NCBI GenBank assembly: GCA_002011125.2 | Contig: MTMF02000009.1 | Location: 744,989-808,988, forward strand | Direction: 5' to 3' | Source: Candidatus Hydrothermarchaeum profundi | Lineage (GTDB): Archaea > Hydrothermarchaeota > Hydrothermarchaeia > Hydrothermarchaeales > Hydrothermarchaeaceae | Length of the DNA: 64,000 bases | The notes under the pieces: generated by a model | Database searches by the model: none | Seen by the model: only the letters and a program-made list of their open reading frames with translations | What the model was told of the DNA's origin: nothing | Position numbers and translations under genes: made by a program | Shown: piece by piece, positions 1 to 64,000 of the stretch | How positions within the stretch are numbered: position 1 is the stretch's first letter | Layout of the letters: every line of letters begins with the position of its first letter

Positions 1-178
1 TAGGAGTGAGTTAGAAGGAGGTTAAGGCTAAATTGGGGATTATTAAATATTTTTTTAAGAAACCCTTTTATATGAGTGCTTTTTTTGGTATGGGGATAAG
101 AAATGTTGGGGCAATTAACAAATAGCGTAACAATATGCAAATATGATTTAGTTAATTTTAAACAGAGGAGGTAGGAAG

Positions 179-3100
179 GTGAAATTTAGTTTTTGGAAGC
201 TATTTTTCATGTTTTCTGTGTTACTTGTTGGGATGTCAAACGTCTATGCTGCTGAGTATGCTATTTTCGCAAGTTTAGATTCTCATAAATACTTGCCGGG
301 GGAATATGTAAATTTAACTGGTGAAATCTATAGCGGTACTACGTTAGCCTCGGATGTTAACGTAGGGGTTAGTATTTACTTTGGGGAGTCTATTGTTTCT
401 TCTGACTCAGCTAAAACAGATTCTTCTGGCTCTTTTAGTTTCACTTTTACCGATGCCACAGCTAATAAGGGTGATTATACTGTAAACATAACGGTTGGCT
501 CCTCCTCTGTGGTGATACCCTATACTGTTAGTTCAGCTGAAAACTTTATGCTTATCCTTGTAAATGAAACTATACCGGTCTCTCTTGCTCCTTTCTCTCT
601 GAATGATGTTAATTCAGGTAATATCGTGTTTGTAGACTCCTCGATTGACATCAGTAGCGCGGTAGCAAAGAATTTCACTTATAATAATACCGAGTACTGG
701 GTTCTTTTACCTAGAGCTTCAAGCGGAAAGTACGAAGAGGCGTTTATTGATGATGATGCGAACTTCTCTTTAAGTAGCGATAGCAGCGGTAGCCCGGTTA
801 TAAAGTACTTGAAAGAAGGCTCTAAGGTAAAATTGAGCGATAAGAACTTTATAATAGCATATATTGATCCATTTGGCTCTGAAATAATATTTGCGGAGGA
901 TATCCCTGCTAGGTTCTCTGGAGGGGAAGACGCAAAACTTTTATGCATTGCAACAAATGCATCCGGCGGGCCTGTTAGCGATGAAAATCTCACTCTTAAG
1001 AAGTTCTATGATAACGGAACTATAATAAAGAATTATGGGGTTATAGGAGTTTCAAATAGTGGTGGCTACTATATTTATAGCATATCTGTGGATACAGATG
1101 GGGGAAGAAAACATTATATACTCAACGATGCAGGCCATGCTTCGTATGAAGTATCTACATACACTCTTAATGTCCTCATAACAGATAGTGAGGGTAACCC
1201 GGCTTATGTAGTTAAACCTGGTCAAGACCTAAACATTACCGTAAGCATTCTTGACTCTTCTAACCAGCCTATATCAAATACTTGGGTGAATGTTTCTATC
1301 ACCGGAACAGAATACAATAGTAGGTTTAGCATGAACCTGCCAAATGGGACCATTACCCAAACAATTTCAGCTCCAACTAAGCCTGGGTCCTACACCCTTG
1401 AGTTTATTTCAAACTATAATGGCGAGAAAAAGAAGATAATCAATAAAATCGTAGTTAAACAATACAATCTATTTATAGCTCCTCTAGCAAAGGGTAAGGG
1501 TGCTTCTCAGGGATTTGCTCCAGGCGAGTATGGAGCAATTTTTGTTGCAGCTACAGACTTATCTACCGGCGATTTTCTGAATCTCTCAGATTTAACTGGT
1601 GATGGGGTCAATGTTTCTCTGGAAGGATTTTATGATTCATCTGGAAACAACAAGTTCACAGGTGACACGGTTCTCTCGGATACGACAGAAGCGAATGTAT
1701 CCCAGATAATTGCAAATGGAAATGCAGCAGTGATGAATATAAGCGGATTCTTCCATTTCCTTACAGATACCGGAGAGATCATGCCTGAGGAAGAACAGAC
1801 TTGGCTGGAGGAAAAATTCGGCGAAAAGGCGATTGTCATAATCTTCCAGGCTCCATTTGAGGAGGATACCTACAAAGTAAAAGTTAGTGCAATAATAGAA
1901 GGAACTGATCAATACGCCTTCAATACGATAGGAGTCCAGAGGATATTCGTATGGGGCGAGCCAGTAGATGCGGAGAGCAAGAGCTTTACGTGGGGAATAA
2001 GTCCCGGTAGCGATATTTGCTTAAATATAAGAGGATATGATCCGGGTAAAGGACCTATTGATGGAAGTAAGATAAATGATGCTACACTGATAGAGGTTAT
2101 AGCTGAGAGCGGAGCTAGTGTAACAAGTTCTATGGTGAATGAGAATTTCACCAAGGAAGAAAACAATGCATATCTTTGCTTCACAGTAAACGATAGCGAG
2201 ATGGGTGGTCATTTTGTTAGGTTCAGAGTAAACGCTACGGTAGAGAAGTGGAATGGAACAGAGTATGTTCAAAACTATACGACGGCGATCGGAGACGGAT
2301 GGTTCCAAGAAAAACTATACCAAGTATGGGCATATCCCTATGTAGAAGGCTCTGAGACGGACGGCGGTAGAAAGGCCGTGTTTGGTTCTAATAGCAATAT
2401 CATCTTGAGGGTAGAAGTTAGGAATGCTCAGGGTGGTCAACTGGGCCAAACGCAAGCAGAGGGTATAACGGTTTCTCTGGTAGAGGTTAGAAATGATAGG
2501 ACTTGGCAGACCGTTGATGCTACTGCATCGTCTACGACAACAGATTCAAATGGCACAGCAACACTTAATATAAGTAAGACTAGTGGGTCTTGGAGTAGTG
2601 GGGGCTATGTTGTTAAGGTAAAAATCGTAGATACTAATGACCAAACCGATTATGGTTATGGTTGGTTTGAAATAAGAAACTTCAATTTCTGGGCTTGGAC
2701 AAATAATTGGGAGGTCTCTCTCAATAAGGATATAAGCGTCACATTAGAAACAAAAGAATTTAATTTCACTGGTATTTCTGCTACTATCACAGCTGAGAGA
2801 CTCATGTATATGGGCACTTTCGACAAGTGGCAGCCTCCAGTATTGGTGAATGATTCACTAGGAGTAACAGGGCAGACGGATTCTAGCGGCTCTGGTAGCT
2901 TAACTATACCTGCAGGTACTTTGAAAGAGGAGGGCCAGTATATGCTTACCTTAAAAGCTACAACTACAGATGGCAGGACGGATAATACCGATGTCTGGTT
3001 CTATGCGAAGTCATTTGTTCTTGACGTGAGAGATGAAAATCAAGATACTTGGCCTCCCCGGTATGGGTTAACGGATATAGCTAATATAACTGTGAGAGGA

Positions 3101-6100
3101 TATGAGGACTATGATTTCTGGAGTGGAAGCGGAGGGACACCGCATAATTTGAGTTCTGCATGGGTTAAGTCTGTTAGAAAGTTTGGAGGCATGTTTGAAG
3201 AAGAGGTCATGGACAGGAAAGACCTTGAAAATAATAATGACATGAAGGCACAGTGCTCTGGAAACACCTGCTATTTAACATTCAATATGACTAACTTTAG
3301 ACAGGGAGAGTATATCCTTTCAATTGCTGCGAACGACTCCAATGGGAGAACAGCCACCTTAGACTGGTTTAACATCCGAGTAGAGAGGCTCTCGATCTCC
3401 TTACCGGATCTTATGAGGAAGAGGGTTCAGGAATCCAATAAGTTGTATAGAAAAGTAAACTTCTCACTGATGGCTGATGGATCATCGGTTCCCAGACCAA
3501 GTGGGATAACCTCAACTTCTAAATATGATGCGATAAAAGTACTAGATGTTGTCAATAATAGTTTTGAATACTACCCATACCCAGAAACGCATTTCCTGCT
3601 TGTATATAAAGACGCTAACACTGGTACCCCAGCACTCTATGTTAATACCACTGGAAATAACTTCACTAATGCTCCAAAGTATTACGAAGGAGATGTTTTC
3701 ACTGATGCATACGGTTTTAGATGGAATATCACTAAACTGGATGCTACTAACTCGGAAGAAGGGAAAGTTACTCTAAAATCTATTGACGGTGTTGTCGCAA
3801 CACGAGATGAGTGGAGTCAAGAAAAATTTCTTATCCAGATAAACTTATCCTTATCAAAATCAGGGATCTTTCTCAGAGGAGAAAATCTGTGGGACGATGA
3901 GTGGAGAAATATAGATCTGAACGGCGATGGAGATTACGATTATAACGATCAATACCTAGTTATCCTAGCGGATACACAAGAAGCAGGTAAGTATGACCGT
4001 GTTTACATATCGAATACTACGAACTTCACTAGAGATGGGATAGATGCGAGCAGTGGTTCTCCTATTACTTTCGGCAGTAATATGCCAATATATCTCGTTA
4101 ACTTAAGATACTATGCTAGTCTCTCAGGAGCTACAAACTATTATGAGGTTTCGTTTACATCTAATACCCCAAGCTGGTGGGGTGTAGACCTTGGAACTTT
4201 CAGGCCTGGGAGTATAATTAGAGTACCTGTCATGATTACTGCTCCAGGGAATAAATCACAGTTTATAAATGCAACTGTGAGGGTGGATAATCTTATCGCT
4301 TTTGACTTTAGCGGACCATTTGGCGGAATTAAAAAGATCCCATTAGATAATCCTGCTATCAACTCCACGAACTGGTCAGGCAAGCCAGGTATTTTGGTAT
4401 TGGATATAAATACAAGCGGGATAAAGAATGGGGAATATAGGATACCTTTAAAAGTACAGGAGTTTGGGGCTACTGATTGGGTAGTTATTGACGATATCTG
4501 GCAGTATCCTGTTGTACAGCTTAGGACTTTCATCGTTAATGGAAAAATAGGTGACCATGGACGAATAACCAACTTGAGAGAATGGAGCGTAAAGGCAGGA
4601 AACCTTAGAATAGAGAACGCAGATATGGTGCCAAAGAGCGGTACACTTGGAATGGAGCATATGGGCTGGGCTGGTTTACCAGATATGTTTCATGTGTGGG
4701 ATTGGGAGTTCAGAGATATATGGTACAATTCGACAAATGGCTCGATTTATATCGATAACACGCCAGGTGATAGTGATATCTCAGACGGCAATTATACACA
4801 CGTAAATTATACTACTCAGTCTATCCATGGGATGAATGTTAAGAACATCTCTGTTGGACCAGTTAATGTTACTATATCACTTAATAATGGAAGTGGAAGC
4901 ACAGAGTTCTGGAACTTTAACTTCACAATAACAAACGCTGATCCTTCAACTGGTACAGCTACTGTGACCATTATTAACCTGCAGTACAACTTCAGAGAGG
5001 CGAATAATGAACTGACATCTGTCGGAGAAAACATTGGATATACGGACTTCCGCCTGATTGATGTCACTAGTAGTAGCGCTGTAATCGAGTGGAATAGGCC
5101 GGTTATCGTGCTTGATTCTCCATGGGAAGTTGTGACAGAGGGAGAAGCGATAATAAGAAAATTAGAATTAAATGATACTCATACTCTGCTCATATACAAT
5201 TCTCCAGACACTAAGACAGCTGAGGATCTCCAGGGTTGGTATGGAACGATGGATACGGTGGCTATTGGAAGAAACATTGATGGAAAAATATTGAAAACCT
5301 ACTCTATAGGCGAGCCCATACCCGAGTTGAATGACAATTGGAATTTAATAGGTAGCTGGGCGGTAATTCAAGCTAGGCCTTGGGAAGATAAAGTGTATTT
5401 GTCGAATTTAACGATTAATTCTAGGAATGTTTATCCACTTCCGTGGGTGGCTGATGACTACTATACTTTCTACTTCGCAAACTTCACGGAAAGCAGCGTA
5501 AAGTCGATAGTTAACTGGTATCTCGCAAGCCTTCGATCAACAGATGGCCCACCGCAGCTTGATAATACTACGCAATATTATGCTTTATTCTTTGATGGAA
5601 CCTGGGATGGCGTAGGTGAGATAACCAATGCCATCGTGGACGATGATACTATACTTGATGAGCAGTGGGTTGACCTTGGAGGTGATTGGGCTCCTTACGA
5701 CTTCGACCAAGTAGAGCTTGGTAACTCTGATGGATATATGAACTTTTCAGAACGGTGGCATATGATTGGGGAAGAATGGGGCGAGCCTCAGATGGTGAGT
5801 ATAGATTTGGATAATAAGGTAGTAGATACTTTCAGCGAGAAATGGGATATAGAGAGCGGTACAAACGTTACTTTATGGGTTACAGCTAAGGATCTCTATG
5901 GTAAACCAATCAATGGAACAGTAAGTATCAAAGAAGTTATACATAGATACTGGGATTATTCGGGCCCAGTTGAGGAGAAGTTAAATCAAACTGCTAGTGC
6001 ACCCATAATAAAAGGCGTTGGGTATCTCACGCTAGACTTTACAAACGCAAGTTGGGGCGACTATTCCTATACATTCCTTATCCAAGATAATGAGGGTAAT

Positions 6101-6214
6101 AAAGAAACACTGAAGAGGGGTATATTTGTCATGTCAGAAGAGGAAATGTTTGGACCAGCACCTGGAGAATGTCCGCCAGATGATCCAACTTGCGGTGGAG
6201 GAGGTGAATTCTAA
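179..6214 (+). CDS. Giant secreted cell-surface / S-layer-like glycoprotein with repeated Ig-like beta-sandwich domains
   Basis: Sec signal peptide (MKFSFWKL...VYA/AE); beta-rich repeats (e.g. SLDSHKYLPGEYVNLTGEI); many N-x-S/T sequons; DLNGDGD Ca-binding-like motif; no C-terminal TM; RBS GGAGG upstream of the GTG start. Confidence 0.75.
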   Translation: MKFSFWKLFFMFSVLLVGMSNVYAAEYAIFASLDSHKYLPGEYVNLTGEIYSGTTLASDVNVGVSIYFGESIVSSDSAKTDSSGSFSFTFTDATANKGDYTVNITVGSSSVVIPYTVSSAENFMLILVNETIPVSLAPFSLNDVNSGNIVFVDSSIDISSAVAKNFTYNNTEYWVLLPRASSGKYEEAFIDDDANFSLSSDSSGSPVIKYLKEGSKVKLSDKNFIIAYIDPFGSEIIFAEDIPARFSGGEDAKLLCIATNASGGPVSDENLTLKKFYDNGTIIKNYGVIGVSNSGGYYIYSISVDTDGGRKHYILNDAGHASYEVSTYTLNVLITDSEGNPAYVVKPGQDLNITVSILDSSNQPISNTWVNVSITGTEYNSRFSMNLPNGTITQTISAPTKPGSYTLEFISNYNGEKKKIINKIVVKQYNLFIAPLAKGKGASQGFAPGEYGAIFVAATDLSTGDFLNLSDLTGDGVNVSLEGFYDSSGNNKFTGDTVLSDTTEANVSQIIANGNAAVMNISGFFHFLTDTGEIMPEEEQTWLEEKFGEKAIVIIFQAPFEEDTYKVKVSAIIEGTDQYAFNTIGVQRIFVWGEPVDAESKSFTWGISPGSDICLNIRGYDPGKGPIDGSKINDATLIEVIAESGASVTSSMVNENFTKEENNAYLCFTVNDSEMGGHFVRFRVNATVEKWNGTEYVQNYTTAIGDGWFQEKLYQVWAYPYVEGSETDGGRKAVFGSNSNIILRVEVRNAQGGQLGQTQAEGITVSLVEVRNDRTWQTVDATASSTTTDSNGTATLNISKTSGSWSSGGYVVKVKIVDTNDQTDYGYGWFEIRNFNFWAWTNNWEVSLNKDISVTLETKEFNFTGISATITAERLMYMGTFDKWQPPVLVNDSLGVTGQTDSSGSGSLTIPAGTLKEEGQYMLTLKATTTDGRTDNTDVWFYAKSFVLDVRDENQDTWPPRYGLTDIANITVRGYEDYDFWSGSGGTPHNLSSAWVKSVRKFGGMFEEEVMDRKDLENNNDMKAQCSGNTCYLTFNMTNFRQGEYILSIAANDSNGRTATLDWFNIRVERLSISLPDLMRKRVQESNKLYRKVNFSLMADGSSVPRPSGITSTSKYDAIKVLDVVNNSFEYYPYPETHFLLVYKDANTGTPALYVNTTGNNFTNAPKYYEGDVFTDAYGFRWNITKLDATNSEEGKVTLKSIDGVVATRDEWSQEKFLIQINLSLSKSGIFLRGENLWDDEWRNIDLNGDGDYDYNDQYLVILADTQEAGKYDRVYISNTTNFTRDGIDASSGSPITFGSNMPIYLVNLRYYASLSGATNYYEVSFTSNTPSWWGVDLGTFRPGSIIRVPVMITAPGNKSQFINATVRVDNLIAFDFSGPFGGIKKIPLDNPAINSTNWSGKPGILVLDINTSGIKNGEYRIPLKVQEFGATDWVVIDDIWQYPVVQLRTFIVNGKIGDHGRITNLREWSVKAGNLRIENADMVPKSGTLGMEHMGWAGLPDMFHVWDWEFRDIWYNSTNGSIYIDNTPGDSDISDGNYTHVNYTTQSIHGMNVKNISVGPVNVTISLNNGSGSTEFWNFNFTITNADPSTGTATVTIINLQYNFREANNELTSVGENIGYTDFRLIDVTSSSAVIEWNRPVIVLDSPWEVVTEGEAIIRKLELNDTHTLLIYNSPDTKTAEDLQGWYGTMDTVAIGRNIDGKILKTYSIGEPIPELNDNWNLIGSWAVIQARPWEDKVYLSNLTINSRNVYPLPWVADDYYTFYFANFTESSVKSIVNWYLASLRSTDGPPQLDNTTQYYALFFDGTWDGVGEITNAIVDDDTILDEQWVDLGGDWAPYDFDQVELGNSDGYMNFSERWHMIGEEWGEPQMVSIDLDNKVVDTFSEKWDIESGTNVTLWVTAKDLYGKPINGTVSIKEVIHRYWDYSGPVEEKLNQTASAPIIKGVGYLTLDFTNASWGDYSYTFLIQDNEGNKETLKRGIFVMSEEEMFGPAPGECPPDDPTCGGGGEF

Positions 6215-7699
6215 ATGAACTTTAAAATCTTCATCACAGTACTTTCGGTCTTTGTGTTAATTCCTACGGCGTTCGCTGCAACATTATCTGTGACAATAGG
6301 TGACTACGATACAGAGGTTTACAAGGGCGCTCAAATAACTATCCCGGTTGAAGTACAGCTCCAGCAGTCTAGTGGAACAACAAGCGTCTCGGTAACTATC
6401 ATACCCAAAGATGGAGTAAGCTGTGACACGTGCACAAAGACCATAACATTCACTTCTGATGGCTCGCAATCTACATCCTTCATCCTCAAAGGCGATACTG
6501 TAGGTACTTATCAGAATCCATTCACAATAACCGCAACAGCTACAGGTGCGAGTGCAACGTCAACTGCATCTAATGCGTTGATAGTGCTTGAAAGCCCAAA
6601 TATGCAGATAAACTTCTACAATACTAGTTCTCCTGTAAAAATTAGTGACAATTTGTGGACCATACCTGCTAAAATGGAGATAACTACTTTCGATGTGCCC
6701 TTTGAGGACGTAGTGGTTAACATTTCTGAGTTATTATCAGCCCATGATATGCAGATTGCGTCTGGACCGCAGATGTATTATGTTGGCAGTATTCCTGCTT
6801 ACAGCACTGTGACGCTAACATGGGTTTTCAATGTAACGGGATTTAGCGTTTATGGGGTAAGTGGTACCGTTATAACCGACAAGGGCTCATTTTATCCCTC
6901 GTTTACAGATACATATACTACGGGTGTGACAGAAACCTCTATATCGCCTGCTGGAGGGGGCGGTGGAGGAGGTGGAGCTGCTGAGGGTAATGTCATCTCA
7001 ATTTCATCTATTTCGATAGGCGTGCCGGTAGTCTTTGATTTTACCAAGTTTGCGGATATCATCTCCGATATAGTCGTAACTGCTAAGGATATCGCATATA
7101 ACGTGAAGATAAGCGTGCAATCGCTTGCCGCTAAGCCTTATGCGAGTATGCCAGATCCTCCCGGGCAGCCATATAAGTATCTTAAAATCACCGTTACTAA
7201 CCTACCTGCTAGCAAGCTTGATAAGGCGGAGATAAAATTTAGGATAGAGAAGTCTTGGTTAAAAGAAAATAATGTTAATCCTGCCACTGTGGTTCTTTTG
7301 AGAAATGTGCAAAATAGCTGGGAGTCGCTGGATACAAGTGAGACATCTAGAGATGCCACCTATATCTACTTTAAAGCAATTACGCCCGGCTTCTCTTACT
7401 TTGCAATAACAGGCGAAAAGGACTCAGGCTATGTAGAAGAAGAGGCTCCAGCGCCAACAGAAGCGCCTGTGCCCACGGAGACTCCCGCACCTACAAAGGC
7501 ACCAGCTCCCACCGAGACCCCTGCGCCAACAGCTCCTCCAACAGAAGCGCCTGTGCCCACGGTTTCACCATTACCAACAGCGATGCCAGTATCGCCTGAG
7601 GGCGGAATTGGTACTGGGATTATCGCAGCAGCCGTTATTATTGTTATAGCTATTGCGGCAGTTCTTGTAATTAAGAGAGAAGAATTGTTCGGTAAATGA
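6215..7699 (+). CDS. PGF-pre-PGF domain surface protein with Pro/Thr linker and C-terminal TM anchor
   Basis: Signal peptide; poly-Gly spacer; YFKAITPGFSYFAITG motif; PTEAP repeats; hydrophobic tail followed by KR; abuts the upstream stop (TAA-ATG). Confidence 0.85.
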   Translation: MNFKIFITVLSVFVLIPTAFAATLSVTIGDYDTEVYKGAQITIPVEVQLQQSSGTTSVSVTIIPKDGVSCDTCTKTITFTSDGSQSTSFILKGDTVGTYQNPFTITATATGASATSTASNALIVLESPNMQINFYNTSSPVKISDNLWTIPAKMEITTFDVPFEDVVVNISELLSAHDMQIASGPQMYYVGSIPAYSTVTLTWVFNVTGFSVYGVSGTVITDKGSFYPSFTDTYTTGVTETSISPAGGGGGGGGAAEGNVISISSISIGVPVVFDFTKFADIISDIVVTAKDIAYNVKISVQSLAAKPYASMPDPPGQPYKYLKITVTNLPASKLDKAEIKFRIEKSWLKENNVNPATVVLLRNVQNSWESLDTSETSRDATYIYFKAITPGFSYFAITGEKDSGYVEEEAPAPTEAPVPTETPAPTKAPAPTETPAPTAPPTEAPVPTVSPLPTAMPVSPEGGIGTGIIAAAVIIVIAIAAVLVIKREELFGK

Positions 7700-7732
7700 G
7701 GCCCCCCTCTTTCAGCAGGCGCCTCCTTAATA

Positions 7733-8446
7733 TCAGCTGATATCTCTTAGTTTCAACATTGTTCCGTCAAGCAGATATGCTTTAGCGTTTTTCAAGTCGA
7801 CTACTCCTTGCCTGAATAGTGGACCAAGCAATTTTTCTTCTTTGTTGAAGGGTGTCCCATAAATTAGATCATTGAATGCTGGCATCACTACGATCTCTGG
7901 ATTTCTTTTAACCTCGTAGAATTCGTCTGCTCTACGGTTTAATCTCGCTCTGATCCATGCGCTCTCCCTTATACTTCTACCGAACTCGTCTGTGAACTCT
8001 ACGCAGGGGTGATTATGCCCCATTATTATATATTTGAAGTCTATTGGTGACCGAATTTTTAGGTGGCCATGGGTTAGTAGTGCTTCTTCGAGTTCAAGGT
8101 TCTTTACTATCCTCATATCTGGGAGTAATTTCTCAAGATCTCCATCATGGTTGCCTTTTATCACGGTTATATCAGCTAACTCTGAGAGACTTCTAAACAT
8201 CTGCGGGATCTCCGAGTATTCCATCCACGATGTCTTAGGTATGTTATGCTTAACATCCCCAAGTACTATAATCCTGCCCACACCGGATTTTTTTATGAGA
8301 TTGGAGAGCTTAATTTCCATGGTTCTCGCTTGGGAAGGTATCTTGACTCCCTTACTAAAGAGCTCGTATTCTAGTCCGAGATGTAAGTCTGCTACCACTA
8401 GGGCATCAGATAAAATAAGGGCTTTCTCATTGTATATGGGCATCAT
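7733..8446 (-). CDS. Calcineurin-like metallophosphoesterase (ICC-like)
   Basis: DLHLG, GDVKH, GNHD, THGH and GHNHP motifs. Confidence 0.9.
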   Translation of the reverse strand: MMPIYNEKALILSDALVVADLHLGLEYELFSKGVKIPSQARTMEIKLSNLIKKSGVGRIIVLGDVKHNIPKTSWMEYSEIPQMFRSLSELADITVIKGNHDGDLEKLLPDMRIVKNLELEEALLTHGHLKIRSPIDFKYIIMGHNHPCVEFTDEFGRSIRESAWIRARLNRRADEFYEVKRNPEIVVMPAFNDLIYGTPFNKEEKLLGPLFRQGVVDLKNAKAYLLDGTMLKLRDIS

Positions 8447-8925
8447 CTAATTTTACCGCCCTGATATCTACCGTTATACCCTTCGGATTCCCCCTGTACT
8501 AAGGAGAAGACTACCTGGGCGATTCTGGCTCCTTTCTCAAGTCTTATTTCGAATTCTGACTCGTTTTTTATTCCAATGGTAAGAGCGCCTTTGTATCCTG
8601 GGTCTATCACGGCTGTTTTTAGTGAAGCACCACACCTGAAGATAGTTGACCTAGGGAAGATGAAAGCTACTAGGTCTAGCGGCATTCTCAGCTTCTCTTT
8701 GGTTGTACATAGGTAATATCTCCCCGGTTTTAGGGTGAATTCTTCTACCTCTTCTATCTCAGGCAGCTTCCTATTTTCCTTGCCTACAAAGGCACCTGAG
8801 ACTACCTCGTATAGTTTTTCTATCCTGAGGTCTACCCCTGCCCCTTGGATATTAGCTTCCTCATAGTCTATGAGTAAGGCCTCCTCTTTTATCCTCTTCA
8901 ATATCTGGCTCTTACCGAGGTACAT
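8443..8925 (-). CDS. dUTPase / dCTP deaminase family protein
   Basis: GVDLR, PRST, VIDPGYKG and RIAQVVF motifs. Confidence 0.85.
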   Translation of the reverse strand: MYLGKSQILKRIKEEALLIDYEEANIQGAGVDLRIEKLYEVVSGAFVGKENRKLPEIEEVEEFTLKPGRYYLCTTKEKLRMPLDLVAFIFPRSTIFRCGASLKTAVIDPGYKGALTIGIKNESEFEIRLEKGARIAQVVFSLVQGESEGYNGRYQGGKIR

Positions 8926-8930
8926 GGGGA

Positions 8931-10787
8931 TTACCTAAACCGTGGTCTTTTTGAGAGCTTTGCAGGTAAAGTAAGCTTTTTGAAAGGTCTTCCCTTAGTC
9001 TCTTTTTTAATCCTATCTATGAGTTCTCTCATAGTCATAGTCCTCTGAGCCCCTCCTTCTGATCTTACCCTAACGGAGAGAGTATTCTCTGCTATCTCTT
9101 TGTCTCCCACCACAGCTATAAATGGGATCCATTCTTTTTCAGCATTCCTTATCTTCTTTTGTAGAGTGAGGCTTTCGTCGTCCAGGTCTGCTCTAATCTC
9201 GTTTTCTTGAAGCGTTTTTAGAAGTTTCTCGCAGTATTCTATATGGCCCTCGGCAACGGGTATAAGCCTAACCTGTGTTGGAGACAACCATAAGGGCAGC
9301 ATAGGCTTTTTCCCCTCCTTGGCCTTTATCCACTCCCTCTCGAGGATAGCGTAGAGATTCCTATCAATGCCTCCGGAAATGCTGGCGTGAAGCATAAGGG
9401 GGTGTTTCCTCTCTCCATTTTCATCTATATAAGTAATGTCGAATCTCTCTGCGTTCTCTACGTCAATCTGCACCGTAGAGAGGGTTGCCGCTTTATTAAG
9501 GGCGTCGTTTACGCTGAACTCGAACTTCATCACGAAATAGAAGAACCTCTGCTCCCATAGCTCTATGAGTATGGGTTTTCCCACAAGCTTGGATAGCTCT
9601 CTAATAAAAGTCTCATTTTCTTCGTAAAAATCCTTAACAAGCCTAATAGCGACATCATATTCCAGATCTAGATCTTTCATCCATTTCATGCTCAGCTTAT
9701 ATTGGTTTATGAACTCTTCTTTTGCCTGCTCCATGTCCTTGCATAGAGTATGCATATCAGGCATAGTGAAAGCTCTTAGCCTTTTTAATCCTGAGAGTTC
9801 TCCACTCTGCTCTCTTCTGAAGGAGTAGTGAGTTAGCTCGTATAGTCTAACTGGCAGGTGCTTATATGAGATGGTCATGTCATGTTTTATTAGGTACTGC
9901 CCGAAGCATGCTGCGAATCTAAGGAAGTATTCTTTTTTATCTGATTTTACTACATACTGTCGAGCTGGAAATCTGTGTAGATACTTGCTTAGCTTTGGAT
10001 GTTCGAAGTCATACATAACCGGAGTTTCGACTCGCATGGCTTGGTAGTCCGCGTGTATATTATTGACATGCTCCTCTAGTAGTGATTTTATGAGTTCTCC
10101 TTTTGGGTACCATCTCAGGTTTCCTGGATCTGATCCTGGCTCGTGATCTACCAGCTCGTGTTCCTTCATCAGCTTTATATGAGGCGGCTCTTCCTCAGCT
10201 ATTCTACTACCCGAGGTCTCGTATTCGTAAAAGATTTTCAGGCTGGGATATTTTGAAAAGTCGAACTCGCTTGCTGGAACTAGCCTGCCGTCTAAGTCTA
10301 GGATATAGTATTCTTTCTTAAGCTTTTGCTCTGCTATCACCGCTTTTGATATCTCTTCTTTGCCTGCTCCAACAGTGATCTCTCTTGATAGCTCTGAAAG
10401 AGGGTGCCCTTTGCACCGTAGCTCGAAGGCTTTATACCAGCCAAACGGCGCTCTCTTCACCTCATATTTTTCTGAGAGTTTTCCTTCGATCCCTTTGAGT
10501 ATGTCTACTGCTATCGCGGGCTTAGCTAGTGAAGAACTCAGGTGGGCATAGGGGTAAACGACTATGTTCTTGGCCTTTACCTCTAAGTAAACCCTCTCGA
10601 TTTCTTCGCAGGCCTTCGATATTACCTGCTTTGGGTCTTCTTCGTCGCTCTTTTCTACTGCAATGAAGGCTACGAGGGACTCCTCTGCCCTCTGGTTTTT
10701 CATGCTTTCAGGCACTTCTTCAGCCAGTTTTGTCTTAGATTTGGCTTGGTATTCTATGTAATCCGCATGTATTAAGAGAAGCTTCAT
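8931..10787 (-). CDS. thrS: Threonine--tRNA ligase (archaeal type with N-terminal editing domain)
   Basis: [48 protein letters not shown]; C-terminal anticodon-binding domain. Confidence 0.97.
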
Positions 10788-10852
10788 GGCATTCGCATTA
10801 AATCCAAAAAAACTTAAATCTTTCTACTGGTAGAATGTAATGGGTGGTGTAG

Positions 10853-11263
10853 TTGAGCAGAGAAATTATTGAGGTTAGGACTTCTAGGAGGGTTGAGTTT
10901 ATAGATATCACTTCTGAGGTAGAGGAGGTAGTATCTCGCATGGGTGTTGATGAGGGCGCTGTTAACGTATTTACAATGCATACTACGACAGCTATAATCG
11001 TAAACGAGAATGAGTCTGGCCTTTTAAGGGATCTTGAGGAACTGATGGAGAAGCTGGTTCCTCGGGGGGGAGGATATGCTCATGATAGGGGGTTTGAAGG
11101 GAATGCGGATGCTCATTTAAGGTCTATATTGCTGGGTCCTTCTAAGCTTATACCTATACAAGGTGGGAGGTTGCAGTTGGGCACTTGGCAGAGGATTTTC
11201 TTTGCAGAGTTTGATGGGCCGAGGAATAGAAAGGCGGTAGCACAGGTTTTAAGAGAAAAGTAA
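10853..11263 (+). CDS. yjbQ: YjbQ/UPF0047 family protein
   Basis: HTTTAIIVNENE, NADAHLRS and LGTWQRIFFAEFDGPR motifs. Confidence 0.92.
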   Translation: MSREIIEVRTSRRVEFIDITSEVEEVVSRMGVDEGAVNVFTMHTTTAIIVNENESGLLRDLEELMEKLVPRGGGYAHDRGFEGNADAHLRSILLGPSKLIPIQGGRLQLGTWQRIFFAEFDGPRNRKAVAQVLREK

Positions 11264-11295
11264 TATTTTTAAACCTTAATGTCTTAAGTATAAAC

Positions 11296-11613
11296 ATGGC
11301 TAAGCTAAAAAAAGTTAGCATGGAGGGAAACGATATCTTGATATCGTTAGAAGTGGCTCACGACGAGTATAAGCTTCTTGGATCTGAGAAGGACTTCTTA
11401 GTTGTGCCCAAGGGTGACAATTTTTTGTCTTTAAGTCTTACTACCGGAAAGCTTGGGCATGGTAATAGGATTATGGTTCCTACTAGGCTTCTTAGGAGGC
11501 ATGATATCATGCTTCCAAAAAAGGTTCCAGCTTCTCTATTTGAAGCTGGCGGCGAGAAATATTTGCTTATAAAGCTGCAGAAGTCTCGCCTTATACCAGA
11601 GTATGAGGAATGA
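11296..11613 (+). CDS. Hypothetical protein (possible AbrB-like swapped-hairpin segment), coupled to the KaiC-like gene
   Basis: ORF overlaps the next start (ATGA); GNRIMVPTRLLRR resembles the AbrB motif. Confidence 0.55.
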   Translation: MAKLKKVSMEGNDILISLEVAHDEYKLLGSEKDFLVVPKGDNFLSLSLTTGKLGHGNRIMVPTRLLRRHDIMLPKKVPASLFEAGGEKYLLIKLQKSRLIPEYEE

Positions 11614-12272
11614 CTATGGCTAGGATTAAAACGGGTTTGCCGGGCTTGGATTCTCTCATTCAAGGAGGGTTTCCTGAGAACACTGTTGTACTGCTTTCCG
11701 GAGGAGCTGGTACTGGCAAGACTTTATTTGGATTGAATTTCGTAGTAAAGGGAGCACTACAAGGCGAGAAGGGCTGTTATATCAGCTTTAATGAAAGTGA
11801 AGGCGATTTGGTGAGGGCGTGTAGGGGCATAGGATTGGATTATGAGAATAAGAACTTAATTATTAAAGGGATAACTTTGGGAAAGGATATCAATGTTGAT
11901 GGGTTTATAAGCATGATAGAGAAGTACCCGAAGATAGATAGGCTGGTGATAGATAACCTCAATAAGCTTCTCTTATTCTCGGTAGATAAGAGAGACTATA
12001 GATATCAGTTAACTCTTTTGGTGAGGTATCTGCGTGAGAAGGTGAGATGTAGCCTACTAATTTGCGAGACTGATAATGGGATAGATTCAGGTAATGGAGA
12101 GTCCTTCGAGTGTGACGGCGTATTGCATTTAACCTTCTCAGAGTTTGAAGAAAGGCCAATGAGGACTTTGACGATAGATAAGATGAGATATACTTCTTTT
12201 GAGCCTAAAATTTCATATGAGTTGAAAATTGATAGTAAAGGGCTACGGTTAAGTAAGAGAATGATAATATAA
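11610..12272 (+). CDS. Single-domain KaiC-like (RAD55/RecA-superfamily) ATPase
   Basis: TGLPGLDSLIQGGFP, Walker A GGAGTGKT, Walker B LVID, C-terminal KMR. Confidence 0.9.
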   Translation: MTMARIKTGLPGLDSLIQGGFPENTVVLLSGGAGTGKTLFGLNFVVKGALQGEKGCYISFNESEGDLVRACRGIGLDYENKNLIIKGITLGKDINVDGFISMIEKYPKIDRLVIDNLNKLLLFSVDKRDYRYQLTLLVRYLREKVRCSLLICETDNGIDSGNGESFECDGVLHLTFSEFEERPMRTLTIDKMRYTSFEPKISYELKIDSKGLRLSKRMII

Positions 12273-12282
12273 AATAATATTT

Positions 12283-13305
12283 ATGCGCCTTTCAACTTCT
12301 CTTAAAAGGAATATAATGGAAGTCACGGTAGGGGGGATATTGTATAAATTTAAGATTAGAAAAAGGAGGCATGTTCTCTTTTTTGAAGATATTATTGCGA
12401 ATTATATAAAAGAATGTGAAAAAGCAGGTTTCAGTCAAGATTTAAGGGATATCGGGAGAGAATGGGGGGGATTAATAACAAAGCAATTAGTTCCCACAGT
12501 CTTTAAGAAATTACCGCCCCATATATTCTTAGATTTGGTTATGTCTGGAATTTGGATTAATTTGGGATTAATGGATGAGTTATCGGCGTCAAAAAATAAG
12601 AGGATTATAGAAGTCAAAACAAAAAATGAAGCCGTAACAAGGATAATTGGAAAAAATCAAGTTTTAATTGGATATTATGAAGGAATATTAAGTTTATTAA
12701 AAAAACAAAGTGCAGAATGTATTTATTCAAAGCAAACCAAGAAGTATTGTATTTATAAATTCCAATACAGAGATGTCTATTTTGATTTAGAATCTAAGGA
12801 TAAAAAAACCTATCTAAAATTAAATTACTTACCTGAAATTAAAGGTTTTTCATTAAGCGATTCATTAAAATCAAATATTTTACAATTAGATCATAAAAAC
12901 CGTTTACTCTTTAGAGGAAAAATGTTGCCTCCTGTGGAAAATACAATTTTTCATTTATTAAGCAATTGGGGGAGATTAAGTGAAAGAATACCCTTCATTG
13001 CTAAGGAATTTTTTGAAGAATTAGTTCAAAAAAGCAGTAGTCTAGAAGAAAAACTTAAATTGCTTAAAACACTTATGCAAGTAATGGGATGGGGGGTTAT
13101 AAAAATATCTCTATTTGGAAAGCCTAAATGGATAGTTATAGAAATAAGAAATCCTCCTTACGGTCTACAAAAGGATAAGGATAATTGGGATTTTTTAATT
13201 AAGACTGTCGAGGGCTACTTGTGGTTGTTAAACACGAATCTCAGAGTAACTAAAGTCAGAAGAAGCTATAAAAAAATCAGTATAGTGTATTCTGAAAAAA
13301 TTTAA
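12283..13305 (+). CDS. Tandem V4R-like small-molecule-binding protein
   Basis: Two V4R-like units: IGREWG...GYYEGILS...C..C.YKF and VMGWGVIKI...IEIRNPP...VEGYL; AT-rich. Confidence 0.6.
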   Translation: MRLSTSLKRNIMEVTVGGILYKFKIRKRRHVLFFEDIIANYIKECEKAGFSQDLRDIGREWGGLITKQLVPTVFKKLPPHIFLDLVMSGIWINLGLMDELSASKNKRIIEVKTKNEAVTRIIGKNQVLIGYYEGILSLLKKQSAECIYSKQTKKYCIYKFQYRDVYFDLESKDKKTYLKLNYLPEIKGFSLSDSLKSNILQLDHKNRLLFRGKMLPPVENTIFHLLSNWGRLSERIPFIAKEFFEELVQKSSSLEEKLKLLKTLMQVMGWGVIKISLFGKPKWIVIEIRNPPYGLQKDKDNWDFLIKTVEGYLWLLNTNLRVTKVRRSYKKISIVYSEKI

Positions 13306-14396
13306 GCTGGTATTATTAGTGGTTTAATTCCTATGTTAAATTTGTTACACCAGTAGTCTTTATTTTCCTCTGAATATTCACGTCTTATGACACATCCTCC
13401 TCTACATTTTTTAAAACTATGACACCCGATACAATTAGAAGGATACTTATAGAATTTATTATAATGTTCTTTTAATTTCATTTTGTGAAATTCATCGATT
13501 GAACCTGTTTCTAAATTATCAAATATATTATACATAGGATCTCTCTTCGCACAGCAGAAATAAACGTCGCCATGGGTAGATATAATTAAAACTAATCCAG
13601 CCATTGCTACACAAAAACCTCCGGATATTTTAAGCTCTGTTTTCAGTTCTCCAGGAAATAAAGGATCAGCTGATTCTATGTTCGTAGCTCCAGTACTTAC
13701 TGCGAACTCATATAACTTTTTTAAAGTACTGATATAGTCTGTTGGTTTTAGATAAAAGTTATCTTTAGCAATTCCATCTGAAGGAGCCATATCCCAGACT
13801 CTACATCTCTGAATACCGATACTCCTTGCAAATTTAAAAATATCTAATATTTCTTTTTCGTTTTCTTTAGTTAATACAGTTTGCGAAACACAAGTTAACC
13901 CTACTTCCATGGCATTATATAAAGCTTTAACTGTCCTCTCAAATGACCCTTTTTTTCCGCGAACTTTATCATGTTTATTTTTATCAAGGCTGTCGATATT
14001 CGTTTGAATCTGAGTTAAGCCTGACTTATATAATTCCTTAGCCCTACTTTTGTTTAGATAATAGCCATTTGTGTTCATATGTATGATCAATCCATAGTCT
14101 TTAGCATATTTTACGAGATCCGTAAGATGAGGATACAGCGTTGGTTCTCCTCCTGAAAAAGTAATTTGTTTTACTCCTATATCGCTCAAGGTTTTAATGA
14201 GAATTTTAGCTTTTTCTAATTTGAGGTACTTACCATTACCTTGATTATTACCCGCGTTAGCATAACACCATTTGCAACTGAAGTTACATGCTTCTGTAAC
14301 TTCCATTACAGCCCAAGATATGGATTTCTTCTTATTAAATGTTTTAAATTTTTCAATTGCATCATTTTTTTCCCAATCAAAAGTTACTACACACAT
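13302..14396 (-). CDS. Radical SAM protein with SPASM domain
   Basis: CNFSCKWC (CxxxCxxC); SGGEPT; C-terminal C...GDVYFCC...CIGC...CRGGC...C. Confidence 0.92.
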   Translation of the reverse strand: MCVVTFDWEKNDAIEKFKTFNKKKSISWAVMEVTEACNFSCKWCYANAGNNQGNGKYLKLEKAKILIKTLSDIGVKQITFSGGEPTLYPHLTDLVKYAKDYGLIIHMNTNGYYLNKSRAKELYKSGLTQIQTNIDSLDKNKHDKVRGKKGSFERTVKALYNAMEVGLTCVSQTVLTKENEKEILDIFKFARSIGIQRCRVWDMAPSDGIAKDNFYLKPTDYISTLKKLYEFAVSTGATNIESADPLFPGELKTELKISGGFCVAMAGLVLIISTHGDVYFCCAKRDPMYNIFDNLETGSIDEFHKMKLKEHYNKFYKYPSNCIGCHSFKKCRGGCVIRREYSEENKDYWCNKFNIGIKPLIIPA

Positions 14397-14398
14397 TT

Positions 14399-15247
14399 TT
14401 AAATTACCTCCAAAAGATTTTTTAAAACTAAGAAAATAGGTAAAAACATAAACGAAGACAAAATTAAGATTCTAGTTTTGAGGATATCATTTTTTATTAG
14501 AAAAAAAAGTGCAAGAAATACAAAAGGAAGTATAGAATAAAATACTATATACCTTAAGTAAAATAGCCAACCTATGAATATCAATAGGCAGAATAGTGCT
14601 ATTTTCTTTGTTAATTCATACCCTAAAACAACAGCAACAGTAGGTATACCTGCGCTTTTATCACCTTTAAAATCCCTTAAATCACCAATTAAACTTACAA
14701 CAAATACTAAAACTACAATAGTAAGGAACACTTTTGCTATTTCTAATGTAAATTCCGAATTAGATAAAGCTCCAACAAGGAAACCAAGAGGCATAAATAA
14801 AGCAGTGTAAATATTTTTTAGAGGAAATATCTCTTTAATTCTAAAGATAGAATATGACATCCCAATTATAATCCAGCTTATATAAATTATTAGCGATTTA
14901 GTAGACAAAAAAAAGGCAGGAACAATGCTTAAAAAAAGGAAACAAAAAATAATAGTCAATGCATGATTATTTAATATAAAAAAATTTAATCTCTTTTTAT
15001 TTAACAAATCTTCTTGTTTATCTGTAAATTGATTAAATGTATAAACAGCCACAGCTGCAAAAAAGGAGGAAAATGCTACATAAAAAAATGTGGTATTTAT
15101 CGGGTTAAACAGTAGATATCCCGTAACTGCAATTCCAGTAATAAATAAGCAAATTTTTGGTCTTATAAATCTAATGAATTCTTCCAGGTAGTTTATATTC
15201 CCCTCCGATTCCCATCGGATTAAACACTTTTGTTTAAAATTATACAT
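14399..15247 (-). CDS. UbiA-family prenyltransferase
   Basis: Multiple TM helices; Asp-rich motifs NQFTDKQED and DLRDFKGD..AGIPT. Confidence 0.88.
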   Translation of the reverse strand: MYNFKQKCLIRWESEGNINYLEEFIRFIRPKICLFITGIAVTGYLLFNPINTTFFYVAFSSFFAAVAVYTFNQFTDKQEDLLNKKRLNFFILNNHALTIIFCFLFLSIVPAFFLSTKSLIIYISWIIIGMSYSIFRIKEIFPLKNIYTALFMPLGFLVGALSNSEFTLEIAKVFLTIVVLVFVVSLIGDLRDFKGDKSAGIPTVAVVLGYELTKKIALFCLLIFIGWLFYLRYIVFYSILPFVFLALFFLIKNDILKTRILILSSFMFLPIFLVLKNLLEVI

Positions 15248-15367
15248 TTCTGTATAATTACACAGTAAAATATTAATATAAAAAATTTTCCATGTTGTAT
15301 AAACAAAAGTTAATTTATTATATACATTACCGAAAAGTATTTAATATATTAGCACTATGATACATAA

Positions 15368-15721
15368 TTGAGGTGGAGAAGAGTGAATAATAAGGAAAAA
15401 GAGCTCCTCCGCATTATAAGACGTGATGGCAGAGTTAAAACAGTAGACATAGTAGAACAAGCCGATATGTGCAAAGTAACGGTTCTTAAATACCTTAATA
15501 AGCTTAAGGACGCTGGGCTGGTGGATTACGAACTCGTGGGACCTACCAAGCTATGGTACGCTGTGGAAGATGGAGGCCCCAGGGGGAGGGGGCCTCTTAA
15601 TATCCTAGACGTAGAGATCTCCGAGCTGTTAGATAGGTTCGAGGCGGCAGTAGGCAAGAGAGCGTTCGTGATAATGACCGACGACAGAGATTTGATTAAT
15701 ATCCTTAGTAGGAGAGGATAG
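15368..15721 (+). CDS. Winged-helix transcriptional regulator
   Basis: HTH segment KTVDIVEQADMCKVTVLKYLNKLKDAGLV; true start may be the GTG a few codons in. Confidence 0.8.
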   Translation: MRWRRVNNKEKELLRIIRRDGRVKTVDIVEQADMCKVTVLKYLNKLKDAGLVDYELVGPTKLWYAVEDGGPRGRGPLNILDVEISELLDRFEAAVGKRAFVIMTDDRDLINILSRRG

Positions 15722-15726
15722 GGTAT

Positions 15727-15972
15727 TTGAATAAGGTATATTATATGAACCTAGTGATATGGGTGATGTTAGCAAATCTGTTTTCCATCTCGCTGGTGGA
15801 GAACAGATATCAGAATACTGTAGTACCTGCTATAACGGAGAGATATGAGCATGAGATATCAGTTCTTAAGGCCGAGGTTGAGGGGGAACCTGAAAAGTAT
15901 ATCTGCTTCTCTAAGACTGAGATTATTGGGATGCTAAAAGATAATGAAACGGGGGAGGTTCAAAATGGCTAG
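15727..15972 (+). CDS. Small hypothetical protein with N-terminal hydrophobic segment
   Basis: ORF fills the gap between the wHTH and REC genes. Confidence 0.5.
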   Translation: MNKVYYMNLVIWVMLANLFSISLVENRYQNTVVPAITERYEHEISVLKAEVEGEPEKYICFSKTEIIGMLKDNETGEVQNG

Positions 15973-16339
15973 GATTATGGTGGTGGACGATGATAGTGAT
16001 GTTATCTACGTCCATAAGCTTATTTTAAGTAGAGCCGGATTTGAGGTTGTTGGTGTTGAGAGCTGCGAGGAGTGCTTAGAGAAGCTTGATGAAATCTCAC
16101 CAGATTTAGTTGTTATGGATATTATGATGCCGGGTATGGATGGTTGGGAGGCATGTAGGAAGATTAAAGAAAGGAACTCTCACAGCCCGCCTGTTGTCAT
16201 GGTCTCTGTTAGGAGAGATGAGGAGGATATAAGGAAGAGCCTAGAGTATGCCAGAGCGGATGCTCATCTTCCCAAGCCACTCAATAAAGATGAGCTAGTT
16301 AATACTATTAGGCAGTTGCTCGGATCTTTAAACGAATAG
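15965..16339 (+). CDS. Stand-alone response regulator (REC domain)
   Basis: IMVVDDD, MDIMMPGMDG and KP motifs; RBS GGAGG before ATG 15965. Confidence 0.93.
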   Translation: MARIMVVDDDSDVIYVHKLILSRAGFEVVGVESCEECLEKLDEISPDLVVMDIMMPGMDGWEACRKIKERNSHSPPVVMVSVRRDEEDIRKSLEYARADAHLPKPLNKDELVNTIRQLLGSLNE

Positions 16340-16409
16340 GTTTAAATTCTTCTTTAAGCGCGTTTTTCCATATTCTTTTTATTTTATAAGCGTATATTTT
16401 CTAATATTT

Positions 16410-16775
16410 ATGACTAAAATAATGATAGTAGACGATGAGCAGGATATAATATTCCTGATCTCGAAGATTTTGGAGAAGGAGGGGTATGAAGTGGTTGGGG
16501 CTATAAGTGGTGAGGAATGCTTAGAAAAGTTAAGGGAGGAAAAACCTGACTTAATCCTTATGGATATCATGATGCCTGGAATCGATGGCTGGGAAACTGT
16601 GAGGAGGATAAAGTCCGACCCTGAGATGAGCGGCATTCCGGTAGTAATGTTAACTGTTAAAGGGGAAAGAGAAGACAAATTGAAAAGCTTTCATTATTCT
16701 AAGTGTGATGGGTATCTCGTTAAGCCGGTGGAGAGAACAGAGCTGGTTAAGGTTATTAAATGGGTTTTGGGATAA
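16410..16775 (+). CDS. Stand-alone response regulator (REC domain)
   Basis: IMIVDDE, MDIMMPGIDG and YLVKP motifs. Confidence 0.93.
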   Translation: MTKIMIVDDEQDIIFLISKILEKEGYEVVGAISGEECLEKLREEKPDLILMDIMMPGIDGWETVRRIKSDPEMSGIPVVMLTVKGEREDKLKSFHYSKCDGYLVKPVERTELVKVIKWVLG

Positions 16776-16788
16776 TGGAGGAAAGTGA

Positions 16789-18054
16789 ATGGATAACCGG
16801 GTTTCTCTCTGCGGGATTAACTGCGGGCTCTGTGATCAGTATCTAGCTGGCGAATGTGAAATTTGTGCTGCTGAAGAGAGCAAGAAAACCTGTGAAGCAT
16901 TGACCTGCGTATTGGAGATAATGAAGGTGGGCAGCTGTCCCGAATGTTATAGAGTAGCTTATTGTGCTAAGAGGATGAGGTCCATAGAGAATTGTCTTGT
17001 TTTTAAGCCTAGGAAGGAGTTTTCTCCTGGAAGCATTCTTTTAGTGGATTCGTGGAAGGATGCGATGACAGCCTTTTCGAAGCATGTTTTTATGGGTAAA
17101 AAGGGCCTGGCATTAACATTCACCGATCCAGAGCAATTAGCGAGGGAATTTATGTTAGAGGATGCGGAGATAAAGGGGCTGAGCAGGGTTAAGAAGGATG
17201 ATGCGGTGTATGTTAAGGACATAGAGGCGATCAAAGAAGCTTTTACTGAAGGGGTTAGAGGAAAAGATATCGTGATTATAGATGGAACTAGGGATTTCAT
17301 AGAGGTACTATCTCTTCAAAGAGCCCTTGAATTAATCAACTGGTTTTGTGAGAAAGTTCTCCAGGAACATGCTGTTCTGCTACTCATCGCAGAGGGTTTA
17401 ACTCATGAGGAGAAGGATCAGATTAAAGCTATTATCACAGATTTAAAAGTTAAGGACGTTATGAGAACTATATCTAATCCTAAGAGAATGGAAATTCTAG
17501 GCTATCTCAGGAGGAAAGGGAAGTCTACCTTCACTCAGATATATGATGAACTCGGCTATAACGTGCCTCCTAAGCTGAGTTTTCATCTTAGAGTGCTAAG
17601 GTCCTCAGGTATTATTGATCAAGACGAAGAAGGAATCTACTATGTCTCTGAGTTAGGTAGAAGCATCTCTGAGATTATCGATAAAATAGGAGAGAGAATA
17701 TTTGCCTTATTTGCTGTGGAGACATCTAGTGTCGTAGATAAAGCCGATATTAGTAAGGAATGGCATGAAAAATATGATTTATATTTGAGAAATATGAGGA
17801 GATTCGATTCTATTTCAGTGGATGTTATTCGGGATGTAGAGGATTCTCTTAGGCTGATTTTTGGTAGAAAAAAAACTGAAGAGACTTTCCAGATAATTAT
17901 GGGGGACTACATTTGGGCTGAGAAGAAGATGACTCGAGAGGACCTTAAAAGGATGATCAGCGAGATTGCTTTTGTTTTTTTGGCTGAGGAACTCCCTCTG
18001 GTGGATGCTATAGAATGGGCTGATGAGCTGATGAAAAAACACGAATTGAAGTGA
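16789..18054 (+). CDS. Multidomain regulator: Cys-rich N-terminus + DUF835-like (inactive KaiC-fold) + ArsR-type wHTH
   Basis: CGINCGLC...C..C...C...C...CPEC...C; GLALTFTDP...IVIIDG; ISNPKRMEIL...LSFHLRVLRSSGII. Confidence 0.65.
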   Translation: MDNRVSLCGINCGLCDQYLAGECEICAAEESKKTCEALTCVLEIMKVGSCPECYRVAYCAKRMRSIENCLVFKPRKEFSPGSILLVDSWKDAMTAFSKHVFMGKKGLALTFTDPEQLAREFMLEDAEIKGLSRVKKDDAVYVKDIEAIKEAFTEGVRGKDIVIIDGTRDFIEVLSLQRALELINWFCEKVLQEHAVLLLIAEGLTHEEKDQIKAIITDLKVKDVMRTISNPKRMEILGYLRRKGKSTFTQIYDELGYNVPPKLSFHLRVLRSSGIIDQDEEGIYYVSELGRSISEIIDKIGERIFALFAVETSSVVDKADISKEWHEKYDLYLRNMRRFDSISVDVIRDVEDSLRLIFGRKKTEETFQIIMGDYIWAEKKMTREDLKRMISEIAFVFLAEELPLVDAIEWADELMKKHELK

Positions 18055-18121
18055 GTTATGAATTGTTTGCCATCCATTTTTCTTGATTCAATTAAAAAAA
18101 ATTTAAAAAAGCCTTCTTACA

Positions 18122-19051
18122 ATGTATTTTATGATGAAATATCGAGGGGTTTACCTAATAGCTATCTCAGGTATAGTTTTAAATGCTTTTTACTTCATAT
18201 ATTGGTATAAAAAGTTTGGAAAAGAGTTTATTGGCCATCTTTTGGAAATAGCTCCATTGGAATTCGCTCTTGTATTATCTACTGTACCTCTTGGGTTGCT
18301 CTTTGCCTCTCTTTATGCCGAAGAGTTACGTTCTGCGGAGAAGCTGAAAGCTGCACTAGGCGTGAAGGATCTTTTCGCTGATATAATGAGGCATGATTTG
18401 CTAAATTCAATTGGCTTAATAAAGGGGTTATCCGAGCTAATGAAAGATGACCCTCGCTTTGCGGATGTCGATGATGTAGATATCATCCATAGAACCGCGA
18501 TTAAGCTTGAGGACCAGGTGAAAATGGCGGCGAAATACGCTAAGCTGGAGGCGCTAGACAAAGTAGAATTAGAAACGGTTGATGTTGCTTCTATGATAGA
18601 CGAGGCTATTGAAAGCCTGAGGTACCAGTTCAGTTCGAAGAAAATCACTGTTGAGAATAAAATCGAAAGGGGGCTTATGGTAAAAGCCGCTCCTTACCTT
18701 AAGGATGTTTTTTATAACATACTTTCTAATGCGGCGAAATATAGTCCAGAAAGAGGCAGAGTAGTTATTGCCTCAGAGGATTCTGGAGAAGAAGTGGAGA
18801 TACTCGTAAAGGACGAGGGGCCTGGTGTAAAAGACGAATATAAAGAGAAGATATTTCAAAGATTTACCCGGGGCGGAAAAGAAGGCGTTCAGGGAACCGG
18901 TCTTGGGTTGGCTATCGCTAAACGTATAATTGAGTTGCATAATGGCAGGATATGGGTAGAAGATAATTGGGTAGAAAATCGTGACAAAGAGGGCCAGATA
19001 CATAAGAAGAAGCAGGGCAGTGTCTTTATTGTATCGATCCCAAAAATCTAG
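18122..19051 (+). CDS. Membrane sensor histidine kinase
   Basis: Two TM helices; H-box RHDLLN; N-box NILSNAAKYS; DEGPG; GTGLGL. Confidence 0.93.
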   Translation: MYFMMKYRGVYLIAISGIVLNAFYFIYWYKKFGKEFIGHLLEIAPLEFALVLSTVPLGLLFASLYAEELRSAEKLKAALGVKDLFADIMRHDLLNSIGLIKGLSELMKDDPRFADVDDVDIIHRTAIKLEDQVKMAAKYAKLEALDKVELETVDVASMIDEAIESLRYQFSSKKITVENKIERGLMVKAAPYLKDVFYNILSNAAKYSPERGRVVIASEDSGEEVEILVKDEGPGVKDEYKEKIFQRFTRGGKEGVQGTGLGLAIAKRIIELHNGRIWVEDNWVENRDKEGQIHKKKQGSVFIVSIPKI

Positions 19052-19260
19052 AAATTCCTGTAGCTCTATCATGCGTTTTGGCCATTTTTAGCTGTTATAT
19101 TGATCTCCTTCTTGTTGCTGTCTTAAAGTCGTAGAATATTATTTTTAAGCGAGAATTCATTATCGATTGATTATTAAGCGATTAGTAATATAAAATCGGG
19201 GGGTTTGTTGACTTTTGGTGGCATTGTTCTATAGAATTAAGGGGAAGATTATTATCTATA

Positions 19261-20505
19261 GTGGATAGACTTATTTATAATATGGAAAAATTTACTCATA
19301 GGATTAAAGGTCATCCCAAGGGCAAGATTATTAGAGACTCTATTCATGGTGATATTTTTCTTTCGGATCTTGAGTTTCGAGTTATAGATACCCCTGAGCT
19401 TCAGAGGCTTAGAAGGATCAAACAGCTTGGAATGACCCAGCTTGTTTATCCGAGTGCTAATCATACACGATTCGAGCATTCTCTTGGCTCGCTTGAGCTT
19501 GCAGGGAGGCTCGCAGAAAGACTAGGGCTCAGTGATGAAGAGAAGATCAAGGTTAGGCTGGCAGCGCTTCTTCACGATGTGGGTCATGGGCCTCTTTCTC
19601 ATACCTCTGAGGAGCTTTTAGCGAGATATCTGGAGGAGCCTCATGAGAAGATCAGCAGGGAGATTGTTGAGAAGTCGAATATAGCTGAGGTTCTTAATGA
19701 TGAAGGTATTGATCCTAGGGAGATCGGAGAGATAGTTTTTGGTGGAAGCGGATACCTCGGTAAGATAGTCTGTGGCGACTTTGATGTTGATAGGATGGAC
19801 TACCTAGTTAGGGATGCTCATCATACCGGCGTGGCTTATGGGATTATAGACTTGGATAGGATTCTCAACACAACTGAGATCAGGGATGGCTCATTGGTTA
19901 TCTCCGAGAGAGGTTTGAGGGCCGTGGAGGCTCTTCTTGTAGCGAGGTTTCTTATGATCCCTACGGTTTATCTTCATCATGCAAGCCGGATCGCGGATGC
20001 GATGTTCTTAAAAGCGACTGAGAAGGCTATTGAGGAAGGACTAGACTACCGGATGCTTTATAAGATGGATGATTATGACATTCAGAATCTTTTCAGGAAT
20101 TCTGAAGGCTATGTGAGAGATATTGGGAGAAGATTTGACGAGAGGCGGCTCTTTAAAAAAGCCTATGTTAGGAGCTGGACAGAGCTGTCTGAGGACCTTA
20201 GGTCTAGGCTTATGTTGCTGAGAGAAGATGTAGAGAAATGGAAGAACATAGAGAAAAGTATTGCGGGGGACTGCGGATTGGAGTATGGCTATGTTCTTTT
20301 GGATGTTCCCCCTCTACCAGAGTACAAGGAGGTAGATGCGGAGATATATATAAATGGGAAGATTTCAAGGCTTGCTGACGAGTCTGCCTTGGTCGGGATT
20401 CTTATGGAGGCGCAGAAGAGACAGTGGAATATAGGAGTTTATGCTCCAAAGGAGAACTTGAAAGAAGTTAGAAAAGCATGTGAGAATCTTGGGAGTTATC
20501 TTTAA
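19261..20505 (+). CDS. HD-superfamily phosphohydrolase (dNTPase/SAMHD1-like)
   Basis: QRLRRIKQLG, HTRFEHSLG, LLHDVGHGPLSH and DVDRMDY motifs. Confidence 0.92.
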   Translation: MDRLIYNMEKFTHRIKGHPKGKIIRDSIHGDIFLSDLEFRVIDTPELQRLRRIKQLGMTQLVYPSANHTRFEHSLGSLELAGRLAERLGLSDEEKIKVRLAALLHDVGHGPLSHTSEELLARYLEEPHEKISREIVEKSNIAEVLNDEGIDPREIGEIVFGGSGYLGKIVCGDFDVDRMDYLVRDAHHTGVAYGIIDLDRILNTTEIRDGSLVISERGLRAVEALLVARFLMIPTVYLHHASRIADAMFLKATEKAIEEGLDYRMLYKMDDYDIQNLFRNSEGYVRDIGRRFDERRLFKKAYVRSWTELSEDLRSRLMLLREDVEKWKNIEKSIAGDCGLEYGYVLLDVPPLPEYKEVDAEIYINGKISRLADESALVGILMEAQKRQWNIGVYAPKENLKEVRKACENLGSYL

Positions 20506-21728
20506 AGAAGGATAGCAGTTTTTCTATTTAGTAGGTACTTCTGGATTGTCCCATTTTTTAAGGCTCTGAGCGTATTCTCCATTTTTTCTTCGCTGTCCGC
20601 TAGTATTACTAGTACGTTTCTCCTATCATCCTGGTTTAGATAGATTAGGGAGGTGTCTTTTCTCTTTATCTTTCCAGCTTCTCCGATACTTATCTCTTGG
20701 CTTGTTATTGTTATATTCTCTTCTTCGAGGTACTTTGATACTTCTACGAAACTGTCGTATAGTCCTAGGATCACCATGTCTTTATTGGTTTCCTTAGATA
20801 TTATCCTGCTCTTTTTACCTAGGATCTCCTTTATCTCAAAAGCGTATTTAAATAGCTTTGATTCAGTGTAATAGATGTCGACCTCGTCTCTGAAGAAGTA
20901 TGGAAAATCTTCCAATAGGAAGCTACGTTTTGCATGAGTCAAAAAGTCTGCTATATTGCTTATCAGCTGAGGGTTATCCTCTATATTGTCGTAGGGTTCC
21001 AGCATGAAAGTCAGGTCGCATAGAGCCAGTATGTTGCCGACCAGCGCAGCTGGTGAATACTGTTTTCTTACCTCGCTTCTAGATGAAAAGGTGTTCTCGT
21101 CTCCAAAAATAACTCCATTTTGGGAATCTATTGGGCAGGAGGAGTAAAAAACCACCTTTTTAAGGCCGTGGGTTACATTGGTATCTGCGAACTCTTCCAA
21201 ATATATGTTTCTGAAGTTTCCGTCATTCACTTTCATGTTATATAAGTATCCCTCTTCGAATATTATTCCGAAATATGTGGAAAGGGAGTTTATACTGCTG
21301 GGTCTCTGGGGATCGGATATTAGAAGAAGTCTTCCTCCCTTATCTAGGAATTTTTGTATTTCTTCGGCTTCTTCGCTGTCGAAGGGTGTACCAGGTAAGA
21401 TGATTACAAGAGAATCAGTGTACTTAAGCTTTTCAGCTAGAAGGTTTCTATCGTCTAGAAACTCCGAGTAAAAGCCTCTAGATGTGAGCCTCGTGATTAA
21501 TGGGGTTATCTCTTGAATAGTATAGCTCGAGTTCACATGGTAGAACACCACAGTTCCATTACCTAACTCGTACTTGTCTGTGAAAGCCTCAGGCTGAACC
21601 ATTGGTGCCTCTATTTCTTCAATACGATAGCTCTCAGTTGAAGGCGGCTGGTAGTAGCCCTGGTAGTATGAGAAGAACTGGATGATAAACAATCCTGCGA
21701 TTATAGCTAATACCCATTTATACTTCAT
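20502..21728 (-). CDS. Membrane-anchored DUF4350/GATase-like extracellular protein
   Basis: N-terminal TM; FLDKGGRLLLISD; co-oriented with sppA. Confidence 0.6.
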   Translation of the reverse strand: MKYKWVLAIIAGLFIIQFFSYYQGYYQPPSTESYRIEEIEAPMVQPEAFTDKYELGNGTVVFYHVNSSYTIQEITPLITRLTSRGFYSEFLDDRNLLAEKLKYTDSLVIILPGTPFDSEEAEEIQKFLDKGGRLLLISDPQRPSSINSLSTYFGIIFEEGYLYNMKVNDGNFRNIYLEEFADTNVTHGLKKVVFYSSCPIDSQNGVIFGDENTFSSRSEVRKQYSPAALVGNILALCDLTFMLEPYDNIEDNPQLISNIADFLTHAKRSFLLEDFPYFFRDEVDIYYTESKLFKYAFEIKEILGKKSRIISKETNKDMVILGLYDSFVEVSKYLEEENITITSQEISIGEAGKIKRKDTSLIYLNQDDRRNVLVILADSEEKMENTLRALKNGTIQKYLLNRKTAILL

Positions 21729-22582
21729 TCTTCAAACTCCATATATAGGTAGTAGTTCACCGGCACTGTATTGGTTATAGCGAAATAGCTTTCATTGACG
21801 TAGGTTGAGAAGAATAGGAAGAAGTTTATCCCCAGCTCCTCGTTTATATCTACAATCCCGTATCTAGCTATTCCTGCCAGCTCAGCTGCCTTTGCTATCG
21901 CATCGCTTGTAGAGCCAATATTGTCTACTAGTCCAAGGCGGTAGGCTTCGAGCCCCATGTATATTGCTCCTTTTGCAAGCTCTTCCTTTGTGATGTTCAG
22001 CTTACTGCCTCTTTGCAGCATTACTGCATGGAGAAAGGTTTCTTGGGCGAGTTTTATGTTGTAAATGTGGTCTCTCCGTGAGAAGCCTGTCCTCTTAAAT
22101 GGTCCCGTTGATATGGTTTCTTCGTCCAGTTTTTCAGGCTTCGGTAGCCTTGATATCACTCCTATGCTACCTACGAAGGAAGCAGGCTTAGAGTATATGA
22201 GGTTTGAGGCAGATGCTATGTAATATGCCCCGCTCGCACCGATCTGATCAATGGAGGCTACCACCGGCTTGACCTTTCGCAACTCCAGCACGTTGAGGTA
22301 TACTTCTTCAGTAGCTGTGACTTCGCCTCCCGGGCTGTTTATCTCGAGAACCACTGCCTTAATATCGTCCCTGTCTCTCGCGTACCTCATCATCTCGGCT
22401 ATCTTGCTGGCAGTATCCATGCTCATTATCGAGGTATCTATTCTGATTATACCTACTTTTGGTTGCTCTATAATTTTTCCGGCTATAAAGTAGCCCGATA
22501 CTATGATTAAAATTATAAAGATATAGGATAGGCTTCTCCTGTGCTCGGAGTAGGCCTCCTTTATTTTATCAAGTTTCCCCAT
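21725..22582 (-). CDS. sppA: Signal peptide peptidase SppA (S49)
   Basis: INSPGG, GASGAYYIAS and GSIGV motifs. Confidence 0.9.
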   Translation of the reverse strand: MGKLDKIKEAYSEHRRSLSYIFIILIIVSGYFIAGKIIEQPKVGIIRIDTSIMSMDTASKIAEMMRYARDRDDIKAVVLEINSPGGEVTATEEVYLNVLELRKVKPVVASIDQIGASGAYYIASASNLIYSKPASFVGSIGVISRLPKPEKLDEETISTGPFKRTGFSRRDHIYNIKLAQETFLHAVMLQRGSKLNITKEELAKGAIYMGLEAYRLGLVDNIGSTSDAIAKAAELAGIARYGIVDINEELGINFFLFFSTYVNESYFAITNTVPVNYYLYMEFEE

Positions 22583-22673
22583 TTGATTTAACTATGCTGG
22601 GGCGTATTTAAAATGTTTTTTCCTCATTAATGATACAAAAATATAAAAACTTAGGGAGATTCCTTTAAATCAT

Positions 22674-23210
22674 ATGATATTGGTTGCAATAACAGGTGCT
22701 AGCGGCACTGTTTATGGTGTAAGGTTGCTGGAGGTCCTCAGGAAGCTGGGTGTTGAAACTTCCTGCGTGGTCTCTGATGCTGCAAGGAAGCTTATAAAGC
22801 ATGAAGTTGGTGAGGCGAACATACTTAGGGACTGTTATAGTGAGGATGACCTTGAAGCTCCTTTCTCCAGCGGCTCTTATGGCTTGGATGCGATGGTTAT
22901 AGTCCCATGCAGCATGAAGACTCTGTCAGCTATTGCTAATGGGTACTCCTCAAGTCTGATAACTAGGAGCGCGGATGTCCTTATAAAAGAGAATAGGAAG
23001 TTAATCCTTGTGCCTAGAGAAACGCCTCTTAACGCTATTCATCTGGAGAATATGCTGAAGCTCGCAAGGCTCGGGGTAACTATCTTGCCGGCTATGCCTG
23101 CCTACTATCATAAGCCCGAGAAGGTTAGTGACCTGGTGGATTTCATAGTTGGCAAAATCCTTGACTCCCTTGGTATAGAGAACAGTCTTTACAAGAGATG
23201 GGGGAAATGA
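22674..23210 (+). CDS. ubiX: Flavin prenyltransferase UbiX
   Basis: ITGASG, SSGS, PCSMKTL, RETP and PAYY motifs. Confidence 0.95.
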   Translation: MILVAITGASGTVYGVRLLEVLRKLGVETSCVVSDAARKLIKHEVGEANILRDCYSEDDLEAPFSSGSYGLDAMVIVPCSMKTLSAIANGYSSSLITRSADVLIKENRKLILVPRETPLNAIHLENMLKLARLGVTILPAMPAYYHKPEKVSDLVDFIVGKILDSLGIENSLYKRWGK

Positions 23211-24460
23211 GGAGATTTCTGAGGAAAGATTTGGTTATTAAGGATGAAGTCTCTACAGAGTATGAGGTATCTAAGATACTCTTCCATAACCAGGATAAGA
23301 CTGTATTTTTTGAGAAGCTCAGAGGGTACCCAGAGTTTAAGATGGTAGGCAATTTGGTGCCGTCTAGGGAGAGAATGTGTGATGCCCTTGGAACCACTAA
23401 GAATGGGTTTATAGCTCACGTGTCTAATGCTCTTAAAAACCCCGTGGAGCCAGTGGTGGTTGAGGATATGAGGGCTACAATTGAGAAAAAAAGCCTAGAT
23501 GACTTGCCTATCCCCAAGTATTTCGAGAAGGACGCAGGGAATTATATAACCTCTGGTATAGTTATAGCCGAAGATGAAGAGTTAGGCAGGAATGTCTCTG
23601 TGCATAGAATGCAGGTTATTAGTAAGCGGAGGTTCGCAATTAGGCTGGTCGAGCGTCATCTTTACGAGTATTATAAGAAGGCAGAAGAAGGGGATAGGCC
23701 CCTTGAGGTTGCGGTGGCGCTGGGGGTTCATCCTGCTGTGATGTTCGCATCCTCATACTCTGTGCCAGCGGGTTATGACGAGTTTAAGCTTGCGTCTTCG
23801 CTTTTAGGCAGAGCCCTTGAAATTGCTAGGTGCGAGACTGTTGATCTCTACGTGCCTGCTGAGAGCGAGATCGTTATTGAGGGCCGGATACTTCCCTATG
23901 AGAGGGTTGATGAGGGTCCATTCGTTGATATTACAGGCACGTATGATGCTGTGAGAAAGCAGCCAGTATTAGAGGTAACTCGGATTGTTCATAGAGAAGA
24001 CGCTATATACCATGCTCTTCTTCCTTCTGGCAGGGAGCACAAGGTCTATATGGGCATGCCGCAGGAGCCTAGGATATTCGAGGCAGTATCTAAGGTAGCT
24101 CGTCCTGTTAGCGTCTGTCTAACTGAAGGAGGATGTAATTGGCTTCACGGTGTTGTCTCGATTTCCAAGGAGAGGGAGAATGATGGGAGGAGGGCTATTT
24201 ATGCTGCTTTAGAGGGTCATCCAAGTATGAAGCATGTTGTGGTAGTGGACGAGGATATAGATGTTTTTAATCCTGCCGAGGTAGAGTTCGCTATAGCGAC
24301 AAGGTTCCAAGGCAATAGAGATATCGTGATGATAGAGAATGTTAGGGGCTCTTCTCTTGATCCAAGCGCTAACAAGACAGGGCTTACCACCAAGCTGGGA
24401 TTAGATGCTACTATACCTCTTAGCGGCCGGGATGACTACGTTAGGGCTAAGATTCCTTGA
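23198..24460 (+). CDS. UbiD-family decarboxylase (probable anhydromevalonate phosphate decarboxylase)
   Basis: EGPFVDITGTYD, GGCNWLH and SSLDPS motifs; lies between ubiX and acnX. Confidence 0.9.
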   Translation: MGEMRRFLRKDLVIKDEVSTEYEVSKILFHNQDKTVFFEKLRGYPEFKMVGNLVPSRERMCDALGTTKNGFIAHVSNALKNPVEPVVVEDMRATIEKKSLDDLPIPKYFEKDAGNYITSGIVIAEDEELGRNVSVHRMQVISKRRFAIRLVERHLYEYYKKAEEGDRPLEVAVALGVHPAVMFASSYSVPAGYDEFKLASSLLGRALEIARCETVDLYVPAESEIVIEGRILPYERVDEGPFVDITGTYDAVRKQPVLEVTRIVHREDAIYHALLPSGREHKVYMGMPQEPRIFEAVSKVARPVSVCLTEGGCNWLHGVVSISKERENDGRRAIYAALEGHPSMKHVVVVDEDIDVFNPAEVEFAIATRFQGNRDIVMIENVRGSSLDPSANKTGLTTKLGLDATIPLSGRDDYVRAKIP

Positions 24461-24468
24461 GGTTTAAG

Positions 24469-25596
24469 ATGTATTTGACTAAGGAAGAAGAAAGGATACT
24501 GGATGGAGAAGAAGGGGAAGGCCTTCAAAAGGCCATGGAGATACTTGTAGCTCTGGGTGAAATTAACGAGGCGGATAGACTTATGCCCATTTCTAGTGCT
24601 CAAGTGAGCGGTGTGTCTTATAAGACTATTGGTGATGCTGGACTAGAGTTTCTATCTGATATGGCCTCGACAGGTGCTAGGGTAAGAGTGCTTACTACTC
24701 TCAATCCGATGGGTGTAGATCCCTCTATCTGGAGGGAGCTGGGTTATAGGGAGGATTTCGTAAATAAGCAGATGAGGATTGTTAACGCGTATAAGGCTAT
24801 GGGGATACTGCTTTCATGTACATGTACGCCTTATCTGATAGGTAACCTGCCTACAAGAGGGGAGCATATAGCTTGGGCGGAATCCAGCGCTGTTGTGTTT
24901 GCTAACTCTGTGTTAGGTGCGAAGACTAATCGGGAGAGCGGGGTCTCTGCGTTGGCCTCAGCTTTGATCGGGGAAGCCCCCTGTTATGGCCTTCACTTGG
25001 ATGAGAATAGAAATCCGACCATCACTATCGAGGTTGATGCGGAGTTAAAAAATCAATCCGATTATGCCGCTCTAGGATACTATGTTGGTAAAAGCTTTGG
25101 TGGGATACCTCTATTCAAAGGGATTAAGCCTGGCATGGAGGAGATGAAGGCGCTTGGGGCAGCGTTAGCTGTAGGCTCTATATCAATGTTTTATGTAGAT
25201 GGTATAACCTATTCGGGTAGTGCGCTTGGCGATAAGATAAATGTGGGTATAGAGGAGCTCAGAAATTCCTATGAGTCCCTTACTAATACGGAGGACGTGG
25301 ACGTGGTCTGCGTCGGATGTCCTCATTACAGCTTAAAGGAGATTCAAGAGGTCTTGCAAGCGAAGCCGAGTAGGGATATATGGATTTTTACTTGCAGGCA
25401 GAATAAGGTGCTCTTTGAAAAGAAGTTAGATGAAAATATCAAGATTATAGCTGACACTTGCATGGTGGTTTCTCCCTTAGAGGATCTTGGCATATCTAGT
25501 ATAGGAGTAAATTCTGCTAAAGCAGCTTTTTACTCTGCTAATCTTTCTGGCCTTAAAGTTAGGTTTGACTCTCTAGAGAATATGCTGAAGCTTTAA
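24469..25596 (+). CDS. Aconitase X catalytic subunit (probable phosphomevalonate dehydratase large subunit)
   Basis: MYLTKEEE, GVSYKTIG, CTCTPY, AWAESSA, GCPH, DTCMVV and NSAKAA motifs. Confidence 0.92.
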   Translation: MYLTKEEERILDGEEGEGLQKAMEILVALGEINEADRLMPISSAQVSGVSYKTIGDAGLEFLSDMASTGARVRVLTTLNPMGVDPSIWRELGYREDFVNKQMRIVNAYKAMGILLSCTCTPYLIGNLPTRGEHIAWAESSAVVFANSVLGAKTNRESGVSALASALIGEAPCYGLHLDENRNPTITIEVDAELKNQSDYAALGYYVGKSFGGIPLFKGIKPGMEEMKALGAALAVGSISMFYVDGITYSGSALGDKINVGIEELRNSYESLTNTEDVDVVCVGCPHYSLKEIQEVLQAKPSRDIWIFTCRQNKVLFEKKLDENIKIIADTCMVVSPLEDLGISSIGVNSAKAAFYSANLSGLKVRFDSLENMLKL

Positions 25597-25616
25597 AATC
25601 TATTTATTGATATCTT

Positions 25617-25742
25617 GCCGAAAAATATAAATTCTCGGTAGGTCTTTATAAAGGATGGTGCAAAAAGGAGACTCACCTGAGAAGCCTTCTGAAAGGAGGA
25701 AAATCAGGCGAGTTTAGGCGAAAATAAGGAATTTTATAGCCT
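25617..25742 (+). promoter_or_regulatory. CRISPR leader 1 (identical to 41104..41229)
   Basis: 126-bp exact match by eye; BRE/TATA-like CGAAAAATATAAA at the 5' end; abuts the first repeat. Confidence 0.9.
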
Positions 25743-27052
25743 GTTGCAGAAGTCGATCTAGTAAAACAAGGATTGAAACATTCTCTGTCGGTGCTATTGG
25801 TGTTAGCTATTTCGGTTGTTGCAGAAGTCGATCTAGTAAAACAAGGATTGAAACCTAATATGTTGTAATGTAACTCAAAACCAACTTTTAAGTTGCAGAA
25901 GTCGATCTAGTAAAACAAGGATTGAAACGTTTCTAACTGGGATTTATCATTTACAAGAACAAAAAGTTGCAGAAGTCGATCTAGTAAAACAAGGATTGAA
26001 ACTTAACAAAAGAAGTAGGTGGTGAGCTTGTTGTTTAGTAAGTTGCAGAAGTCGATCTAGTAAAACAAGGATTGAAACATTTCCCCATGGAGGCAATGGT
26101 TAGAGAGGTACGGGTGTTGCAGAAGTCGATCTAGTAAAACAAGGATTGAAACATCATCATAGAGTACCTTACCCTGAACTCTATCCTTGGCTCAAGTTGC
26201 AGAAGTCGATCTAGTAAAACAAGGATTGAAACTTGTAATTCGTTCCACATATAGGATAGATACATGTCTGGTTGCAGAAGTCGATCTAGTAAAACAAGGA
26301 TTGAAACAGTCGCAGTGTATCTCTGTATTCAATGTCTAAATCAAGTTGCAGAAGTCGATCTAGTAAAACAAGGATTGAAACCTTGCTGATGTCTTTCTTA
26401 TGTATTTCTTTTGTCTAATTCGTTGCAGAAGTCGATCTAGTAAAACAAGGATTGAAACTTGTAATTCGTTCCACATATAGGATAGATACATGTCTGGTTG
26501 CAGAAGTCGATCTAGTAAAACAAGGATTGAAACCCAACAATCCTTACAACATTTCTCACAAATAAATGTGTTGCAGAAGTCGATCTAGTAAAACAAGGAT
26601 TGAAACCTAACAGTGCAACGGTATATATTATATCGCCTAACACGTTGCAGAAGTCGATCTAGTAAAACAAGGATTGAAACATGTCTTTTCGGTAAATTCG
26701 GCGATATGCGGCGTCGAATGTTGCAGAAGTCGATCTAGTAAAACAAGGATTGAAACCCGAGGATCTCGCTACGATGAGCCGGGAAGAAGTCAGTTGCAGA
26801 AGTCGATCTAGTAAAACAAGGATTGAAACCCAGATATCGCCCCGGCTCTCTTCCCAAAATGGAAGGTTGCAGAAGTCGATCTAGTAAAACAAGGATTGAA
26901 ACAATTGATATCTCCACGGTAAATTATTGAGAATTTTCTGGGTTGCAGAAGTCGATCTAGTAAAACAAGGATTGAAACCTAAGCTTGTATGTCTTCATAA
27001 AAAAACATTAATATTGTTGCAGAAGTCGATCTAGTAAAACAAGGATTGAAAC
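25743..27052 (+). CRISPR. CRISPR array 1: 18 repeats / 17 spacers
   Basis: 37-bp repeat GTTGCAGAAGTCGATCTAGTAAAACAAGGATTGAAAC; spacers about 36-43 bp; possible degenerate terminal repeat near 27088-27124. Confidence 0.98.
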
Positions 27053-27186
27053 GAGTAGATAGGGTCTTCAGCTGGAGCCTTCAAGGCGTTGTAAAAGAGT
27101 AAATAGCGGATGGGAATTGAAAAATGGCCTTTAGGGCCTACTAAGAATGGCATGGAAATATATGTTATGATATATACTCTCCTTTT

Positions 27187-27594
27187 TCATAGATTTTCAG
27201 GATGCTTGTAACCTAGCTTTTTCATAACGAATCTTCTTACTTCTTTAGTCATTTTTATGGCTTCTTCTGCTTCTTCATTAGTTGGTTCGAGGAGAGTAGG
27301 ATACCTGAACTCTGCCGCATACTCTTTAAACTTTTCTAGGTTCAATTGACGAAGCTTTTCAAAATCTCTTTCACTTTCTATGCACAAGCTCAGTAGGTCA
27401 AGTATATCATGCGTCTTTCTAAATCTGATTTGTTTTGATATCAAATATGCTTTTAAGTACTTTTCTGCGGCTTGCTGTGCGTGGAATGTTATAACCCATG
27501 GCTCTTCTCCATAATTAAGGAGCCTTCTTGCTACTCTCAGCTCTGTTTCCGCTCTATTGAACCATCTATCTACTTCCTCCTTCACTTCGTTCAA
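27187..27594 (-). CDS. HEPN domain protein (HEPN-MNT module)
   Basis: FHAQQAAEKYLKA, KTHDI and FRYP motifs. Confidence 0.9.
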   Translation of the reverse strand: MNEVKEEVDRWFNRAETELRVARRLLNYGEEPWVITFHAQQAAEKYLKAYLISKQIRFRKTHDILDLLSLCIESERDFEKLRQLNLEKFKEYAAEFRYPTLLEPTNEEAEEAIKMTKEVRRFVMKKLGYKHPENL

Positions 27595-27941
27595 AGCGTT
27601 ACACCTTCCTCAGATGCCTCATTTGCTATAGTGTTTACAACATTTTTTTTTCTCTCAAAAGTTTCTCTATCAATTATTATTAAATCAACTTTAATACCAT
27701 ATTCACGTAGTCTTCTTATTGTTTCAATGTAAAAATGCCAGAATGTGTTTCGGTCCACCTTCTCGTTGGTTGTTACCAGTATATCCCAGTCAGAATATTC
27801 TTTAGCCTCCTCACTTGCTCTTGAACCAAACAGGATTATCCTATAAATCTTTATATTGTATTTTTTTGCGGCTTTTAAAATGGTAGTCCTTATTTTCGTA
27901 ATGGCATCTTTATCTATTTCTCTTATCATAGAATTTTCCAT
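27591..27941 (-). CDS. Minimal nucleotidyltransferase (MNT)
   Basis: LFGSRA...SDWDIL; overlaps the HEPN gene. Confidence 0.92.
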   Translation of the reverse strand: MENSMIREIDKDAITKIRTTILKAAKKYNIKIYRIILFGSRASEEAKEYSDWDILVTTNEKVDRNTFWHFYIETIRRLREYGIKVDLIIIDRETFERKKNVVNTIANEASEEGVTL

Positions 27942-27990
27942 ATTGTAGGCCCATTATGTTAACATTGGGTTAAATATATCAAGCTTACGT

Positions 27991-28176
27991 GAAGTTACCG
28001 AAAAATTTCAAGTCACAATCCCTAAGTTGAGGAAGGCATATAATCTCAAGACAGTTACGCTTGTCTCTTTTATTCCTAAAAAAGATGAAAGAAAAATTCA
28101 TCGATACCATAATTACCAACAAAACTCATTTTGGAAAGGTGGAGACATAAAAGTAATACCGAGGGGATACCGATGA
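27991..28176 (+). pseudogene. AbrB/MazE-type antitoxin remnant
   Basis: Translates EVTEKFQVTIPKLRKAYNLK..., with no in-frame start, and degenerates downstream. Confidence 0.5.
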
Positions 28177-28301
28177 ATATTCTTAAGGCTCTTTAGCTTA
28201 TTGATCTGGTTATATTAAAATTTAATCAAGAGGTTTTTATAAACATCTATCTTTGATAAGATTATAATTATAAGTTAGTTCATAGTATATGGAAAGAGAA
28301 A

Positions 28302-29010
28302 ATGGGAGTAGTTGAAACTGAGAGTTTCAGTCCAACTTGCACAGCAAAGTCAGAGGCTGTTTTAAATAGTATCAGTGCCCTCATAGATTTAAATACTAAG
28401 AAAGGGAACACTCTCAATGAAGAAGAGGACCAGATACGTAAGTTTATTTTATATAAATTTCCAGAGCTCTGCAGAGCTCCCACTGCTGAAGAAATTGGCA
28501 GAGCTTTTAATATGCCTTTAAATTCCATCGTAAAAATCTTGAGAAGGTTAAATGAGTTAGATATCATCTATTTGGATATTAACTCAAACATGATTCTTGG
28601 AGCTTACCCTTTTTCTAGTACCCCTACTGCACATCAAGTTATCCTAAAAGGCGAACATCGAGAGGGCCGGGTATATGCTATGTGCGCTATTGATGCTTTA
28701 GGAGTGCCCTTTATGTTTGAGAAGGATGTGGATATCCATTCTTCGTGCGGTTTCTGCAGTAAGGAAGTGTCACTAAAAGTTTGTGATGGAAAGATCGTGT
28801 CATAATAAGCCTAAAGGGACTGTTATATGGATAGGTTTTGAGTGTAGAGAGCGAGCCGCTACATCTATCTGCACAGTTTTAACCTTTTTATGTACTGATG
28901 AACATCACAAAAAATGGATTGCTGCGAATCCATATGAAAAGAGGGAGATTCTTAATTTATCAGAAGCTCTTTACGTGGGGAAAGAAATTTTTGAGGATTT
29001 CTTAAAGTAA
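28302..29010 (+). pseudogene. merB: Organomercurial lyase MerB-like gene split by a frameshift near 28800
   Basis: wHTH-like N-terminus; GAYPFS, YAMCAIDALG, SSCGFC in ORF1; IWIG...SICTVLTF...LSEALYVG continues in the overlapping frame. Confidence 0.75.
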
Positions 29011-29337
29011 ACAGTTTTTTATTGAGAAATTTTGGTTTTTATATGCTTTGAGGCACGTTTTTGTGAGAAAATAATGTTTTTTGCATCGAGGTATCTGTCA
29101 TGGCTTTCCTAGTATACTTAGGATATTCTCTAGCGTGCTTGTCCTGCAATCTATGCTGAGCAAGCATATTTAACGATAGATAGAGGTTTGATCGAGTACT
29201 TAGGAAACGTGCTAAAGAGAAGAGGATAATTTCGTAGAAAAATATGATGGTATAACCTATTTACATAAGGTAGAAGTTAATTTATCCCAAAACATGTGAC
29301 TAAAACTTTATTTAGCTGTGTTCGAGGGTGATATAAA

Positions 29338-30420
29338 TTGAAGCTCCTCTTAATTGCTCCTACTACAAGGGCTATGGCAGAGTCCGCTGTTAAGGCTGGC
29401 TATGATTTTTTTACTATAGACTTCTTTGGGGACTTAGATCAAAAGGCGATTTGTTTGAATTACTCCCTTAGAGAAAAGAACTTGAATTACACAATAGAAG
29501 AACTCTACAGGGTGTCTGAGCCTCTTGATTTCACGCATGTAGTTTACGGTGCAGGATTTGAGAATCATCCTGAGTTGGTAGAAAAGTTTGAGGAAAAATG
29601 TACCGTGCTCGGCAATGACGCTAAAACCTTACGCAAAGTTAGAAATTGGAGGTATTTTTTTAAGAAAGCGAGCAAACTTGGGATATCAACTCCTAACACC
29701 GAGATAGTATCTGCTGAAGAGCTACACGATCTGGAAGGAAGAATAGCTAAGTCGGTTAGGAGTGGTGGAGGACATCACATATTTACATCTAAGGAAGAGA
29801 TTATGGAAGGGGAGTTCTTAGTACAAGAGGTCGTGGAGGGTATGCCTGTTTCTTCTTCTATTATATGTTCTCCTACCGAGTGCCGATATCTGGGAGCGAA
29901 TGAGCAGCTCATAGGGGATGAGACTGGCAGGTTCAAGTATTGCGGCAATATCTCGCCAGCAGATGTTGACCTTGAGGAAGTCTCCCTAAAGATAGCTGAT
30001 GAGTTTAATCTCAGAGGACTAAACGGTATAGATTTTATTTGTGGTGATGAAGTTTACTTGCTAGAAGTGAACCCTCGGATAACCGGTGCTATGGAGGTTA
30101 TGGAGAAGGCGTATAACATCAACCTCCTAGACCTACATATTAAGGCATGCCTCGGAGAGCTAGCAGTAGGCGATATCGGTAGCATGGGATATTATGGAAA
30201 AAAAATTATATATGCACCGAGGGACTTGTTTTTTAATATAGAGGCAGTTGCTTTCATCAAAGACATTCCACATCAGGGCGAGTTTATACCTGAGGGTAGC
30301 CCGGTATGCACAGTGATAGGTCACGGGAGCACTAGAGATGAATGCTATAAGGATCTCATAGCAAAGGAGAAGATGATACGTGAGAGTCTACGGGAGAGTT
30401 ATCTCAAGAGGCAAGGCTGA
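29338..30420 (+). CDS. ATP-grasp family protein (COG2232-like)
   Basis: DFFGDLD, GFENHP, SGGG, YCGN, GIDF and LEVNPR motifs. Confidence 0.85.
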   Translation: MKLLLIAPTTRAMAESAVKAGYDFFTIDFFGDLDQKAICLNYSLREKNLNYTIEELYRVSEPLDFTHVVYGAGFENHPELVEKFEEKCTVLGNDAKTLRKVRNWRYFFKKASKLGISTPNTEIVSAEELHDLEGRIAKSVRSGGGHHIFTSKEEIMEGEFLVQEVVEGMPVSSSIICSPTECRYLGANEQLIGDETGRFKYCGNISPADVDLEEVSLKIADEFNLRGLNGIDFICGDEVYLLEVNPRITGAMEVMEKAYNINLLDLHIKACLGELAVGDIGSMGYYGKKIIYAPRDLFFNIEAVAFIKDIPHQGEFIPEGSPVCTVIGHGSTRDECYKDLIAKEKMIRESLRESYLKRQG

Positions 30421-30775
30421 GGGAGAAGCTATACTAACAAGGGAGCCTATCACTTTTCTGGGAGGCGTAGATCCTGATACGGGTGTAGTTGTGGAAAAGG
30501 GCCATGAGTTGGAAGATAGGAGTGTAAGCGGTAAGATACTTGTGTTTCCATGGGGCAAGGGGTCTACAGTTGGCTCCTATGTGTTATACAGGATGAAGAA
30601 AAGTGGCACCGCTCCTTCTGGCATAATAAACCTGAAGGCTGAGGAGGTAGTGTCTGCTGGTGCGATAATATCCGGTATCCCCATGATGGATTCTTTGGAG
30701 AAGGACCCTTTTGAGATACTTGCAGACGGTGTAAAGATCTTTATGAATGCGGACGAAGGATACTTGGAGGTGTAA
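30380..30775 (+). CDS. Aconitase X swivel subunit (probable phosphomevalonate dehydratase small subunit)
   Basis: ITFLGGVDP, GKGSTVGSYV and GAIISGIP motifs. Confidence 0.92.
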   Translation: MRVYGRVISRGKAEGEAILTREPITFLGGVDPDTGVVVEKGHELEDRSVSGKILVFPWGKGSTVGSYVLYRMKKSGTAPSGIINLKAEEVVSAGAIISGIPMMDSLEKDPFEILADGVKIFMNADEGYLEV

Positions 30776-30777
30776 GA

Positions 30778-31890
30778 GTGGGGCTCCGCGATTTATTTAA
30801 AAAGGAGAAGCCGCGGCTCTTCCAATACGATGATATAGAGGCATTCAGGGAGAGAGTTGAAGAGGGATTTTTGATACTGGGAGCCGAATTCTCGGAGGAA
30901 GCAATAACCTATATTGTAGAGCCAAGATATTCCCATGAAAGGTCCTTTGGCCTAGTCTGGAAAGAGTTGAGAAATACCGAGTTTGCTCCCTTCTATAGGA
31001 AATCAGAATCAGGGTATAGGCTCATAATTACCCAGCGTAGGAGAAGGAAAGTCAAGGTAAGTCCTCTTGGTCATATAGCGCTCCTCATACTTACCGCTGG
31101 GACAGTAACTTGGGCTGGCTACGAGTGGTGGACGGATCACAGGTTTGTGGATAGCGTATTCTTTGCAGTGGCTTTAATGAGCATATTAGGCATTCATGAG
31201 CTGGGACACGCGGTTACTGCTAGGAGCAGTGACATCGAGTCTACGTTGCCCTTCTTTATCCCTGCTCCACCTTACATATTCCCTTTAGGCACCTTTGGAG
31301 CTGTTATATTCATGAACTCCCCGGTTCAAAGCAGGAATTCTCTTCTAGATGTGGGTATAGCTGGGCCTCTGGTTGGGTTCTTGCTTTCTATACCTGTGAC
31401 TCTTTTGGGGCTTACTATGTCTAATGTGACCGTGCTTGAAGAAGCCTTGAAGGAAGGTGGAGTTATATTCTCTCCTTCATTGATGTTTCAATTTCTTGCT
31501 AGGATTGTTTTCGGCAAATTACCTGAGACAGCGGCGATAAGCATTCATCCTCTCGCTATAGCTGGATGGGTGGGAATGTTTGTGACTTCCCTGAACCTCC
31601 TGCCTATGGGTCAGCTTGACGGCGGTCACATTATTCGAGGGCTATTCCCGAATCATTATAGGAAGATTTATAGATTCACTGCCCTTGTACTGGTATTTAT
31701 AGGATTGTTCTGGCCGGGCTGGATTTTTTGGGCTCTTTTAGTTTATTTCATGACGAGGCTTGAGCATCCTGGCCCTTTGAATGATGTCACAGAGCTAGGT
31801 ACCCGGGGGAAAGTGCTTGGGATATTAGCGGGGATCATACTTATACTGTGCTTCACTCCAGTGCCTATCATAACTGTATCGCCATCGTAG
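30778..31890 (+). CDS. Site-2 protease (M50) membrane metalloprotease
   Basis: HELGH, AGP and NLLPMGQLDGGH motifs. Confidence 0.93.
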   Translation: MGLRDLFKKEKPRLFQYDDIEAFRERVEEGFLILGAEFSEEAITYIVEPRYSHERSFGLVWKELRNTEFAPFYRKSESGYRLIITQRRRRKVKVSPLGHIALLILTAGTVTWAGYEWWTDHRFVDSVFFAVALMSILGIHELGHAVTARSSDIESTLPFFIPAPPYIFPLGTFGAVIFMNSPVQSRNSLLDVGIAGPLVGFLLSIPVTLLGLTMSNVTVLEEALKEGGVIFSPSLMFQFLARIVFGKLPETAAISIHPLAIAGWVGMFVTSLNLLPMGQLDGGHIIRGLFPNHYRKIYRFTALVLVFIGLFWPGWIFWALLVYFMTRLEHPGPLNDVTELGTRGKVLGILAGIILILCFTPVPIITVSPS

Positions 31891-31927
31891 CCTTAATATA
31901 TAAGGAGTTCTAAAAATTTTCTTTGAG

Positions 31928-32212
31928 ATGAAGACTTCAATAGGATATATAGACCGGCGTGACCTGACGCCTGAGGAGACTGACATCTGTGCTGATTGCA
32001 GGTCTAAGGGCTTGAATATATGCGAAATCGACGAGATATGCCAGGCCAGGCTTGCGGCGGCCCTTGGTAATATGAGAGATATTGATTCGTCAATAGATTT
32101 TGCCAGAAAAAAGGGACTCATAAAGGTCCGAGAGATTGATGTCGGGGGAGAGAAAAGGCGGTTTATAAAGATTACGGAGGAGGGAGAGGTTCTCTTCGCC
32201 CTTATGAAGTAA
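31928..32212 (+). CDS. Small hypothetical protein (four Cys plus a wHTH-like C-terminus)
   Basis: CADC...CEIDEIC; KGLIKV...RRFIKITEEG. Confidence 0.55.
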   Translation: MKTSIGYIDRRDLTPEETDICADCRSKGLNICEIDEICQARLAAALGNMRDIDSSIDFARKKGLIKVREIDVGGEKRRFIKITEEGEVLFALMK

Positions 32213-32238
32213 CGCAGGGTTATTGGGCGTGGCAATGT

Positions 32239-33087
32239 ATGAAGGCGGGTCCTGAGTGTCTCCAGTGTTTAAAGGAGCAGGCTAAGCGCTCTCTGAGTTT
32301 TTCTGGTGTAAACGGCGAGATCCTGGAGAGCATGATACGTTTCGTAGATGAAATCTTCGGTGAGGATAAGATACCTGCCAACCTCGGAACTATTCTTCAC
32401 CGAAGGATAATGGAGATAATCGGAGGCGATCCTTATAAGGAGAAAAAGAGAACCTCCAATAGAGAAGCTTTGAAGCTAGAGGGATATGCGAGAGAACTTA
32501 TAAGGAGGGCTGAAAACCCTCTCTTACAGTCCTTTAAGGTAGCGTTGGCGGGGAACCTCCTGGACTTCAGCATATCAGATGTCAGGGTTAACGTTGAAGA
32601 GCTTAAGAAAGCCTTAAACGATGGCTTCGAGGTTGATGATAGTGGAGAGCTATTAAAATTCTTGGAGAATGCTAGCACCGTGTTGTACCTCTGTGATAAC
32701 GCAGGTGAGATAGCCTTCGATAAGCTATGTATACTTGAGTTGCAGACGATGGGCCTAGAAGTAACAGCAGCTGTGAAGTCCGGTCCGATACTAAACGATG
32801 CTACTATGGAAGACGCTTTGGCAGTGGGATTACCAGAGGTTTGCGAGGTTATAACGATTGGCTCTAACTGTGTAGGAGTTAACCTTGAAGAAGCCTCAAA
32901 GGAGTTTATACAGAGGTTTAAATCATTTGACCTAATCATTGCAAAAGGCCAGGGTAACTATGAGACCTTGGGTGATGTAAATAAGGATATCCTATTCCTT
33001 TTGAAAGCAAAATGCCTGCCGGTAGCAAGAGCCCTTGGGGTGGGTTTAAAGGGTAGTGTCCTGTTTTTTAATCGAGCTTGTTTATAA
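32239..33087 (+). CDS. DUF89/ARMT1-like damage-control phosphatase
   Basis: ECLQC, GNLLD, DNAGE, NDAT, KGQGNYE and KAKC motifs. Confidence 0.92.
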   Translation: MKAGPECLQCLKEQAKRSLSFSGVNGEILESMIRFVDEIFGEDKIPANLGTILHRRIMEIIGGDPYKEKKRTSNREALKLEGYARELIRRAENPLLQSFKVALAGNLLDFSISDVRVNVEELKKALNDGFEVDDSGELLKFLENASTVLYLCDNAGEIAFDKLCILELQTMGLEVTAAVKSGPILNDATMEDALAVGLPEVCEVITIGSNCVGVNLEEASKEFIQRFKSFDLIIAKGQGNYETLGDVNKDILFLLKAKCLPVARALGVGLKGSVLFFNRACL

Positions 33088-34309
33088 CCAGTCCGGTGAG
33101 GGGCTTGGGATAGAAATAGGTTGCTTTTCCAGGCATCCTCTCGCCGTTTAGAGCCACATCTCTAACCTCTTCCACTCTAGTTGGGTTTACAAAAAAGACC
33201 ATCTTATATTCTCCTCTGTCGACAGCTCTTATCGCCTTCTCCGCGTCAATCTCGTAGTTTATATGTCCCTCGTCGTTTAATCCAAGCACGTTTTCAATAA
33301 CCAAGTAACGGAGTATTGTAACAGCGAGGTTCTTCCATGCCTTGGATTTAGTGTTTCCGAATATCTCGTTCATCAGATTTTTTTGGAGCTTCAAATAATA
33401 ATAGCTTCCATTATAAAGCCCATAGGAGTGGCGGTTTCTCCTCATTTCCTCGAACATCTCCTGCTTACTCGCTCTTGTTATGCTGAAGTTTTCTTCAAGC
33501 TGTCTGAGAAATCTATTAAAATCGAGCTCCTCTAGGTCAGCTATCAAGCGATGGGCAGGCAGTATCGTTACTCCTCCGCAGTCCATATTTGCCATGTACA
33601 TCAGGGTGTAATCGTAGTTCAGTCCCTTTTTCCTCATCTCATCCCTAAATATCAGGGCGGTAGTGTACCTGTGGTGTCCATCAGCAATGAACAGCTGCTT
33701 TTCCTTCATAATGGACTTGACCTTCTCTATGGTGCTTTTATCGCTTATTTTCCAGAGCCTATGTCGTACTCCGTCAACGCTGATATCGATGAGTGGTTCT
33801 TCAAAGCTCTTTTCAAGTAAGTCTTCGATTCTTTTCTCTGGGTCGGAATAGAGAGTATATATTTGGCTGAAGTTGGCTCTACATGCCTTCAAGAGTTCAA
33901 ATCTATCCTCTATTGCCCTGCGCAGTGTCTCTTCATGGGGGAGTATCACTTTTTTCTCGAATTCCTCCAGCCTGCAGAGAGCTATGAATCCCTTCAAAAC
34001 TTTCCGCTTGCCATCATGAAGATAGTCCATGTAGTATGCATAGATAGAAGGCTCCTCGTCTCTGACTAGGGTCCCGTCTTTAAGCCAACTCTCCAAGTAC
34101 TCTCTCGCCCGTATATACTTATTATTAGATTCGTTGTCTCCCTCTTCATCCTTCCCCAATATAAGACGGATCACATTTTTTTCATGCCGGCTATAATACT
34201 CGTCACGCTCTTCTGGAGAGATAACATCGTAAGGGGGGGAAACTACCTTCTCGATTTCATCGAGAGCATAGCGTATACCCTTAAAGGGAAGGATGTCAAC
34301 CATGAACAA
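33068..34309 (-). CDS. DUF1015 family protein
   Basis: PPYDVI, PHEET, IADGHHRY and MPGKATYFYPKP motifs. Confidence 0.92.
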   Translation of the reverse strand: MFMVDILPFKGIRYALDEIEKVVSPPYDVISPEERDEYYSRHEKNVIRLILGKDEEGDNESNNKYIRAREYLESWLKDGTLVRDEEPSIYAYYMDYLHDGKRKVLKGFIALCRLEEFEKKVILPHEETLRRAIEDRFELLKACRANFSQIYTLYSDPEKRIEDLLEKSFEEPLIDISVDGVRHRLWKISDKSTIEKVKSIMKEKQLFIADGHHRYTTALIFRDEMRKKGLNYDYTLMYMANMDCGGVTILPAHRLIADLEELDFNRFLRQLEENFSITRASKQEMFEEMRRNRHSYGLYNGSYYYLKLQKNLMNEIFGNTKSKAWKNLAVTILRYLVIENVLGLNDEGHINYEIDAEKAIRAVDRGEYKMVFFVNPTRVEEVRDVALNGERMPGKATYFYPKPLTGLVINKLD

Positions 34310-34356
34310 CCCATGAAGAAAAATGAAATATAATACTTTCTATATGTCACCTTTTC

Positions 34357-34437
34357 TTATCTACGTCTATCTAGCTCTTCCTCTCTAGCTATAATAGCGA
34401 TTTCTTTTGGAACCCGTGTTGTTATAGTGACTCCCAT
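34357..34437 (-). pseudogene. Truncated ribbon-helix-helix (UPF0175-like) antitoxin remnant
   Basis: MGVTITTRVPKEIAIIAREEELDRRR* (26 aa). Confidence 0.4.
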
Positions 34438-34515
34438 TTTTATTCCATCTTTGTATTAAAATTGTAATGCATTTAATACAAAAAGTTACTACTCTATCGT
34501 AGAGAAAATATTTTC

Positions 34516-34857
34516 TTATTTAAGAACCCAGATCAACTTTTTTCCAGCATGGTACATTGCTTTAAGACCATATTCCTTTGCAAGAGATAGGCCTGCTATA
34601 GTAAAGAGTTTTGTGAGAGGGGTGAGGTCTATTATAATATCGTAGCTTCTCAGATTTGCTTCTATTGCTTTCTTTAACGCCTCTCTTACTTTGTCCATCT
34701 CATGTTGATATACTTCGAACTCAAAAGTAATCTCTTCATCTCCGTAAGTATAGCCGGCGTCTCTTATCTTCTCTTGGGCAAGAGGTGTCGTAAAAGCAAT
34801 ATGTTTCTTGATCTTTATATTTTCTTTTTCAAGGAAGCCCAGAGCATCCTCAAGCAT
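34516..34857 (-). CDS. Stand-alone CARF-like (Rossmann) domain protein, divergent from cas10; true start probably upstream
   Basis: IIIDLTPLTKLFTIAGLSLA resembles the CARF D-x-T-x-x-x-K motif; the frame stays open upstream (…KAPILLISGYTYDP…) up to a stop at 35038-35040. Confidence 0.6.
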   Translation of the reverse strand: MLEDALGFLEKENIKIKKHIAFTTPLAQEKIRDAGYTYGDEEITFEFEVYQHEMDKVREALKKAIEANLRSYDIIIDLTPLTKLFTIAGLSLAKEYGLKAMYHAGKKLIWVLK

Positions 34858-35127
34858 CTCAAGAGTCGTAGAGTCTGGCTTATTCGGGTCGTAAGTGTAT
34901 CCTGATATCAGTAAAATAGGAGCCTTAATCTCAAACTCACGCCTGAAATATTGGATTTTTTGGGGGGTGACGCTATTAGAGATCTCTTTTCCTTTTTTAT
35001 CTTTTAATGAAAATAGAAAAAATATAAATAAAAGTTTTTAAAATATAAACTTGGAGGCAGTTAGTGGGATTAAAGGAGGTTTACTCATGCTCTTTTGCAT
35101 ACTTGGGGAAGTTGTCTGGTGAGTGAG

Positions 35128-36864
35128 ATGAATGAATTAATACCTGAGCTTCATGACATTGGAAAATTACAGAAGAAATATAAACATAATTTTGAAGATG
35201 CTGGATATACATTTGAATCTAAAACTTGGAGAGGGATTTTAGAACATCACTGTTCTCGTAATTTTGAAAAATATCCCTTAAGTTTAGATACTTTCAAATT
35301 AAAAATAGCAGACAAATTAGCATCTGCGGTATCGAGAGAGTATCGTGAAGATGGATGTCCTATTTATAATGTTTATAAGCTATGGAATCCAACGCGCGAG
35401 GAGATAACTATTCCGCCTCTTAGAACTGAGAAAGATATCAAGGAATTAATTGAATTTACTGTTAGCGTATCTACTTTTGAAGATTTTGTAATAAGATATG
35501 AAAAGCTGTTGAAATATCGGACAGAAGATGCGCATCCAAAGTCTAACTTAACTAGTCTGTATACTCATATGTTGCTTACTGGAAAATTATATAGAATATT
35601 GTCCGCGATAGATGAGTATACGGTCCACCAAGAAATTTTTCAAAATAAGGATGCTGTTTGTAGAGCGATTAATGAAAAAATGAACGAGTGGAAACTACGA
35701 GTTGTGCGATGTAAAATAAATTTTTCTCAGAGTCCGATACGTGCAAAAGATATGAATGTTTTTGTGGCATTAAACACTTCTAACGATGAAATTAAGCACA
35801 AATTTAAGGACAATATTTTATTTTCATTTTCAAATGAACTTTTTTTAATCACTGTTCCTAGAGAGGACATTGTTGGCAAAATCTCTGCTCTAATAAGTAA
35901 AAATGGTTTTTGGATAGAAGTATATGGAGAAGATGATATAAAATTGAGCACGATTGCAAATAGAGGTACTAATATATTTGAAAATTTAAGGAATCCAAAG
36001 GTCGTACATTACCAGCTTGAAAAAGAAATCGCGCCTCCAATATGTGAAATATGTCAAATGAGAAAAGCTACTCCTGAAACTAGGTGGGTGGATGAAGAAA
36101 GTGGCATTATCGAGGAATTATGTGAATATTGTTTTAAAATAAGGCAAATACCTGAAGTAAGACTTAAGAAACTTGTAAACTGGTCGAGCGAGGCTGAAAT
36201 TAAGGTTGTCTATCTTAAAATTTCACTTTCGACAGAACAACTTATGCATACTCTCAACCAACTTTATAGAAACTACACTGGAAGCAATGAACATGTTTCC
36301 TTGTCAATAATCTCAGAATTTCAATGGGATTATGAAGAATTTCTTAAGGAATTTGTAAGGAGAATAAGTATCGCGTTTAATGAAGAGGACATTCAATTAA
36401 TTTTAAATGATTTTTTAGGGATAAAAATAGAAAGAACCTCTGATATTAAAAAAATATTAGAGATATATAGCCAAATTTTTAAACAATACTTTCCTGAATT
36501 TATACAAAAATCTCCGATAAGACTTTCGATTAGTTGTTCGAGTGCCAAATTTCCATTTTTCTGGCACTGGAGGATTTTAAACGATACAAAGGACGAAATA
36601 AATGTAAGCATGATCGGAAAGGGTGAGATGCATCTTAAATTTTCTAAACTTGATGAGTTGCTTAGCATAGATTTACCAAATACCCGCATGTTACACAACT
36701 TAGATAGAATATCGCAGATTTCTAAGAAATTAGCATGGATAATGCTTAATGATAGAAGTGACCGGAGAATGTATAAAGAGTTTGAGGGGTTAAAAAGAGC
36801 GGTACTGGCGACAGGGATTAGCTATTCGAGCATATTAACCTATGCAAAGATTATGGGTGATTAG
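35128..36864 (+). CDS. cas10: Cas10-like large subunit: HD nuclease retained, Palm/cyclase GGDD absent (type III-F-like)
   Basis: LHDIGK, ILEHH, IADKLAS; SLYTH; Zn finger CEIC...CEYC; ILNDF at the GGDD position; start ATG 35128 or GTG 35119 (the track's TTG 35095 is less likely). Confidence 0.85.
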   Translation: MNELIPELHDIGKLQKKYKHNFEDAGYTFESKTWRGILEHHCSRNFEKYPLSLDTFKLKIADKLASAVSREYREDGCPIYNVYKLWNPTREEITIPPLRTEKDIKELIEFTVSVSTFEDFVIRYEKLLKYRTEDAHPKSNLTSLYTHMLLTGKLYRILSAIDEYTVHQEIFQNKDAVCRAINEKMNEWKLRVVRCKINFSQSPIRAKDMNVFVALNTSNDEIKHKFKDNILFSFSNELFLITVPREDIVGKISALISKNGFWIEVYGEDDIKLSTIANRGTNIFENLRNPKVVHYQLEKEIAPPICEICQMRKATPETRWVDEESGIIEELCEYCFKIRQIPEVRLKKLVNWSSEAEIKVVYLKISLSTEQLMHTLNQLYRNYTGSNEHVSLSIISEFQWDYEEFLKEFVRRISIAFNEEDIQLILNDFLGIKIERTSDIKKILEIYSQIFKQYFPEFIQKSPIRLSISCSSAKFPFFWHWRILNDTKDEINVSMIGKGEMHLKFSKLDELLSIDLPNTRMLHNLDRISQISKKLAWIMLNDRSDRRMYKEFEGLKRAVLATGISYSSILTYAKIMGD

Positions 36865-37452
36865 ATGGAGTTTCTTGAATATAGGATAACTTCAGATATC
36901 CTTTGTATGGGGGAAAGAATAAAGAAAGGTACATTTAGGCCGTGTATTACTACAATTCCATATAGTCAAATTACTGGTGCTCTAAAAGCAATACTAGGTA
37001 GAGAAATTGCCGCTACTGGATGTTTAATTCGAGATGGGATACACAATAATGTAGAATATCTGATTTATTCGCCTAGAGATAGAAGTACTGAAACCAGCAA
37101 ATTGCCGCTAACGATACAAATTTTAACTAATGTTCTTGGAAGAGTCTTTATACCAAAGAATGATTCGAGTGAACTACCAGAACAGCTTTCAATAACTATG
37201 GGAGCACTTAAATCAAAAGGTATAGGAAGATGTAAATTAAAGAAGATTAGGAAAATTAAAAATCCTCGATTTAAGCGAGGAATGTTGAATACTCGTATTC
37301 CTCTCGATTTGAAAGAAAACTTTGGAATTAGAAATGTTATAAAACCACAGTATGGTTATTTATTTAGACCAACTTCTTCTACAAGCGGCGTTTATGTACT
37401 TTCTCTATTTGAAAACTCAGAAATTTACGGACCAGAATTTCTGATGAGGTGA
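36865..37452 (+). CDS. cas5: Cas5-group RAMP
   Basis: TIPYSQITGAL; Gly-rich loop MGALKSKGIG; directly follows cas10. Confidence 0.75.
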   Translation: MEFLEYRITSDILCMGERIKKGTFRPCITTIPYSQITGALKAILGREIAATGCLIRDGIHNNVEYLIYSPRDRSTETSKLPLTIQILTNVLGRVFIPKNDSSELPEQLSITMGALKSKGIGRCKLKKIRKIKNPRFKRGMLNTRIPLDLKENFGIRNVIKPQYGYLFRPTSSTSGVYVLSLFENSEIYGPEFLMR

Positions 37453-37456
37453 GTAA

Positions 37457-37744
37457 ATGGATGAAATTGAGCAACTTCTTGAGGAAATAAAAAATGATTC
37501 GAATTTTAAAAAAACGAGATTTACCGCAAATTTTGTAAATGATGTAGCCGATGTCTTTGAAAAATATGGATTTGGAACTACAAGGACGTTCCTAATGGAT
37601 AAAAAAAGTCGCAGAGATTTGCACTTGCAAGCAGTAGCAATATTATCAATTTTAGAAAAATTTGAGAAAATAGAGAAGATTAAATTAAACAGAAGTATTG
37701 GGCGGTACATAATAAAAACATTAAATACATTAAAGAGGGGTTAA
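37457..37744 (+). CDS. Small alpha-helical subunit (Cas11-like)
   Basis: 95 aa, helical and charged; lies between cas5 and cas7. Confidence 0.65.
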   Translation: MDEIEQLLEEIKNDSNFKKTRFTANFVNDVADVFEKYGFGTTRTFLMDKKSRRDLHLQAVAILSILEKFEKIEKIKLNRSIGRYIIKTLNTLKRG

Positions 37745-37745
37745 A

Positions 37746-38522
37746 ATGAAAGTAGAGCAGAAATATAAAGTGATTTTAGTTACTGAGGAGCCTTTTAGAA
37801 TTGGCGGACCAAAAGATCCACTTTCAGGAGCGGATAATCCTGTAGCTATCGTAGGAAGCAAACTAGTAGTGCCCGGACCTTCCTTAAAAGGAGCATATCG
37901 AGCAGAAATAGAGAGATTTTTAATAGACAGATATTATGACAAAATAAATAAAAGGTGGGTTCAGGAAAAAGAAAGCTTAATGCCTTGTATACCTGCGACT
38001 AAACTATCAAAGGATGAGGAGAAGCTAGTGAAAAATAGATTATATAGAAGTGTTGCCTGTCATTACCCTTGTGATAAAAGACGAGATAAATGTGGAAATA
38101 CGGAGCATTCTATTTGTCCAGCTTGCTATTTATTAGGCTCCCAGGGATTGAATGGATTTCTTAGGGTACCCTTCTTGTTTTCAGAGGCTTCAGCTAGCGA
38201 GTTATACTCAGCGAGGATAGATCGAGCAGTTAGTACAGTTGCGCAAGGTACAAACAGACCTTATTCGCTAGTACCGGATGGAACTACATTTGAAGGGACA
38301 TTGACGGTTTTAATCAAAGATGATATCCTCGGTTGGGAGCTGGGAAAACCTAGGCCTCTTAGCGATATTTCAGGCAAAGACATATGGTTACCAAGTCAAG
38401 AGTGGACTCAGGAGAGGATACTAAGTGAAATGATAGTCCAAAGACTTCAGAACATTAAAATCCTTGGCGGATATAAATCAAAGGGTTGCGGTAAGGTTAA
38501 AATAACAATTAAAGAAGTATAG
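37746..38522 (+). CDS. cas7: Cas7-group RAMP (Csm3-like)
   Basis: FRIGG, GADNP, VPGPSLKGAYR, Cys cluster CPACYLLG, LGGYKSKGCG. Confidence 0.9.
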   Translation: MKVEQKYKVILVTEEPFRIGGPKDPLSGADNPVAIVGSKLVVPGPSLKGAYRAEIERFLIDRYYDKINKRWVQEKESLMPCIPATKLSKDEEKLVKNRLYRSVACHYPCDKRRDKCGNTEHSICPACYLLGSQGLNGFLRVPFLFSEASASELYSARIDRAVSTVAQGTNRPYSLVPDGTTFEGTLTVLIKDDILGWELGKPRPLSDISGKDIWLPSQEWTQERILSEMIVQRLQNIKILGGYKSKGCGKVKITIKEV

Positions 38523-38564
38523 ATAAAAAAGAGCTATAGCTCGGTCCTTAAAATTTTTATATAG

Positions 38565-39263
38565 ATGAGATTCAAGACAACTTATTTAGTTCTTAGTACA
38601 GATAGGCCAGTCAAAGAAGAGGCTTCTAAGCTTAGAGGCTATATTGGTAACAAGTTTGAGGAGTATCCCATCCTTCATCATCATATAAGGGAAGTCGGCT
38701 ACTTATACACTTATCCTCGAGTGCAATACAAGGTGCTTGAAGGAACGCCTCACATCCTAGGGATAGAGGAGGGTGCGAAGGTATTGAAGGAGATATCAGG
38801 CGGCTTAAATGAGTTGGTATTGGGCAGAAGCCATTATACGGTTAAACAGAAAATACTCTATGAGCAGGAGGTAGAGCTTAGATCTTCTAGGAAGAAGCAG
38901 TATAGGTTTATAACACCTTGGCTGGCCTTAAATCCTGATAACTATAGAACCTATCAGAATATTGAAAATTGGAAGGAAAAGAAGGAGTTTCTAAACCGCA
39001 TACTGGTGGGCAACATACTCTCGATGTGCAAGAGCCTTGGTATAGTAGTGGAAAAGCATTTATATGCCCACACCCATCTTTATTCAAGAAAAGTAAATTA
39101 TAAGAATGCCCCATTAATGGGCTTCACAGGCGAGTTTAGAGTGAACTTTATTATCCCCGAGTTCTTCGGCTTGGGGAAGGGGGTAAGCCAGGGGTTTGGC
39201 GCAGTTAAAAATGAAGGTCGTGATCGACGACTACGGGGCCTACCTGAAGAAAAAAGGCAATAG
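38565..39263 (+). CDS. cas6: CRISPR endoribonuclease Cas6 (Cas6b-like)
   Basis: LRGYIG, HHH, YPRVQYK, TPWLALN and GLGKGVSQGFG motifs. Confidence 0.93.
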   Translation: MRFKTTYLVLSTDRPVKEEASKLRGYIGNKFEEYPILHHHIREVGYLYTYPRVQYKVLEGTPHILGIEEGAKVLKEISGGLNELVLGRSHYTVKQKILYEQEVELRSSRKKQYRFITPWLALNPDNYRTYQNIENWKEKKEFLNRILVGNILSMCKSLGIVVEKHLYAHTHLYSRKVNYKNAPLMGFTGEFRVNFIIPEFFGLGKGVSQGFGAVKNEGRDRRLRGLPEEKRQ

Positions 39264-40209
39264 GTTCATAGTATCCTCAGAGGAGAAGAGCGAGGAGTTT
39301 GCATCTGATAAGGTAACGCAGGTCATTATACTAAAGGGATCGGCGATCACTACTGATGCAGTAAAATTGGCAGCAGAGAAATGCATAGACATAATATGCT
39401 TGGATAGAAGCGGAAAGCCTTACGCTAGAATATACCCGTGCAAGCTAGGTGGCACCACGTTAACTAGAAGAAATCAGCTGGCAGCATATTCAACCTCTAA
39501 GGGAGTCTTTCTGGCTAAAGCTTTTGTAGGCGCTAAAGTTGAAAACATGTCTTATTTTCTTAAGTCACTAGCAAAGAGTAGAGGAAATAGTGTACTAAAA
39601 GAAGCAGGGAATTTGATCTTGAAATTTTCTAAGAATATAGATGATGTAGAGGGAAATATCGATACCGTGAGAAACAGGCTTCTAGGCATTGAGGGTGAAT
39701 GTTCTAAGACTTATTTCTCTGCCTTAAGCGAGGTATTACCTAAAGGGCTCTACTCTGGGGTAAGAACAAGGAGGCCTCCTAGGGATGCGTTTAATGCGAT
39801 GATAAGCTATGGATATGGTGTTTTATATTCTGAGATTGAGAAGGCGTGTATAATTTCTGGGCTAGACCCATATTTAGGCTTCTTGCATACGGATAGATAC
39901 GGTAGACCTTCGCTGGTAATGGATTTGATAGAGGAGTTTAGGCAGCCAGTGGTTGATAGAGCAATGGTAACTCTGGTTGCAAGAGGTCAAGTAGAGAAAG
40001 ACTGCGTTAAAAGAGAGGAGGGAGTGTATCTGAACAAGAAAGGAAGGAAAATGGCTATTGAAGCGATGATGTCTCGCTTGGAGTCAAAAATAAAGTATAA
40101 GGGCAGAAGAATCTCTATGGAGGATATCATATTGAAGCAGGCTAGGGAGTTAGTGGGCTTTCTTAACGGTGACCGTAGGTCATATAAGCCATTTGTCTAC
40201 AGGTGGTGA
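39211..40209 (+). CDS. cas1: CRISPR integrase Cas1
   Basis: LLGIEG, NAMISYGY, GLDPYLGFLH and DLIEEFR motifs. Confidence 0.97.
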   Translation: MKVVIDDYGAYLKKKGNRFIVSSEEKSEEFASDKVTQVIILKGSAITTDAVKLAAEKCIDIICLDRSGKPYARIYPCKLGGTTLTRRNQLAAYSTSKGVFLAKAFVGAKVENMSYFLKSLAKSRGNSVLKEAGNLILKFSKNIDDVEGNIDTVRNRLLGIEGECSKTYFSALSEVLPKGLYSGVRTRRPPRDAFNAMISYGYGVLYSEIEKACIISGLDPYLGFLHTDRYGRPSLVMDLIEEFRQPVVDRAMVTLVARGQVEKDCVKREEGVYLNKKGRKMAIEAMMSRLESKIKYKGRRISMEDIILKQARELVGFLNGDRRSYKPFVYRW

Positions 40210-40210
40210 A

Positions 40211-40513
40211 ATGCTAACTTGGGTGATATATGATATCTCTGATAATAGGCTGCGAACCCGTGTTTCTGAGAAGTGTAAAGACTACGGTATGGAGAGGTTA
40301 CAGAAAAGCGCCTTCCTCGGGGATCTCAGCAGGAATAACTCTGAGATGCTCGCTATAGAGATAGAGAAAATATTGGATGATGAGAATACTGTGGAAGAGG
40401 ACTGCGTATTCTTTTTGCCTATGTGTAGCTCCTGTATAAGCAAGAAGATAACGATTGGCAGAGGATTTGATGAAGAAGAATTTAAGGACAAATTCTACAC
40501 ATTCTTCGAGTGA
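40211..40513 (+). CDS. cas2: Cas2
   Basis: VIYDIS and RLQKSAF motifs; RBS GGTGGTGA. Confidence 0.96.
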   Translation: MLTWVIYDISDNRLRTRVSEKCKDYGMERLQKSAFLGDLSRNNSEMLAIEIEKILDDENTVEEDCVFFLPMCSSCISKKITIGRGFDEEEFKDKFYTFFE

Positions 40514-41100
40514 ATATAATGGACAAAGAGGGCTATTTCTCCGCAAGAGATATAGTAGACTACGCATACTGTCCTAGAACAATATACTTCCGCTACTGTA
40601 TAAAAGCAGGGAAAGAAAAAACGCCAAAAATGAATAAAGGGCAGGAGTTGCATGAGTCTTTCACAGACAAGTCTAAAAGAACAAAAATCGTGAGAAAGTT
40701 GCCAAGGCTCCCTAAGAGATACAGCGTCAGGCTATCCTCAAGAAAGTATCATTTCAATACGATGGTAGATTGCATTATTTTAGATAACTCTAAGGCTTAT
40801 CCAATAGAATTCAAATACTCTTTAAAGCCAAAATACCTATACAATACTCATAAGTATCAGCTTGTCGCGCAGGCAATGGCAATAGAAGAAGAGCTAGGTA
40901 AGATAGTGCCTTACGGTTACATAAAATATGTAGATGGTTCTACAGCCAGGGTTTCAATTACTCAAAAGTTAAAGGAGAAGGTAGCTAATATTCTCCTTGA
41001 GATGGAAGACATAATAAGGTTCGAAAGGCTCCCGAAAGAAACGTCATCGAAGAAGAGATGCAATTCGTGTTTTTACATAAACCTATGTAGAAGACTGTAG
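40510..41100 (+). CDS. cas4: Cas4
   Basis: YCPR, G..LH, VDC, IEFK, QLVAQA and C..C.Y...C motifs. Confidence 0.95.
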   Translation: MNIMDKEGYFSARDIVDYAYCPRTIYFRYCIKAGKEKTPKMNKGQELHESFTDKSKRTKIVRKLPRLPKRYSVRLSSRKYHFNTMVDCIILDNSKAYPIEFKYSLKPKYLYNTHKYQLVAQAMAIEEELGKIVPYGYIKYVDGSTARVSITQKLKEKVANILLEMEDIIRFERLPKETSSKKRCNSCFYINLCRRL

Positions 41101-41103
41101 AAA

Positions 41104-41229
41104 GCCGAAAAATATAAATTCTCGGTAGGTCTTTATAAAGGATGGTGCAAAAAGGAGACTCACCTGAGAAGCCTTCTGAAAGGAGGAAAATCAGGCGAGT
41201 TTAGGCGAAAATAAGGAATTTTATAGCCT
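41104..41229 (+). promoter_or_regulatory. CRISPR leader 2
   Basis: Identical to 25617..25742; abuts the first repeat. Confidence 0.9.
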
Positions 41230-43733
41230 GTTGCAGAAGTCGATCTAGTAAAACAAGGATTGAAACAGTCTACAGGGTCGCTAGTAGTTAAGGATACTAA
41301 TAGTTGCAGAAGTCGATCTAGTAAAACAAGGATTGAAACATGTTCCACAATCTAGAATATGAGCGAGAAATTCTTTGTTGCAGAAGTCGATCTAGTAAAA
41401 CAAGGATTGAAACCTTATACATCAGGCCATGTTCAACAAAATTACTGCACGTTGCAGAAGTCGATCTAGTAAAACAAGGATTGAAACAACTCAAACGAGG
41501 CACGTGCTTTGGCGGCCTCGTAGTGTTGCAGAAGTCGATCTAGTAAAACAAGGATTGAAACATCGAAGACGGAGTTGACAAAAACTCCAGCCTTTTCGTT
41601 GCAGAAGTCGATCTAGTAAAACAAGGATTGAAACCATAATATACCGAGATATACGAGGATATATAAAAACTTGTTGCAGAAGTCGATCTAGTAAAACAAG
41701 GATTGAAACTCCCAGACGAGATAGACGATACCGACTCTCTATACGTTGCAGAAGTCGATCTAGTAAAACAAGGATTGAAACCACCGGCACAGGCATGGCA
41801 GCCGCCAGGGGATACAGGTTGCAGAAGTCGATCTAGTAAAACAAGGATTGAAACGGGGTATACGTGCACCTCAGCGGCAGGGACGTCGACGAGTTGCAGA
41901 AGTCGATCTAGTAAAACAAGGATTGAAACGTTTCCAAGACTTGATATTTATGTAGATTCCTAGCAGTTGCAGAAGTCGATCTAGTAAAACAAGGATTGAA
42001 ACGTCTCAGTGAGCAGGCGGATAGACTTTGAAGACTACGGTTGCAGAAGTCGATCTAGTAAAACAAGGATTGAAACATGTTGATAGCGATAGTGATTTTG
42101 AGAGCGGATTAAAGAGTTGCAGAAGTCGATCTAGTAAAACAAGGATTGAAACTCTTGAACGGATGCATCTCTCGCCAGTCCCTTATCTCTGTTGCAGAAG
42201 TCGATCTAGTAAAACAAGGATTGAAACACCATAAAGCTATTGTTCAATATTCCGAGTGTAAACAAGTTGCAGAAGTCGATCTAGTAAAACAAGGATTGAA
42301 ACTTGCATTTACCGAGGAGCCTTATCTCAGTGCTTTTACCGTTGCAGAAGTCGATCTAGTAAAACAAGGATTGAAACAATTGCCGGAATTCCAGCCAGTT
42401 CTTTTCTATACGTACAAGTTGCAGAAGTCGATCTAGTAAAACAAGGATTGAAACCACTACGCAAAGGCACTAAGCGTAGGCTTCCAGAGGTAAGTTGCAG
42501 AAGTCGATCTAGTAAAACAAGGATTGAAACACCTTAACCTCTTTTTTTGCCTCAACACTATGAGACTTGTTGCAGAAGTCGATCTAGTAAAACAAGGATT
42601 GAAACTGTGACATACGGTCTTGATATATACACATTAAAGCCTGTTGCAGAAGTCGATCTAGTAAAACAAGGATTGAAACTCCTTAATAGTCTTTCCAACT
42701 CAAAGAAATTATCTTCAGTTGCAGAAGTCGATCTAGTAAAACAAGGATTGAAACATATTTATCAACAGATATTACCTCAAATTTTCTATCAGTTGCAGAA
42801 GTCGATCTAGTAAAACAAGGATTGAAACTGTGACATACGGTCTTGATATATACACATTAAAGCCTGTTGCAGAAGTCGATCTAGTAAAACAAGGATTGAA
42901 ACTCCTTAATAGTCTTTCCAACTCAAAGAAATTATCTTCAGTTGCAGAAGTCGATCTAGTAAAACAAGGATTGAAACATATTTATCAACAGATATTACCT
43001 CAAATTTTCTATCAGTTGCAGAAGTCGATCTAGTAAAACAAGGATTGAAACATCATATAGAGCGTCTAAGAACTTATTCCAATTTCTGTTGCAGAAGTCG
43101 ATCTAGTAAAACAAGGATTGAAACTCCTCACTTAGCTCGATGCCCGCCTCATACTTATCTATAATAGTTGCAGAAGTCGATCTAGTAAAACAAGGATTGA
43201 AACTGCTCGGCATTACTCAGCTCTTCATACCATTCTGTAGCGTTGCAGAAGTCGATCTAGTAAAACAAGGATTGAAACAGATCCTCAAACATATTTCATC
43301 ACTCCTTACATTTTTTTTGTTGCAGAAGTCGATCTAGTAAAACAAGGATTGAAACAAATAATCCAGGATTAAACCAGTATGCTGTTAGCTCATTAGGTTG
43401 CAGAAGTCGATCTAGTAAAACAAGGATTGAAACGGGATTTTCTGCAACTCTCTGTCTAATATCTTTTGTAAGTTGCAGAAGTCGATCTAGTAAAACAAGG
43501 ATTGAAACTGGTGTAGCTTCGTGTTGTGTCAAATTTAATATCCTCGTTGCAGAAGTCGATCTAGTAAAACAAGGATTGAAACAATTCATTTTTCAATTTC
43601 CAAACTCTTGGCGTCTTTTTGTTGCAGAAGTCGATCTAGTAAAACAAGGATTGAAACCCTGCCAAGCCTTTCAACGTTGCAATCTGAACTGGCAGAGTTG
43701 CAGAAGTCGATCTAGTAAAACAAGGATTGAAAC
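41230..43733 (+). CRISPR. CRISPR array 2: 34 repeats / 33 spacers
   Basis: Same 37-bp repeat as array 1; 3' ATTGAAAC and the leader position give + orientation. Confidence 0.98.
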
Positions 43734-43811
43734 GGGTGGAGTAGAGTTATAAGTGTTGGAGTTAATTATCATGAATAGAGTATCTTCTACTCTAGCAGAG
43801 GAGAATGGTAT

Positions 43812-44120
43812 ATGGAGCCTAAAAGAATCAAAGAACTCGTTGAAAATGATGACTTCGTTATTTCGAGCCACGCAAGAACGAGAATGTTCCAGAGGAATGT
43901 CTCTACTGATGAGATTAAAAGCATTATACTCCTCGGTGAAGTAATTGAGGAGTACCCAGATGACGAGCCCTGTCCTTCGGTCCTAATCTTAGGTTTTCTA
44001 AAGGATGCTCCCTACCATGTTGTTGTGGCAGAATGCTTAGACCATGTTAGGATAATAACAGTTTATAACCCAGAAGCGGATAAATGGGTTGACTACCGGA
44101 AAAGGAGGAGCCGAAATTGA
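43812..44120 (+). CDS. DUF4258 family putative toxin
   Basis: SSHARTRMFQR, GEVIEEYPDD..PS.L and IITVYNP motifs. Confidence 0.88.
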   Translation: MEPKRIKELVENDDFVISSHARTRMFQRNVSTDEIKSIILLGEVIEEYPDDEPCPSVLILGFLKDAPYHVVVAECLDHVRIITVYNPEADKWVDYRKRRSRN

Positions 44121-44362
44121 AGCCTAGGAAATGTGGCCTGTGTAAGGGAAGACTTCAAAAAGGAAAAACGGAATTCACAGTAAAGGTTGAGAAGACGATC
44201 CTCTCTATTAAGGATGTGCCAGCCTATGTATGTCAGGAGTGTGGAGAGGCCTACTTCACCCCAAGGATCTCGCGGAAGATCGACAAGGTAATGAAGGAGT
44301 TTCACGAAGGCAGACTTTTGGCTTATCCAATCGCTGCTGGAGAAATCAGGCTCGAAGCCTAA
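44117..44362 (+). CDS. YgiT/MqsA-type zinc-finger antitoxin
   Basis: CGLC...VPAYVCQECGEAYF; overlaps the DUF4258 stop. Confidence 0.88.
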   Translation: MKPRKCGLCKGRLQKGKTEFTVKVEKTILSIKDVPAYVCQECGEAYFTPRISRKIDKVMKEFHEGRLLAYPIAAGEIRLEA

Positions 44363-44403
44363 AAAGTTTTAGCTATTTTTATCTATTGATTCTAAGTATC
44401 CAA

Positions 44404-44585
44404 TTTGCAGGTTAAATACTAGAGGGAGTTATTAGATTGAGGCTATATACTGGGAGGTTATTAATAGCCTCAGTAAGTTCTATGATTCCGTTGCAGAAGT
44501 CGATCTAGTAAAAGGAATTGGAATGCTCTCGTCAACGAAAGCAAACTCCAGTGCTTATTCAGGTTGTAAAAGTTAATTTCGTAAT
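44404..44585 (+). CRISPR. Degenerate trailer mini-array (one strong and two weak repeat copies)
   Basis: 44490-44513 is an exact 24-nt match to the repeat 5' part, followed by GGAATTGGAAT; weak copies near 44404-44443 (TTGCAG..CTAG..GATTGA) and 44563 (GTTGTAAAAG). Confidence 0.65.
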
Positions 44586-44705
44586 TTTTCTGTATAATAG
44601 ACTCTAATTTTGATGAAAATAACTTCTTCACTTTCCTTCCAAAAAGGTTTCAATATAGAAATCTAGTTAGACGATATTTTTCTATAACTCTATATATCTA
44701 TAGAG

Positions 44706-44909
44706 TTGAAGATTATGTCTACCACAATAATGGTTCGTGAGGATCTCATGAAGATGCTTAACAAATTGAAAAAGGAGACCGGAGCAAAAAGCTATGACGA
44801 GTTGCTAAGGAAGCTACTAAAGAGAGCGAAGAGATTGGAAAAAACCCATTTTGGGACTCTGCCGGATATTAAGAGCTTTGAGAGGGAGGAACTTGACCGT
44901 TTTGATTGA
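44706..44909 (+). CDS. VapB-type antitoxin
   Basis: TTIMV...LNKLK...SYDELLRKLL; overlaps the PIN gene. Confidence 0.85.
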   Translation: MKIMSTTIMVREDLMKMLNKLKKETGAKSYDELLRKLLKRAKRLEKTHFGTLPDIKSFEREELDRFD

Positions 44910-45267
44910 CTCTTGGGCCTGGATAGAATATTTTAAAGGCTCGGAGGCAGGGGCTAAAGCGAGGAAAATCATCGAGGGCGATGAGGAGTCCATCGTGAGC
45001 ACGATAAACCTGGCAGAGGTCTACCAATGGATTCTCAGGTTTTATGGTGAAAAGACTGCAGATGAGAAGATAGAGGTTATTAAAAAGAGGTGTTTTGTGG
45101 TAGATGTTGACCCAGAAATTGCGATAGCTAGTGCAATGATTAAGCACGATATGGAATTTGGTTTGGGCGATGCTATCGTGCTAGCTACTGCCAGGCGTGA
45201 GAATGCTAAGGTGTTGACAGGCGACCCAGATTTTGAAAACCTGGAAGATGCGGTATGGCTTGGTTAG
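44893..45267 (+). CDS. vapC: VapC PIN-domain toxin
   Basis: IDSWAWIEY, NLAEV, GDAIVLATA and TGDPDF motifs; RBS GGAGG before the TTG. Confidence 0.92.
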   Translation: MTVLIDSWAWIEYFKGSEAGAKARKIIEGDEESIVSTINLAEVYQWILRFYGEKTADEKIEVIKKRCFVVDVDPEIAIASAMIKHDMEFGLGDAIVLATARRENAKVLTGDPDFENLEDAVWLG

Positions 45268-45320
45268 GCTCCGTTATAGAATCCTGAAGCACTTAAAAGT
45301 TATCTGGAGGTGAGCTAAAA

Positions 45321-45449
45321 TTGAGATACTGTCCGCTACTTAACAAGCCTTGTGATACTAAATGTGAGTGGCGAAGGGAAGATAAGTGCGTACTGCATGT
45401 TATTGCAGACGCTGTCGGAGAGATTGCGTTGTCTTCACCGATAATTTAA
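45321..45449 (+). CDS. Small Cys-rich protein (42 aa), below the ORF-track cutoff
   Basis: RBS GGAGGTGA then TTG; MRYCPLLNKPCDTKCEWRREDKCVLHVIADAVGEIALSSPII*. Confidence 0.65.
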   Translation: MRYCPLLNKPCDTKCEWRREDKCVLHVIADAVGEIALSSPII

Positions 45450-45454
45450 ATAAA

Positions 45455-45775
45455 TTAAATATACTCTGAATTCTTCAACACTCTTGCTTTATAGGGGCCT
45501 GAAAATATTTCTAAGTTAAGGATTTCTTCCTCACTTATGATTGAAGGGTCATAAATAATGGTCCCAGAGTTATTCTTCTGACTTATTTCTGCTCTCAGTA
45601 TGCCATGCGTATTCGTCAGGTACGCCTGAATGGTAGCAGCGCAACTTGGACAAGTCATACCCTCTATCTCAAGCTCGAGGAGTCTGGCATTCGACGGTAT
45701 CTCCTTAGTCTGGGTTTCTGCAGAGCCGACACATCCTATAAAAAATAGTAGCAAGATTAAGATAACTCTTTTCAT
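45455..45775 (-). CDS. Exported heavy-metal-associated (HMA) lipoprotein-like protein
   Basis: Lipobox-like FIGC; GMTCPSC. Confidence 0.85.
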   Translation of the reverse strand: MKRVILILLLFFIGCVGSAETQTKEIPSNARLLELEIEGMTCPSCAATIQAYLTNTHGILRAEISQKNNSGTIIYDPSIISEEEILNLEIFSGPYKARVLKNSEYI

Positions 45776-46554
45776 GTCATCACCACAGAAAAAGCTAGGT
45801 AAATCCCAACAACAGCTATTATGATTCCGCTGAATTTCTTTATTCTATTAGTTGAAACAGCTAAATTCCTTATTAAAGTGTCCTTTGAGTATGCTACTAG
45901 GTACGAGACCGTCACCATGAGGATCGCTTTTGCTAGAGCATAGCTTAAAAAAGCTAAGAGTCCAATAGAGAGCATTCTGTTAAACAATGGGTAGATAACC
46001 AATACTAGGAAAATTGGGAGAGTACATCCAAGCGCAGTAGCTCCATAGGCTATCCCAAACAAAAAGAATGGCAATGGTCCACCGTCTTTACTCTTAGAAT
46101 ATAATCTACCAGCAGCAGAGCTAAGATTGTCAAGATAAAATGAGCCAGTATAAAGTAGGACACCTAAAAAGATGAAAATAAAGCCAATAAAAGGCTTAAA
46201 ATACACTAAAAGGGGGCTTATAGCAGACCCTAAGATTGAGAATAGCACTCCTAGAATCAAGTAGAAACAGAGTATCCCAGATGCTGTTGCCAGCCCCAAA
46301 TAAGCAGGACCTATACTCCTTCTTGTATCTAACCCCAAGTAATAGGAAGCATATCCTGGGAGAAGAGCAAAAGCGCAAGGAGCAAAAAAAGATGCTATAC
46401 CAGCGAGGAATGCAAACAAGAGAAAAAAAGCATCACTTTGCTTTATTCTTCCTACCTCATGCAGTACAAAGTTGTTCCATAGATACCAGCCTGCAACCAT
46501 AAGAAGAGCGAAGCCTATGGTGACGTTTAATAAAAAAGTATATTCTCTTTTCAT
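45772..46554 (-). CDS. CcdA/DsbD-type membrane thiol-redox protein
   Basis: FFAPCAFALLP and GCTLP motifs; multiple TM helices. Confidence 0.85.
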   Translation of the reverse strand: MKREYTFLLNVTIGFALLMVAGWYLWNNFVLHEVGRIKQSDAFFLLFAFLAGIASFFAPCAFALLPGYASYYLGLDTRRSIGPAYLGLATASGILCFYLILGVLFSILGSAISPLLVYFKPFIGFIFIFLGVLLYTGSFYLDNLSSAAGRLYSKSKDGGPLPFFLFGIAYGATALGCTLPIFLVLVIYPLFNRMLSIGLLAFLSYALAKAILMVTVSYLVAYSKDTLIRNLAVSTNRIKKFSGIIIAVVGIYLAFSVVMT

Positions 46555-46865
46555 GCTACTATATACCCATGATTGAGGAGGGCCTGCCTAAACTCTGAAT
46601 CTTTGGTCTTGGAGGGATCAAAGGAAACTTCTACAAGCTTTGTTTTAATATCTACCTTAACCTCATAAGCACCATCGAATTCTAGGATAATTTTTTTAAT
46701 GGTTCTCGCGCAGCCCTCACATGCCATATTTTCAACTTTAAAACTAACTGTCTGTAGTGGATAACCTTCAGACAGAGTTTTAGCATCTTCTCTGCTCTCA
46801 CTTGAAGATCGACGCAGAAGGGAAAATAGTTTAGCTAACATCATCATCAGCGGATTAGATAACAT
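46551..46865 (-). CDS. HMA-domain metallochaperone (CopZ-like)
   Basis: NMACEGC motif. Confidence 0.85.
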   Translation of the reverse strand: MLSNPLMMMLAKLFSLLRRSSSESREDAKTLSEGYPLQTVSFKVENMACEGCARTIKKIILEFDGAYEVKVDIKTKLVEVSFDPSKTKDSEFRQALLNHGYIVA

Positions 46866-46905
46866 TTACGAAAATTTTCGTAACGGTAATAAATTATTTG
46901 TATAT

Positions 46906-47457
46906 ATGGCTGAAATCTTTCAAAAGCCGGTTAAGGTGAAAAATCTAATTGCGTTGGATGTGAGTAAGGCTCGGGCACTAGAAGATCCTCTCCGCATCAG
47001 GATACTTGACTTCCTCATACAAAAACCGATGTCTATCGAAGACCTAGCTAAGGAACTAAAGGAGAGAGGGATCGAAAAAGCTCCAACAACTATTAGGCAT
47101 CATATTGAAATTCTCAAAAAAGCAGGACTCATAGAGCTTACTAGACTAAAAGAAGCAAGGGGAGGCATGTTGAAATATTATGCTTCTAACACCAAAATAC
47201 TAAACTACAAAATTCCAGAAGACTTCGATGATAGGCTGAAGACATCTATTGAAAAAGCTAGAGAGGAAGTTAAACACCTGCTGGCAAAACTGCTTCAAGA
47301 ACATGGTGAAGAAATAAAAGCAGTTGCAGAGGACCTGAAACCGTGCCCTTATTGCAGCACCCAACACTTTATTGAGTACGTGTTAATCCAAATCCTAAAT
47401 AGGGCATTGGTGGAAGCTCTCCAGGAGCACAGATATCCTGCTCTAGAGGGAATGTGA
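46906..47457 (+). CDS. ArsR-family regulator with C-terminal CPYC
   Basis: ALEDPLRIRIL, TIRHHIEILKKAGLI and KPCPYC motifs. Confidence 0.88.
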   Translation: MAEIFQKPVKVKNLIALDVSKARALEDPLRIRILDFLIQKPMSIEDLAKELKERGIEKAPTTIRHHIEILKKAGLIELTRLKEARGGMLKYYASNTKILNYKIPEDFDDRLKTSIEKAREEVKHLLAKLLQEHGEEIKAVAEDLKPCPYCSTQHFIEYVLIQILNRALVEALQEHRYPALEGM

Positions 47458-49859
47458 TGGAAAAACATCACATAAGGATAGGAAGGATGTCCTGTTCGTT
47501 TTGTGCAGAGACCATCAAGAAAGCTCTTACCAGGGTAGATGGAGTAAGCAAAGTGAATGTAAGCCTTGCCCATGAAGAGGCTCTTATAGAATACGATCCA
47601 GAGAAGGTTGACGCTGGGAGATTGGATGAGATATTGATGCAACTTGGGTATACTGTCCGTGACCCAAGGAAAATGAGGACTTTTGAAGAGGAAGAAGTTG
47701 AAATAAAACGAGAGAAACAGAGGCTTCTTATATCGGCTGTTTTTACTGGCGTAGCAGTGGTATTGATGATCCTCATGCGGTTAGGATACCAGCACCTCTG
47801 GTTCAAGTGGCTGATGATGGGGCTGGCACTAATGACAGTATTTGGCCCGGGATTTTACATTTTGAAGATGGCACTTTACTCTCTCCGCAGAGGAATATTG
47901 AATCAGCACGTGCTATTAGAGTTTGGAGCGTTTGCGGGACTAACGGGTGGATTCGTGGGATTCCTCATAAAGGACTTCCCAATTGCTGACTTCTTCGCCG
48001 TAGCTGTTTTTATTACAACTTATCATATTCTCTCAGGTTATACATCGTTGATCGTCCGTACCCGCGCCTCGCAAGCCGTGAGAAAATTGCTGGATCTTCA
48101 GCCACAGAAGGCTAGAGTAATCAGAGACGGTAAAGAGAAAATGGTGCCGATTGAGGGGGTAGTGAAAGGAGATTTGGTGAGCATACGTCCGGGTGAAAGA
48201 ATCCCTGTCGATGGAGAAGTAATAGACGGTTATTCTGCTGTAGATGAGAGCATAGTAACTGGTGAATCTATTCCCATTGATAAGAAACTAGGTGACGAGG
48301 TAATCGGAGGATCATATAATCAGCTAGGAAATCTCTTAGTGAGGGTTTCACGGATAGGCGAAGAAAGCTTCCTCCAGCAAATTGCCAGACACATCGAGGA
48401 AGCCAGGGCAATGAAGCCAGGAATTGTTCAAGTAGTAGACAAAGTACTCAAGTATTATGTTCCAGTAGTACTATTATTTGCTGCTGCAGGCATGGTAATC
48501 TGGACAGTAGGAGCATGGCTAATCAAAGGAGAGACAAACCTTATCCGGGGCACTTTTGCTGCACTCGCCGTTTTAATAATGGGCTATCCATGTGCTCTTG
48601 GAATGGCTACGCCTCTAGCGATGATCCGTGGGGGCGGATTAGCTGCGGAAAAAGGGATCTTAATGCGCTCTAGCAACGCATTTCAGGCTTTTAAAGAAGT
48701 CAAAAAGCTGATACTCGATAAAACAGGCACTATAACGAAGGGAAAGCCGGAGGTAACTGAGGTTGTATCTTTAAGTAAGATTCCAGATAGGGAGATAATT
48801 ATGATGGCAGCATCAGTTGAAAAGCATTCAGAGCATCCTCTTGGCAAGTCTGTAGTGGAGCACGCACAGAGCCTAGGCGTTGAGTTAAAGAAAGTCAAAA
48901 AATTTTCAGCTGTTCCAGGCGAAGGCGTACGAGCAGAAATGGGTGGGAAAGTTATCCGAGTAGGAAGTCTAAGGTATCTAAAAAAGGAGGGAGTATTAAT
49001 ATCTAGAGGTTCTCAGGAGGCTAAAGCTCTCGAACAGCAAGGGAAAACCGTAATAGCAGTTTCAGTAGGCAGAGAACTTGTAGGTCTCATAGCAGTAGCT
49101 GATGCATTGAAGGAGGATGCGGTAGAAGCCATTCGCAGAATAAAAGAAGCCGGTTTAGAGCCTGTGATGATAACTGGGGATAATCAGCTGATAGCACGTG
49201 TAGTGGCAAATGCTGTCGGCATTGAAGAGGTGATAGCTGAAGTTTTGCCCGAGGAAAAGGCGGAGAAAATAAGAAAGTTGCAGGAAGATGGCTACCGAGT
49301 AGCTATGGTGGGAGACGGAATAAATGATGCTCCTGCTCTTATGCAGGCAGATATTGGCATTGCTATTGGAACTGGGACAGATATAGCTATAGAATCTGCA
49401 GATGTGGTCTTAATCGGTGGAAGTTTAAACGCTATTGTGGATGCCTATTATATTGGAAAAAACTCCTATAAGAAGACGGTTCAGAATCTTATCCTCGCCT
49501 TTAGTTTTAACGGCATAGGTGTGCCAGCAGCTACTACAGGGCTAGTACACCCTGTCTGGGCGATGGTTGCAATGGTAGCTAGCGTGAGCACAGTGTTATT
49601 GAACTCCTTTGGCGGTAGACTATTGCCTACCCGGAGAAAATTTAATAAAGAACTTAGAAAAGTCACTTTCAGAGTCCCGACTATGCACTGCGAGAAATGT
49701 CTCTCTACTATCGCAAAAAGATTATCCGAAATAGAGGGAGTAAACGACATCAAAGGAAGTGTATTAGAGAAGACAGTTACAGTAACCTGTGATGGTAAGA
49801 GAGGTCTAGAGAAAAAACTAAGAGAAGAAATAACAAAACTAGGCCATGTAGCTGGCTGA
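47454..49859 (+). CDS. P1B-type heavy-metal ATPase with N- and C-terminal HMA domains
   Basis: MSCSFC, TGES, YPCALG, DKTGT, SEHP, GDGIND and MHCEKC motifs. Confidence 0.95.
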   Translation: MMEKHHIRIGRMSCSFCAETIKKALTRVDGVSKVNVSLAHEEALIEYDPEKVDAGRLDEILMQLGYTVRDPRKMRTFEEEEVEIKREKQRLLISAVFTGVAVVLMILMRLGYQHLWFKWLMMGLALMTVFGPGFYILKMALYSLRRGILNQHVLLEFGAFAGLTGGFVGFLIKDFPIADFFAVAVFITTYHILSGYTSLIVRTRASQAVRKLLDLQPQKARVIRDGKEKMVPIEGVVKGDLVSIRPGERIPVDGEVIDGYSAVDESIVTGESIPIDKKLGDEVIGGSYNQLGNLLVRVSRIGEESFLQQIARHIEEARAMKPGIVQVVDKVLKYYVPVVLLFAAAGMVIWTVGAWLIKGETNLIRGTFAALAVLIMGYPCALGMATPLAMIRGGGLAAEKGILMRSSNAFQAFKEVKKLILDKTGTITKGKPEVTEVVSLSKIPDREIIMMAASVEKHSEHPLGKSVVEHAQSLGVELKKVKKFSAVPGEGVRAEMGGKVIRVGSLRYLKKEGVLISRGSQEAKALEQQGKTVIAVSVGRELVGLIAVADALKEDAVEAIRRIKEAGLEPVMITGDNQLIARVVANAVGIEEVIAEVLPEEKAEKIRKLQEDGYRVAMVGDGINDAPALMQADIGIAIGTGTDIAIESADVVLIGGSLNAIVDAYYIGKNSYKKTVQNLILAFSFNGIGVPAATTGLVHPVWAMVAMVASVSTVLLNSFGGRLLPTRRKFNKELRKVTFRVPTMHCEKCLSTIAKRLSEIEGVNDIKGSVLEKTVTVTCDGKRGLEKKLREEITKLGHVAG

Positions 49860-50069
49860 GCTCCTTATATACGAAAAATACAGTTAACATTTTCAGACCA
49901 TGATGAACGAATATTCTAGTGCTAGCTAAATTAGGGTTATCTTAAAACCTAAAGACAAATAGACCCAAGTAAGTCTTACTAATCCTCCTAAATATTTTTT
50001 AATTGTTTTTTAGTAAAGAATGATATTATTATAATTAATTATTTTATTGTTAAATAATTATACAATTAT

Positions 50070-50264
50070 ATGCCCACAACAATTACAATAAGCGAAAGCA
50101 CAAAACAGGTGCTTAAAAATATCAAAGGCAAGAAAAAATGGGACATCCTTCTTAGGGAACTTGCAGAGGAGTATATGAAGATTAAGAGGGAAAGAGTGAG
50201 AAAGGAACTCAAGAAGTTGCTTATAGAAGAGACGAGGGTTAGGAAATGGGCGAGGGAGTACTAG
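50070..50264 (+). CDS. Antitoxin (RHH-like)
   Basis: MPTTITIS...WDILL; overlaps the PIN gene. Confidence 0.8.
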   Translation: MPTTITISESTKQVLKNIKGKKKWDILLRELAEEYMKIKRERVRKELKKLLIEETRVRKWAREY

Positions 50265-50608
50265 TTGATACAGATGTTTTGATCGATTTTGTAAATGAAA
50301 AAACTGAACTTCCAAATAGTCCCTTATATATAACTGAGGTAACCCTCTATGAGTTTATACGGGGATCTCGGGACATCTCAAAATCAAAAGCTCTTCTTGA
50401 AGAGGCATTCTCCGTCATATACCATGAGAACCCCATAATCCAAAAAGCATCAGAAATTTGGGTTACACTCAGAAGGGAAGGGGAAATCTTGGACGATAGG
50501 GACATCCTTATCGGGGCAGCCGCTATGATTAAGAACATTCCTTTATTAACCCGCAACAAGAAACATTACGAAAAGCTCAAAGAATTCGGCATAACTTTTT
50601 ACAAATAG
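50246..50608 (+). CDS. vapC: VapC PIN-domain toxin
   Basis: VDTDVLID, DILIGAAA and TRNKKHY motifs. Confidence 0.92.
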   Translation: MGEGVLVDTDVLIDFVNEKTELPNSPLYITEVTLYEFIRGSRDISKSKALLEEAFSVIYHENPIIQKASEIWVTLRREGEILDDRDILIGAAAMIKNIPLLTRNKKHYEKLKEFGITFYK

Positions 50609-50618
50609 TGCAAAAGGA

Positions 50619-51287
50619 TCAGAAATACTCTTCTAAATCCTTCTGGGACGGCTTCTTCTTTTTTTCTTCCCAAGAGCTAATAGCCCTACCGACTTTCCTC
50701 CTAACCGCGGTTTGAACCTCCTCTATAGATCCGGTGGCATTGATGATTGAGATTACCTCATACTCTTTTGCGAGGTCTAGATATATGTCCCGCACCTTGG
50801 CGAGAAACTCTTTCTTCTCGAAGTACTCTCGCTCCCTAACACTACTCCGCAGGCTGTTCTTCGTTGATATTCTTTCGATGGCAACCTCCGGCGGAATATC
50901 TAGCAGTAAAACTAGGTCAGGCATTGGCGCAAACCTATTTATCTCCCTAAGCCATTCAAGGCTAAGACCAGATGCGCCCTGGTAAGCCATAGAAGAAAAA
51001 AAGTACCTCTCAGTAATAACCACCTTACCCTCTCCAAGCTTTTCTGAGATCACCTTAACATGCTCGCTTCTATCAGCCGCGAACAATAGGGCCTCCGTCT
51101 TTGAGTCGAGCTCGCCTTTTTTCAAGGCTTCTCTAATGAGCTTACCGACAGGCCCATCTGTGGGTTCCTTGGTGAGGAAAGTATCATAACCCTTATCCTT
51201 GACCCACCTGTTCAGGAGCTTACAGTGAGTTCCTTTCCCAGAGCCGTCTATACCCTCTATAGCTATGAACATGCCTCTTACACCCAA
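50619..51287 (-). CDS. tmk: Thymidylate kinase
   Basis: EGIDGSGKGT, LLFAADR and ERYFFSSMAYQ motifs. Confidence 0.95.
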   Translation of the reverse strand: MGVRGMFIAIEGIDGSGKGTHCKLLNRWVKDKGYDTFLTKEPTDGPVGKLIREALKKGELDSKTEALLFAADRSEHVKVISEKLGEGKVVITERYFFSSMAYQGASGLSLEWLREINRFAPMPDLVLLLDIPPEVAIERISTKNSLRSSVREREYFEKKEFLAKVRDIYLDLAKEYEVISIINATGSIEEVQTAVRRKVGRAISSWEEKKKKPSQKDLEEYF

Positions 51288-51325
51288 TGCTTATCTCTTT
51301 TTTCTGCCTAATAAGGGCTTTGTAA

Positions 51326-52258
51326 TCAGATGAAATTGATATGCAGATAAATAAACATCAAATAAAGTGCTATAAGCACCGAGGACTCCTTCCTATTCAG
51401 ATTCATATTATTCCAAAGTAGCAGGAGGGCGATAGCAGTAGCAAAGGCCCAGTATACGAAATCGTAGGAGAGCAGTATAGGTTCAACTGCGAATCCGTAG
51501 AGAGAAGCTCCTATACCTATGGATAAAAGCGGGTCGGTGATATTAGAGCCGATAAGATTACCAAGGCTCAAGGCATGAGCTTTTTTGGAGAGAGCCCTAA
51601 GAGAGACGCTGAGTTCTGGAAGAGCGTTTCCAAGGCCTACAAGTATGCCCATAAAGGCAACCGGTAGACCAAGGTTCTGAGCTATACCTACTCCATTTTC
51701 AACCACAACTCTTGCGGAGAAAACAACTACCCCTATGCCTCCCAGGGTTAAAAAAACATCACCAATAACCCTAGTAGTAGGCGTCTCCTCCCTTGCGATA
51801 GGCTTCTCCTGCTTTATTAGAAAAACCAAGTAGGCTACATATAATAAAACTAGAGTAACGCCGTTTAAGCGGGATATCATTCCATCGCTCGCAGCTAGAT
51901 ACATGACGAATAAAGCTAGTAGCATGGCTATCCCATCCCTCCTCAGCGACCTCTGCTGAATATAGAGATTAGCAAATAACCCAACTATGCCAAGTATTAT
52001 AGTTATCTGACTCATGCATGAACCAATTATATTCCCCACAGCTATACCGCTGGATGGGAGACCCTTTCTAGCCAGCAAACCGGCTGCTATATTAGTAGAT
52101 ATTTCCGGTAAAGATGTGCCAATAGATGTTATAGTTAAACCAATAACCAGCTCAGAGACCCCGAGTCTCAGAGCTATTCTCCGAGCAGCGTTAACTGCTA
52201 TATCAGAAGACCACCAGAGGCCGAGGATACCGGCCAATAAAATTGTAGCTCCTATCAG
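51326..52258 (-). CDS. Ca2+/Na+ antiporter (CaCA family); probable CTG start at 52258
   Basis: GTSLPE, GNIIGS and GNLIGSNI repeats; GAGGAGG precedes the in-frame CTG. Confidence 0.9.
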   Translation of the reverse strand: MIGATILLAGILGLWWSSDIAVNAARRIALRLGVSELVIGLTITSIGTSLPEISTNIAAGLLARKGLPSSGIAVGNIIGSCMSQITIILGIVGLFANLYIQQRSLRRDGIAMLLALFVMYLAASDGMISRLNGVTLVLLYVAYLVFLIKQEKPIAREETPTTRVIGDVFLTLGGIGVVVFSARVVVENGVGIAQNLGLPVAFMGILVGLGNALPELSVSLRALSKKAHALSLGNLIGSNITDPLLSIGIGASLYGFAVEPILLSYDFVYWAFATAIALLLLWNNMNLNRKESSVLIALYLMFIYLHINFI

Positions 52259-52267
52259 CCTTCCTCC

Positions 52268-53512
52268 TCAGATAGCACTCTGCAATACAAGCACCACAAT
52301 ACCAACCACGGCCATCAAAGTCGAAGGAAATCCGATGATCTTGAGAAGGTCCTTTGTACCACTTATCCTGACAATTAGAATCTTGCCGAGAGTAGAGCCT
52401 ACTGCAGCAATCACACATCCTGATGCGGCAGTATAAGCGTCAAGGCTGCCGAGAGCTCCTAGCGAAGCTAGAGAAGCAGTAACAGCAGCGCTGCTCACAA
52501 GCCCTCCGAGCATAGCGGTTATATACACTCCTCCGACACCGTAATCCTTAAACGTGTCTACGATAATTGATATGGCTGTAAAAAGTAGTGCAAAGCGTAT
52601 CGCAGGCAGAATCGCAAAAGGTGACTCAACAGGGGTTTCCATCTCTTTAGGTTTCTCCTTATATTTAGCTGTGGCAGAGTATAGGAGTCCTGCGGCTATC
52701 ATTAACACTTGGGGTAGGACCATGAAGCGTAGTACCTCAATGCTTATCACACCGGCTATTACGAGGTTTCTAGCTAGCATTACACAATTCGTATAAACGA
52801 TTGCTGTTTTAGCTGATTGAACTAGCTCTTCATATTTTTTCGCCTTAATGGCGAGAGCACTTGTTGTCGCCTCGCTATTCACAAGCCCTCCCAATGCGCC
52901 CACTATTGGAAGACCCTTTTCAACGCCAACCTGTCTGAGCGCTAGGAATCCAGCGAATCCTATGGAAGTCACTACTATAACGATGAGTACAAGCATCCTT
53001 GGGTTTATTAGTCCGAAGGGATCTACGGGATAGTCTGGCACCACAGGGTAGAGGACAAACGCTATAATACCAAACTCTAAAGCATTAATAATCTCGCTGT
53101 GGGTAAGTGTCTTGGAAAAGCTGGTAGAATACTTCTTAGTTACCAGGATACCTGTTATAATCACACTGCCAGCTACTGCCTCGAAGTACATCTGCATTCC
53201 AGCAAGGACTCCTAAGAGAAATGTTAAGAGAAATGCAACCGGGGTTGTAACACCTATATCCCAGAGGTTTATATTCTTGATAATACCAAGTAGAAGGGTC
53301 ACAAGGAGTATACCGAAAAAGGCTATTATCAGGAAAAGTTCCTCCTCTAATGCATCAGAGATAACCACAGAGAGAGCTCCAAGAATTGAGGCGAGCATGA
53401 AGGTCCGCATCCCAGCTACTACTTTTTCCTTCATCTCCCTCTCTATGCCTACCAGCCCACCTACTAGAGCTGCTATTATAAGCATTTTTATGAATTCGGC
53501 CTGCAAAACCAT
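52268..53512 (-). CDS. MgtC/SapB + DUF4010 membrane protein
   Basis: GIERE, AGMRTF, GVTT, GGLVNSEATT motifs. Confidence 0.88.
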   Translation of the reverse strand: MVLQAEFIKMLIIAALVGGLVGIEREMKEKVVAGMRTFMLASILGALSVVISDALEEELFLIIAFFGILLVTLLLGIIKNINLWDIGVTTPVAFLLTFLLGVLAGMQMYFEAVAGSVIITGILVTKKYSTSFSKTLTHSEIINALEFGIIAFVLYPVVPDYPVDPFGLINPRMLVLIVIVVTSIGFAGFLALRQVGVEKGLPIVGALGGLVNSEATTSALAIKAKKYEELVQSAKTAIVYTNCVMLARNLVIAGVISIEVLRFMVLPQVLMIAAGLLYSATAKYKEKPKEMETPVESPFAILPAIRFALLFTAISIIVDTFKDYGVGGVYITAMLGGLVSSAAVTASLASLGALGSLDAYTAASGCVIAAVGSTLGKILIVRISGTKDLLKIIGFPSTLMAVVGIVVLVLQSAI

Positions 53513-53621
53513 GTCTTTAAGTTATATTGGCGAGTATTTATAATATTTCCAAGATTTCCGCTTTCCTACCCCTAAAAATATAAATAACGATGTACTTATC
53601 CTTTAACCGGAGGTATAAACG

Positions 53622-54086
53622 CTGAAGCTAACTCATGTCTCAGATAAAGGGGTAAGGATGGTTGAAATCTCAGATAAGAAAGACATTAAGAGAACTGCTA
53701 TCGCTAGCGGTAAAATCAGGCTTAGAAGAGAAACCATTGAGGGGATTAAGAAGGGCACTATTGAGAAGGGTAACGTGCTAACCACCGCTCAAGTAGCTGC
53801 AACGCTGGCTGTAAAGAAGACTCCGGAGCTAATACCCATGTGCCACCCACTTCAAATAACCGGCGTAGATGTGAACTTTGATGTAAGAGATGAAGAAATA
53901 GAAGCAGTAGTAAAGGTTACGACGGTGGGCAAGACAGGCGTAGAAATGGAGGCCATTACAGGCGTTGCTACTGCCTTGCTCACGATATGGGATATGGTTA
54001 AATCGGTTGAAAAAAATGAAAAGGGCCAATACCCTGTGACAAGGATTAATGATATAAAGGTGCTGGAGAAGCATAAGAGCGGTTGA
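53622..54086 (+). CDS. moaC: Cyclic pyranopterin monophosphate synthase MoaC; probable CTG start
   Basis: LIPMCHP and TGVEMEA; conserved LTHV...GVRMVEIS lies upstream of the ATG at 53658. Confidence 0.95.
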
Positions 54087-54089
54087 AAA

Positions 54090-54626
54090 ATGGAAACCAC
54101 CAAAAAACACAAAGAAGAGGCCCCTAAAGTCCTTAGGGCCGCGGTAGTCACAGTATCAGACTCAAAATACGATTACCTGTGGAGCAAAAACAAGACGCTA
54201 GAGGAGACAGAAGACGTTTCGGGAAAAGAAATTATAAGAACATTAAAAAATGAAGGACATGAGGTAGTTTTCTATACGATTGTCCCTGACCATGCTGGAG
54301 TAATTGTTGAGACGGTTGATCATATAGTAGAAACCTATGCTCCGGATATTGTCGTCACTACAGGGGGAACGGGAATCTCGAGTAAGGATGTCACTATAGA
54401 AGCATTGCGAGATGCCTTAGACAAGGAGGTTGAAGGATTCGGCGAGCTTTTTAGGAAGATCAGCTTTGAAAGGCTGGGTACCGCTGCCTTGTTAACCAGG
54501 GCGATAGCAGGTGTGTGGGGAGAAACTGTAGTTTTTTGTCTTCCGGGATCGCCTGACGCTGTGAAAACAGGCATGGATATAATCATTAAAGAAGCAGCTC
54601 ACTTAGTAAAACATGCGAGGGAATGA
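54090..54626 (+). CDS. moaB: MoaB/MogA molybdopterin adenylyltransferase
   Basis: TVSD, TTGGTG, DVT.EA and LPGSP motifs. Confidence 0.92.
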   Translation: METTKKHKEEAPKVLRAAVVTVSDSKYDYLWSKNKTLEETEDVSGKEIIRTLKNEGHEVVFYTIVPDHAGVIVETVDHIVETYAPDIVVTTGGTGISSKDVTIEALRDALDKEVEGFGELFRKISFERLGTAALLTRAIAGVWGETVVFCLPGSPDAVKTGMDIIIKEAAHLVKHARE

Positions 54627-54937
54627 AATTGAGATTTGAAGAAATAAGGAAGAAGCTTTCAGGATTAGATTGCAGGGAATGCGGATTTAACTCCTGCGAT
54701 GATATGGCGAAGGCGATAGTGGAGGGGAAAGTAAAACTCGAGGACTGCGTAGTTTTAGCGGCTGGGAAAAGAGTGGTGCTAAGGGTTGATGGGAGCGAGA
54801 TACCTATGGGAGGGTTCGTTCAGAGCTTCGTGAAAAACACTACCTTGGGTATGGTGAAGACTCTCAAAAAGGTGGATATGAAGCCTGGGAGCTTGGTAGA
54901 ACTCAGGTTTTTGGTGACAGAGGATGATCTACGATAG
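54623..54937 (+). CDS. Fe-S-binding protein (MobB C-terminal-like)
   Basis: LDCRECGFNSC...C; IPMGGFVQ. Confidence 0.75.
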   Translation: MKLRFEEIRKKLSGLDCRECGFNSCDDMAKAIVEGKVKLEDCVVLAAGKRVVLRVDGSEIPMGGFVQSFVKNTTLGMVKTLKKVDMKPGSLVELRFLVTEDDLR

Positions 54938-55844
54938 GTATGGTAGACCCCTTAAGAGCATGAGGATATCCATAACTCAGAAGTGCAACTTAGACTGTAT
55001 TTATTGCCACAGAGAAGGGGTCTTTGAAAAAACCTACAAGGAGATGACACCTGAGGAGATCCAGAGGATAACTAGGATTTGCGTCCAAAATGGGATAAAG
55101 AAAGTTAAGATAACTGGTGGGGAGCCCCTTGTGAGGGCAGATGTATGTGAAATAGTAGAGAGAATATCAAGCATAGAGGGGGTAGAGGATGTGTCTATGA
55201 CTACTAATGGCGTGCTACTGGAGAAGTTAGCTGAAGACCTTAAAAACTCCGGGTTAGATAGAATAAATATAAGCCTGGACACCCTCCGTCCTGAGACCTT
55301 CAAATGGATAACTAGGGGGGGAGACTTGGAAAAAGTCGTAAGAGGGGTTGATAAGGCGGTAGAAGCCGGCTTAAGACCTGTTAAGCTAAATATGGTAGTA
55401 ATGAAAGGAGTCAATGATGATGAGATAGAGCAGATGGTTAAGGAGTATTCGAGGGAGGAGGTGGTTATACAGCTTATAGAGTTAGTGGATACCGATAAAG
55501 CGTTTTTTGCCAAGTACTTCTATGATTTAGATGATATCGAAAGGGACCTGCAAAAAAAAGCTAAGAATGTGGTGATAAGGAGGTTCATGCAGGGCAGGAG
55601 GAAATATATTCTAAACGGCTCCAGGGTAGAGGTAATAAAGCCTATGCATAACAGCGAATTCTGCGCTCACTGCACTAGGATAAGGATAACCGCTGATGGA
55701 AAGTTTAAGCCCTGCCTGATGCGCTCCGATAACACTATTGATTTCCTTACTCCCGCGAGGAATGGGGCAACTGATGAAGAGCTTAACCAGCTTTTCCTAA
55801 AGGCTGTTGAAAATAGGGCACCTTATTTTAAGAAGAAAATATAA
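54924..55844 (+). CDS. moaA: GTP 3',8-cyclase MoaA
   Basis: DRYGRP, CNLDCIYC, TGGEP and FCAHCTRIR...KPCL motifs. Confidence 0.96.
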   Translation: MIYDRYGRPLKSMRISITQKCNLDCIYCHREGVFEKTYKEMTPEEIQRITRICVQNGIKKVKITGGEPLVRADVCEIVERISSIEGVEDVSMTTNGVLLEKLAEDLKNSGLDRINISLDTLRPETFKWITRGGDLEKVVRGVDKAVEAGLRPVKLNMVVMKGVNDDEIEQMVKEYSREEVVIQLIELVDTDKAFFAKYFYDLDDIERDLQKKAKNVVIRRFMQGRRKYILNGSRVEVIKPMHNSEFCAHCTRIRITADGKFKPCLMRSDNTIDFLTPARNGATDEELNQLFLKAVENRAPYFKKKI

Positions 55845-55870
55845 GCCAGAGAGACTCTAAAAAAAAGCTA

Positions 55871-57058
55871 ATGCAGTTTAAGGACTTCAGATTCGATAGA
55901 CGCGAGTTTTCTGGCTCATTAGGGGATATGGGCACATTAGTGCCGTTATCCATAGCTATGATAGTAGTGAACGGCCTTAACGCTACTGCTGTCTTCTTGA
56001 TGGTGGGCCTATTCTATATAGGGACGGGGATATACTTCAGGCTTCCTCTACCGGTACAGCCTTTGAAGGTCGTTGCAGCTATAGCCATAGCTACTCACAT
56101 GGATGCAAGCACAATAGCTGCATCCGGAATACTCTTCGGCGTTAGCCTGATGATACTAGGGTTAACGGGATTAATAGATAAGCTAGCGAGATACTTCACC
56201 AAGCCAATAGTGCGAGGGATTCAGCTTGGCTTAGGCTTAATTTTGCTCCAAAAAGCTATAATTTTCATAACCGCTGAAGACCTGCTTATAAATGTAGAGG
56301 CTCTTCCAACCTTCCCGTCTCACATAACGCTGTCTACGAACCTTGCCATAGGTATAGTTGGGGTCCTGTTAGCATTGCTCTTAATTCAGAGTAGAAGACT
56401 TCCCGCTGCTATCGCCGTATTATCATATGGAATAATTGTAAGCCTTGCATTAGGATCCGTATATAATATCCGAGAATTTTCAATGGGATTCATTCCATTC
56501 TCCCTATATTCTCCTACTAAAACAACGCTCGTAGATGCCTTCTTCCTTCTGGTGATACCTCAAATACCGCTAACCTTGGGTAATGCGGTTATAGCAACAT
56601 CAGATGCGGCTAGGCACTTCTTCGGAGAAGAAAGGGCAAAGAAAGCATCTTTTAAAGCTCTCGCTTCAAGCATGGGGGTAGCTAACATCATAGCTGGAGC
56701 GATTTCCGCTATGCCCATGTGTCATGGCTCCGGTGGCCTAGCCGCTCACTACAGATTTGGAGCTAGAACAGGTGGTTCGAATATAATAATAGGCACCATA
56801 TTCATAATAATCGCAGTAGTATTCGGGAAGATGGCAGTCGCTCTCCTCTCGCTGATACCTAATTCTATCTTGGGTATACTCCTCTTCTACGCAGGAATCG
56901 AGCTGGCTATGCTGGTAAGAGACATTAAAACAAAGAATGATTTCTTCATAGTATTCTCTATTGCCGCAATTGCGCTGGCGACCTCAAATATGGGGATTGC
57001 TTTCATCGCGGGCATCATATTCAAATTCATTCTCGATAGAACAGGAATCGAGCTATAA
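55871..57058 (+). CDS. MOT1-family molybdate/sulfate transporter
   Basis: GSLGDMGT, PVQPLK and PMCHGSGGLAAHYRFGART motifs; downstream of the moa genes. Confidence 0.9.
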   Translation: MQFKDFRFDRREFSGSLGDMGTLVPLSIAMIVVNGLNATAVFLMVGLFYIGTGIYFRLPLPVQPLKVVAAIAIATHMDASTIAASGILFGVSLMILGLTGLIDKLARYFTKPIVRGIQLGLGLILLQKAIIFITAEDLLINVEALPTFPSHITLSTNLAIGIVGVLLALLLIQSRRLPAAIAVLSYGIIVSLALGSVYNIREFSMGFIPFSLYSPTKTTLVDAFFLLVIPQIPLTLGNAVIATSDAARHFFGEERAKKASFKALASSMGVANIIAGAISAMPMCHGSGGLAAHYRFGARTGGSNIIIGTIFIIIAVVFGKMAVALLSLIPNSILGILLFYAGIELAMLVRDIKTKNDFFIVFSIAAIALATSNMGIAFIAGIIFKFILDRTGIEL

Positions 57059-58663
57059 TCTTCCTCGCATAGCCCCGAGATCGATTTTACCCTCTTTGGC
57101 AGGGAAGTCCAGAACTTCGGGAGGGGCGGCTTCAGGCTTTGCGGGAGGAACCTCTTTCCTAGATTTAATCAATACTTCATCTATCCTCAAGATAGCACAC
57201 GCCAAAGAAGTGGCAGACTTAAGGACCTGTTTTTTCGTGCCAGCGTATTCAATAAGCCCACAAGCTCTAGCGTCTTCTAACCGACCATTAATAGCCTCGA
57301 AGGCTGTCATAGTATTACCTTTAGCATGCTCGGACCTAAGCTTCACCATCATGTCTATCGGGTCTAATCCAGAATTATATACGAGAGCCTTAGGTATAAC
57401 TTCTAGAGCTTCAGCGTAAGAGCTTATTGCGAGCTGTTCTCTACTACTCACGCTTGTTGCGTAGTCGCGCAACTTCTTAGCTAGCTCAAGCTCAATCGCA
57501 CCTCCTCCAGCGACCGCACTATTCTCCTTTTTAACCCTAGAAAGAACCGAGATGAGGTTCTCCATCCTCCTCTTTACCTCCATAGCTACATTCTCACTGC
57601 CGCCTCTAACCAAAATACTAGCGGTATTATTCTCTTTGCACTCCGTGATATACATTATCTCCTCTAGCCCGATTTTGCTCTCCTCAACTAAGCCCGCATA
57701 CCCCAACACAGAAGGGCTGACCTCGTTTATATTCCCTACGATCCTTGCACCAGTAGCTTTTTGAAGGAGTTTAAGTGTCTCCCTCTCTACATCTCGAACT
57801 CCCATGATGCCAGCCTTGGAGAGATAATACATGGCGATATCAGCTATATTCTTCTGGCAGAACACCACATTAGCTCCTGCTCTAGCGATCATTTCTACGG
57901 CGACGCGCATTACTTTATCCTTATACTGAGAAAAGGCACGCATCTTTTCAGGGTCATAAATCTCGATCTTAGCGTTCCTTGGGTTCCTCACGTCAAACTC
58001 TTTATCAATCAAGAGTACCCTAGCCCCGCTAATCTTTTTAGGCATATCAGGGTGTACCCTCTTCCCAAGGTCAATCACAACGCCTCGTATAAGAGAGCTG
58101 TCTAGAACTTTGCCGCCAGGGCGATACTCGATCTTGATATTTTTCTCATCTCCAGCTATTTCAACCGCTTCTACTGCTATCCTCGACAGATGCCCGGCCT
58201 CGCTACTTCCGACCTTTCCTCTGAGGATACCCTCGGCGAGGTTAAAGAGTTCTCTTTTAGAAGCAGGAAATGCTAATTCTTCGAGGAACTCGAGAGCCTT
58301 CTCACCAGCCCACATATACCCACGTATAATAGTTGCAGGATGCAAGCCAGAGTCCATGAGTTTCTCGGCATACTTCAACAGCTCACCGGTCAATACAACG
58401 GCAGTGGTAGTACCGTCACCTACCTCTTTCTTCTGCACATTAGCTGCCTCTATCAGCATCTTTGCAACAGGATGTTTAGTGCGTATTAGGGAAAGAATAG
58501 TGTAGCCGCTGTCAGTTACTGCGATATCTTTCGAGGCATCAACTAGTAGCTTATCCATGCCTTTGGGTCCAAGAGCGGTCTTCAGGGTCTCTGCGATTAC
58601 TCTCGCAGCTAGGATATTAGACCTTAAAGCATCTTGCCCTGAGTACACCTCCTTTTCTACCAC
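57053..58663 (-). CDS. Divergent thermosome (group II chaperonin) subunit
   Basis: LGPKGMDK, GDGTTT, ILVRGG, GGGAIE and ILRIDE motifs. Confidence 0.92.
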   Translation of the reverse strand: MVEKEVYSGQDALRSNILAARVIAETLKTALGPKGMDKLLVDASKDIAVTDSGYTILSLIRTKHPVAKMLIEAANVQKKEVGDGTTTAVVLTGELLKYAEKLMDSGLHPATIIRGYMWAGEKALEFLEELAFPASKRELFNLAEGILRGKVGSSEAGHLSRIAVEAVEIAGDEKNIKIEYRPGGKVLDSSLIRGVVIDLGKRVHPDMPKKISGARVLLIDKEFDVRNPRNAKIEIYDPEKMRAFSQYKDKVMRVAVEMIARAGANVVFCQKNIADIAMYYLSKAGIMGVRDVERETLKLLQKATGARIVGNINEVSPSVLGYAGLVEESKIGLEEIMYITECKENNTASILVRGGSENVAMEVKRRMENLISVLSRVKKENSAVAGGGAIELELAKKLRDYATSVSSREQLAISSYAEALEVIPKALVYNSGLDPIDMMVKLRSEHAKGNTMTAFEAINGRLEDARACGLIEYAGTKKQVLKSATSLACAILRIDEVLIKSRKEVPPAKPEAAPPEVLDFPAKEGKIDLGAMRGRL

Positions 58664-58949
58664 CTGAACACCTAGGTAGGAGATAAGCCAAGGTAAAAAT
58701 AAATATCTTACTGAAAGCCAAGATTATATGTTAGAGGGAGTAGGAATGTTTATTAGGATGATATAAGAGCAACTGTCTAAGAAACGCCCAGATAGAGAGT
58801 TTGATTGGCAACTAGGTATAATATCTATTATCTTTTTTTGGGTTGCGACATAGGAGTAAAAAAAATTGTATATCTGAACACAATCAGAGAAAAGCAGGTA
58901 TGGTTTAGAGTGGAGCATAAATTTGATGTTATTAGGGAGGTGAAGATAA

Positions 58950-59588
58950 TGATAACTGAAAAGGAAGCAGAAGGGATAATGGCATGCTTGATGAAAGGCT
59001 TCCTAAAGACTCTATTAGGGAAAGAGCCGTGGCTATAACAGAATCTGTTAGTTTTTCAACCCCTATAATTGAGGGTATTATCTTAGACCTTCTTGAAATG
59101 GGATGGCAATGCTATGTTTATGGTATCCCATATGGGTGTGTAATTTTCTCTGCTATGAGTGTTGAAAGGGCATTAAGAGTGGAGTTAAAGGATAAAGACT
59201 CGAACTTTAAGTGTTTGATTGAGTTAGCAGAGGCAAGAGGAATTATAACACCGGAGGCTGCAAAGATTGCACACGACCTTCGGAAGAAACGTAATGTATA
59301 TGTTCACGTGGACTCTAGAAAAGTGTGGGCAAATATTTTCTCCACCTACAGGCATACCTAAAAAGCGTTGGTGCTAAGAAAGTAGATTTTCCCGAGTCTT
59401 GGGTTTTTGGAATTAGGGAAGAAGTAGATGCGTTAAAGGCATACAAAGATGCAATACGCATCTTATCGGAAATATATCAAGGAAAAAGGAGGAGCCCCCT
59501 CTTAAAGAGAACCATGAGAATCATAAAATCACCTCCCCCTTATAGAGGATTTAAGGTAAAAACCATTCTTGATATTTCTCATAATTGA
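58950..59588 (+). pseudogene. HEPN/DUF4145-like gene broken by frameshifts
   Basis: Three overlapping ORFs in different frames; SVERAL...LRKKRNVYVH (Rx4H). Confidence 0.55.
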
Positions 59589-59641
59589 GTGTCTGGTATC
59601 AGCGAAATTTTTTTATATTTAGTATCTTAATACTAAGTATC

Positions 59642-61030
59642 ATGTTACTAAAATTTGTGAATAGAGGGGAAGAATTGACATTTCTAGAAGAAAAATGGAA
59701 GGAGAAAAAACCTCAGCTTGTGGTGATATATGGCAGGCGTAGGATTGGAAAGACAGAGCTAGTGAAACAGTTCATTAAAGAGAAACCTTCCTTCTATTTT
59801 CTTGCCAAAAAACAGAAGCTGGAGCTTGAGGTTGAGAGGCTTGCAAAGAGATTTTCAATGAAGTTTAACACCTATGTTGAAGCTGAAGATTTCGAAGAAC
59901 TCTTCGAAAGAATCTCCGGATTCTTCGGCGAAAAAAGACATATAATAGTTATAGATGAGTTTTCCCACTGGATGGAAGAAGACAAAAGAATTCCATCAAC
60001 CTTTCAGCTAATTTGGGATGAGATCCTCAGTGAATCCAAGACTTTTTTAATTCTCTGTGGCTCCAGTGTGGGGATGATGGAATCCCTATTTTCCTATAAA
60101 AACCCTCTCTACGGTAGGCGTACTGGTCAATGGCAAATTGCTCCATTGAAGTTTTCAGATATAGGGGAGTTCCTTCCATCCTATTCTATAGAAGACCTCG
60201 TTAAGGTTTATGCATGCGTAGGGGGGGTCCCTCAGTACTTAGCAGAATTCGCAGAGGAGAGGAGCTTTGAGGAAAACCTAATCAACACATTTTACAGGAA
60301 AGGAAGCATTCTTTATGAGGATGGCGAGTGGTTGCTCAGAGAGGAACTTAGGCAACCTACAGTTTACCTTAACATCTTAACTGCTATTGCTGAGGGCTCA
60401 ACGAGGCTTTCTGAAATAGCTGGGAAAAGCAGGGTGGATATAACGAATATTCCCAAATATCTCAAAGTTCTTTTGACGTTGGGTCTAATTAAAAGGGAAT
60501 TTCCCGTCGGCAAGGTAGAAAGAAAGTCTAGGGATTTTGTCTATAAAGTGAAGGATCTCTACTATAATTTCTGGCTGAGATTCGTTTATCCTTATAAAGA
60601 CGATATTGAGATAGGGAATTTTAAGTTCGAACTCTGCCGTAAGCCCTTTGAAAAGTATCTCGGCGCAGTGTTTGAAGATATAGCTAGGGAGTTGCTAAGT
60701 AGAGTTTTCCCTCTTTACAGTATTGGAAGCTGGTGGCATCGAGGCGAAGAGATAGATCTAGTGGCTCTAAATGAAAGAAAAAAAGAGATAGCCTTTTTCG
60801 AAGTAAAATGGAGCTGTCTTGAGATGGGGGAGGCGAGGAGAATTGTAGAGGACCTTCACAGAAAAGCCGGGCTTATGAAATGGTACAATAGAGAGAGAAG
60901 GGAGAAATACGGGATAATAGCCAGAGAGATAAAAAACAAAAAGAATCTATGGGAGGAGGGAATCTTGGCTTATGACCTTACCGACATCAAAGTACTATTA
61001 AGGACAGCAGGCAGACCTCAAAAACGATAA
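59642..61030 (+). CDS. Archaeal AAA ATPase + wHTH + DUF234 (COG1672-like)
   Basis: FVNRGEEL, YGRRRIGKT, VIDEF, LYGRRT, GGVP and EIDLVA...EVKW motifs. Confidence 0.92.
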   Translation: MLLKFVNRGEELTFLEEKWKEKKPQLVVIYGRRRIGKTELVKQFIKEKPSFYFLAKKQKLELEVERLAKRFSMKFNTYVEAEDFEELFERISGFFGEKRHIIVIDEFSHWMEEDKRIPSTFQLIWDEILSESKTFLILCGSSVGMMESLFSYKNPLYGRRTGQWQIAPLKFSDIGEFLPSYSIEDLVKVYACVGGVPQYLAEFAEERSFEENLINTFYRKGSILYEDGEWLLREELRQPTVYLNILTAIAEGSTRLSEIAGKSRVDITNIPKYLKVLLTLGLIKREFPVGKVERKSRDFVYKVKDLYYNFWLRFVYPYKDDIEIGNFKFELCRKPFEKYLGAVFEDIARELLSRVFPLYSIGSWWHRGEEIDLVALNERKKEIAFFEVKWSCLEMGEARRIVEDLHRKAGLMKWYNRERREKYGIIAREIKNKKNLWEEGILAYDLTDIKVLLRTAGRPQKR

Positions 61031-61036
61031 GCATAA

Positions 61037-61168
61037 TCACCACCATTTGACGCTTTCCTTGAATTTTGTTGGCTTCTCTTTCTCTCCTAGTTTTCTAAAT
61101 ATGTATAGGTGTTCATGGGCTATTAGCAGAAAGTCGTACTTGCGTCCCCTCCATTTTTCTCTAGTAAC
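61037..61168 (-). pseudogene. 3' remnant of a probable DNA methyltransferase gene
   Basis: VTREKWRGRKYDFLLIAHEHLYIFRK...KWW*; no start; matched from recall to the C-terminus of archaeal N4/N6 MTases. Confidence 0.55.
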
Positions 61169-61210
61169 CGAAAAGTTTAGATCGCATAGAAGAACTGAGT
61201 TAATAAATAC

Positions 61211-62147
61211 ATGGACTTAAAATTAAGACCAGAAATAGCAGCTAACTACAAAAGTTTATCTCAGAAAGCAAGAGTAATGACTGAGACATGGGCTACTGAA
61301 AATATGTACTGCCCCTCTTGTCCGTCAGATAACTTAGACCTGTGCCAACTAGAAAAAAGGTCATCGATTTTACTTGCCCTGATTGTGGGGAAAAATATCA
61401 GCTAAAAAGTCAAAGCTATCCCTTTGGGTCTAGTGTAGCGAATTCTGCATACGAATCTAAGATTAAATCCATATATGAGAGAAGAAATCCGAATTACCTT
61501 TTTCTTCACTATAACCCCAGGGTATACAGAGTCCAAAATCTTTTCTTGGTGCCTAAGCATTTCATCACCCCTCTATAATCAAAAAGCGAAAACCACTTAG
61601 AGAAGGCGCTAGGAGAAGCGGCTGGGTTGGTTCAAACATTCTCTTGCGAAATTTACCGAAGGATGCATATATCTTTATTGTGGAAGATGGATATGAGACT
61701 CCTAAATCTAAGGTAAGAAGAGAATGGAGCCGATTTTTGTTTCTACGTGAGCAAACGATCTACTCCAGTGGATGGTTATCTGACGTACTTGCATGTGTTA
61801 GAGACTTGGAGCGGGAGGAATTCAGTCTCGCTGATGTGTATACATTTGAAAAGCGGTTATCAGACCTCTATCCTAGAAATAAACATATCTGCGCAAAGAT
61901 TCGTCAGCAGTTGCAGGTTTTGCGAGATCATGGTGTTATTGAGTTTTTAGGAAGAGGTAAATACCGTATAAAAAGCTTTAACTCTCGCTTCTGCATTAGG
62001 GATCATCTAGAATATTCTTTAAATCCTCAAGGTCCCCATAAGCTAGATGGAGATATTTGTCATTCTTTGTTAATGTCAAAGTCTCTTCGCCCTGAATGTA
62101 GTAGGGCTCGAAATAAACCTCCCAGCCCAGAGACATCAAAGAAATAA
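61211..62147 (+). pseudogene. DpnI-like (Dam-replacing family) methyl-directed endonuclease with two frameshifts
   Basis: YKSLSQKARVMTE.W...YCPSC / DFTCPDC..YQLKS / RRSGWVGSNI...KIRQQLQVLRD.G.IEF in three ORFs. Confidence 0.85.
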
Positions 62148-62223
62148 TAGCCTCTTTTAATTTCTTTTCCCACTTAGCGTTAAACTCTTTTTCAGGATCG
62201 AAATTTAATTCTCTTCTTGTCAT
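61996..62223 (-). CDS. Hypothetical protein (possibly a gene fragment)
   Basis: 75-aa ORF with coding-like composition only. Confidence 0.35.
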   Translation of the reverse strand: MTRRELNFDPEKEFNAKWEKKLKEAIISLMSLGWEVYFEPYYIQGEETLTLTKNDKYLHLAYGDLEDLKNILDDP

Positions 62224-62456
62224 AAGATTCTTCTCTTTTGAAATGAAACAGATTTATTAAGCACGGATACATGTGAGAGATAAATCTGATATTCTGGTAG
62301 GTCAATGGTAGCAGCTTTAAATGTACCTCTTTGGTATAGCCCTAACATTATAACTGTTTCTCTACTATTTTTCTTCATCTACTGATGGGATCAAAAAAAG
62401 GAGTATTTATAGATTCTGATCTAAATTACTGGAAAATAGAAATAAAGGAATTTATT

Positions 62457-63031
62457 TCATCTTTTAGGATATACATCTACCTTTGGAACCGGAAGCATAA
62501 AAAGTCTTTCTAGCTTATCATAGAGTGGGCTACCTTGGAATGTATCTAGGATATAGAACTTGGTTGAGAAGCCCGACTAGAATAGCCCCGACTTCTCTAT
62601 CTCGTAGTAGAGTTCTAGTTCTTTTATCGCCTTGTTTATCTTCTTTTTCTCCGGTCTTTAGGGCGTATTTCACAAGTTCTTTAAGTTCTTTTTTGGCTTC
62701 CCCTACCTTCTTGGCTAGGCTCTTGTTTTTTGTTCTCATCTTTTCTTGAGACTATGTCGGAGATCTGTGACTCTATCCCTTTTCTCTTCTTTTTCTTGGC
62801 TCTTTTCAGTCTCTCCCGGGGTATAAGCCCTCTGTCAGCCTTACGGTGGCATGTTGGGCAGAGAACGATGAGGTTATGCGGCCTGTCGCTTCCCCCATAT
62901 TTAACCGGGTAGATAGGAGGGATATCAAGTACTTCAGGGTCATATCTCCCGTCGCATATCTGGCACTTAAACTCTACCTTTAACTTAAGATTCCTTTTTT
63001 GCGCCTCAGTTAGACCTAGGTTTCCCCCCAT
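62457..63031 (-). pseudogene. HNH endonuclease gene, degenerate and frameshifted
   Basis: CQIC...LDIPPI..VKYGGSD..HNLIVLCPTCH; the C-terminal part continues in other frames. Confidence 0.7.
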
Positions 63032-63325
63032 CTCTCCACTTCTTTCTCGTTCACGAGATATTAAAAATTCTTCTAATCACGAATTGTATAAACTTTTATT
63101 ATTTTATTATCCGAACTATGTAATGTCATAGTCTCTATATAAAGCTCCTTATGTACGAGCACATTTGAGGAGTGTTAGGTTGGTGATTTTTCTCCATTTC
63201 GCTTATTTAATGGACAGCAATGTTAACATATATTGCAGAGGACAGCAAAGTAAATACTTCCGTATACTTTTAAAAATAAGTGTATATTTAAGGAATGGCT
63301 CCTATACTGTTAAAATAGAGTGGGA

Positions 63326-64000
63326 ATGTCCTCTATTAAATCTACTGTTTGGAAACTCGATCCGCACACTAAGGCTAAACATGAAATCCTAGAATACTAT
63401 CTGAAGCAGTGGTTCCCTATTTTAACAAAGTGGTCCGGCAGAGTAGTTTACCTTGACGGGTTTGCAGGTCCAGGAATTTACAGTAACGGCGAAGAGGGAT
63501 CTCCGATTATCGCTCTTAGGACAGCCGTTAACCATGTGCTCCGTGATAGATTTAAAGAGATAGTCTTCTGGTTCATAGAGAAAGACAAAGCCCGTGCTAA
63601 AAAGCTAAAAGAGGTCTTGAAAGACCGATTCCCAGATTTGCCAAGTAATATGGTATATGAGGTTGAAGGTGGAGAGTTTGCTCCTTCCCTTGAAAAAACA
63701 CTAGACAAGCTGGAAGGCGAGGGGACTAGGCTTGCTCCAACGTTTGCATTCCTCGATCCTTTCGGTTTTTCTGGATTGCCTATGGAACTTATCTCTCGGA
63801 TGATGAAAAACCCGAAATGTGAAGTCATGATAACTTTCATGACGGACTTTATAAACAGATTTAATGATGAAGAAAGGGAAAGAGCTCTCAACGAGTTATA
63901 TGGAACAGACAAATGGCAAAAAATAAGAGATATAAGGGACAGTGATGAGAGAACTAGATTTCTCATAGATTTATATCAAGAACAATTGATGGAACTTGGG
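63326..64000 (+). CDS. tcmP: Three-Cys-motif partner protein TcmP (SAM-MTase-like fold); partial, runs off the window
   Basis: HTKAKHEILEYYL..W, YLDGFAGPG, GSPIIAL and FLDPFG motifs; absent from the ORF track because there is no stop. Confidence 0.88.
   Translation, partial: MSSIKSTVWKLDPHTKAKHEILEYYLKQWFPILTKWSGRVVYLDGFAGPGIYSNGEEGSPIIALRTAVNHVLRDRFKEIVFWFIEKDKARAKKLKEVLKDRFPDLPSNMVYEVEGGEFAPSLEKTLDKLEGEGTRLAPTFAFLDPFGFSGLPMELISRMMKNPKCEVMITFMTDFINRFNDEERERALNELYGTDKWQKIRDIRDSDERTRFLIDLYQEQLMELG

What the first reader, a model, noticed from the sequence alone, without database searches (positions are those of the whole stretch)
34516..35040. CARF-like gene divergently linked to a Cas10 that should not make cOA
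Seen: a stand-alone ORF head-to-head with cas10 with a DLTPLTK motif resembling the CARF D-x-T-G-G-x-K ligand loop. The open frame extends upstream through a beta-strand-like APILLISGYT with no ATG/GTG/TTG. Known: stand-alone CARFs are often ring nucleases or regulators, and cyclase-dead type III loci usually lack CARFs. Inference: it may be a relic of a replaced cOA-producing module, a ring nuclease for a system elsewhere in the genome, or a sensor of a different ligand. It has a non-canonical start or is 5'-truncated.
Basis: partly seen in the sequence, partly recalled or inferred. Interest (0 to 1): 0.72.

Follow-up and report, generated by a model that had tools for sequence, protein, structure and literature searches.

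The report
Truncated CARF regulator relic beside III-F
This is the back three quarters of a CRISPR-linked sensor-regulator gene that has lost its DNA-binding front end and its start codon, probably when a signalling-free CRISPR module landed next to it, so it is most likely a young dead relic and not a working sensor.

Summary
On the minus strand an ATG ORF (34516-34857, 113 aa) sits in a frame open to 35037. The 60 codons upstream hold no ATG, GTG or TTG. The gene lies head-to-head with a type III-F cas10.

The domain is a true CARF: PADLOC CARF_m5 E 1.4e-16, AlphaFold pLDDT 89, and best fold matches Can2, Card1, Csm6, Crn1 and Csa3 (Z up to 13.1).

It is not a stand-alone CARF. All 12 close relatives are 190-235 aa proteins with an N-terminal ArsR-type winged helix-turn-helix. 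The window keeps only the part matching residues 51-212 of a 213-aa relative, and the missing part is found nowhere else in the genome. So this is a 5'-truncated gene.

Close relatives with context sit next to GGDD-bearing Cas10. This genome has no cyclase-type Cas10, SMODS or Csx1/Csm6. The III-F effector cassette is a low-GC3 island between the relic and cas6b-cas1-cas2-cas4, and it is a bare four-gene cassette in 4 of 4 other archaeal loci.

Most likely (about 0.7) this is a recent relic left by insertion or swap of the effector module. All 28 family-invariant residues are intact, so a CARF-only product from a non-canonical start is not excluded (about 0.15).

The parts
34516..35004 (-). 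Remnant coding region (162 codons plus stop). It keeps the end of the wHTH wing, the linker helix and the complete CARF domain of a wHTH-CARF (CARF_m5) regulator gene.
   Evidence: tblastn and alignment with relatives covers frame residues 9/12 to 173. PADLOC PDLC01987 matches profile positions 55-195 of 195, E 1.2e-21. AF2 model pLDDT 89.1. CARF fold matches.
34516..34857 (-). The only ORF with a canonical start (ATG, 113 aa). It begins inside helix alpha1 and lacks strand beta1.
   Evidence: The Met is residue 50 of the 162-residue model, where H45-60 is alpha1 and E30-35 is beta1.
34894..34923 (-). beta1 and the loop after it ('APILLISGYT', with family-invariant Gly). This is the site of the first conserved CARF loop. 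It lies upstream of any canonical start codon.
34609..34629 (-). 'DLTPLTK', the invariant D-L-T-P-L-x-K loop after beta4. This is the site of the second conserved CARF loop.
   Evidence: Invariant in 30 of 30 aligned family members and 28 of 28. It lies between E122-126 and H132-145 in the model.
35005..35040 (-). Non-homologous, start-less 11-codon extension (KLLFIFFLFSL) plus the closing TAA. This is the truncation boundary. It is AT-rich.
35041..35127 (.). Divergent intergenic region and cas10f upstream region. It has TATA-like TTTATATT elements and an 11-codon ORF (35088-35123) behind a strong Shine-Dalgarno-like AAAGGAGG.
   Evidence: Read. Not tested further.
35128..36864 (+). cas10f (type III-F large subunit). 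It has the HD motif ELHDIGK and a zinc finger, and no GGDD at the Palm2 hairpin.
   Evidence: PADLOC Cas10a|Cas10f E 3e-111. Motifs. Pfam Cas10 Palm2 (PF22335) has no match anywhere in the genome at E <= 0.1. Alignment with the G036 homologue.
36865..38522 (+). cas5f (36865-37452), cas11f (37457-37744) and cas7f (37746-38522), the rest of the III-F effector cassette. GC3 is low.
   Evidence: PADLOC Cas5_IIIf 7e-61, Cas11f 8e-32, Cas7_IIIf 9e-63. GC3 0.21-0.31.
38565..41100 (+). cas6b (38565-39263), cas1 (39196-40209), cas2 (40169-40513) and cas4 (40510-41100). GC3 is 0.43-0.49, unlike the effector cassette.
   Evidence: Pfam, PADLOC, GC3.
41230..43733 (+). CRISPR array of 34 identical 37-nt repeats.
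25743..27052 (+). Second CRISPR array of 18 identical copies of the same repeat.

Best explanation
The feature is a 5'-truncated relic of a gene for a two-domain transcription regulator. Full-length relatives have an N-terminal ArsR-type winged helix-turn-helix, a linker helix and a C-terminal CARF sensor domain (the CARF_m5 clade of PADLOC). They should work like an inverted Csa3: a dimeric CARF pocket binds a nucleotide signal, and the wHTH changes its hold on a nearby promoter. For the window's own clade the signal is most likely a cyclic oligoadenylate made by an adjacent GGDD Cas10. In this archaeal genome the first ~52 codons are gone, together with the start codon and presumably the promoter. 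Those codons encoded helices 1-3 of the wHTH, including the recognition helix, and the first wing strand. What remains is the wing end, the linker helix and an intact CARF domain. The break abuts an AT-rich, low-GC3 type III-F effector cassette (cas10f-cas5f-cas11f-cas7f), which sits between the relic and cas6b-cas1-cas2-cas4 plus array. I infer that this cassette was inserted into an older CRISPR locus, or replaced its effector module, and clipped the regulator gene. With no DNA-binding domain, no canonical start and no recognisable cOA source in the genome, the relic most likely does nothing and is simply too young to have decayed.

Shown: the truncation, the CARF fold, the family architecture, the III-F identity, the compositional break, and the lack of another Cas10.
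Inferred: the order of events, the cOA ligand, and the loss of function.
For: Truncation:
- The 12 relatives are 190-235 aa, and 8 of the 12 carry precomputed Pfam ArsR/HTH hits.
- The alignment shows the conserved PRSSLNHHL helix in the relatives and none in the window.
- The full-length relative P0003 matches the own genome only over its residues 51-212. The next hits are at E >= 0.02.
- The PADLOC CARF_m5 profile matches the genome once, from profile position 55. The 16 matches in 15 other genomes all start at profile positions 2-32.

Fold:
- The AF2 model of the remnant has pLDDT 89.1 and pTM 0.84.
- Foldseek's top hits are Csm6, Cdn1, Card1, Crn1, Cam1 and Can2, with E down to 1.8e-6.
- VIA-align gives Z 13.1 (Can2 8bao_B, rmsd 2.0 over 114 residues). 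Ranks 1-22 are nearly all named CARF proteins, including Csa3 at Z 9.5. The first unrelated Rossmann protein scores Z 7.8.
- The full-length relative models as wHTH + linker + CARF (pLDDT 94.2). Its N-terminal ~73 residues match ArsR/SmtB repressors at rmsd 1.3-1.9.

Context of relatives:
- In L001 and L002 the gene is divergent from an unknown 271/279-aa gene followed by a Cas10. The L001 Cas10 has HD and SGGDD. The L002 Cas10 is cut at the contig end.
- In L010 it lies beside Csx1, Csm2, Csm3-like genes, a Cas10 with IGGDD and a Cas1-like gene.
- In G351:C37 it lies between cas2 and cas6, about 12 kb from a Palm2 Cas10.

III-F cassette as an insert:
- GC3 is 0.278/0.209/0.260/0.305 for cas10f/5f/11f/7f. 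It is 0.464/0.447/0.487/0.431 for cas6b/1/2/4 and 0.383 for the relic. The mean over 1121 long ORFs of the genome is 0.355, sd 0.066.
- In 4 of 4 other archaeal III-F loci the cassette has no Cas6b, Cas1, Cas2 or Cas4 homologue and no array within the 10-20 kb fetched.

No signal source in the genome (97.65% complete):
- Pfam Cas10 Palm2 gives 0 matches at E <= 0.1.
- Cas10 profiles hit only the HD end of Cas10f.
- tblastn with two GGDD Cas10s finds nothing.
- SMODS gives 0 matches and Csx1/Csm6 gives 0.

Literature:
Against: - The remnant shows no decay. There is no stop or frameshift in 162 homologous codons. It keeps 28 of 28 columns that are invariant in the 12 close relatives, which is as good as any intact member. 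Its terminal branch is ordinary, 0.44 against 0.16-0.72 for others in its clade. This fits a very recent truncation, but it fits continued selection equally well.
- No sister genome with an intact copy at this locus was found. The 3 same-family genomes have no match, and they are 62-82% complete. The order of events is therefore inferred from composition and analogy only.
- GC3 shows that the effector cassette and its flanks differ. It does not show which is the newcomer.
- Linkage of the family to cyclase-type Cas10 is partial. 7 of 15 other family-bearing genomes have a Palm2 Cas10, against 71 of 385 genomes without the family. Only 2 have it on the same contig. The Fisher one-sided p is 0.014-0.02, which is overstated because relatives are not independent.
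- One clade-mate (L008) has no cas gene within its 8.9-kb contig.
Confidence: 0.7

Rival explanations
1. The CARF domain is still made as a stand-alone ~137-155-aa protein from a near-cognate start (ATT 34929, ATC 34956 or ATC 34983). It would act without a DNA-binding domain, for example as a ligand sink or ring nuclease for cyclic oligoadenylates that arrive with invaders, or as a sensor of another nucleotide.
For: - All 28 family-invariant residues are retained, there are no stops, and the branch length is ordinary.
- The invariant residues of the whole family cluster in the loops after beta1 and beta4. From recall, these are the loops that bind ligand in known CARFs.
- TATA-like TTTATATT elements lie at 35049-35042 and 35028-35021, upstream on the minus strand.
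- Solved stand-alone CARF ring nucleases (Sso2081, Sis0455) are among the fold matches, with Z 10.7 and 18-19% identity.
- A few short database relatives could be stand-alone forms (P0026 159 aa, P0029 164 aa), but their completeness is unknown.
Against: - There is no ATG, GTG or TTG before beta1.
- All 12 close relatives are two-domain proteins.
- No cOA producer and no other CARF effector was detected in the genome.
- The upstream region is AT-rich intergenic DNA, where TATA-like words are expected by chance, and it also has to serve cas10f.
- The promoter scan found 5 sigma-70-type sites against 3.5 expected, and that scan is not designed for archaeal promoters.
Confidence: 0.15
2. The annotated 113-aa ATG ORF (34516-34857) is the real product and works as a small protein.
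For: It has a canonical start. The identical 113-aa protein is in the protein collections as the window's own gene call (P0001).
Against: The Met lies inside helix alpha1 of the model, so the product lacks strand beta1 and the invariant Gly loop after it. The homology continues for 49 more codons upstream of this Met. That shows the ATG is an internal Met of a longer ancestral gene.
Confidence: 0.05
3. The truncation is an assembly or sequencing artefact, and the real gene is intact.
For: The genome is a 19-contig assembly. In run X2 two contigs meet at 34971/34972, inside the remnant.
Against: - In X1 a single contig covers 32000-38627 with 0 differences.
- In X2 a contig covers 34971-35826, across the truncation boundary, with 0 differences.
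- The missing 50 residues are found in no frame anywhere in the genome.
Confidence: 0.02

Closest known systems
CARF_m5 clade of the CARF superfamily (PADLOC-DB profile PDLC01987 'CARF_m5--CARF'). From recall, the name comes from the 2020 CARF classification in Nucleic Acids Research, which I could not read.
   Same: The remnant matches the profile at E 1.4e-16 and 1.2e-21. Full-length relatives match nearly end to end, profile positions 4-13 to 195.
   Different: The window copy covers only profile positions 55-195. The profile label says 'CARF' only, but the profile and all full-length members include an N-terminal ArsR-type wHTH.
Csa3 (CARF-wHTH transcription factor that binds cA4; PDB 6wxq; PMC8699464, abstract and passages seen)
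   Same: It has the same two modules, a CARF sensor plus a winged HTH. It is CRISPR-locus-associated and is a presumed cOA-responsive regulator. The CARF fold match is Z 9.5. The PADLOC Csa3 profiles hit the wHTH of full-length relatives at E 1e-6 to 3e-9.
   Different: The domain order is reversed: wHTH is N-terminal here and C-terminal in Csa3. No Csa3 profile matches the CARF part. The window copy has no wHTH at all.
Stand-alone CARF ring nucleases Crn1 (Sso2081, Sis0455)
   Same: What is left in the window is a CARF-only frame of similar size. The fold match is Z 10.7 with rmsd 2.6 over 119 residues and 19% identity. Foldseek gives E 3.5e-5.
   Different: Crn1 proteins are complete genes with their own starts. 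This frame has none, and its relatives are two-domain regulators. Catalytic residues were not compared.
Type III-F CRISPR-Cas (the neighbouring module)
   Same: Cas10f, Cas5f, Cas11f and Cas7f are all recognised. The HD motif is present and there is no GGDD. No CARF effector belongs to it, as reported for III-F (PMC11229360).
   Different: Here the cassette is joined to cas6b-cas1-cas2-cas4 and two arrays. Most III-F loci are reported without arrays (PMC12669027, legend seen). The 4 other archaeal loci I fetched were bare.

Membership tests
CARF superfamily | Rossmann-like alpha/beta fold of the CARF type | tested here: met
   The AF2 model has pLDDT 89.1. VIA-align gives Z 13.1-8.4 to Can2, Card1, Csm6, Cdn1, Cad1, Cam1, Crn1, Csx1 and Csa3, with the first unrelated Rossmann protein at Z 7.8. 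Foldseek gives E down to 1.8e-6.
CARF superfamily | Significant match to a CARF sequence profile | tested here: met
   PADLOC CARF_m5 E 1.4e-16. Weaker hits to CARF4, CARF_m1 and Csx1 profiles. Pfam and NCBIfam have no match.
CARF superfamily | Conserved loops after beta1 and beta4 that line the ligand pocket | tested here: inconclusive
   The family-invariant Gly after beta1 and the invariant D-L-T-P-L-x-K after beta4 lie at the expected places in the model. No residue-level superposition on a ligand-bound CARF was made. The role of these loops is recalled, not tested.
CARF superfamily | Binds a cyclic oligoadenylate or related nucleotide as a homodimer | not testable with these tools
   No cOA ligand is offered by the complex predictor, and the homodimer job never ran because the queue was full.
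wHTH-CARF regulators (CARF_m5 family, full-length form) | N-terminal ArsR-type winged HTH with the conserved recognition helix | tested here: not met
   The window frame aligns only from the end of the wing onward. Genome-wide, only residues 51-212 of 213 are found. Profile positions 1-54 are absent.
wHTH-CARF regulators (CARF_m5 family, full-length form) | Complete ORF with a start codon | tested here: not met
   No ATG, GTG or TTG lies between the TAA at 35038-35040 and the internal Met at 34857.
Csa3 | N-terminal CARF followed by a C-terminal wHTH | tested here: not met
   Full-length relatives have the opposite order. The window copy has no wHTH.
Crn1-type ring nuclease | Independent stand-alone CARF gene with catalytic Ser/Lys-type residues and cA4 cleavage | not tested
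   Only a fold resemblance was obtained. Catalytic residues were not mapped and activity cannot be tested here.
Type III-F CRISPR-Cas (neighbour) | Cas10f, Cas5f, Cas11f and a single Cas7f, with the Cas10 lacking the cyclase GGDD | tested here: met
   PADLOC hits. The Palm2 hairpin reads ILND in the window and ILKE in G036. 'GEDD' at residue 278 lies before the zinc finger and reads 'VER' in G036. Pfam Palm2 has no match.

The most novel reading that the evidence does not exclude
The undecayed, start-less CARF domain is still translated from a near-cognate or otherwise unconventional start. It would serve a signalling-free III-F locus as a free nucleotide sensor or sink. One example would be mopping up or cleaving cyclic oligoadenylates that do not come from the host's own Cas10. 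In that case, domain loss would have turned a regulator into a stand-alone CARF protein.
Probability: 0.1. Interest if true: 0.6.

Novelty: new member of a known kind. Interest (0 to 1): 0.3.

Why it matters
For this locus, the result removes an apparent paradox, a CARF sensor beside a cyclase-dead Cas10. The CARF is a clipped leftover and not a partner of the III-F system. The locus is a tidy natural example of effector-module turnover inside a CRISPR locus. Adaptation genes, cas6 and the arrays stayed. A low-GC3 III-F cassette came in. The cOA-era regulator was decapitated.

More generally, the uncharacterised CARF_m5 clade is shown here to be a wHTH-CARF 'inverted Csa3' family, with only 21 clusters among 1.84 billion representatives. 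It would be worth a biochemical test with a full-length member.

Tried and rejected
- Pfam and NCBIfam on the remnant gave only sub-threshold noise. A PDB sequence search found nothing relevant.
- Expression: no RNA holder was listed for the region. The two DNA runs laid were contigs identical to the window, so they gave no polymorphism for a selection test.
- In X2 the contigs over 34971-38950 have lower depth (23-41) than the flanks (58-73), and two contigs meet at 34971/2. Some contig ends there carry adapter-like letters and the stretch is AT-rich, so I draw nothing from this.
There is no result.
What it says about CARF_m5 is unknown to me. Full-text searches for 'CARF_m5' and 'HTH-CARF' found 0 papers.
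- I looked for a shared operator. L001 and L002 share an inverted repeat TCTAGTTA-N23/24-TAACTAGA in the divergent intergenic region. It is not in the window's intergenic region.
- I compared the 271-aa neighbour of L001 with the 271-aa radical-SAM neighbour of the Asgard-type clade. They are unrelated.
- The Csa3 PADLOC profile gave 43 hits in the own genome, all to its wHTH part (profile positions above 100), so it is uninformative.
- The cas3_core profile gave only sub-cut-off helicase hits, best 73 bits against a cut-off of 102.
- A PDB sequence search with Cas10f found nothing significant.
- I asked whether the actin-neighbour family member is a solved arcadin. There was no PDB sequence match, so this stays unresolved.

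Full report
**What is there**

On the minus strand an ATG ORF runs 34516..34857 (113 aa). Its frame stays open upstream to 35037 and is closed by TAA at 35038-35040. None of the 60 codons before the ATG is ATG, GTG or TTG.

The gene lies head-to-head with a type III-F effector cassette, recognised by PADLOC:
- Cas10a|Cas10f, E 3e-111
- Cas5_IIIf, E 7e-61
- Cas11f, E 8e-32
- Cas7_IIIf, E 9e-63

The cassette is followed by cas6b, cas1, cas2 and cas4 and an array of 34 identical 37-nt repeats. A second array of 18 copies lies at 25743-27052.

The genome is archaeal, as shown by the archaea-specific ThrRS editing domain and other genes. It has 2.19 Mb and is 97.65% complete.

**It is a CARF**

Pfam and NCBIfam see nothing. 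PADLOC's CARF_m5 profile matches at E 1.4e-16.

An AlphaFold model of the 162 homologous residues, built on a 30-sequence alignment, has pLDDT 89.1 and pTM 0.84.
- Foldseek against the PDB returns Csm6, Cdn1, Card1, Crn1 (Sis0455, Sso2081), Cam1 and Can2, with E down to 1.8e-6.
- The Foldseek-independent search gives Z 13.1 to Can2 (rmsd 2.0 over 114 residues).
- Ranks 1-22 are nearly all named CARF proteins, including Csa3 at Z 9.5. Unrelated Rossmann proteins begin at Z 7.8.

**It is not a stand-alone CARF but a beheaded two-domain gene**

The word-indexed protein search found 13 proteins. One is the window's own 113-aa call. The other 12 are 190-235 aa, and 8 of them carry precomputed ArsR-type HTH Pfam hits.

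The alignment shows the conserved PRSSLNHHL recognition helix in the relatives. The window frame joins the alignment only at 'KDKKGKEISNSVTPQKIQYFRREFEIKAP', homologous sequence that lies upstream of any start codon.

A full-length relative models at pLDDT 94.2 with these elements:
- three helices and a two-strand wing, residues 7-64
- a linker helix, residues 66-76
- CARF from residue 82

Its N-terminal ~73 residues match CadC, CzrA, SmtB and HlyU at rmsd 1.3-1.9. The window therefore retains the equivalent of residues ~53-214.

Further searches agree:
- A six-frame search of the whole genome with a 213-aa relative finds only residues 51-212, at this locus.
- The CARF_m5 profile matches the genome once, from profile position 55.
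- The 16 matches in 15 other archaeal genomes all start at positions 2-32.
- An exhaustive HMMER scan of 1.84 billion representatives found 21 clusters at E <= 0.001. Most are 212-233 aa with the CARF starting near residue 83-96.

The only canonical start (34857) falls inside helix alpha1. A 113-aa product would lack strand beta1 and the invariant Gly loop after it.

The truncated form is not an assembly slip. One contig of run X1 spans 32000-38627, and a contig of the independent run X2 spans 34971-35826. Both are without differences.

**The neighbour cannot make cOA, and nothing else in the genome looks able to**

- Cas10f has the HD motif (ELHDIGK) and a zinc finger.
- Its Palm2 hairpin reads ILND, and ILKE in the 34%-identical G036 homologue.
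- A 'GEDD' at residue 278 lies before the zinc finger and reads 'VER' in G036.
- Pfam's Cas10 Palm2 model has no match in the genome at E <= 0.1.
- Three Cas10 profiles hit nothing, or only the HD end of Cas10f.
- tblastn with two GGDD Cas10 proteins finds nothing.
- SMODS and Csx1/Csm6 profiles find nothing.
- No Cas3 scores over the cut-off.

**Where relatives live**

None of the 26 loci from the genome and metagenome collections carries III-F proteins by tblastn. In an IQ-TREE the window copy sits in a supported clade of 14 rows (97/98) with an ordinary terminal branch.

Context of clade-mates and other type III-linked members:
- L001 and L002 are divergent from an unknown 271/279-aa gene followed by a Cas10. 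L001's 881-aa Cas10 has HD and SGGDD. L002's is cut by the contig end.
- L008 has a DruE-like helicase and CbiM/Q genes, and no cas gene, on its 8.9 kb.
- L009 is too short to judge.
- In a second clade, L010 lies beside Csx1, Csm2, Csm3-like genes, a Cas10 with IGGDD and a Cas1-like gene.
- In a third clade, G351:C37 lies between cas2 and cas6, about 12 kb from a Palm2 Cas10.

Across the 401 archaeal genomes sampled:
- 16 carry the family.
- Of the 15 others than the window's genome, 7 have a Palm2 Cas10, against 71 of 385 genomes without the family.
- The Fisher one-sided p is 0.014-0.02, overstated because relatives are not independent.

Conversely, III-F Cas10f occurs in 6 of 401 genomes including this one. 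Of the 5 others, 0 carry a CARF_m5 member at E <= 0.001. That search has no control of its own; the same profile finds the window's relic at 1.2e-21. The family is therefore linked, in part, to cyclase-type type III systems and not to III-F.

**How the relic probably arose**

GC3 of the four III-F effector genes is 0.21-0.31. It is 0.43-0.49 for cas6b, cas1, cas2 and cas4, and 0.38 for the relic. The genome's 1121 long ORFs average 0.355, sd 0.066.

In 4 of 4 other archaeal III-F loci the four-gene cassette stands alone. No Cas6b, Cas1, Cas2 or Cas4 homologue and no array lies within the 10-20 kb fetched. This matches the published remark that most III-F loci lack arrays (PMC12669027, legend).

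In G351:C37 the full-length regulator is directly divergent from cas6. Removing the III-F cassette from the window would give that same arrangement. I therefore infer that the cassette was inserted into, or swapped into, a pre-existing CRISPR locus, and that it removed the regulator's first ~52 codons and its promoter. This step is inference. No sister genome with the ancestral state was found.

**Dead or alive?**

Against a dead relic:
- The 162 retained codons have no stop or frameshift.
- They keep 28 of 28 columns invariant in the close relatives.
- They show no branch acceleration.

This is what a very recent truncation would look like, but it is also what selection would give.

In-frame ATT and ATC codons lie upstream of beta1, and TATA-like words are present in the AT-rich spacer. 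Neither point discriminates.

My estimates are about 0.7 for a non-functional young relic, 0.15 for a CARF-only product from an unconventional start, 0.05 for a functional 113-aa product, and 0.02 for an artefact.

**Comparison with known systems**

Full-length members work, by inference, like Csa3, a CARF-gated wHTH regulator. But the domain order is inverted, and no Csa3 profile matches their CARF part. They are not Csa3 family members.

The remnant resembles Crn1-type stand-alone CARFs in size and fold only.

The CARF_m5 label comes from the PADLOC library. The paper that defined it was not available, and full-text searches for 'CARF_m5' and 'HTH-CARF' found no paper.

**Verdict**

The intriguing reading, a functional CARF partner of a cyclase-dead Cas10, is not supported. 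Interest is modest.

Noticed in passing
L074 (G049), L075 (G072), L076 (G195), L079 (G290), L080 (G214), L081 (G347), L083 (G135); family gene at about 7950-8870 of each locus: In 7 of 10 genomic loci fetched from other archaea, the wHTH-CARF_m5 gene lies divergently next to an actin-family gene (Pfam Actin, E 1e-114 to 1e-134). In the ~3-Mb genomes it is followed by an RNase III-domain gene and an HD/HD_assoc_2 gene. These copies form their own clade (99/96), apart from the window's. A CARF-type regulator beside archaeal actin looks worth its own study. Whether it corresponds to any described 'arcadin' was not resolved: there was no PDB sequence match, and only passages of PMC5173319 were read.
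   Followed up: partly
L006, L014, L015, L017, L025, L026 (metagenome and Promethearchaeota-titled loci): A further clade of the family (about 30% identical to the window copy) is always divergent from a 271-aa radical-SAM gene. That gene is followed by large helicase, NTPase, TPR or LRR genes. No cas genes were seen by Pfam.
   Followed up: partly
L003:9908-10387, and protein P0025: Truncation recurs in this family. L003 holds another HTH-less, start-less copy about 1.5 kb downstream of an integrase-like ORF. P0025 (120 aa) is an integrase-type N-terminal SAM-like segment fused to the last ~35 residues of a family member.
   Followed up: no
window 35071-35127: A strong Shine-Dalgarno-like AAAGGAGG (35071-35078) precedes an ATG at 35088 that opens only an 11-codon ORF (to 35123), in a different frame from cas10f. 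By alignment with the G036 homologue, cas10f more likely starts at ATG 35128 and not at the listed TTG 35095.
   Followed up: partly
window 42569-43014: A block of three spacers with their repeats (223 nt) is duplicated exactly in the main array (42569-42791 = 42792-43014). All 52 repeats of both arrays are identical.
   Followed up: no
window 34971-38950, in run X2: In the independent run X2 the contigs over the III-F cassette have lower depth (23-41) than the flanks (58-73). Two contigs meet at 34971/34972, inside the relic. The cause could be AT-bias or fragmentation, since adapter-like letters sit at some contig ends, or a second allele in that population. It cannot be told from contigs.
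   Followed up: no
L001:3542-3580 and L002:2154-2193: The divergent intergenic regions upstream of two full-length relatives share a perfect 8-nt inverted repeat, TCTAGTTA-N23/24-TAACTAGA. It is a candidate operator for the regulator. It is absent from the window's spacer.
   Followed up: no
window 27187-27941: A HEPN / nucleotidyltransferase gene pair (a probable toxin-antitoxin module) lies just after the first CRISPR array.
   Followed up: no

Follow-up and report, generated by a model that had tools for sequence, protein, structure and literature searches.

How does a type III CRISPR-Cas locus act on an invader when its Cas10 keeps the nuclease and lacks the signalling enzyme, and does it act with genes of its own? 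The question is raised by a locus found in the window, i.e. the whole 64,000-nt stretch of archaeal DNA that we analysed. A nuclease retained and a signalling enzyme absent are the marks of subtype III-F, which makes the locus useful as a test case.

A complete type III-F locus

From 35128 to 41100, on the + strand, the window carries cas10f-cas5f-cas11f-cas7f-cas6-cas1-cas2-cas4, followed by a 126-nt leader and 34 repeats. The genes, with their profile matches (E-values unless given in bits), are:

35128..36864, + strand: cas10f, 578 aa; HD nuclease, four-cysteine zinc finger and two palm domains, GGDD absent
36865..37452, + strand: cas5f, 195 aa; Cas5_IIIf 7.1e-61
37457..37744, + strand: cas11f, a short small subunit of 95 aa; Cas11f (PDLC01224) 8.3e-32
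37746..38522, + strand: cas7f, 258 aa, sole backbone gene of the RAMP type; Cas7_IIIf 9e-63
38565..39263, + strand: cas6, of the Cas6b family, a predicted pre-crRNA endonuclease; Cas6b_N 1.4e-29, Cas6b_C 5.5e-43
39196..40209, + strand: cas1; TIGR00287 299.6 bits, Cas1b 7e-103
40211..40513, + strand: cas2, 100 aa from its ATG (ORF open from 40169); Cas2b 4e-27
40510..41100, + strand: cas4, PD-(D/E)xK nuclease with N- and C-terminal cysteines; TIGR00372 109.7 bits

All eight genes have a single orientation, with only tiny gaps or overlaps between neighbours, and their ORFs are intact and full length relative to their profiles. The cas10 ORF spans 35095-36864; the ATG at 35128 gives the 578-aa form, which is identical to the called protein. 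The cas1 ORF opens at TTG 39196, and ATG 39211 is its likelier start. A first-pass annotation of this DNA had listed four effector genes, a cas6-cas1-cas2-cas4 block and two arrays; every item is there, including the single cas5, the 95-aa small subunit and the one Csm3-like cas7 with the Asp of its GADNP motif (D30).

The PADLOC subtype III-F profiles match all four effector proteins, with E-values from 3e-111 to 8e-32. The profile hit by Cas10f (Cas10a|Cas10f, PDLC01558, E 3e-111) matched none of 14 control genomes; for comparison, a generic Cas10 model matched 9 of the 14 at a limit of 0.1 and 5 at a limit of 1e-5. The cas5f product had no match in Pfam or NCBIfam. The profiles thus bear out the III-F-type assignment proposed in the first pass, and by profile the genes do not group with the effectors of I-D or of the usual III-A systems; the searches gave no Cas3 over the cut-off and no extra RAMPs. 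Judged by its sequence, the locus is a complete type III-F CRISPR-Cas system of an uncultured archaeon, a member of a known rare subtype rather than a new kind. Nor is a III-F locus of such make-up unique: of 35 related public loci, 15 have arrays, 14 have cas1, 8 have cas6 and 7 have cas4.

A large subunit with a conserved HD nuclease and no cyclase motif

The HD motif residues of Cas10f are H9, D10 and K13 (LHDIGK), H40 and H41 (EHH), D62 (IAD) and H147, and its zinc-finger cysteines are C306, C309, C332 and C335; the three motifs, the zinc finger and the ILNDF stretch announced in the first pass could thus all be placed in the 578-aa sequence. In an alignment of 35 relatives, our selection from 90 matches, H9, D10, K13, D62 and H147 are invariant (35/35), and H40 and H41 are invariant or nearly so. 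Among the 134 full-length sequences in the best 150 representatives, H9, D10, D62 and H147 are kept in at least 130. The sequence satisfies the HD.HH.D.H pattern, which has been ascribed to III-A and III-F (PMC12700095), and the family profile matches the HD domain of Csm1 (E 1.2e-6). A structure model of Cas10f (pLDDT 90.3) gave the same kinship: its top 50 Foldseek matches were all Csm1 chains, e.g. 6ifn_A (E 1.4e-12).

The cyclase centre is another matter. ILNDF occupies residues 425-429, and in the model N427 and D428 form the turn of the Palm2 beta-hairpin, where GGDD would be expected; the beta-1 Asp is replaced by Ser in this protein. None of the 134 full-length relatives from the best 150 representatives has a GGDD-like motif ([GAS]G[DE][DE]) at the ILNDF position. 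A profile-to-sequence alignment of Cas10f with an ordinary Cas10 of the same order stopped short of Palm2. Intact GGDD-equivalent residues in Cas10, the check set in advance on the claim of a dead cyclase, were not found. The structure model indicates that the Cas10f cyclase is inactivated, the equivalence with GGDD being one of model topology and not of residue-level superposition. The III-F systems covered by one survey were all described as lacking cyclase motifs and effectors (PMC11229360). Here, the genome has no member of the Cas_APE2256 CARF family (PF09651), and a Pfam scan of 51 ORFs of the window detected neither CARF nor SAVED families.

Arrays, leaders and the end of array 2

The arrays and what surrounds them are as follows:

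25617..25742, + strand: 126-nt leader of array 1, the same in sequence as the array 2 leader
25743..27052, + strand: CRISPR array 1, with 18 perfect repeats of 37 nt and 17 spacers, of which numbers 7 and 10 are the same
41104..41229, + strand: leader of array 2, 126 nt
41230..43733, + strand: CRISPR array 2, 34 perfect repeats and 33 spacers
43734..44489, + strand: insert of 756 bp, with repeat 34 on one side and the degenerate terminal repeat on the other
44490..44526, + strand: degenerate terminal (53rd) repeat, its first 24 nt as in the repeat, the remainder diverged

The two arrays bring the number of perfect 37-nt repeats in the window to 52 (18 + 34); the same search in shuffled sequence gave no match. 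The repeat is largely unstructured (z -0.99) and ends in ATTGAAAC. Spacers are 35-43 nt long, and 46 of the 50 are unique owing to internal duplications, one of which is a three-unit block of array 2 (42569-42791) that occurs again at 42792-43014. The insert encodes a DUF4258 protein (43812-44120) and a zinc-ribbon MqsA-like protein (44117-44362); it is a toxin-antitoxin cassette parting array 2 from the 53rd repeat. The spacer redundancy, the insert and the degenerate repeat are features that the first pass had not reported. As to its suggestion that the system is apparently adapting, the intact cas1, cas2 and cas4 genes and the 50 spacers point that way; recent spacer gain is not demonstrated.

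Loss of the cyclase, duplication of spacer blocks and insertion of the toxin-antitoxin cassette close to the array end are what a decaying or purely regulatory remnant, inactive in interference, might display. We consider such a remnant very improbable, since the eight ORFs are intact, 52 of 52 repeats are perfect and the HD and zinc-finger residues are preserved. Moreover, the cas genes show 0 differing letters in two DNA runs from two studies, one run being possibly from the source sample.

Origin of the modules and self-sufficiency of the system

The best profiles for cas6, cas1 and cas2 are of I-B type (Cas6b, Cas1b and Cas2b). Cas4 is normally the PAM-selecting factor of adaptation. The cas10f-cas7f stretch has a GC content of 0.340 and cas6-cas4 one of 0.409, with a genome mean of 0.391; only 3.8% of 559 genome windows have a GC as low as that of the effector module. 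Among genomes of the order, Cas10f occurs in 1 of 35 and Cas1 in 10 of 35, and leader- and repeat-like arrays were found in relatives. Horizontal transfer is the probable source of the AT-rich effector module, which would then have become linked to an I-B-type cas6-cas1-cas2-cas4-array module.

The same I-B-type matches and GC difference would also be expected if the cas6-cas1-cas2-cas4 block and the arrays were owned by, or shared with, a second effector system, unassembled or lost, from which the III-F complex borrows its crRNAs, as is stated to be the habit of most type III loci. Array-only contigs in the bin with other repeats (C1, 34 copies; C6, 29 copies), the 2.35% of marker genes absent from the assembly and the statement of the 2025 classification that most III-F loci are without arrays (PMC12669027) fit as well. 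We nevertheless find this quite unlikely. Profile searches of the genome, 97.65% complete, returned one Cas1, one RAMP and one Cas10; a second copy of any of these was absent from it, as were Cas5d and a DevR-type/I-B Cas7, and no Cas3 rose above the cut-off (best cas3_core 73 bits versus 102.45, outside the locus). The tight co-orientation of the eight genes argues in the same direction, as does the recurrence of the cas linkage in distant lineages (the counts in 35 loci given above), with one related locus, L009, having the same gene order as that of the window. The first-pass description of the system as self-contained therefore stands within the assembled genome; for the bin, it is qualified by the two array-only contigs.

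RNA or DNA as the trigger

What the complex would recognise depends on how its backbone subunit, its spacers and its HD domain are read. Cas7f scores 210 bits with Cas7_IIIf; Csm3 comes next and is far weaker (2.6e-16, 58 bits), and typeIV_Cas7 gives 15.2 bits (E 0.003). Its D30 (GADNP/ADNPV) aligns with D36 in the IDNPV loop of T. onnurineus Csm3 (6iqw_C), which is the Csm3 catalytic position; the cysteines at positions 81, 105, 124 and 127 are invariant. In the best 120 of 565 matches the catalytic position holds Asp 44 times, Glu 31 times, Lys 29 times and His 16 times, and because of this variation RNA cutting would be dispensable in many family members. By this residue, III-F sequences fall into two variants: that of the window has an acidic residue or His (here Asp) and a short Cas11f (95 aa), the other has Lys and a Cas11f of ~205 aa. 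Of the related loci, 15 have arrays, and in 13 of these the repeat, read on the cas10f strand, ends in an octamer resembling ATTGAAAC.

A search for protospacers of the spacers found none. We scored their strand with a classifier that was 81% accurate on host fragments (random-strand control, 0.499): 33 of the 46 unique spacers from the window arrays came out antisense to coding sequence (p=0.0045), and so did 26 of 32 in the C1 array of the bin. In pooled related arrays the bias is weak (228/397, p=0.0036). Taken singly, just one array of the 13 reaches p<0.05, and in L018, which has the Asp in its Cas7, the split is 29 versus 33 spacers. By our arithmetic the two variants are alike (97/173 antisense for Asp/Glu, 131/224 for Lys). 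A purine- or pyrimidine-rich PAM alone could be enough to give such a bias, coding strands being 56% purine.

Taken jointly, these data are best explained, with a probability of roughly 60%, by a complete stand-alone III-F system with an RNA-triggered HD nuclease and no cyclic oligoadenylate. Cas1-Cas2-Cas4 would place 35-43-nt spacers beside the leaders, and Cas6b would cleave the largely unstructured repeat to leave the 8-nt ATTGAAAC as 5' handle. The crRNA would be carried by a complex with single copies of Cas10f and Cas5f and several copies each of Cas7f and Cas11f. Once the crRNA has paired with a complementary transcript, the Cas10f HD nuclease would become active and degrade single-stranded nucleic acid near the invader, and D30 of Cas7f would end the signal by cleaving the bound RNA in 6-nt steps. 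No cyclic oligoadenylate would be produced and no CARF or SAVED effector used.

Several observations sit uneasily with an RNA trigger: the III-F target is entered as 'DNA?' in a classification table (PMC8036902); subtype IV-C senses PAM-flanked dsDNA, and its authors, who find the Cas10 architectures similar, propose III-F as its ancestor (PMC13676074); cas4 is part of the locus, as it is of 7 among the 35 related ones; and the antisense bias is weak in relatives. The III-F complex might then sense dsDNA and not RNA, with spacers chosen by Cas4 for their PAM and the PAM read by Cas10f and Cas5f; an R-loop would activate the HD nuclease, collateral cutting of ssDNA or RNA would follow as in IV-C, and the Asp of Cas7f would be vestigial or serve a secondary activity. 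Such a scheme agrees with the variable Cas7 catalytic residue and the near-invariant HD residues. We rate it as possible and lean against it: Cas7f retains the ADNPV loop, aligned with the catalytic Asp loop of Csm3, and is far nearer to Csm3 than to type IV Cas7; the HD domain matches that of III-A Csm1 in sequence; the spacers of the window and of C1 lean to the antisense side; and Cas4 may just accompany the apparently borrowed I-B block.

The RNA-triggered nuclease remains our preferred reading. A bolder and rather improbable proposal is that the Asp-bearing, Cas4-linked variant is a living intermediate between type III and IV-C, in which Cas7 still cuts RNA and the HD nuclease is triggered by PAM-dependent recognition of DNA or by RNA plus DNA. 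If so, Cas4 would be providing a type III effector with spacers matched to a PAM.

Comparison with known systems

Subtype I-D (Cas10d, Cas3 helicase, Csc1/Csc2) is ruled out, with no Cas3 over the cut-off and Cas1d below Cas1b. The adaptation and processing module is like that of I-B (Cas6b, Cas1b, Cas2b, Cas4 and a largely unstructured repeat ending in ATTGAAAC), but the Cas8b, I-B Cas7, Cas5 and Cas3 partners were not found in the genome.

III-H, given as distantly related to III-F, likewise combines a cyclase that is inactive with an HD domain that is apparently active; it is described as lacking a separate cas11 (the C-terminus of its Cas10 is replaced by a Cas11-like part), the Cas7 Asp and an adaptation module (PMC12669027). 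The separate 95-aa Cas11f, D30 of Cas7 and the adjacent cas1-cas2-cas4 rule this identity out.

With III-A (Csm) complexes, such as those of S. thermophilus and T. onnurineus, the locus shares the Csm1 fold and HD motif pattern of Cas10f, as well as the xDNPV catalytic loop and CPxC segment common to Cas7f and T. onnurineus Csm3. An RNA-activated HD nuclease is the likely mechanism for the window system too. Unlike III-A, the locus is without GGDD, a Csm5-type second Cas7 and Csm6, and Cas10f is shorter (578 aa versus 650-801 residues in solved Csm1 chains). As active GGDD, Csm5 and the usual Csm6 are all missing, III-A identity is ruled out.

IV-C (Cas10IVc-Cas11-Cas7-Cas5; PMC13676074) resembles the locus in its minimal four subunits and in its HD-bearing, cyclase-less, Cas10-like large subunit. 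It differs in that the window Cas7 is Csm3-like, not Csf2-like, and keeps the catalytic Asp; the profile scores of Cas7 (15.2 versus 210 bits) speak against IV-C identity. IV-C loci are also reported to be mostly without arrays (PMC12669027), and type IV systems, according to a review, usually lack adaptation genes.

The closest counterpart is III-F itself, whose prototype is Tlet_0097-0100 of Thermotoga lettingae TMO (PMC8036902). The window locus has the same cas10-cas5-cas11-cas7 module, with HD present and no cyclase motif, and no cOA-dependent effector turned up in the genome search for PF09651 or in the 51 ORFs scanned; to this it adds cas6, cas1, cas2, cas4 and two arrays, the arrays being a feature that most III-F loci are described as lacking.

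Gene content and subtype assignment

The cas genes lie together on one strand, separated by gaps of a few bases or overlapping slightly. As the first-pass annotation had described them, all eight genes, their motifs and the accompanying arrays were located, in the following setting:

25743-27052, array 1 (18 repeats)
34516-34857 (-), 113-aa ORF directly upstream of cas10f, with no Pfam match
34858-35127, AT-rich intergenic region upstream of cas10f
35128-41100 (+), eight co-oriented ORFs: cas10f, cas5f, cas11f, cas7f, cas6, cas1, cas2 and cas4
41230-43733, array 2 (34 repeats)

Five of the eight proteins were recognised by Pfam and NCBIfam: Cas6b (both domains, E 1.4e-29 and 5.5e-43), Cas1 (281.5 bits; TIGR00287, 299.6 bits), Cas2, Cas4 (TIGR00372, 109.7 bits) and, weakly, Cas7 (RAMPs, 21.3 bits; Csx7, 48 bits). 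Cas10f, Cas5f and Cas11f had no match in these two collections. The PADLOC CRISPR profiles assigned names to all eight (see table), and the III-F profiles matched by the four effector proteins support the III-F-like identity proposed at first pass. The second-best profile for Cas7 was Csm3 (2.6e-16). The label of the Cas10 profile is ambiguous ("CAS-III-A"), and 14 well-known control genomes were therefore screened with it: none matched, against nine with the generic Cas10 model.

Table. PADLOC profile matches of the window's proteins, and occurrence of each gene among 35 related loci from archaeal and bacterial species-representative genomes (tblastn with the window's proteins; counts are lower bounds, many of the contigs being broken off)
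Gene; profile; E-value; related loci
cas10; Cas10a/Cas10f; 3e-111; -
cas5; Cas5_IIIf; 7.1e-61; at least 26
cas11; Cas11f; 8.3e-32; at least 9 (short form)
cas7; Cas7_IIIf; 9.1e-63; at least 25
cas6; Cas6b; 2e-66; at least 8
cas1; Cas1b; 7.3e-103; at least 14
cas2; Cas2b; 4e-27; at least 9
cas4; Cas4; 3.7e-33; at least 7

Four other subtypes were considered and ruled out: I-D, as there is no Cas3 above cut-off in the genome; ordinary III-A, as Cas10f has no GGDD (the cyclase motif of ordinary Cas10) and the genome a single RAMP; III-H, given the separate 95-aa Cas11f, D30 in Cas7 and the adjoining cas1-cas2-cas4; and IV-C, typeIV_Cas7 scoring 15.2 bits versus 210 bits for Cas7_IIIf.

HD nuclease, palm domain and Cas7 active site

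Cas10f proteins form a rare family, with 229 of 1.84 billion cluster representatives matching at E<=1e-30. We found 90 homologues, the few named ones being mostly archaeal 'hypothetical proteins'. In an alignment of 35 of them, H9, D10, K13, D62, H147, D208 and N210 are invariant, as are three of the four zinc-finger cysteines. With the family profile, a match to Csm1 of S. thermophilus was obtained over the HD domain (E 1.2e-6), and the motifs, in the order H9D10-H40H41-D62-H147, follow the HD.HH.D.H pattern that a passage of PMC12700095 reports for III-A and III-F. The HD residues, noted at first pass, are indeed present and near-invariant: they are kept in at least 130 of the 134 full-length Cas10f sequences from the best 150 representatives. 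One statement in PMC10828431, that III-E and III-F are without Cas10, conflicts with other sources and with this locus.

The AlphaFold2 model of Cas10f (pLDDT 90.3, pTM 0.90) retrieved only Csm1 chains as its best 50 PDB matches (TM 0.44-0.62 on the query). In its second palm domain, strands 422-426 and 429-434 make a hairpin whose turn is formed by N427 and D428 of ILNDF (residues 425-429); this hairpin is the position of GGDD in palm-domain cyclases. A [GAS]G[DE][DE] motif occurs in this segment in none of the 134 full-length sequences from the best 150 representatives. Since the profile alignment (hhalign) with the ordinary, GGDD-bearing Cas10 of a relative (L055) covered 40 Palm1 columns at a probability of 12% and stopped short of Palm2, the equivalence is a topological one: on the predicted fold, ILNDF occupies the place of GGDD, which agrees with the replacement first read from the sequence.

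For Cas7f (model pLDDT 87.2), the structural matches were type VII Cas7, III-D Cas7 paralogues and Csm3. The xDNPV loop of the family profile aligns to IDNPV of T. onnurineus Csm3, whose Asp, residue 36 when counted along the printed alignment, we take to be catalytic. The window's protein holds an Asp (D30) at this position, as expected of the Csm3-like Cas7 with a retained Asp that had been described. Among the best 120 of 565 database matches the position is occupied by D (44), E (31), K (29) or H (16), and it also varies among 25 homologues from related loci; Cys 81, 105, 124 and 127 are invariant in all 120. The T. lettingae prototype Cas7f is not among these best 120.

Two variants among related loci

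Comparison of the 35 related loci shows two groupings. In one III-F variant, that of the window, Cas11f is short and Cas7 carries D, E, H or N; in the second, Cas11f measures about 205 aa, Lys stands at the position of the Cas7 catalytic Asp, and most repeats are 30 nt long. The III-F PADLOC profiles match both. The second variant was seen in 11 loci (L012, L015, L019, L020, L022, L023, L025, L028, L029, L032 and L037); in L015, a Lys variant, cas6 lies upstream, and cas1-cas2-cas4 and a 78-repeat array downstream. Arrays are present in 15 of the 35 loci, and in 13 of these 15 the final octamer of the repeat, in the orientation of cas10f, resembles ATTGAAAC, the 3' end of the window's repeat. 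Because arrays and cas1 recur among the related loci, III-F loci that are complete, with both arrays and adaptation genes, are nothing exceptional in the diversity seen by metagenomics.

Arrays and neighbouring genes

The 37-nt repeat is present in 52 perfect copies, 18 in array 1 and 34 in array 2, the latter number and place being those of the first-pass annotation; it was not found elsewhere in the assembled genome. It folds no better than shuffled sequences (z -0.99). An identical 126-nt leader precedes each array. Spacers are 35-43 nt long and 46 of the 50 are unique: one spacer of array 1 occurs twice (26233-26496), and a three-unit 223-bp block of array 2 is duplicated exactly in tandem (42569-43014).

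A degenerate 53rd repeat is separated from repeat 34 by a 756-bp insert carrying a toxin-antitoxin-like gene pair; it looks as if this cassette had been inserted into the end of array 2. The features of this end (43734-44526) are:

43812-44120, DUF4258 gene (E 2.6e-25), inside the insert
44117-44362, small zinc-ribbon gene (weak MqsA match), inside the insert
44490-44526, degenerate 53rd repeat

Other features of the window were recorded alongside:

179-6214 (+), 2011-aa protein with weak bacterial Ig-like, invasin-D3 and MG2 matches, probably a large surface protein
24457-25596, aconitase-X large subunit gene
27187-27941 (-), HEPN and nucleotidyltransferase pair of toxin-antitoxin type, just past array 1
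30380-30775, aconitase-X swivel-domain gene
44706-45267 (+), VapB-like and PIN genes of toxin-antitoxin type, past array 2
50246-50608 (+), further PIN gene of toxin-antitoxin type

Between the two aconitase-X genes lie array 1 and some 3 kb with unrelated genes (a toxin-antitoxin pair, MerB-like, ATP-grasp). No Rfam family was found between 25000 and 45000 at the gathering threshold.

Genome context and origin

The window is archaeal by content (archaeal ThrRS editing domain, thermosome, KaiC-type ATPases). In the assembly (2.19 Mb, 97.65% complete), Cas1, RAMP and Cas10 each occur once, and profile searches of it found no Cas3 above cut-off, DevR Cas7, Cas5d or Cas_APE2256 CARF. Two further small contigs of the bin consist of nothing but an array of another repeat, neither accompanied by cas genes: C1 (2638 bp) has 34 copies of a 37-nt repeat ending ATTGAAAG, and C6 (1959 bp) has a 30-nt repeat (reverse complement ending in ATTGAAAT) in 29 copies. 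A third, C18 (37 kb), resembles a virus or plasmid, its ORFs of at least 120 aa being short and almost all on one strand; it gave no convincing spacer match.

Among the 35 genomes of the order Hydrothermarchaeales, the counts were 1 for Cas10f, 10 for Cas1, 6 for RAMPs and 3 for DevR, and leader-array stretches of similar kind occur in relatives. The GC content is 0.340 for the effector genes, 0.409 for cas6-cas4 and 0.391 for the genome. This GC gap, the patchiness of Cas10f, the similar leader-arrays and the genome context suggest that the effector module was acquired horizontally and joined up with an I-B-type module already resident.

Nature of the target

The orientation of spacers was estimated with a codon-usage classifier trained on 750 long host ORFs, which gets the strand right for 81% of 37-nt gene fragments. 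Read as crRNA, 33 of the window's 46 spacers were antisense (p=0.0045), random-strand genomic fragments giving 0.499; their mean purine content was 0.468 (p=0.036). The C1 spacers were antisense in 26 of 32 cases (p=0.0005) and those of C6 divided into 11 antisense versus 17 sense. Pooled spacers of the relatives gave a weak signal (228/397 antisense, p=0.0036): only L020 was significant alone, L018 had no bias, and the bias did not differ between the two III-F variants.

The findings at this locus lean towards transcript sensing. A compositionally skewed PAM could also lie behind the antisense bias, and by analogy the locus may practise PAM-dependent DNA sensing of the type IV-C kind: parts of PMC13676074 show such sensing for IV-C and put the root of type IV in III-F, and an entry in PMC8036902 gives the III-F target only as 'DNA?'.

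Searches of four sets of sequences found no protospacer. Both arrays against a phage collection gave chance matches at E ~0.8 only, or nothing; five of the 46 unique spacers, as exact 24-27-mers, had no match in IMG/VR; in the 35 genomes of the order, array 2 found repeat-like stretches and a single 26-nt spacer match (E 0.0067), taken as chance; and all spacers against their own genome gave at best 29/37, in a 650-aa ORF on contig C8, which is not convincing. Scanning metagenomes for the leader-repeat junction and for the full repeat gave no match. No RNA sequencing run containing the locus is listed; the cas genes are found in two DNA runs, on contigs into which the arrays were not assembled.

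Comparison with known III-F systems

Full-text searches of the literature found no experimental characterisation of III-F. Eight genes, an own Cas6 and a defined repeat in one compact locus are everything needed to rebuild the system, so that, as the first reading anticipated, one can ask directly whether RNA, DNA or both act as the trigger of a type III complex that has no cyclase. What this window adds is limited by the presence of comparable complete loci in other public genomes, some records being strain-named (Methanothermococcus sp. Ax23, Caloranaerobacter sp. DY30410); the 2025 classification, in a passage of PMC12669027, describes arrays as absent from most III-F loci. To conclude, the locus is a new example of a known subtype, III-F, itself biochemically uncharacterised, and a clean, complete test case for it, not a unique one.
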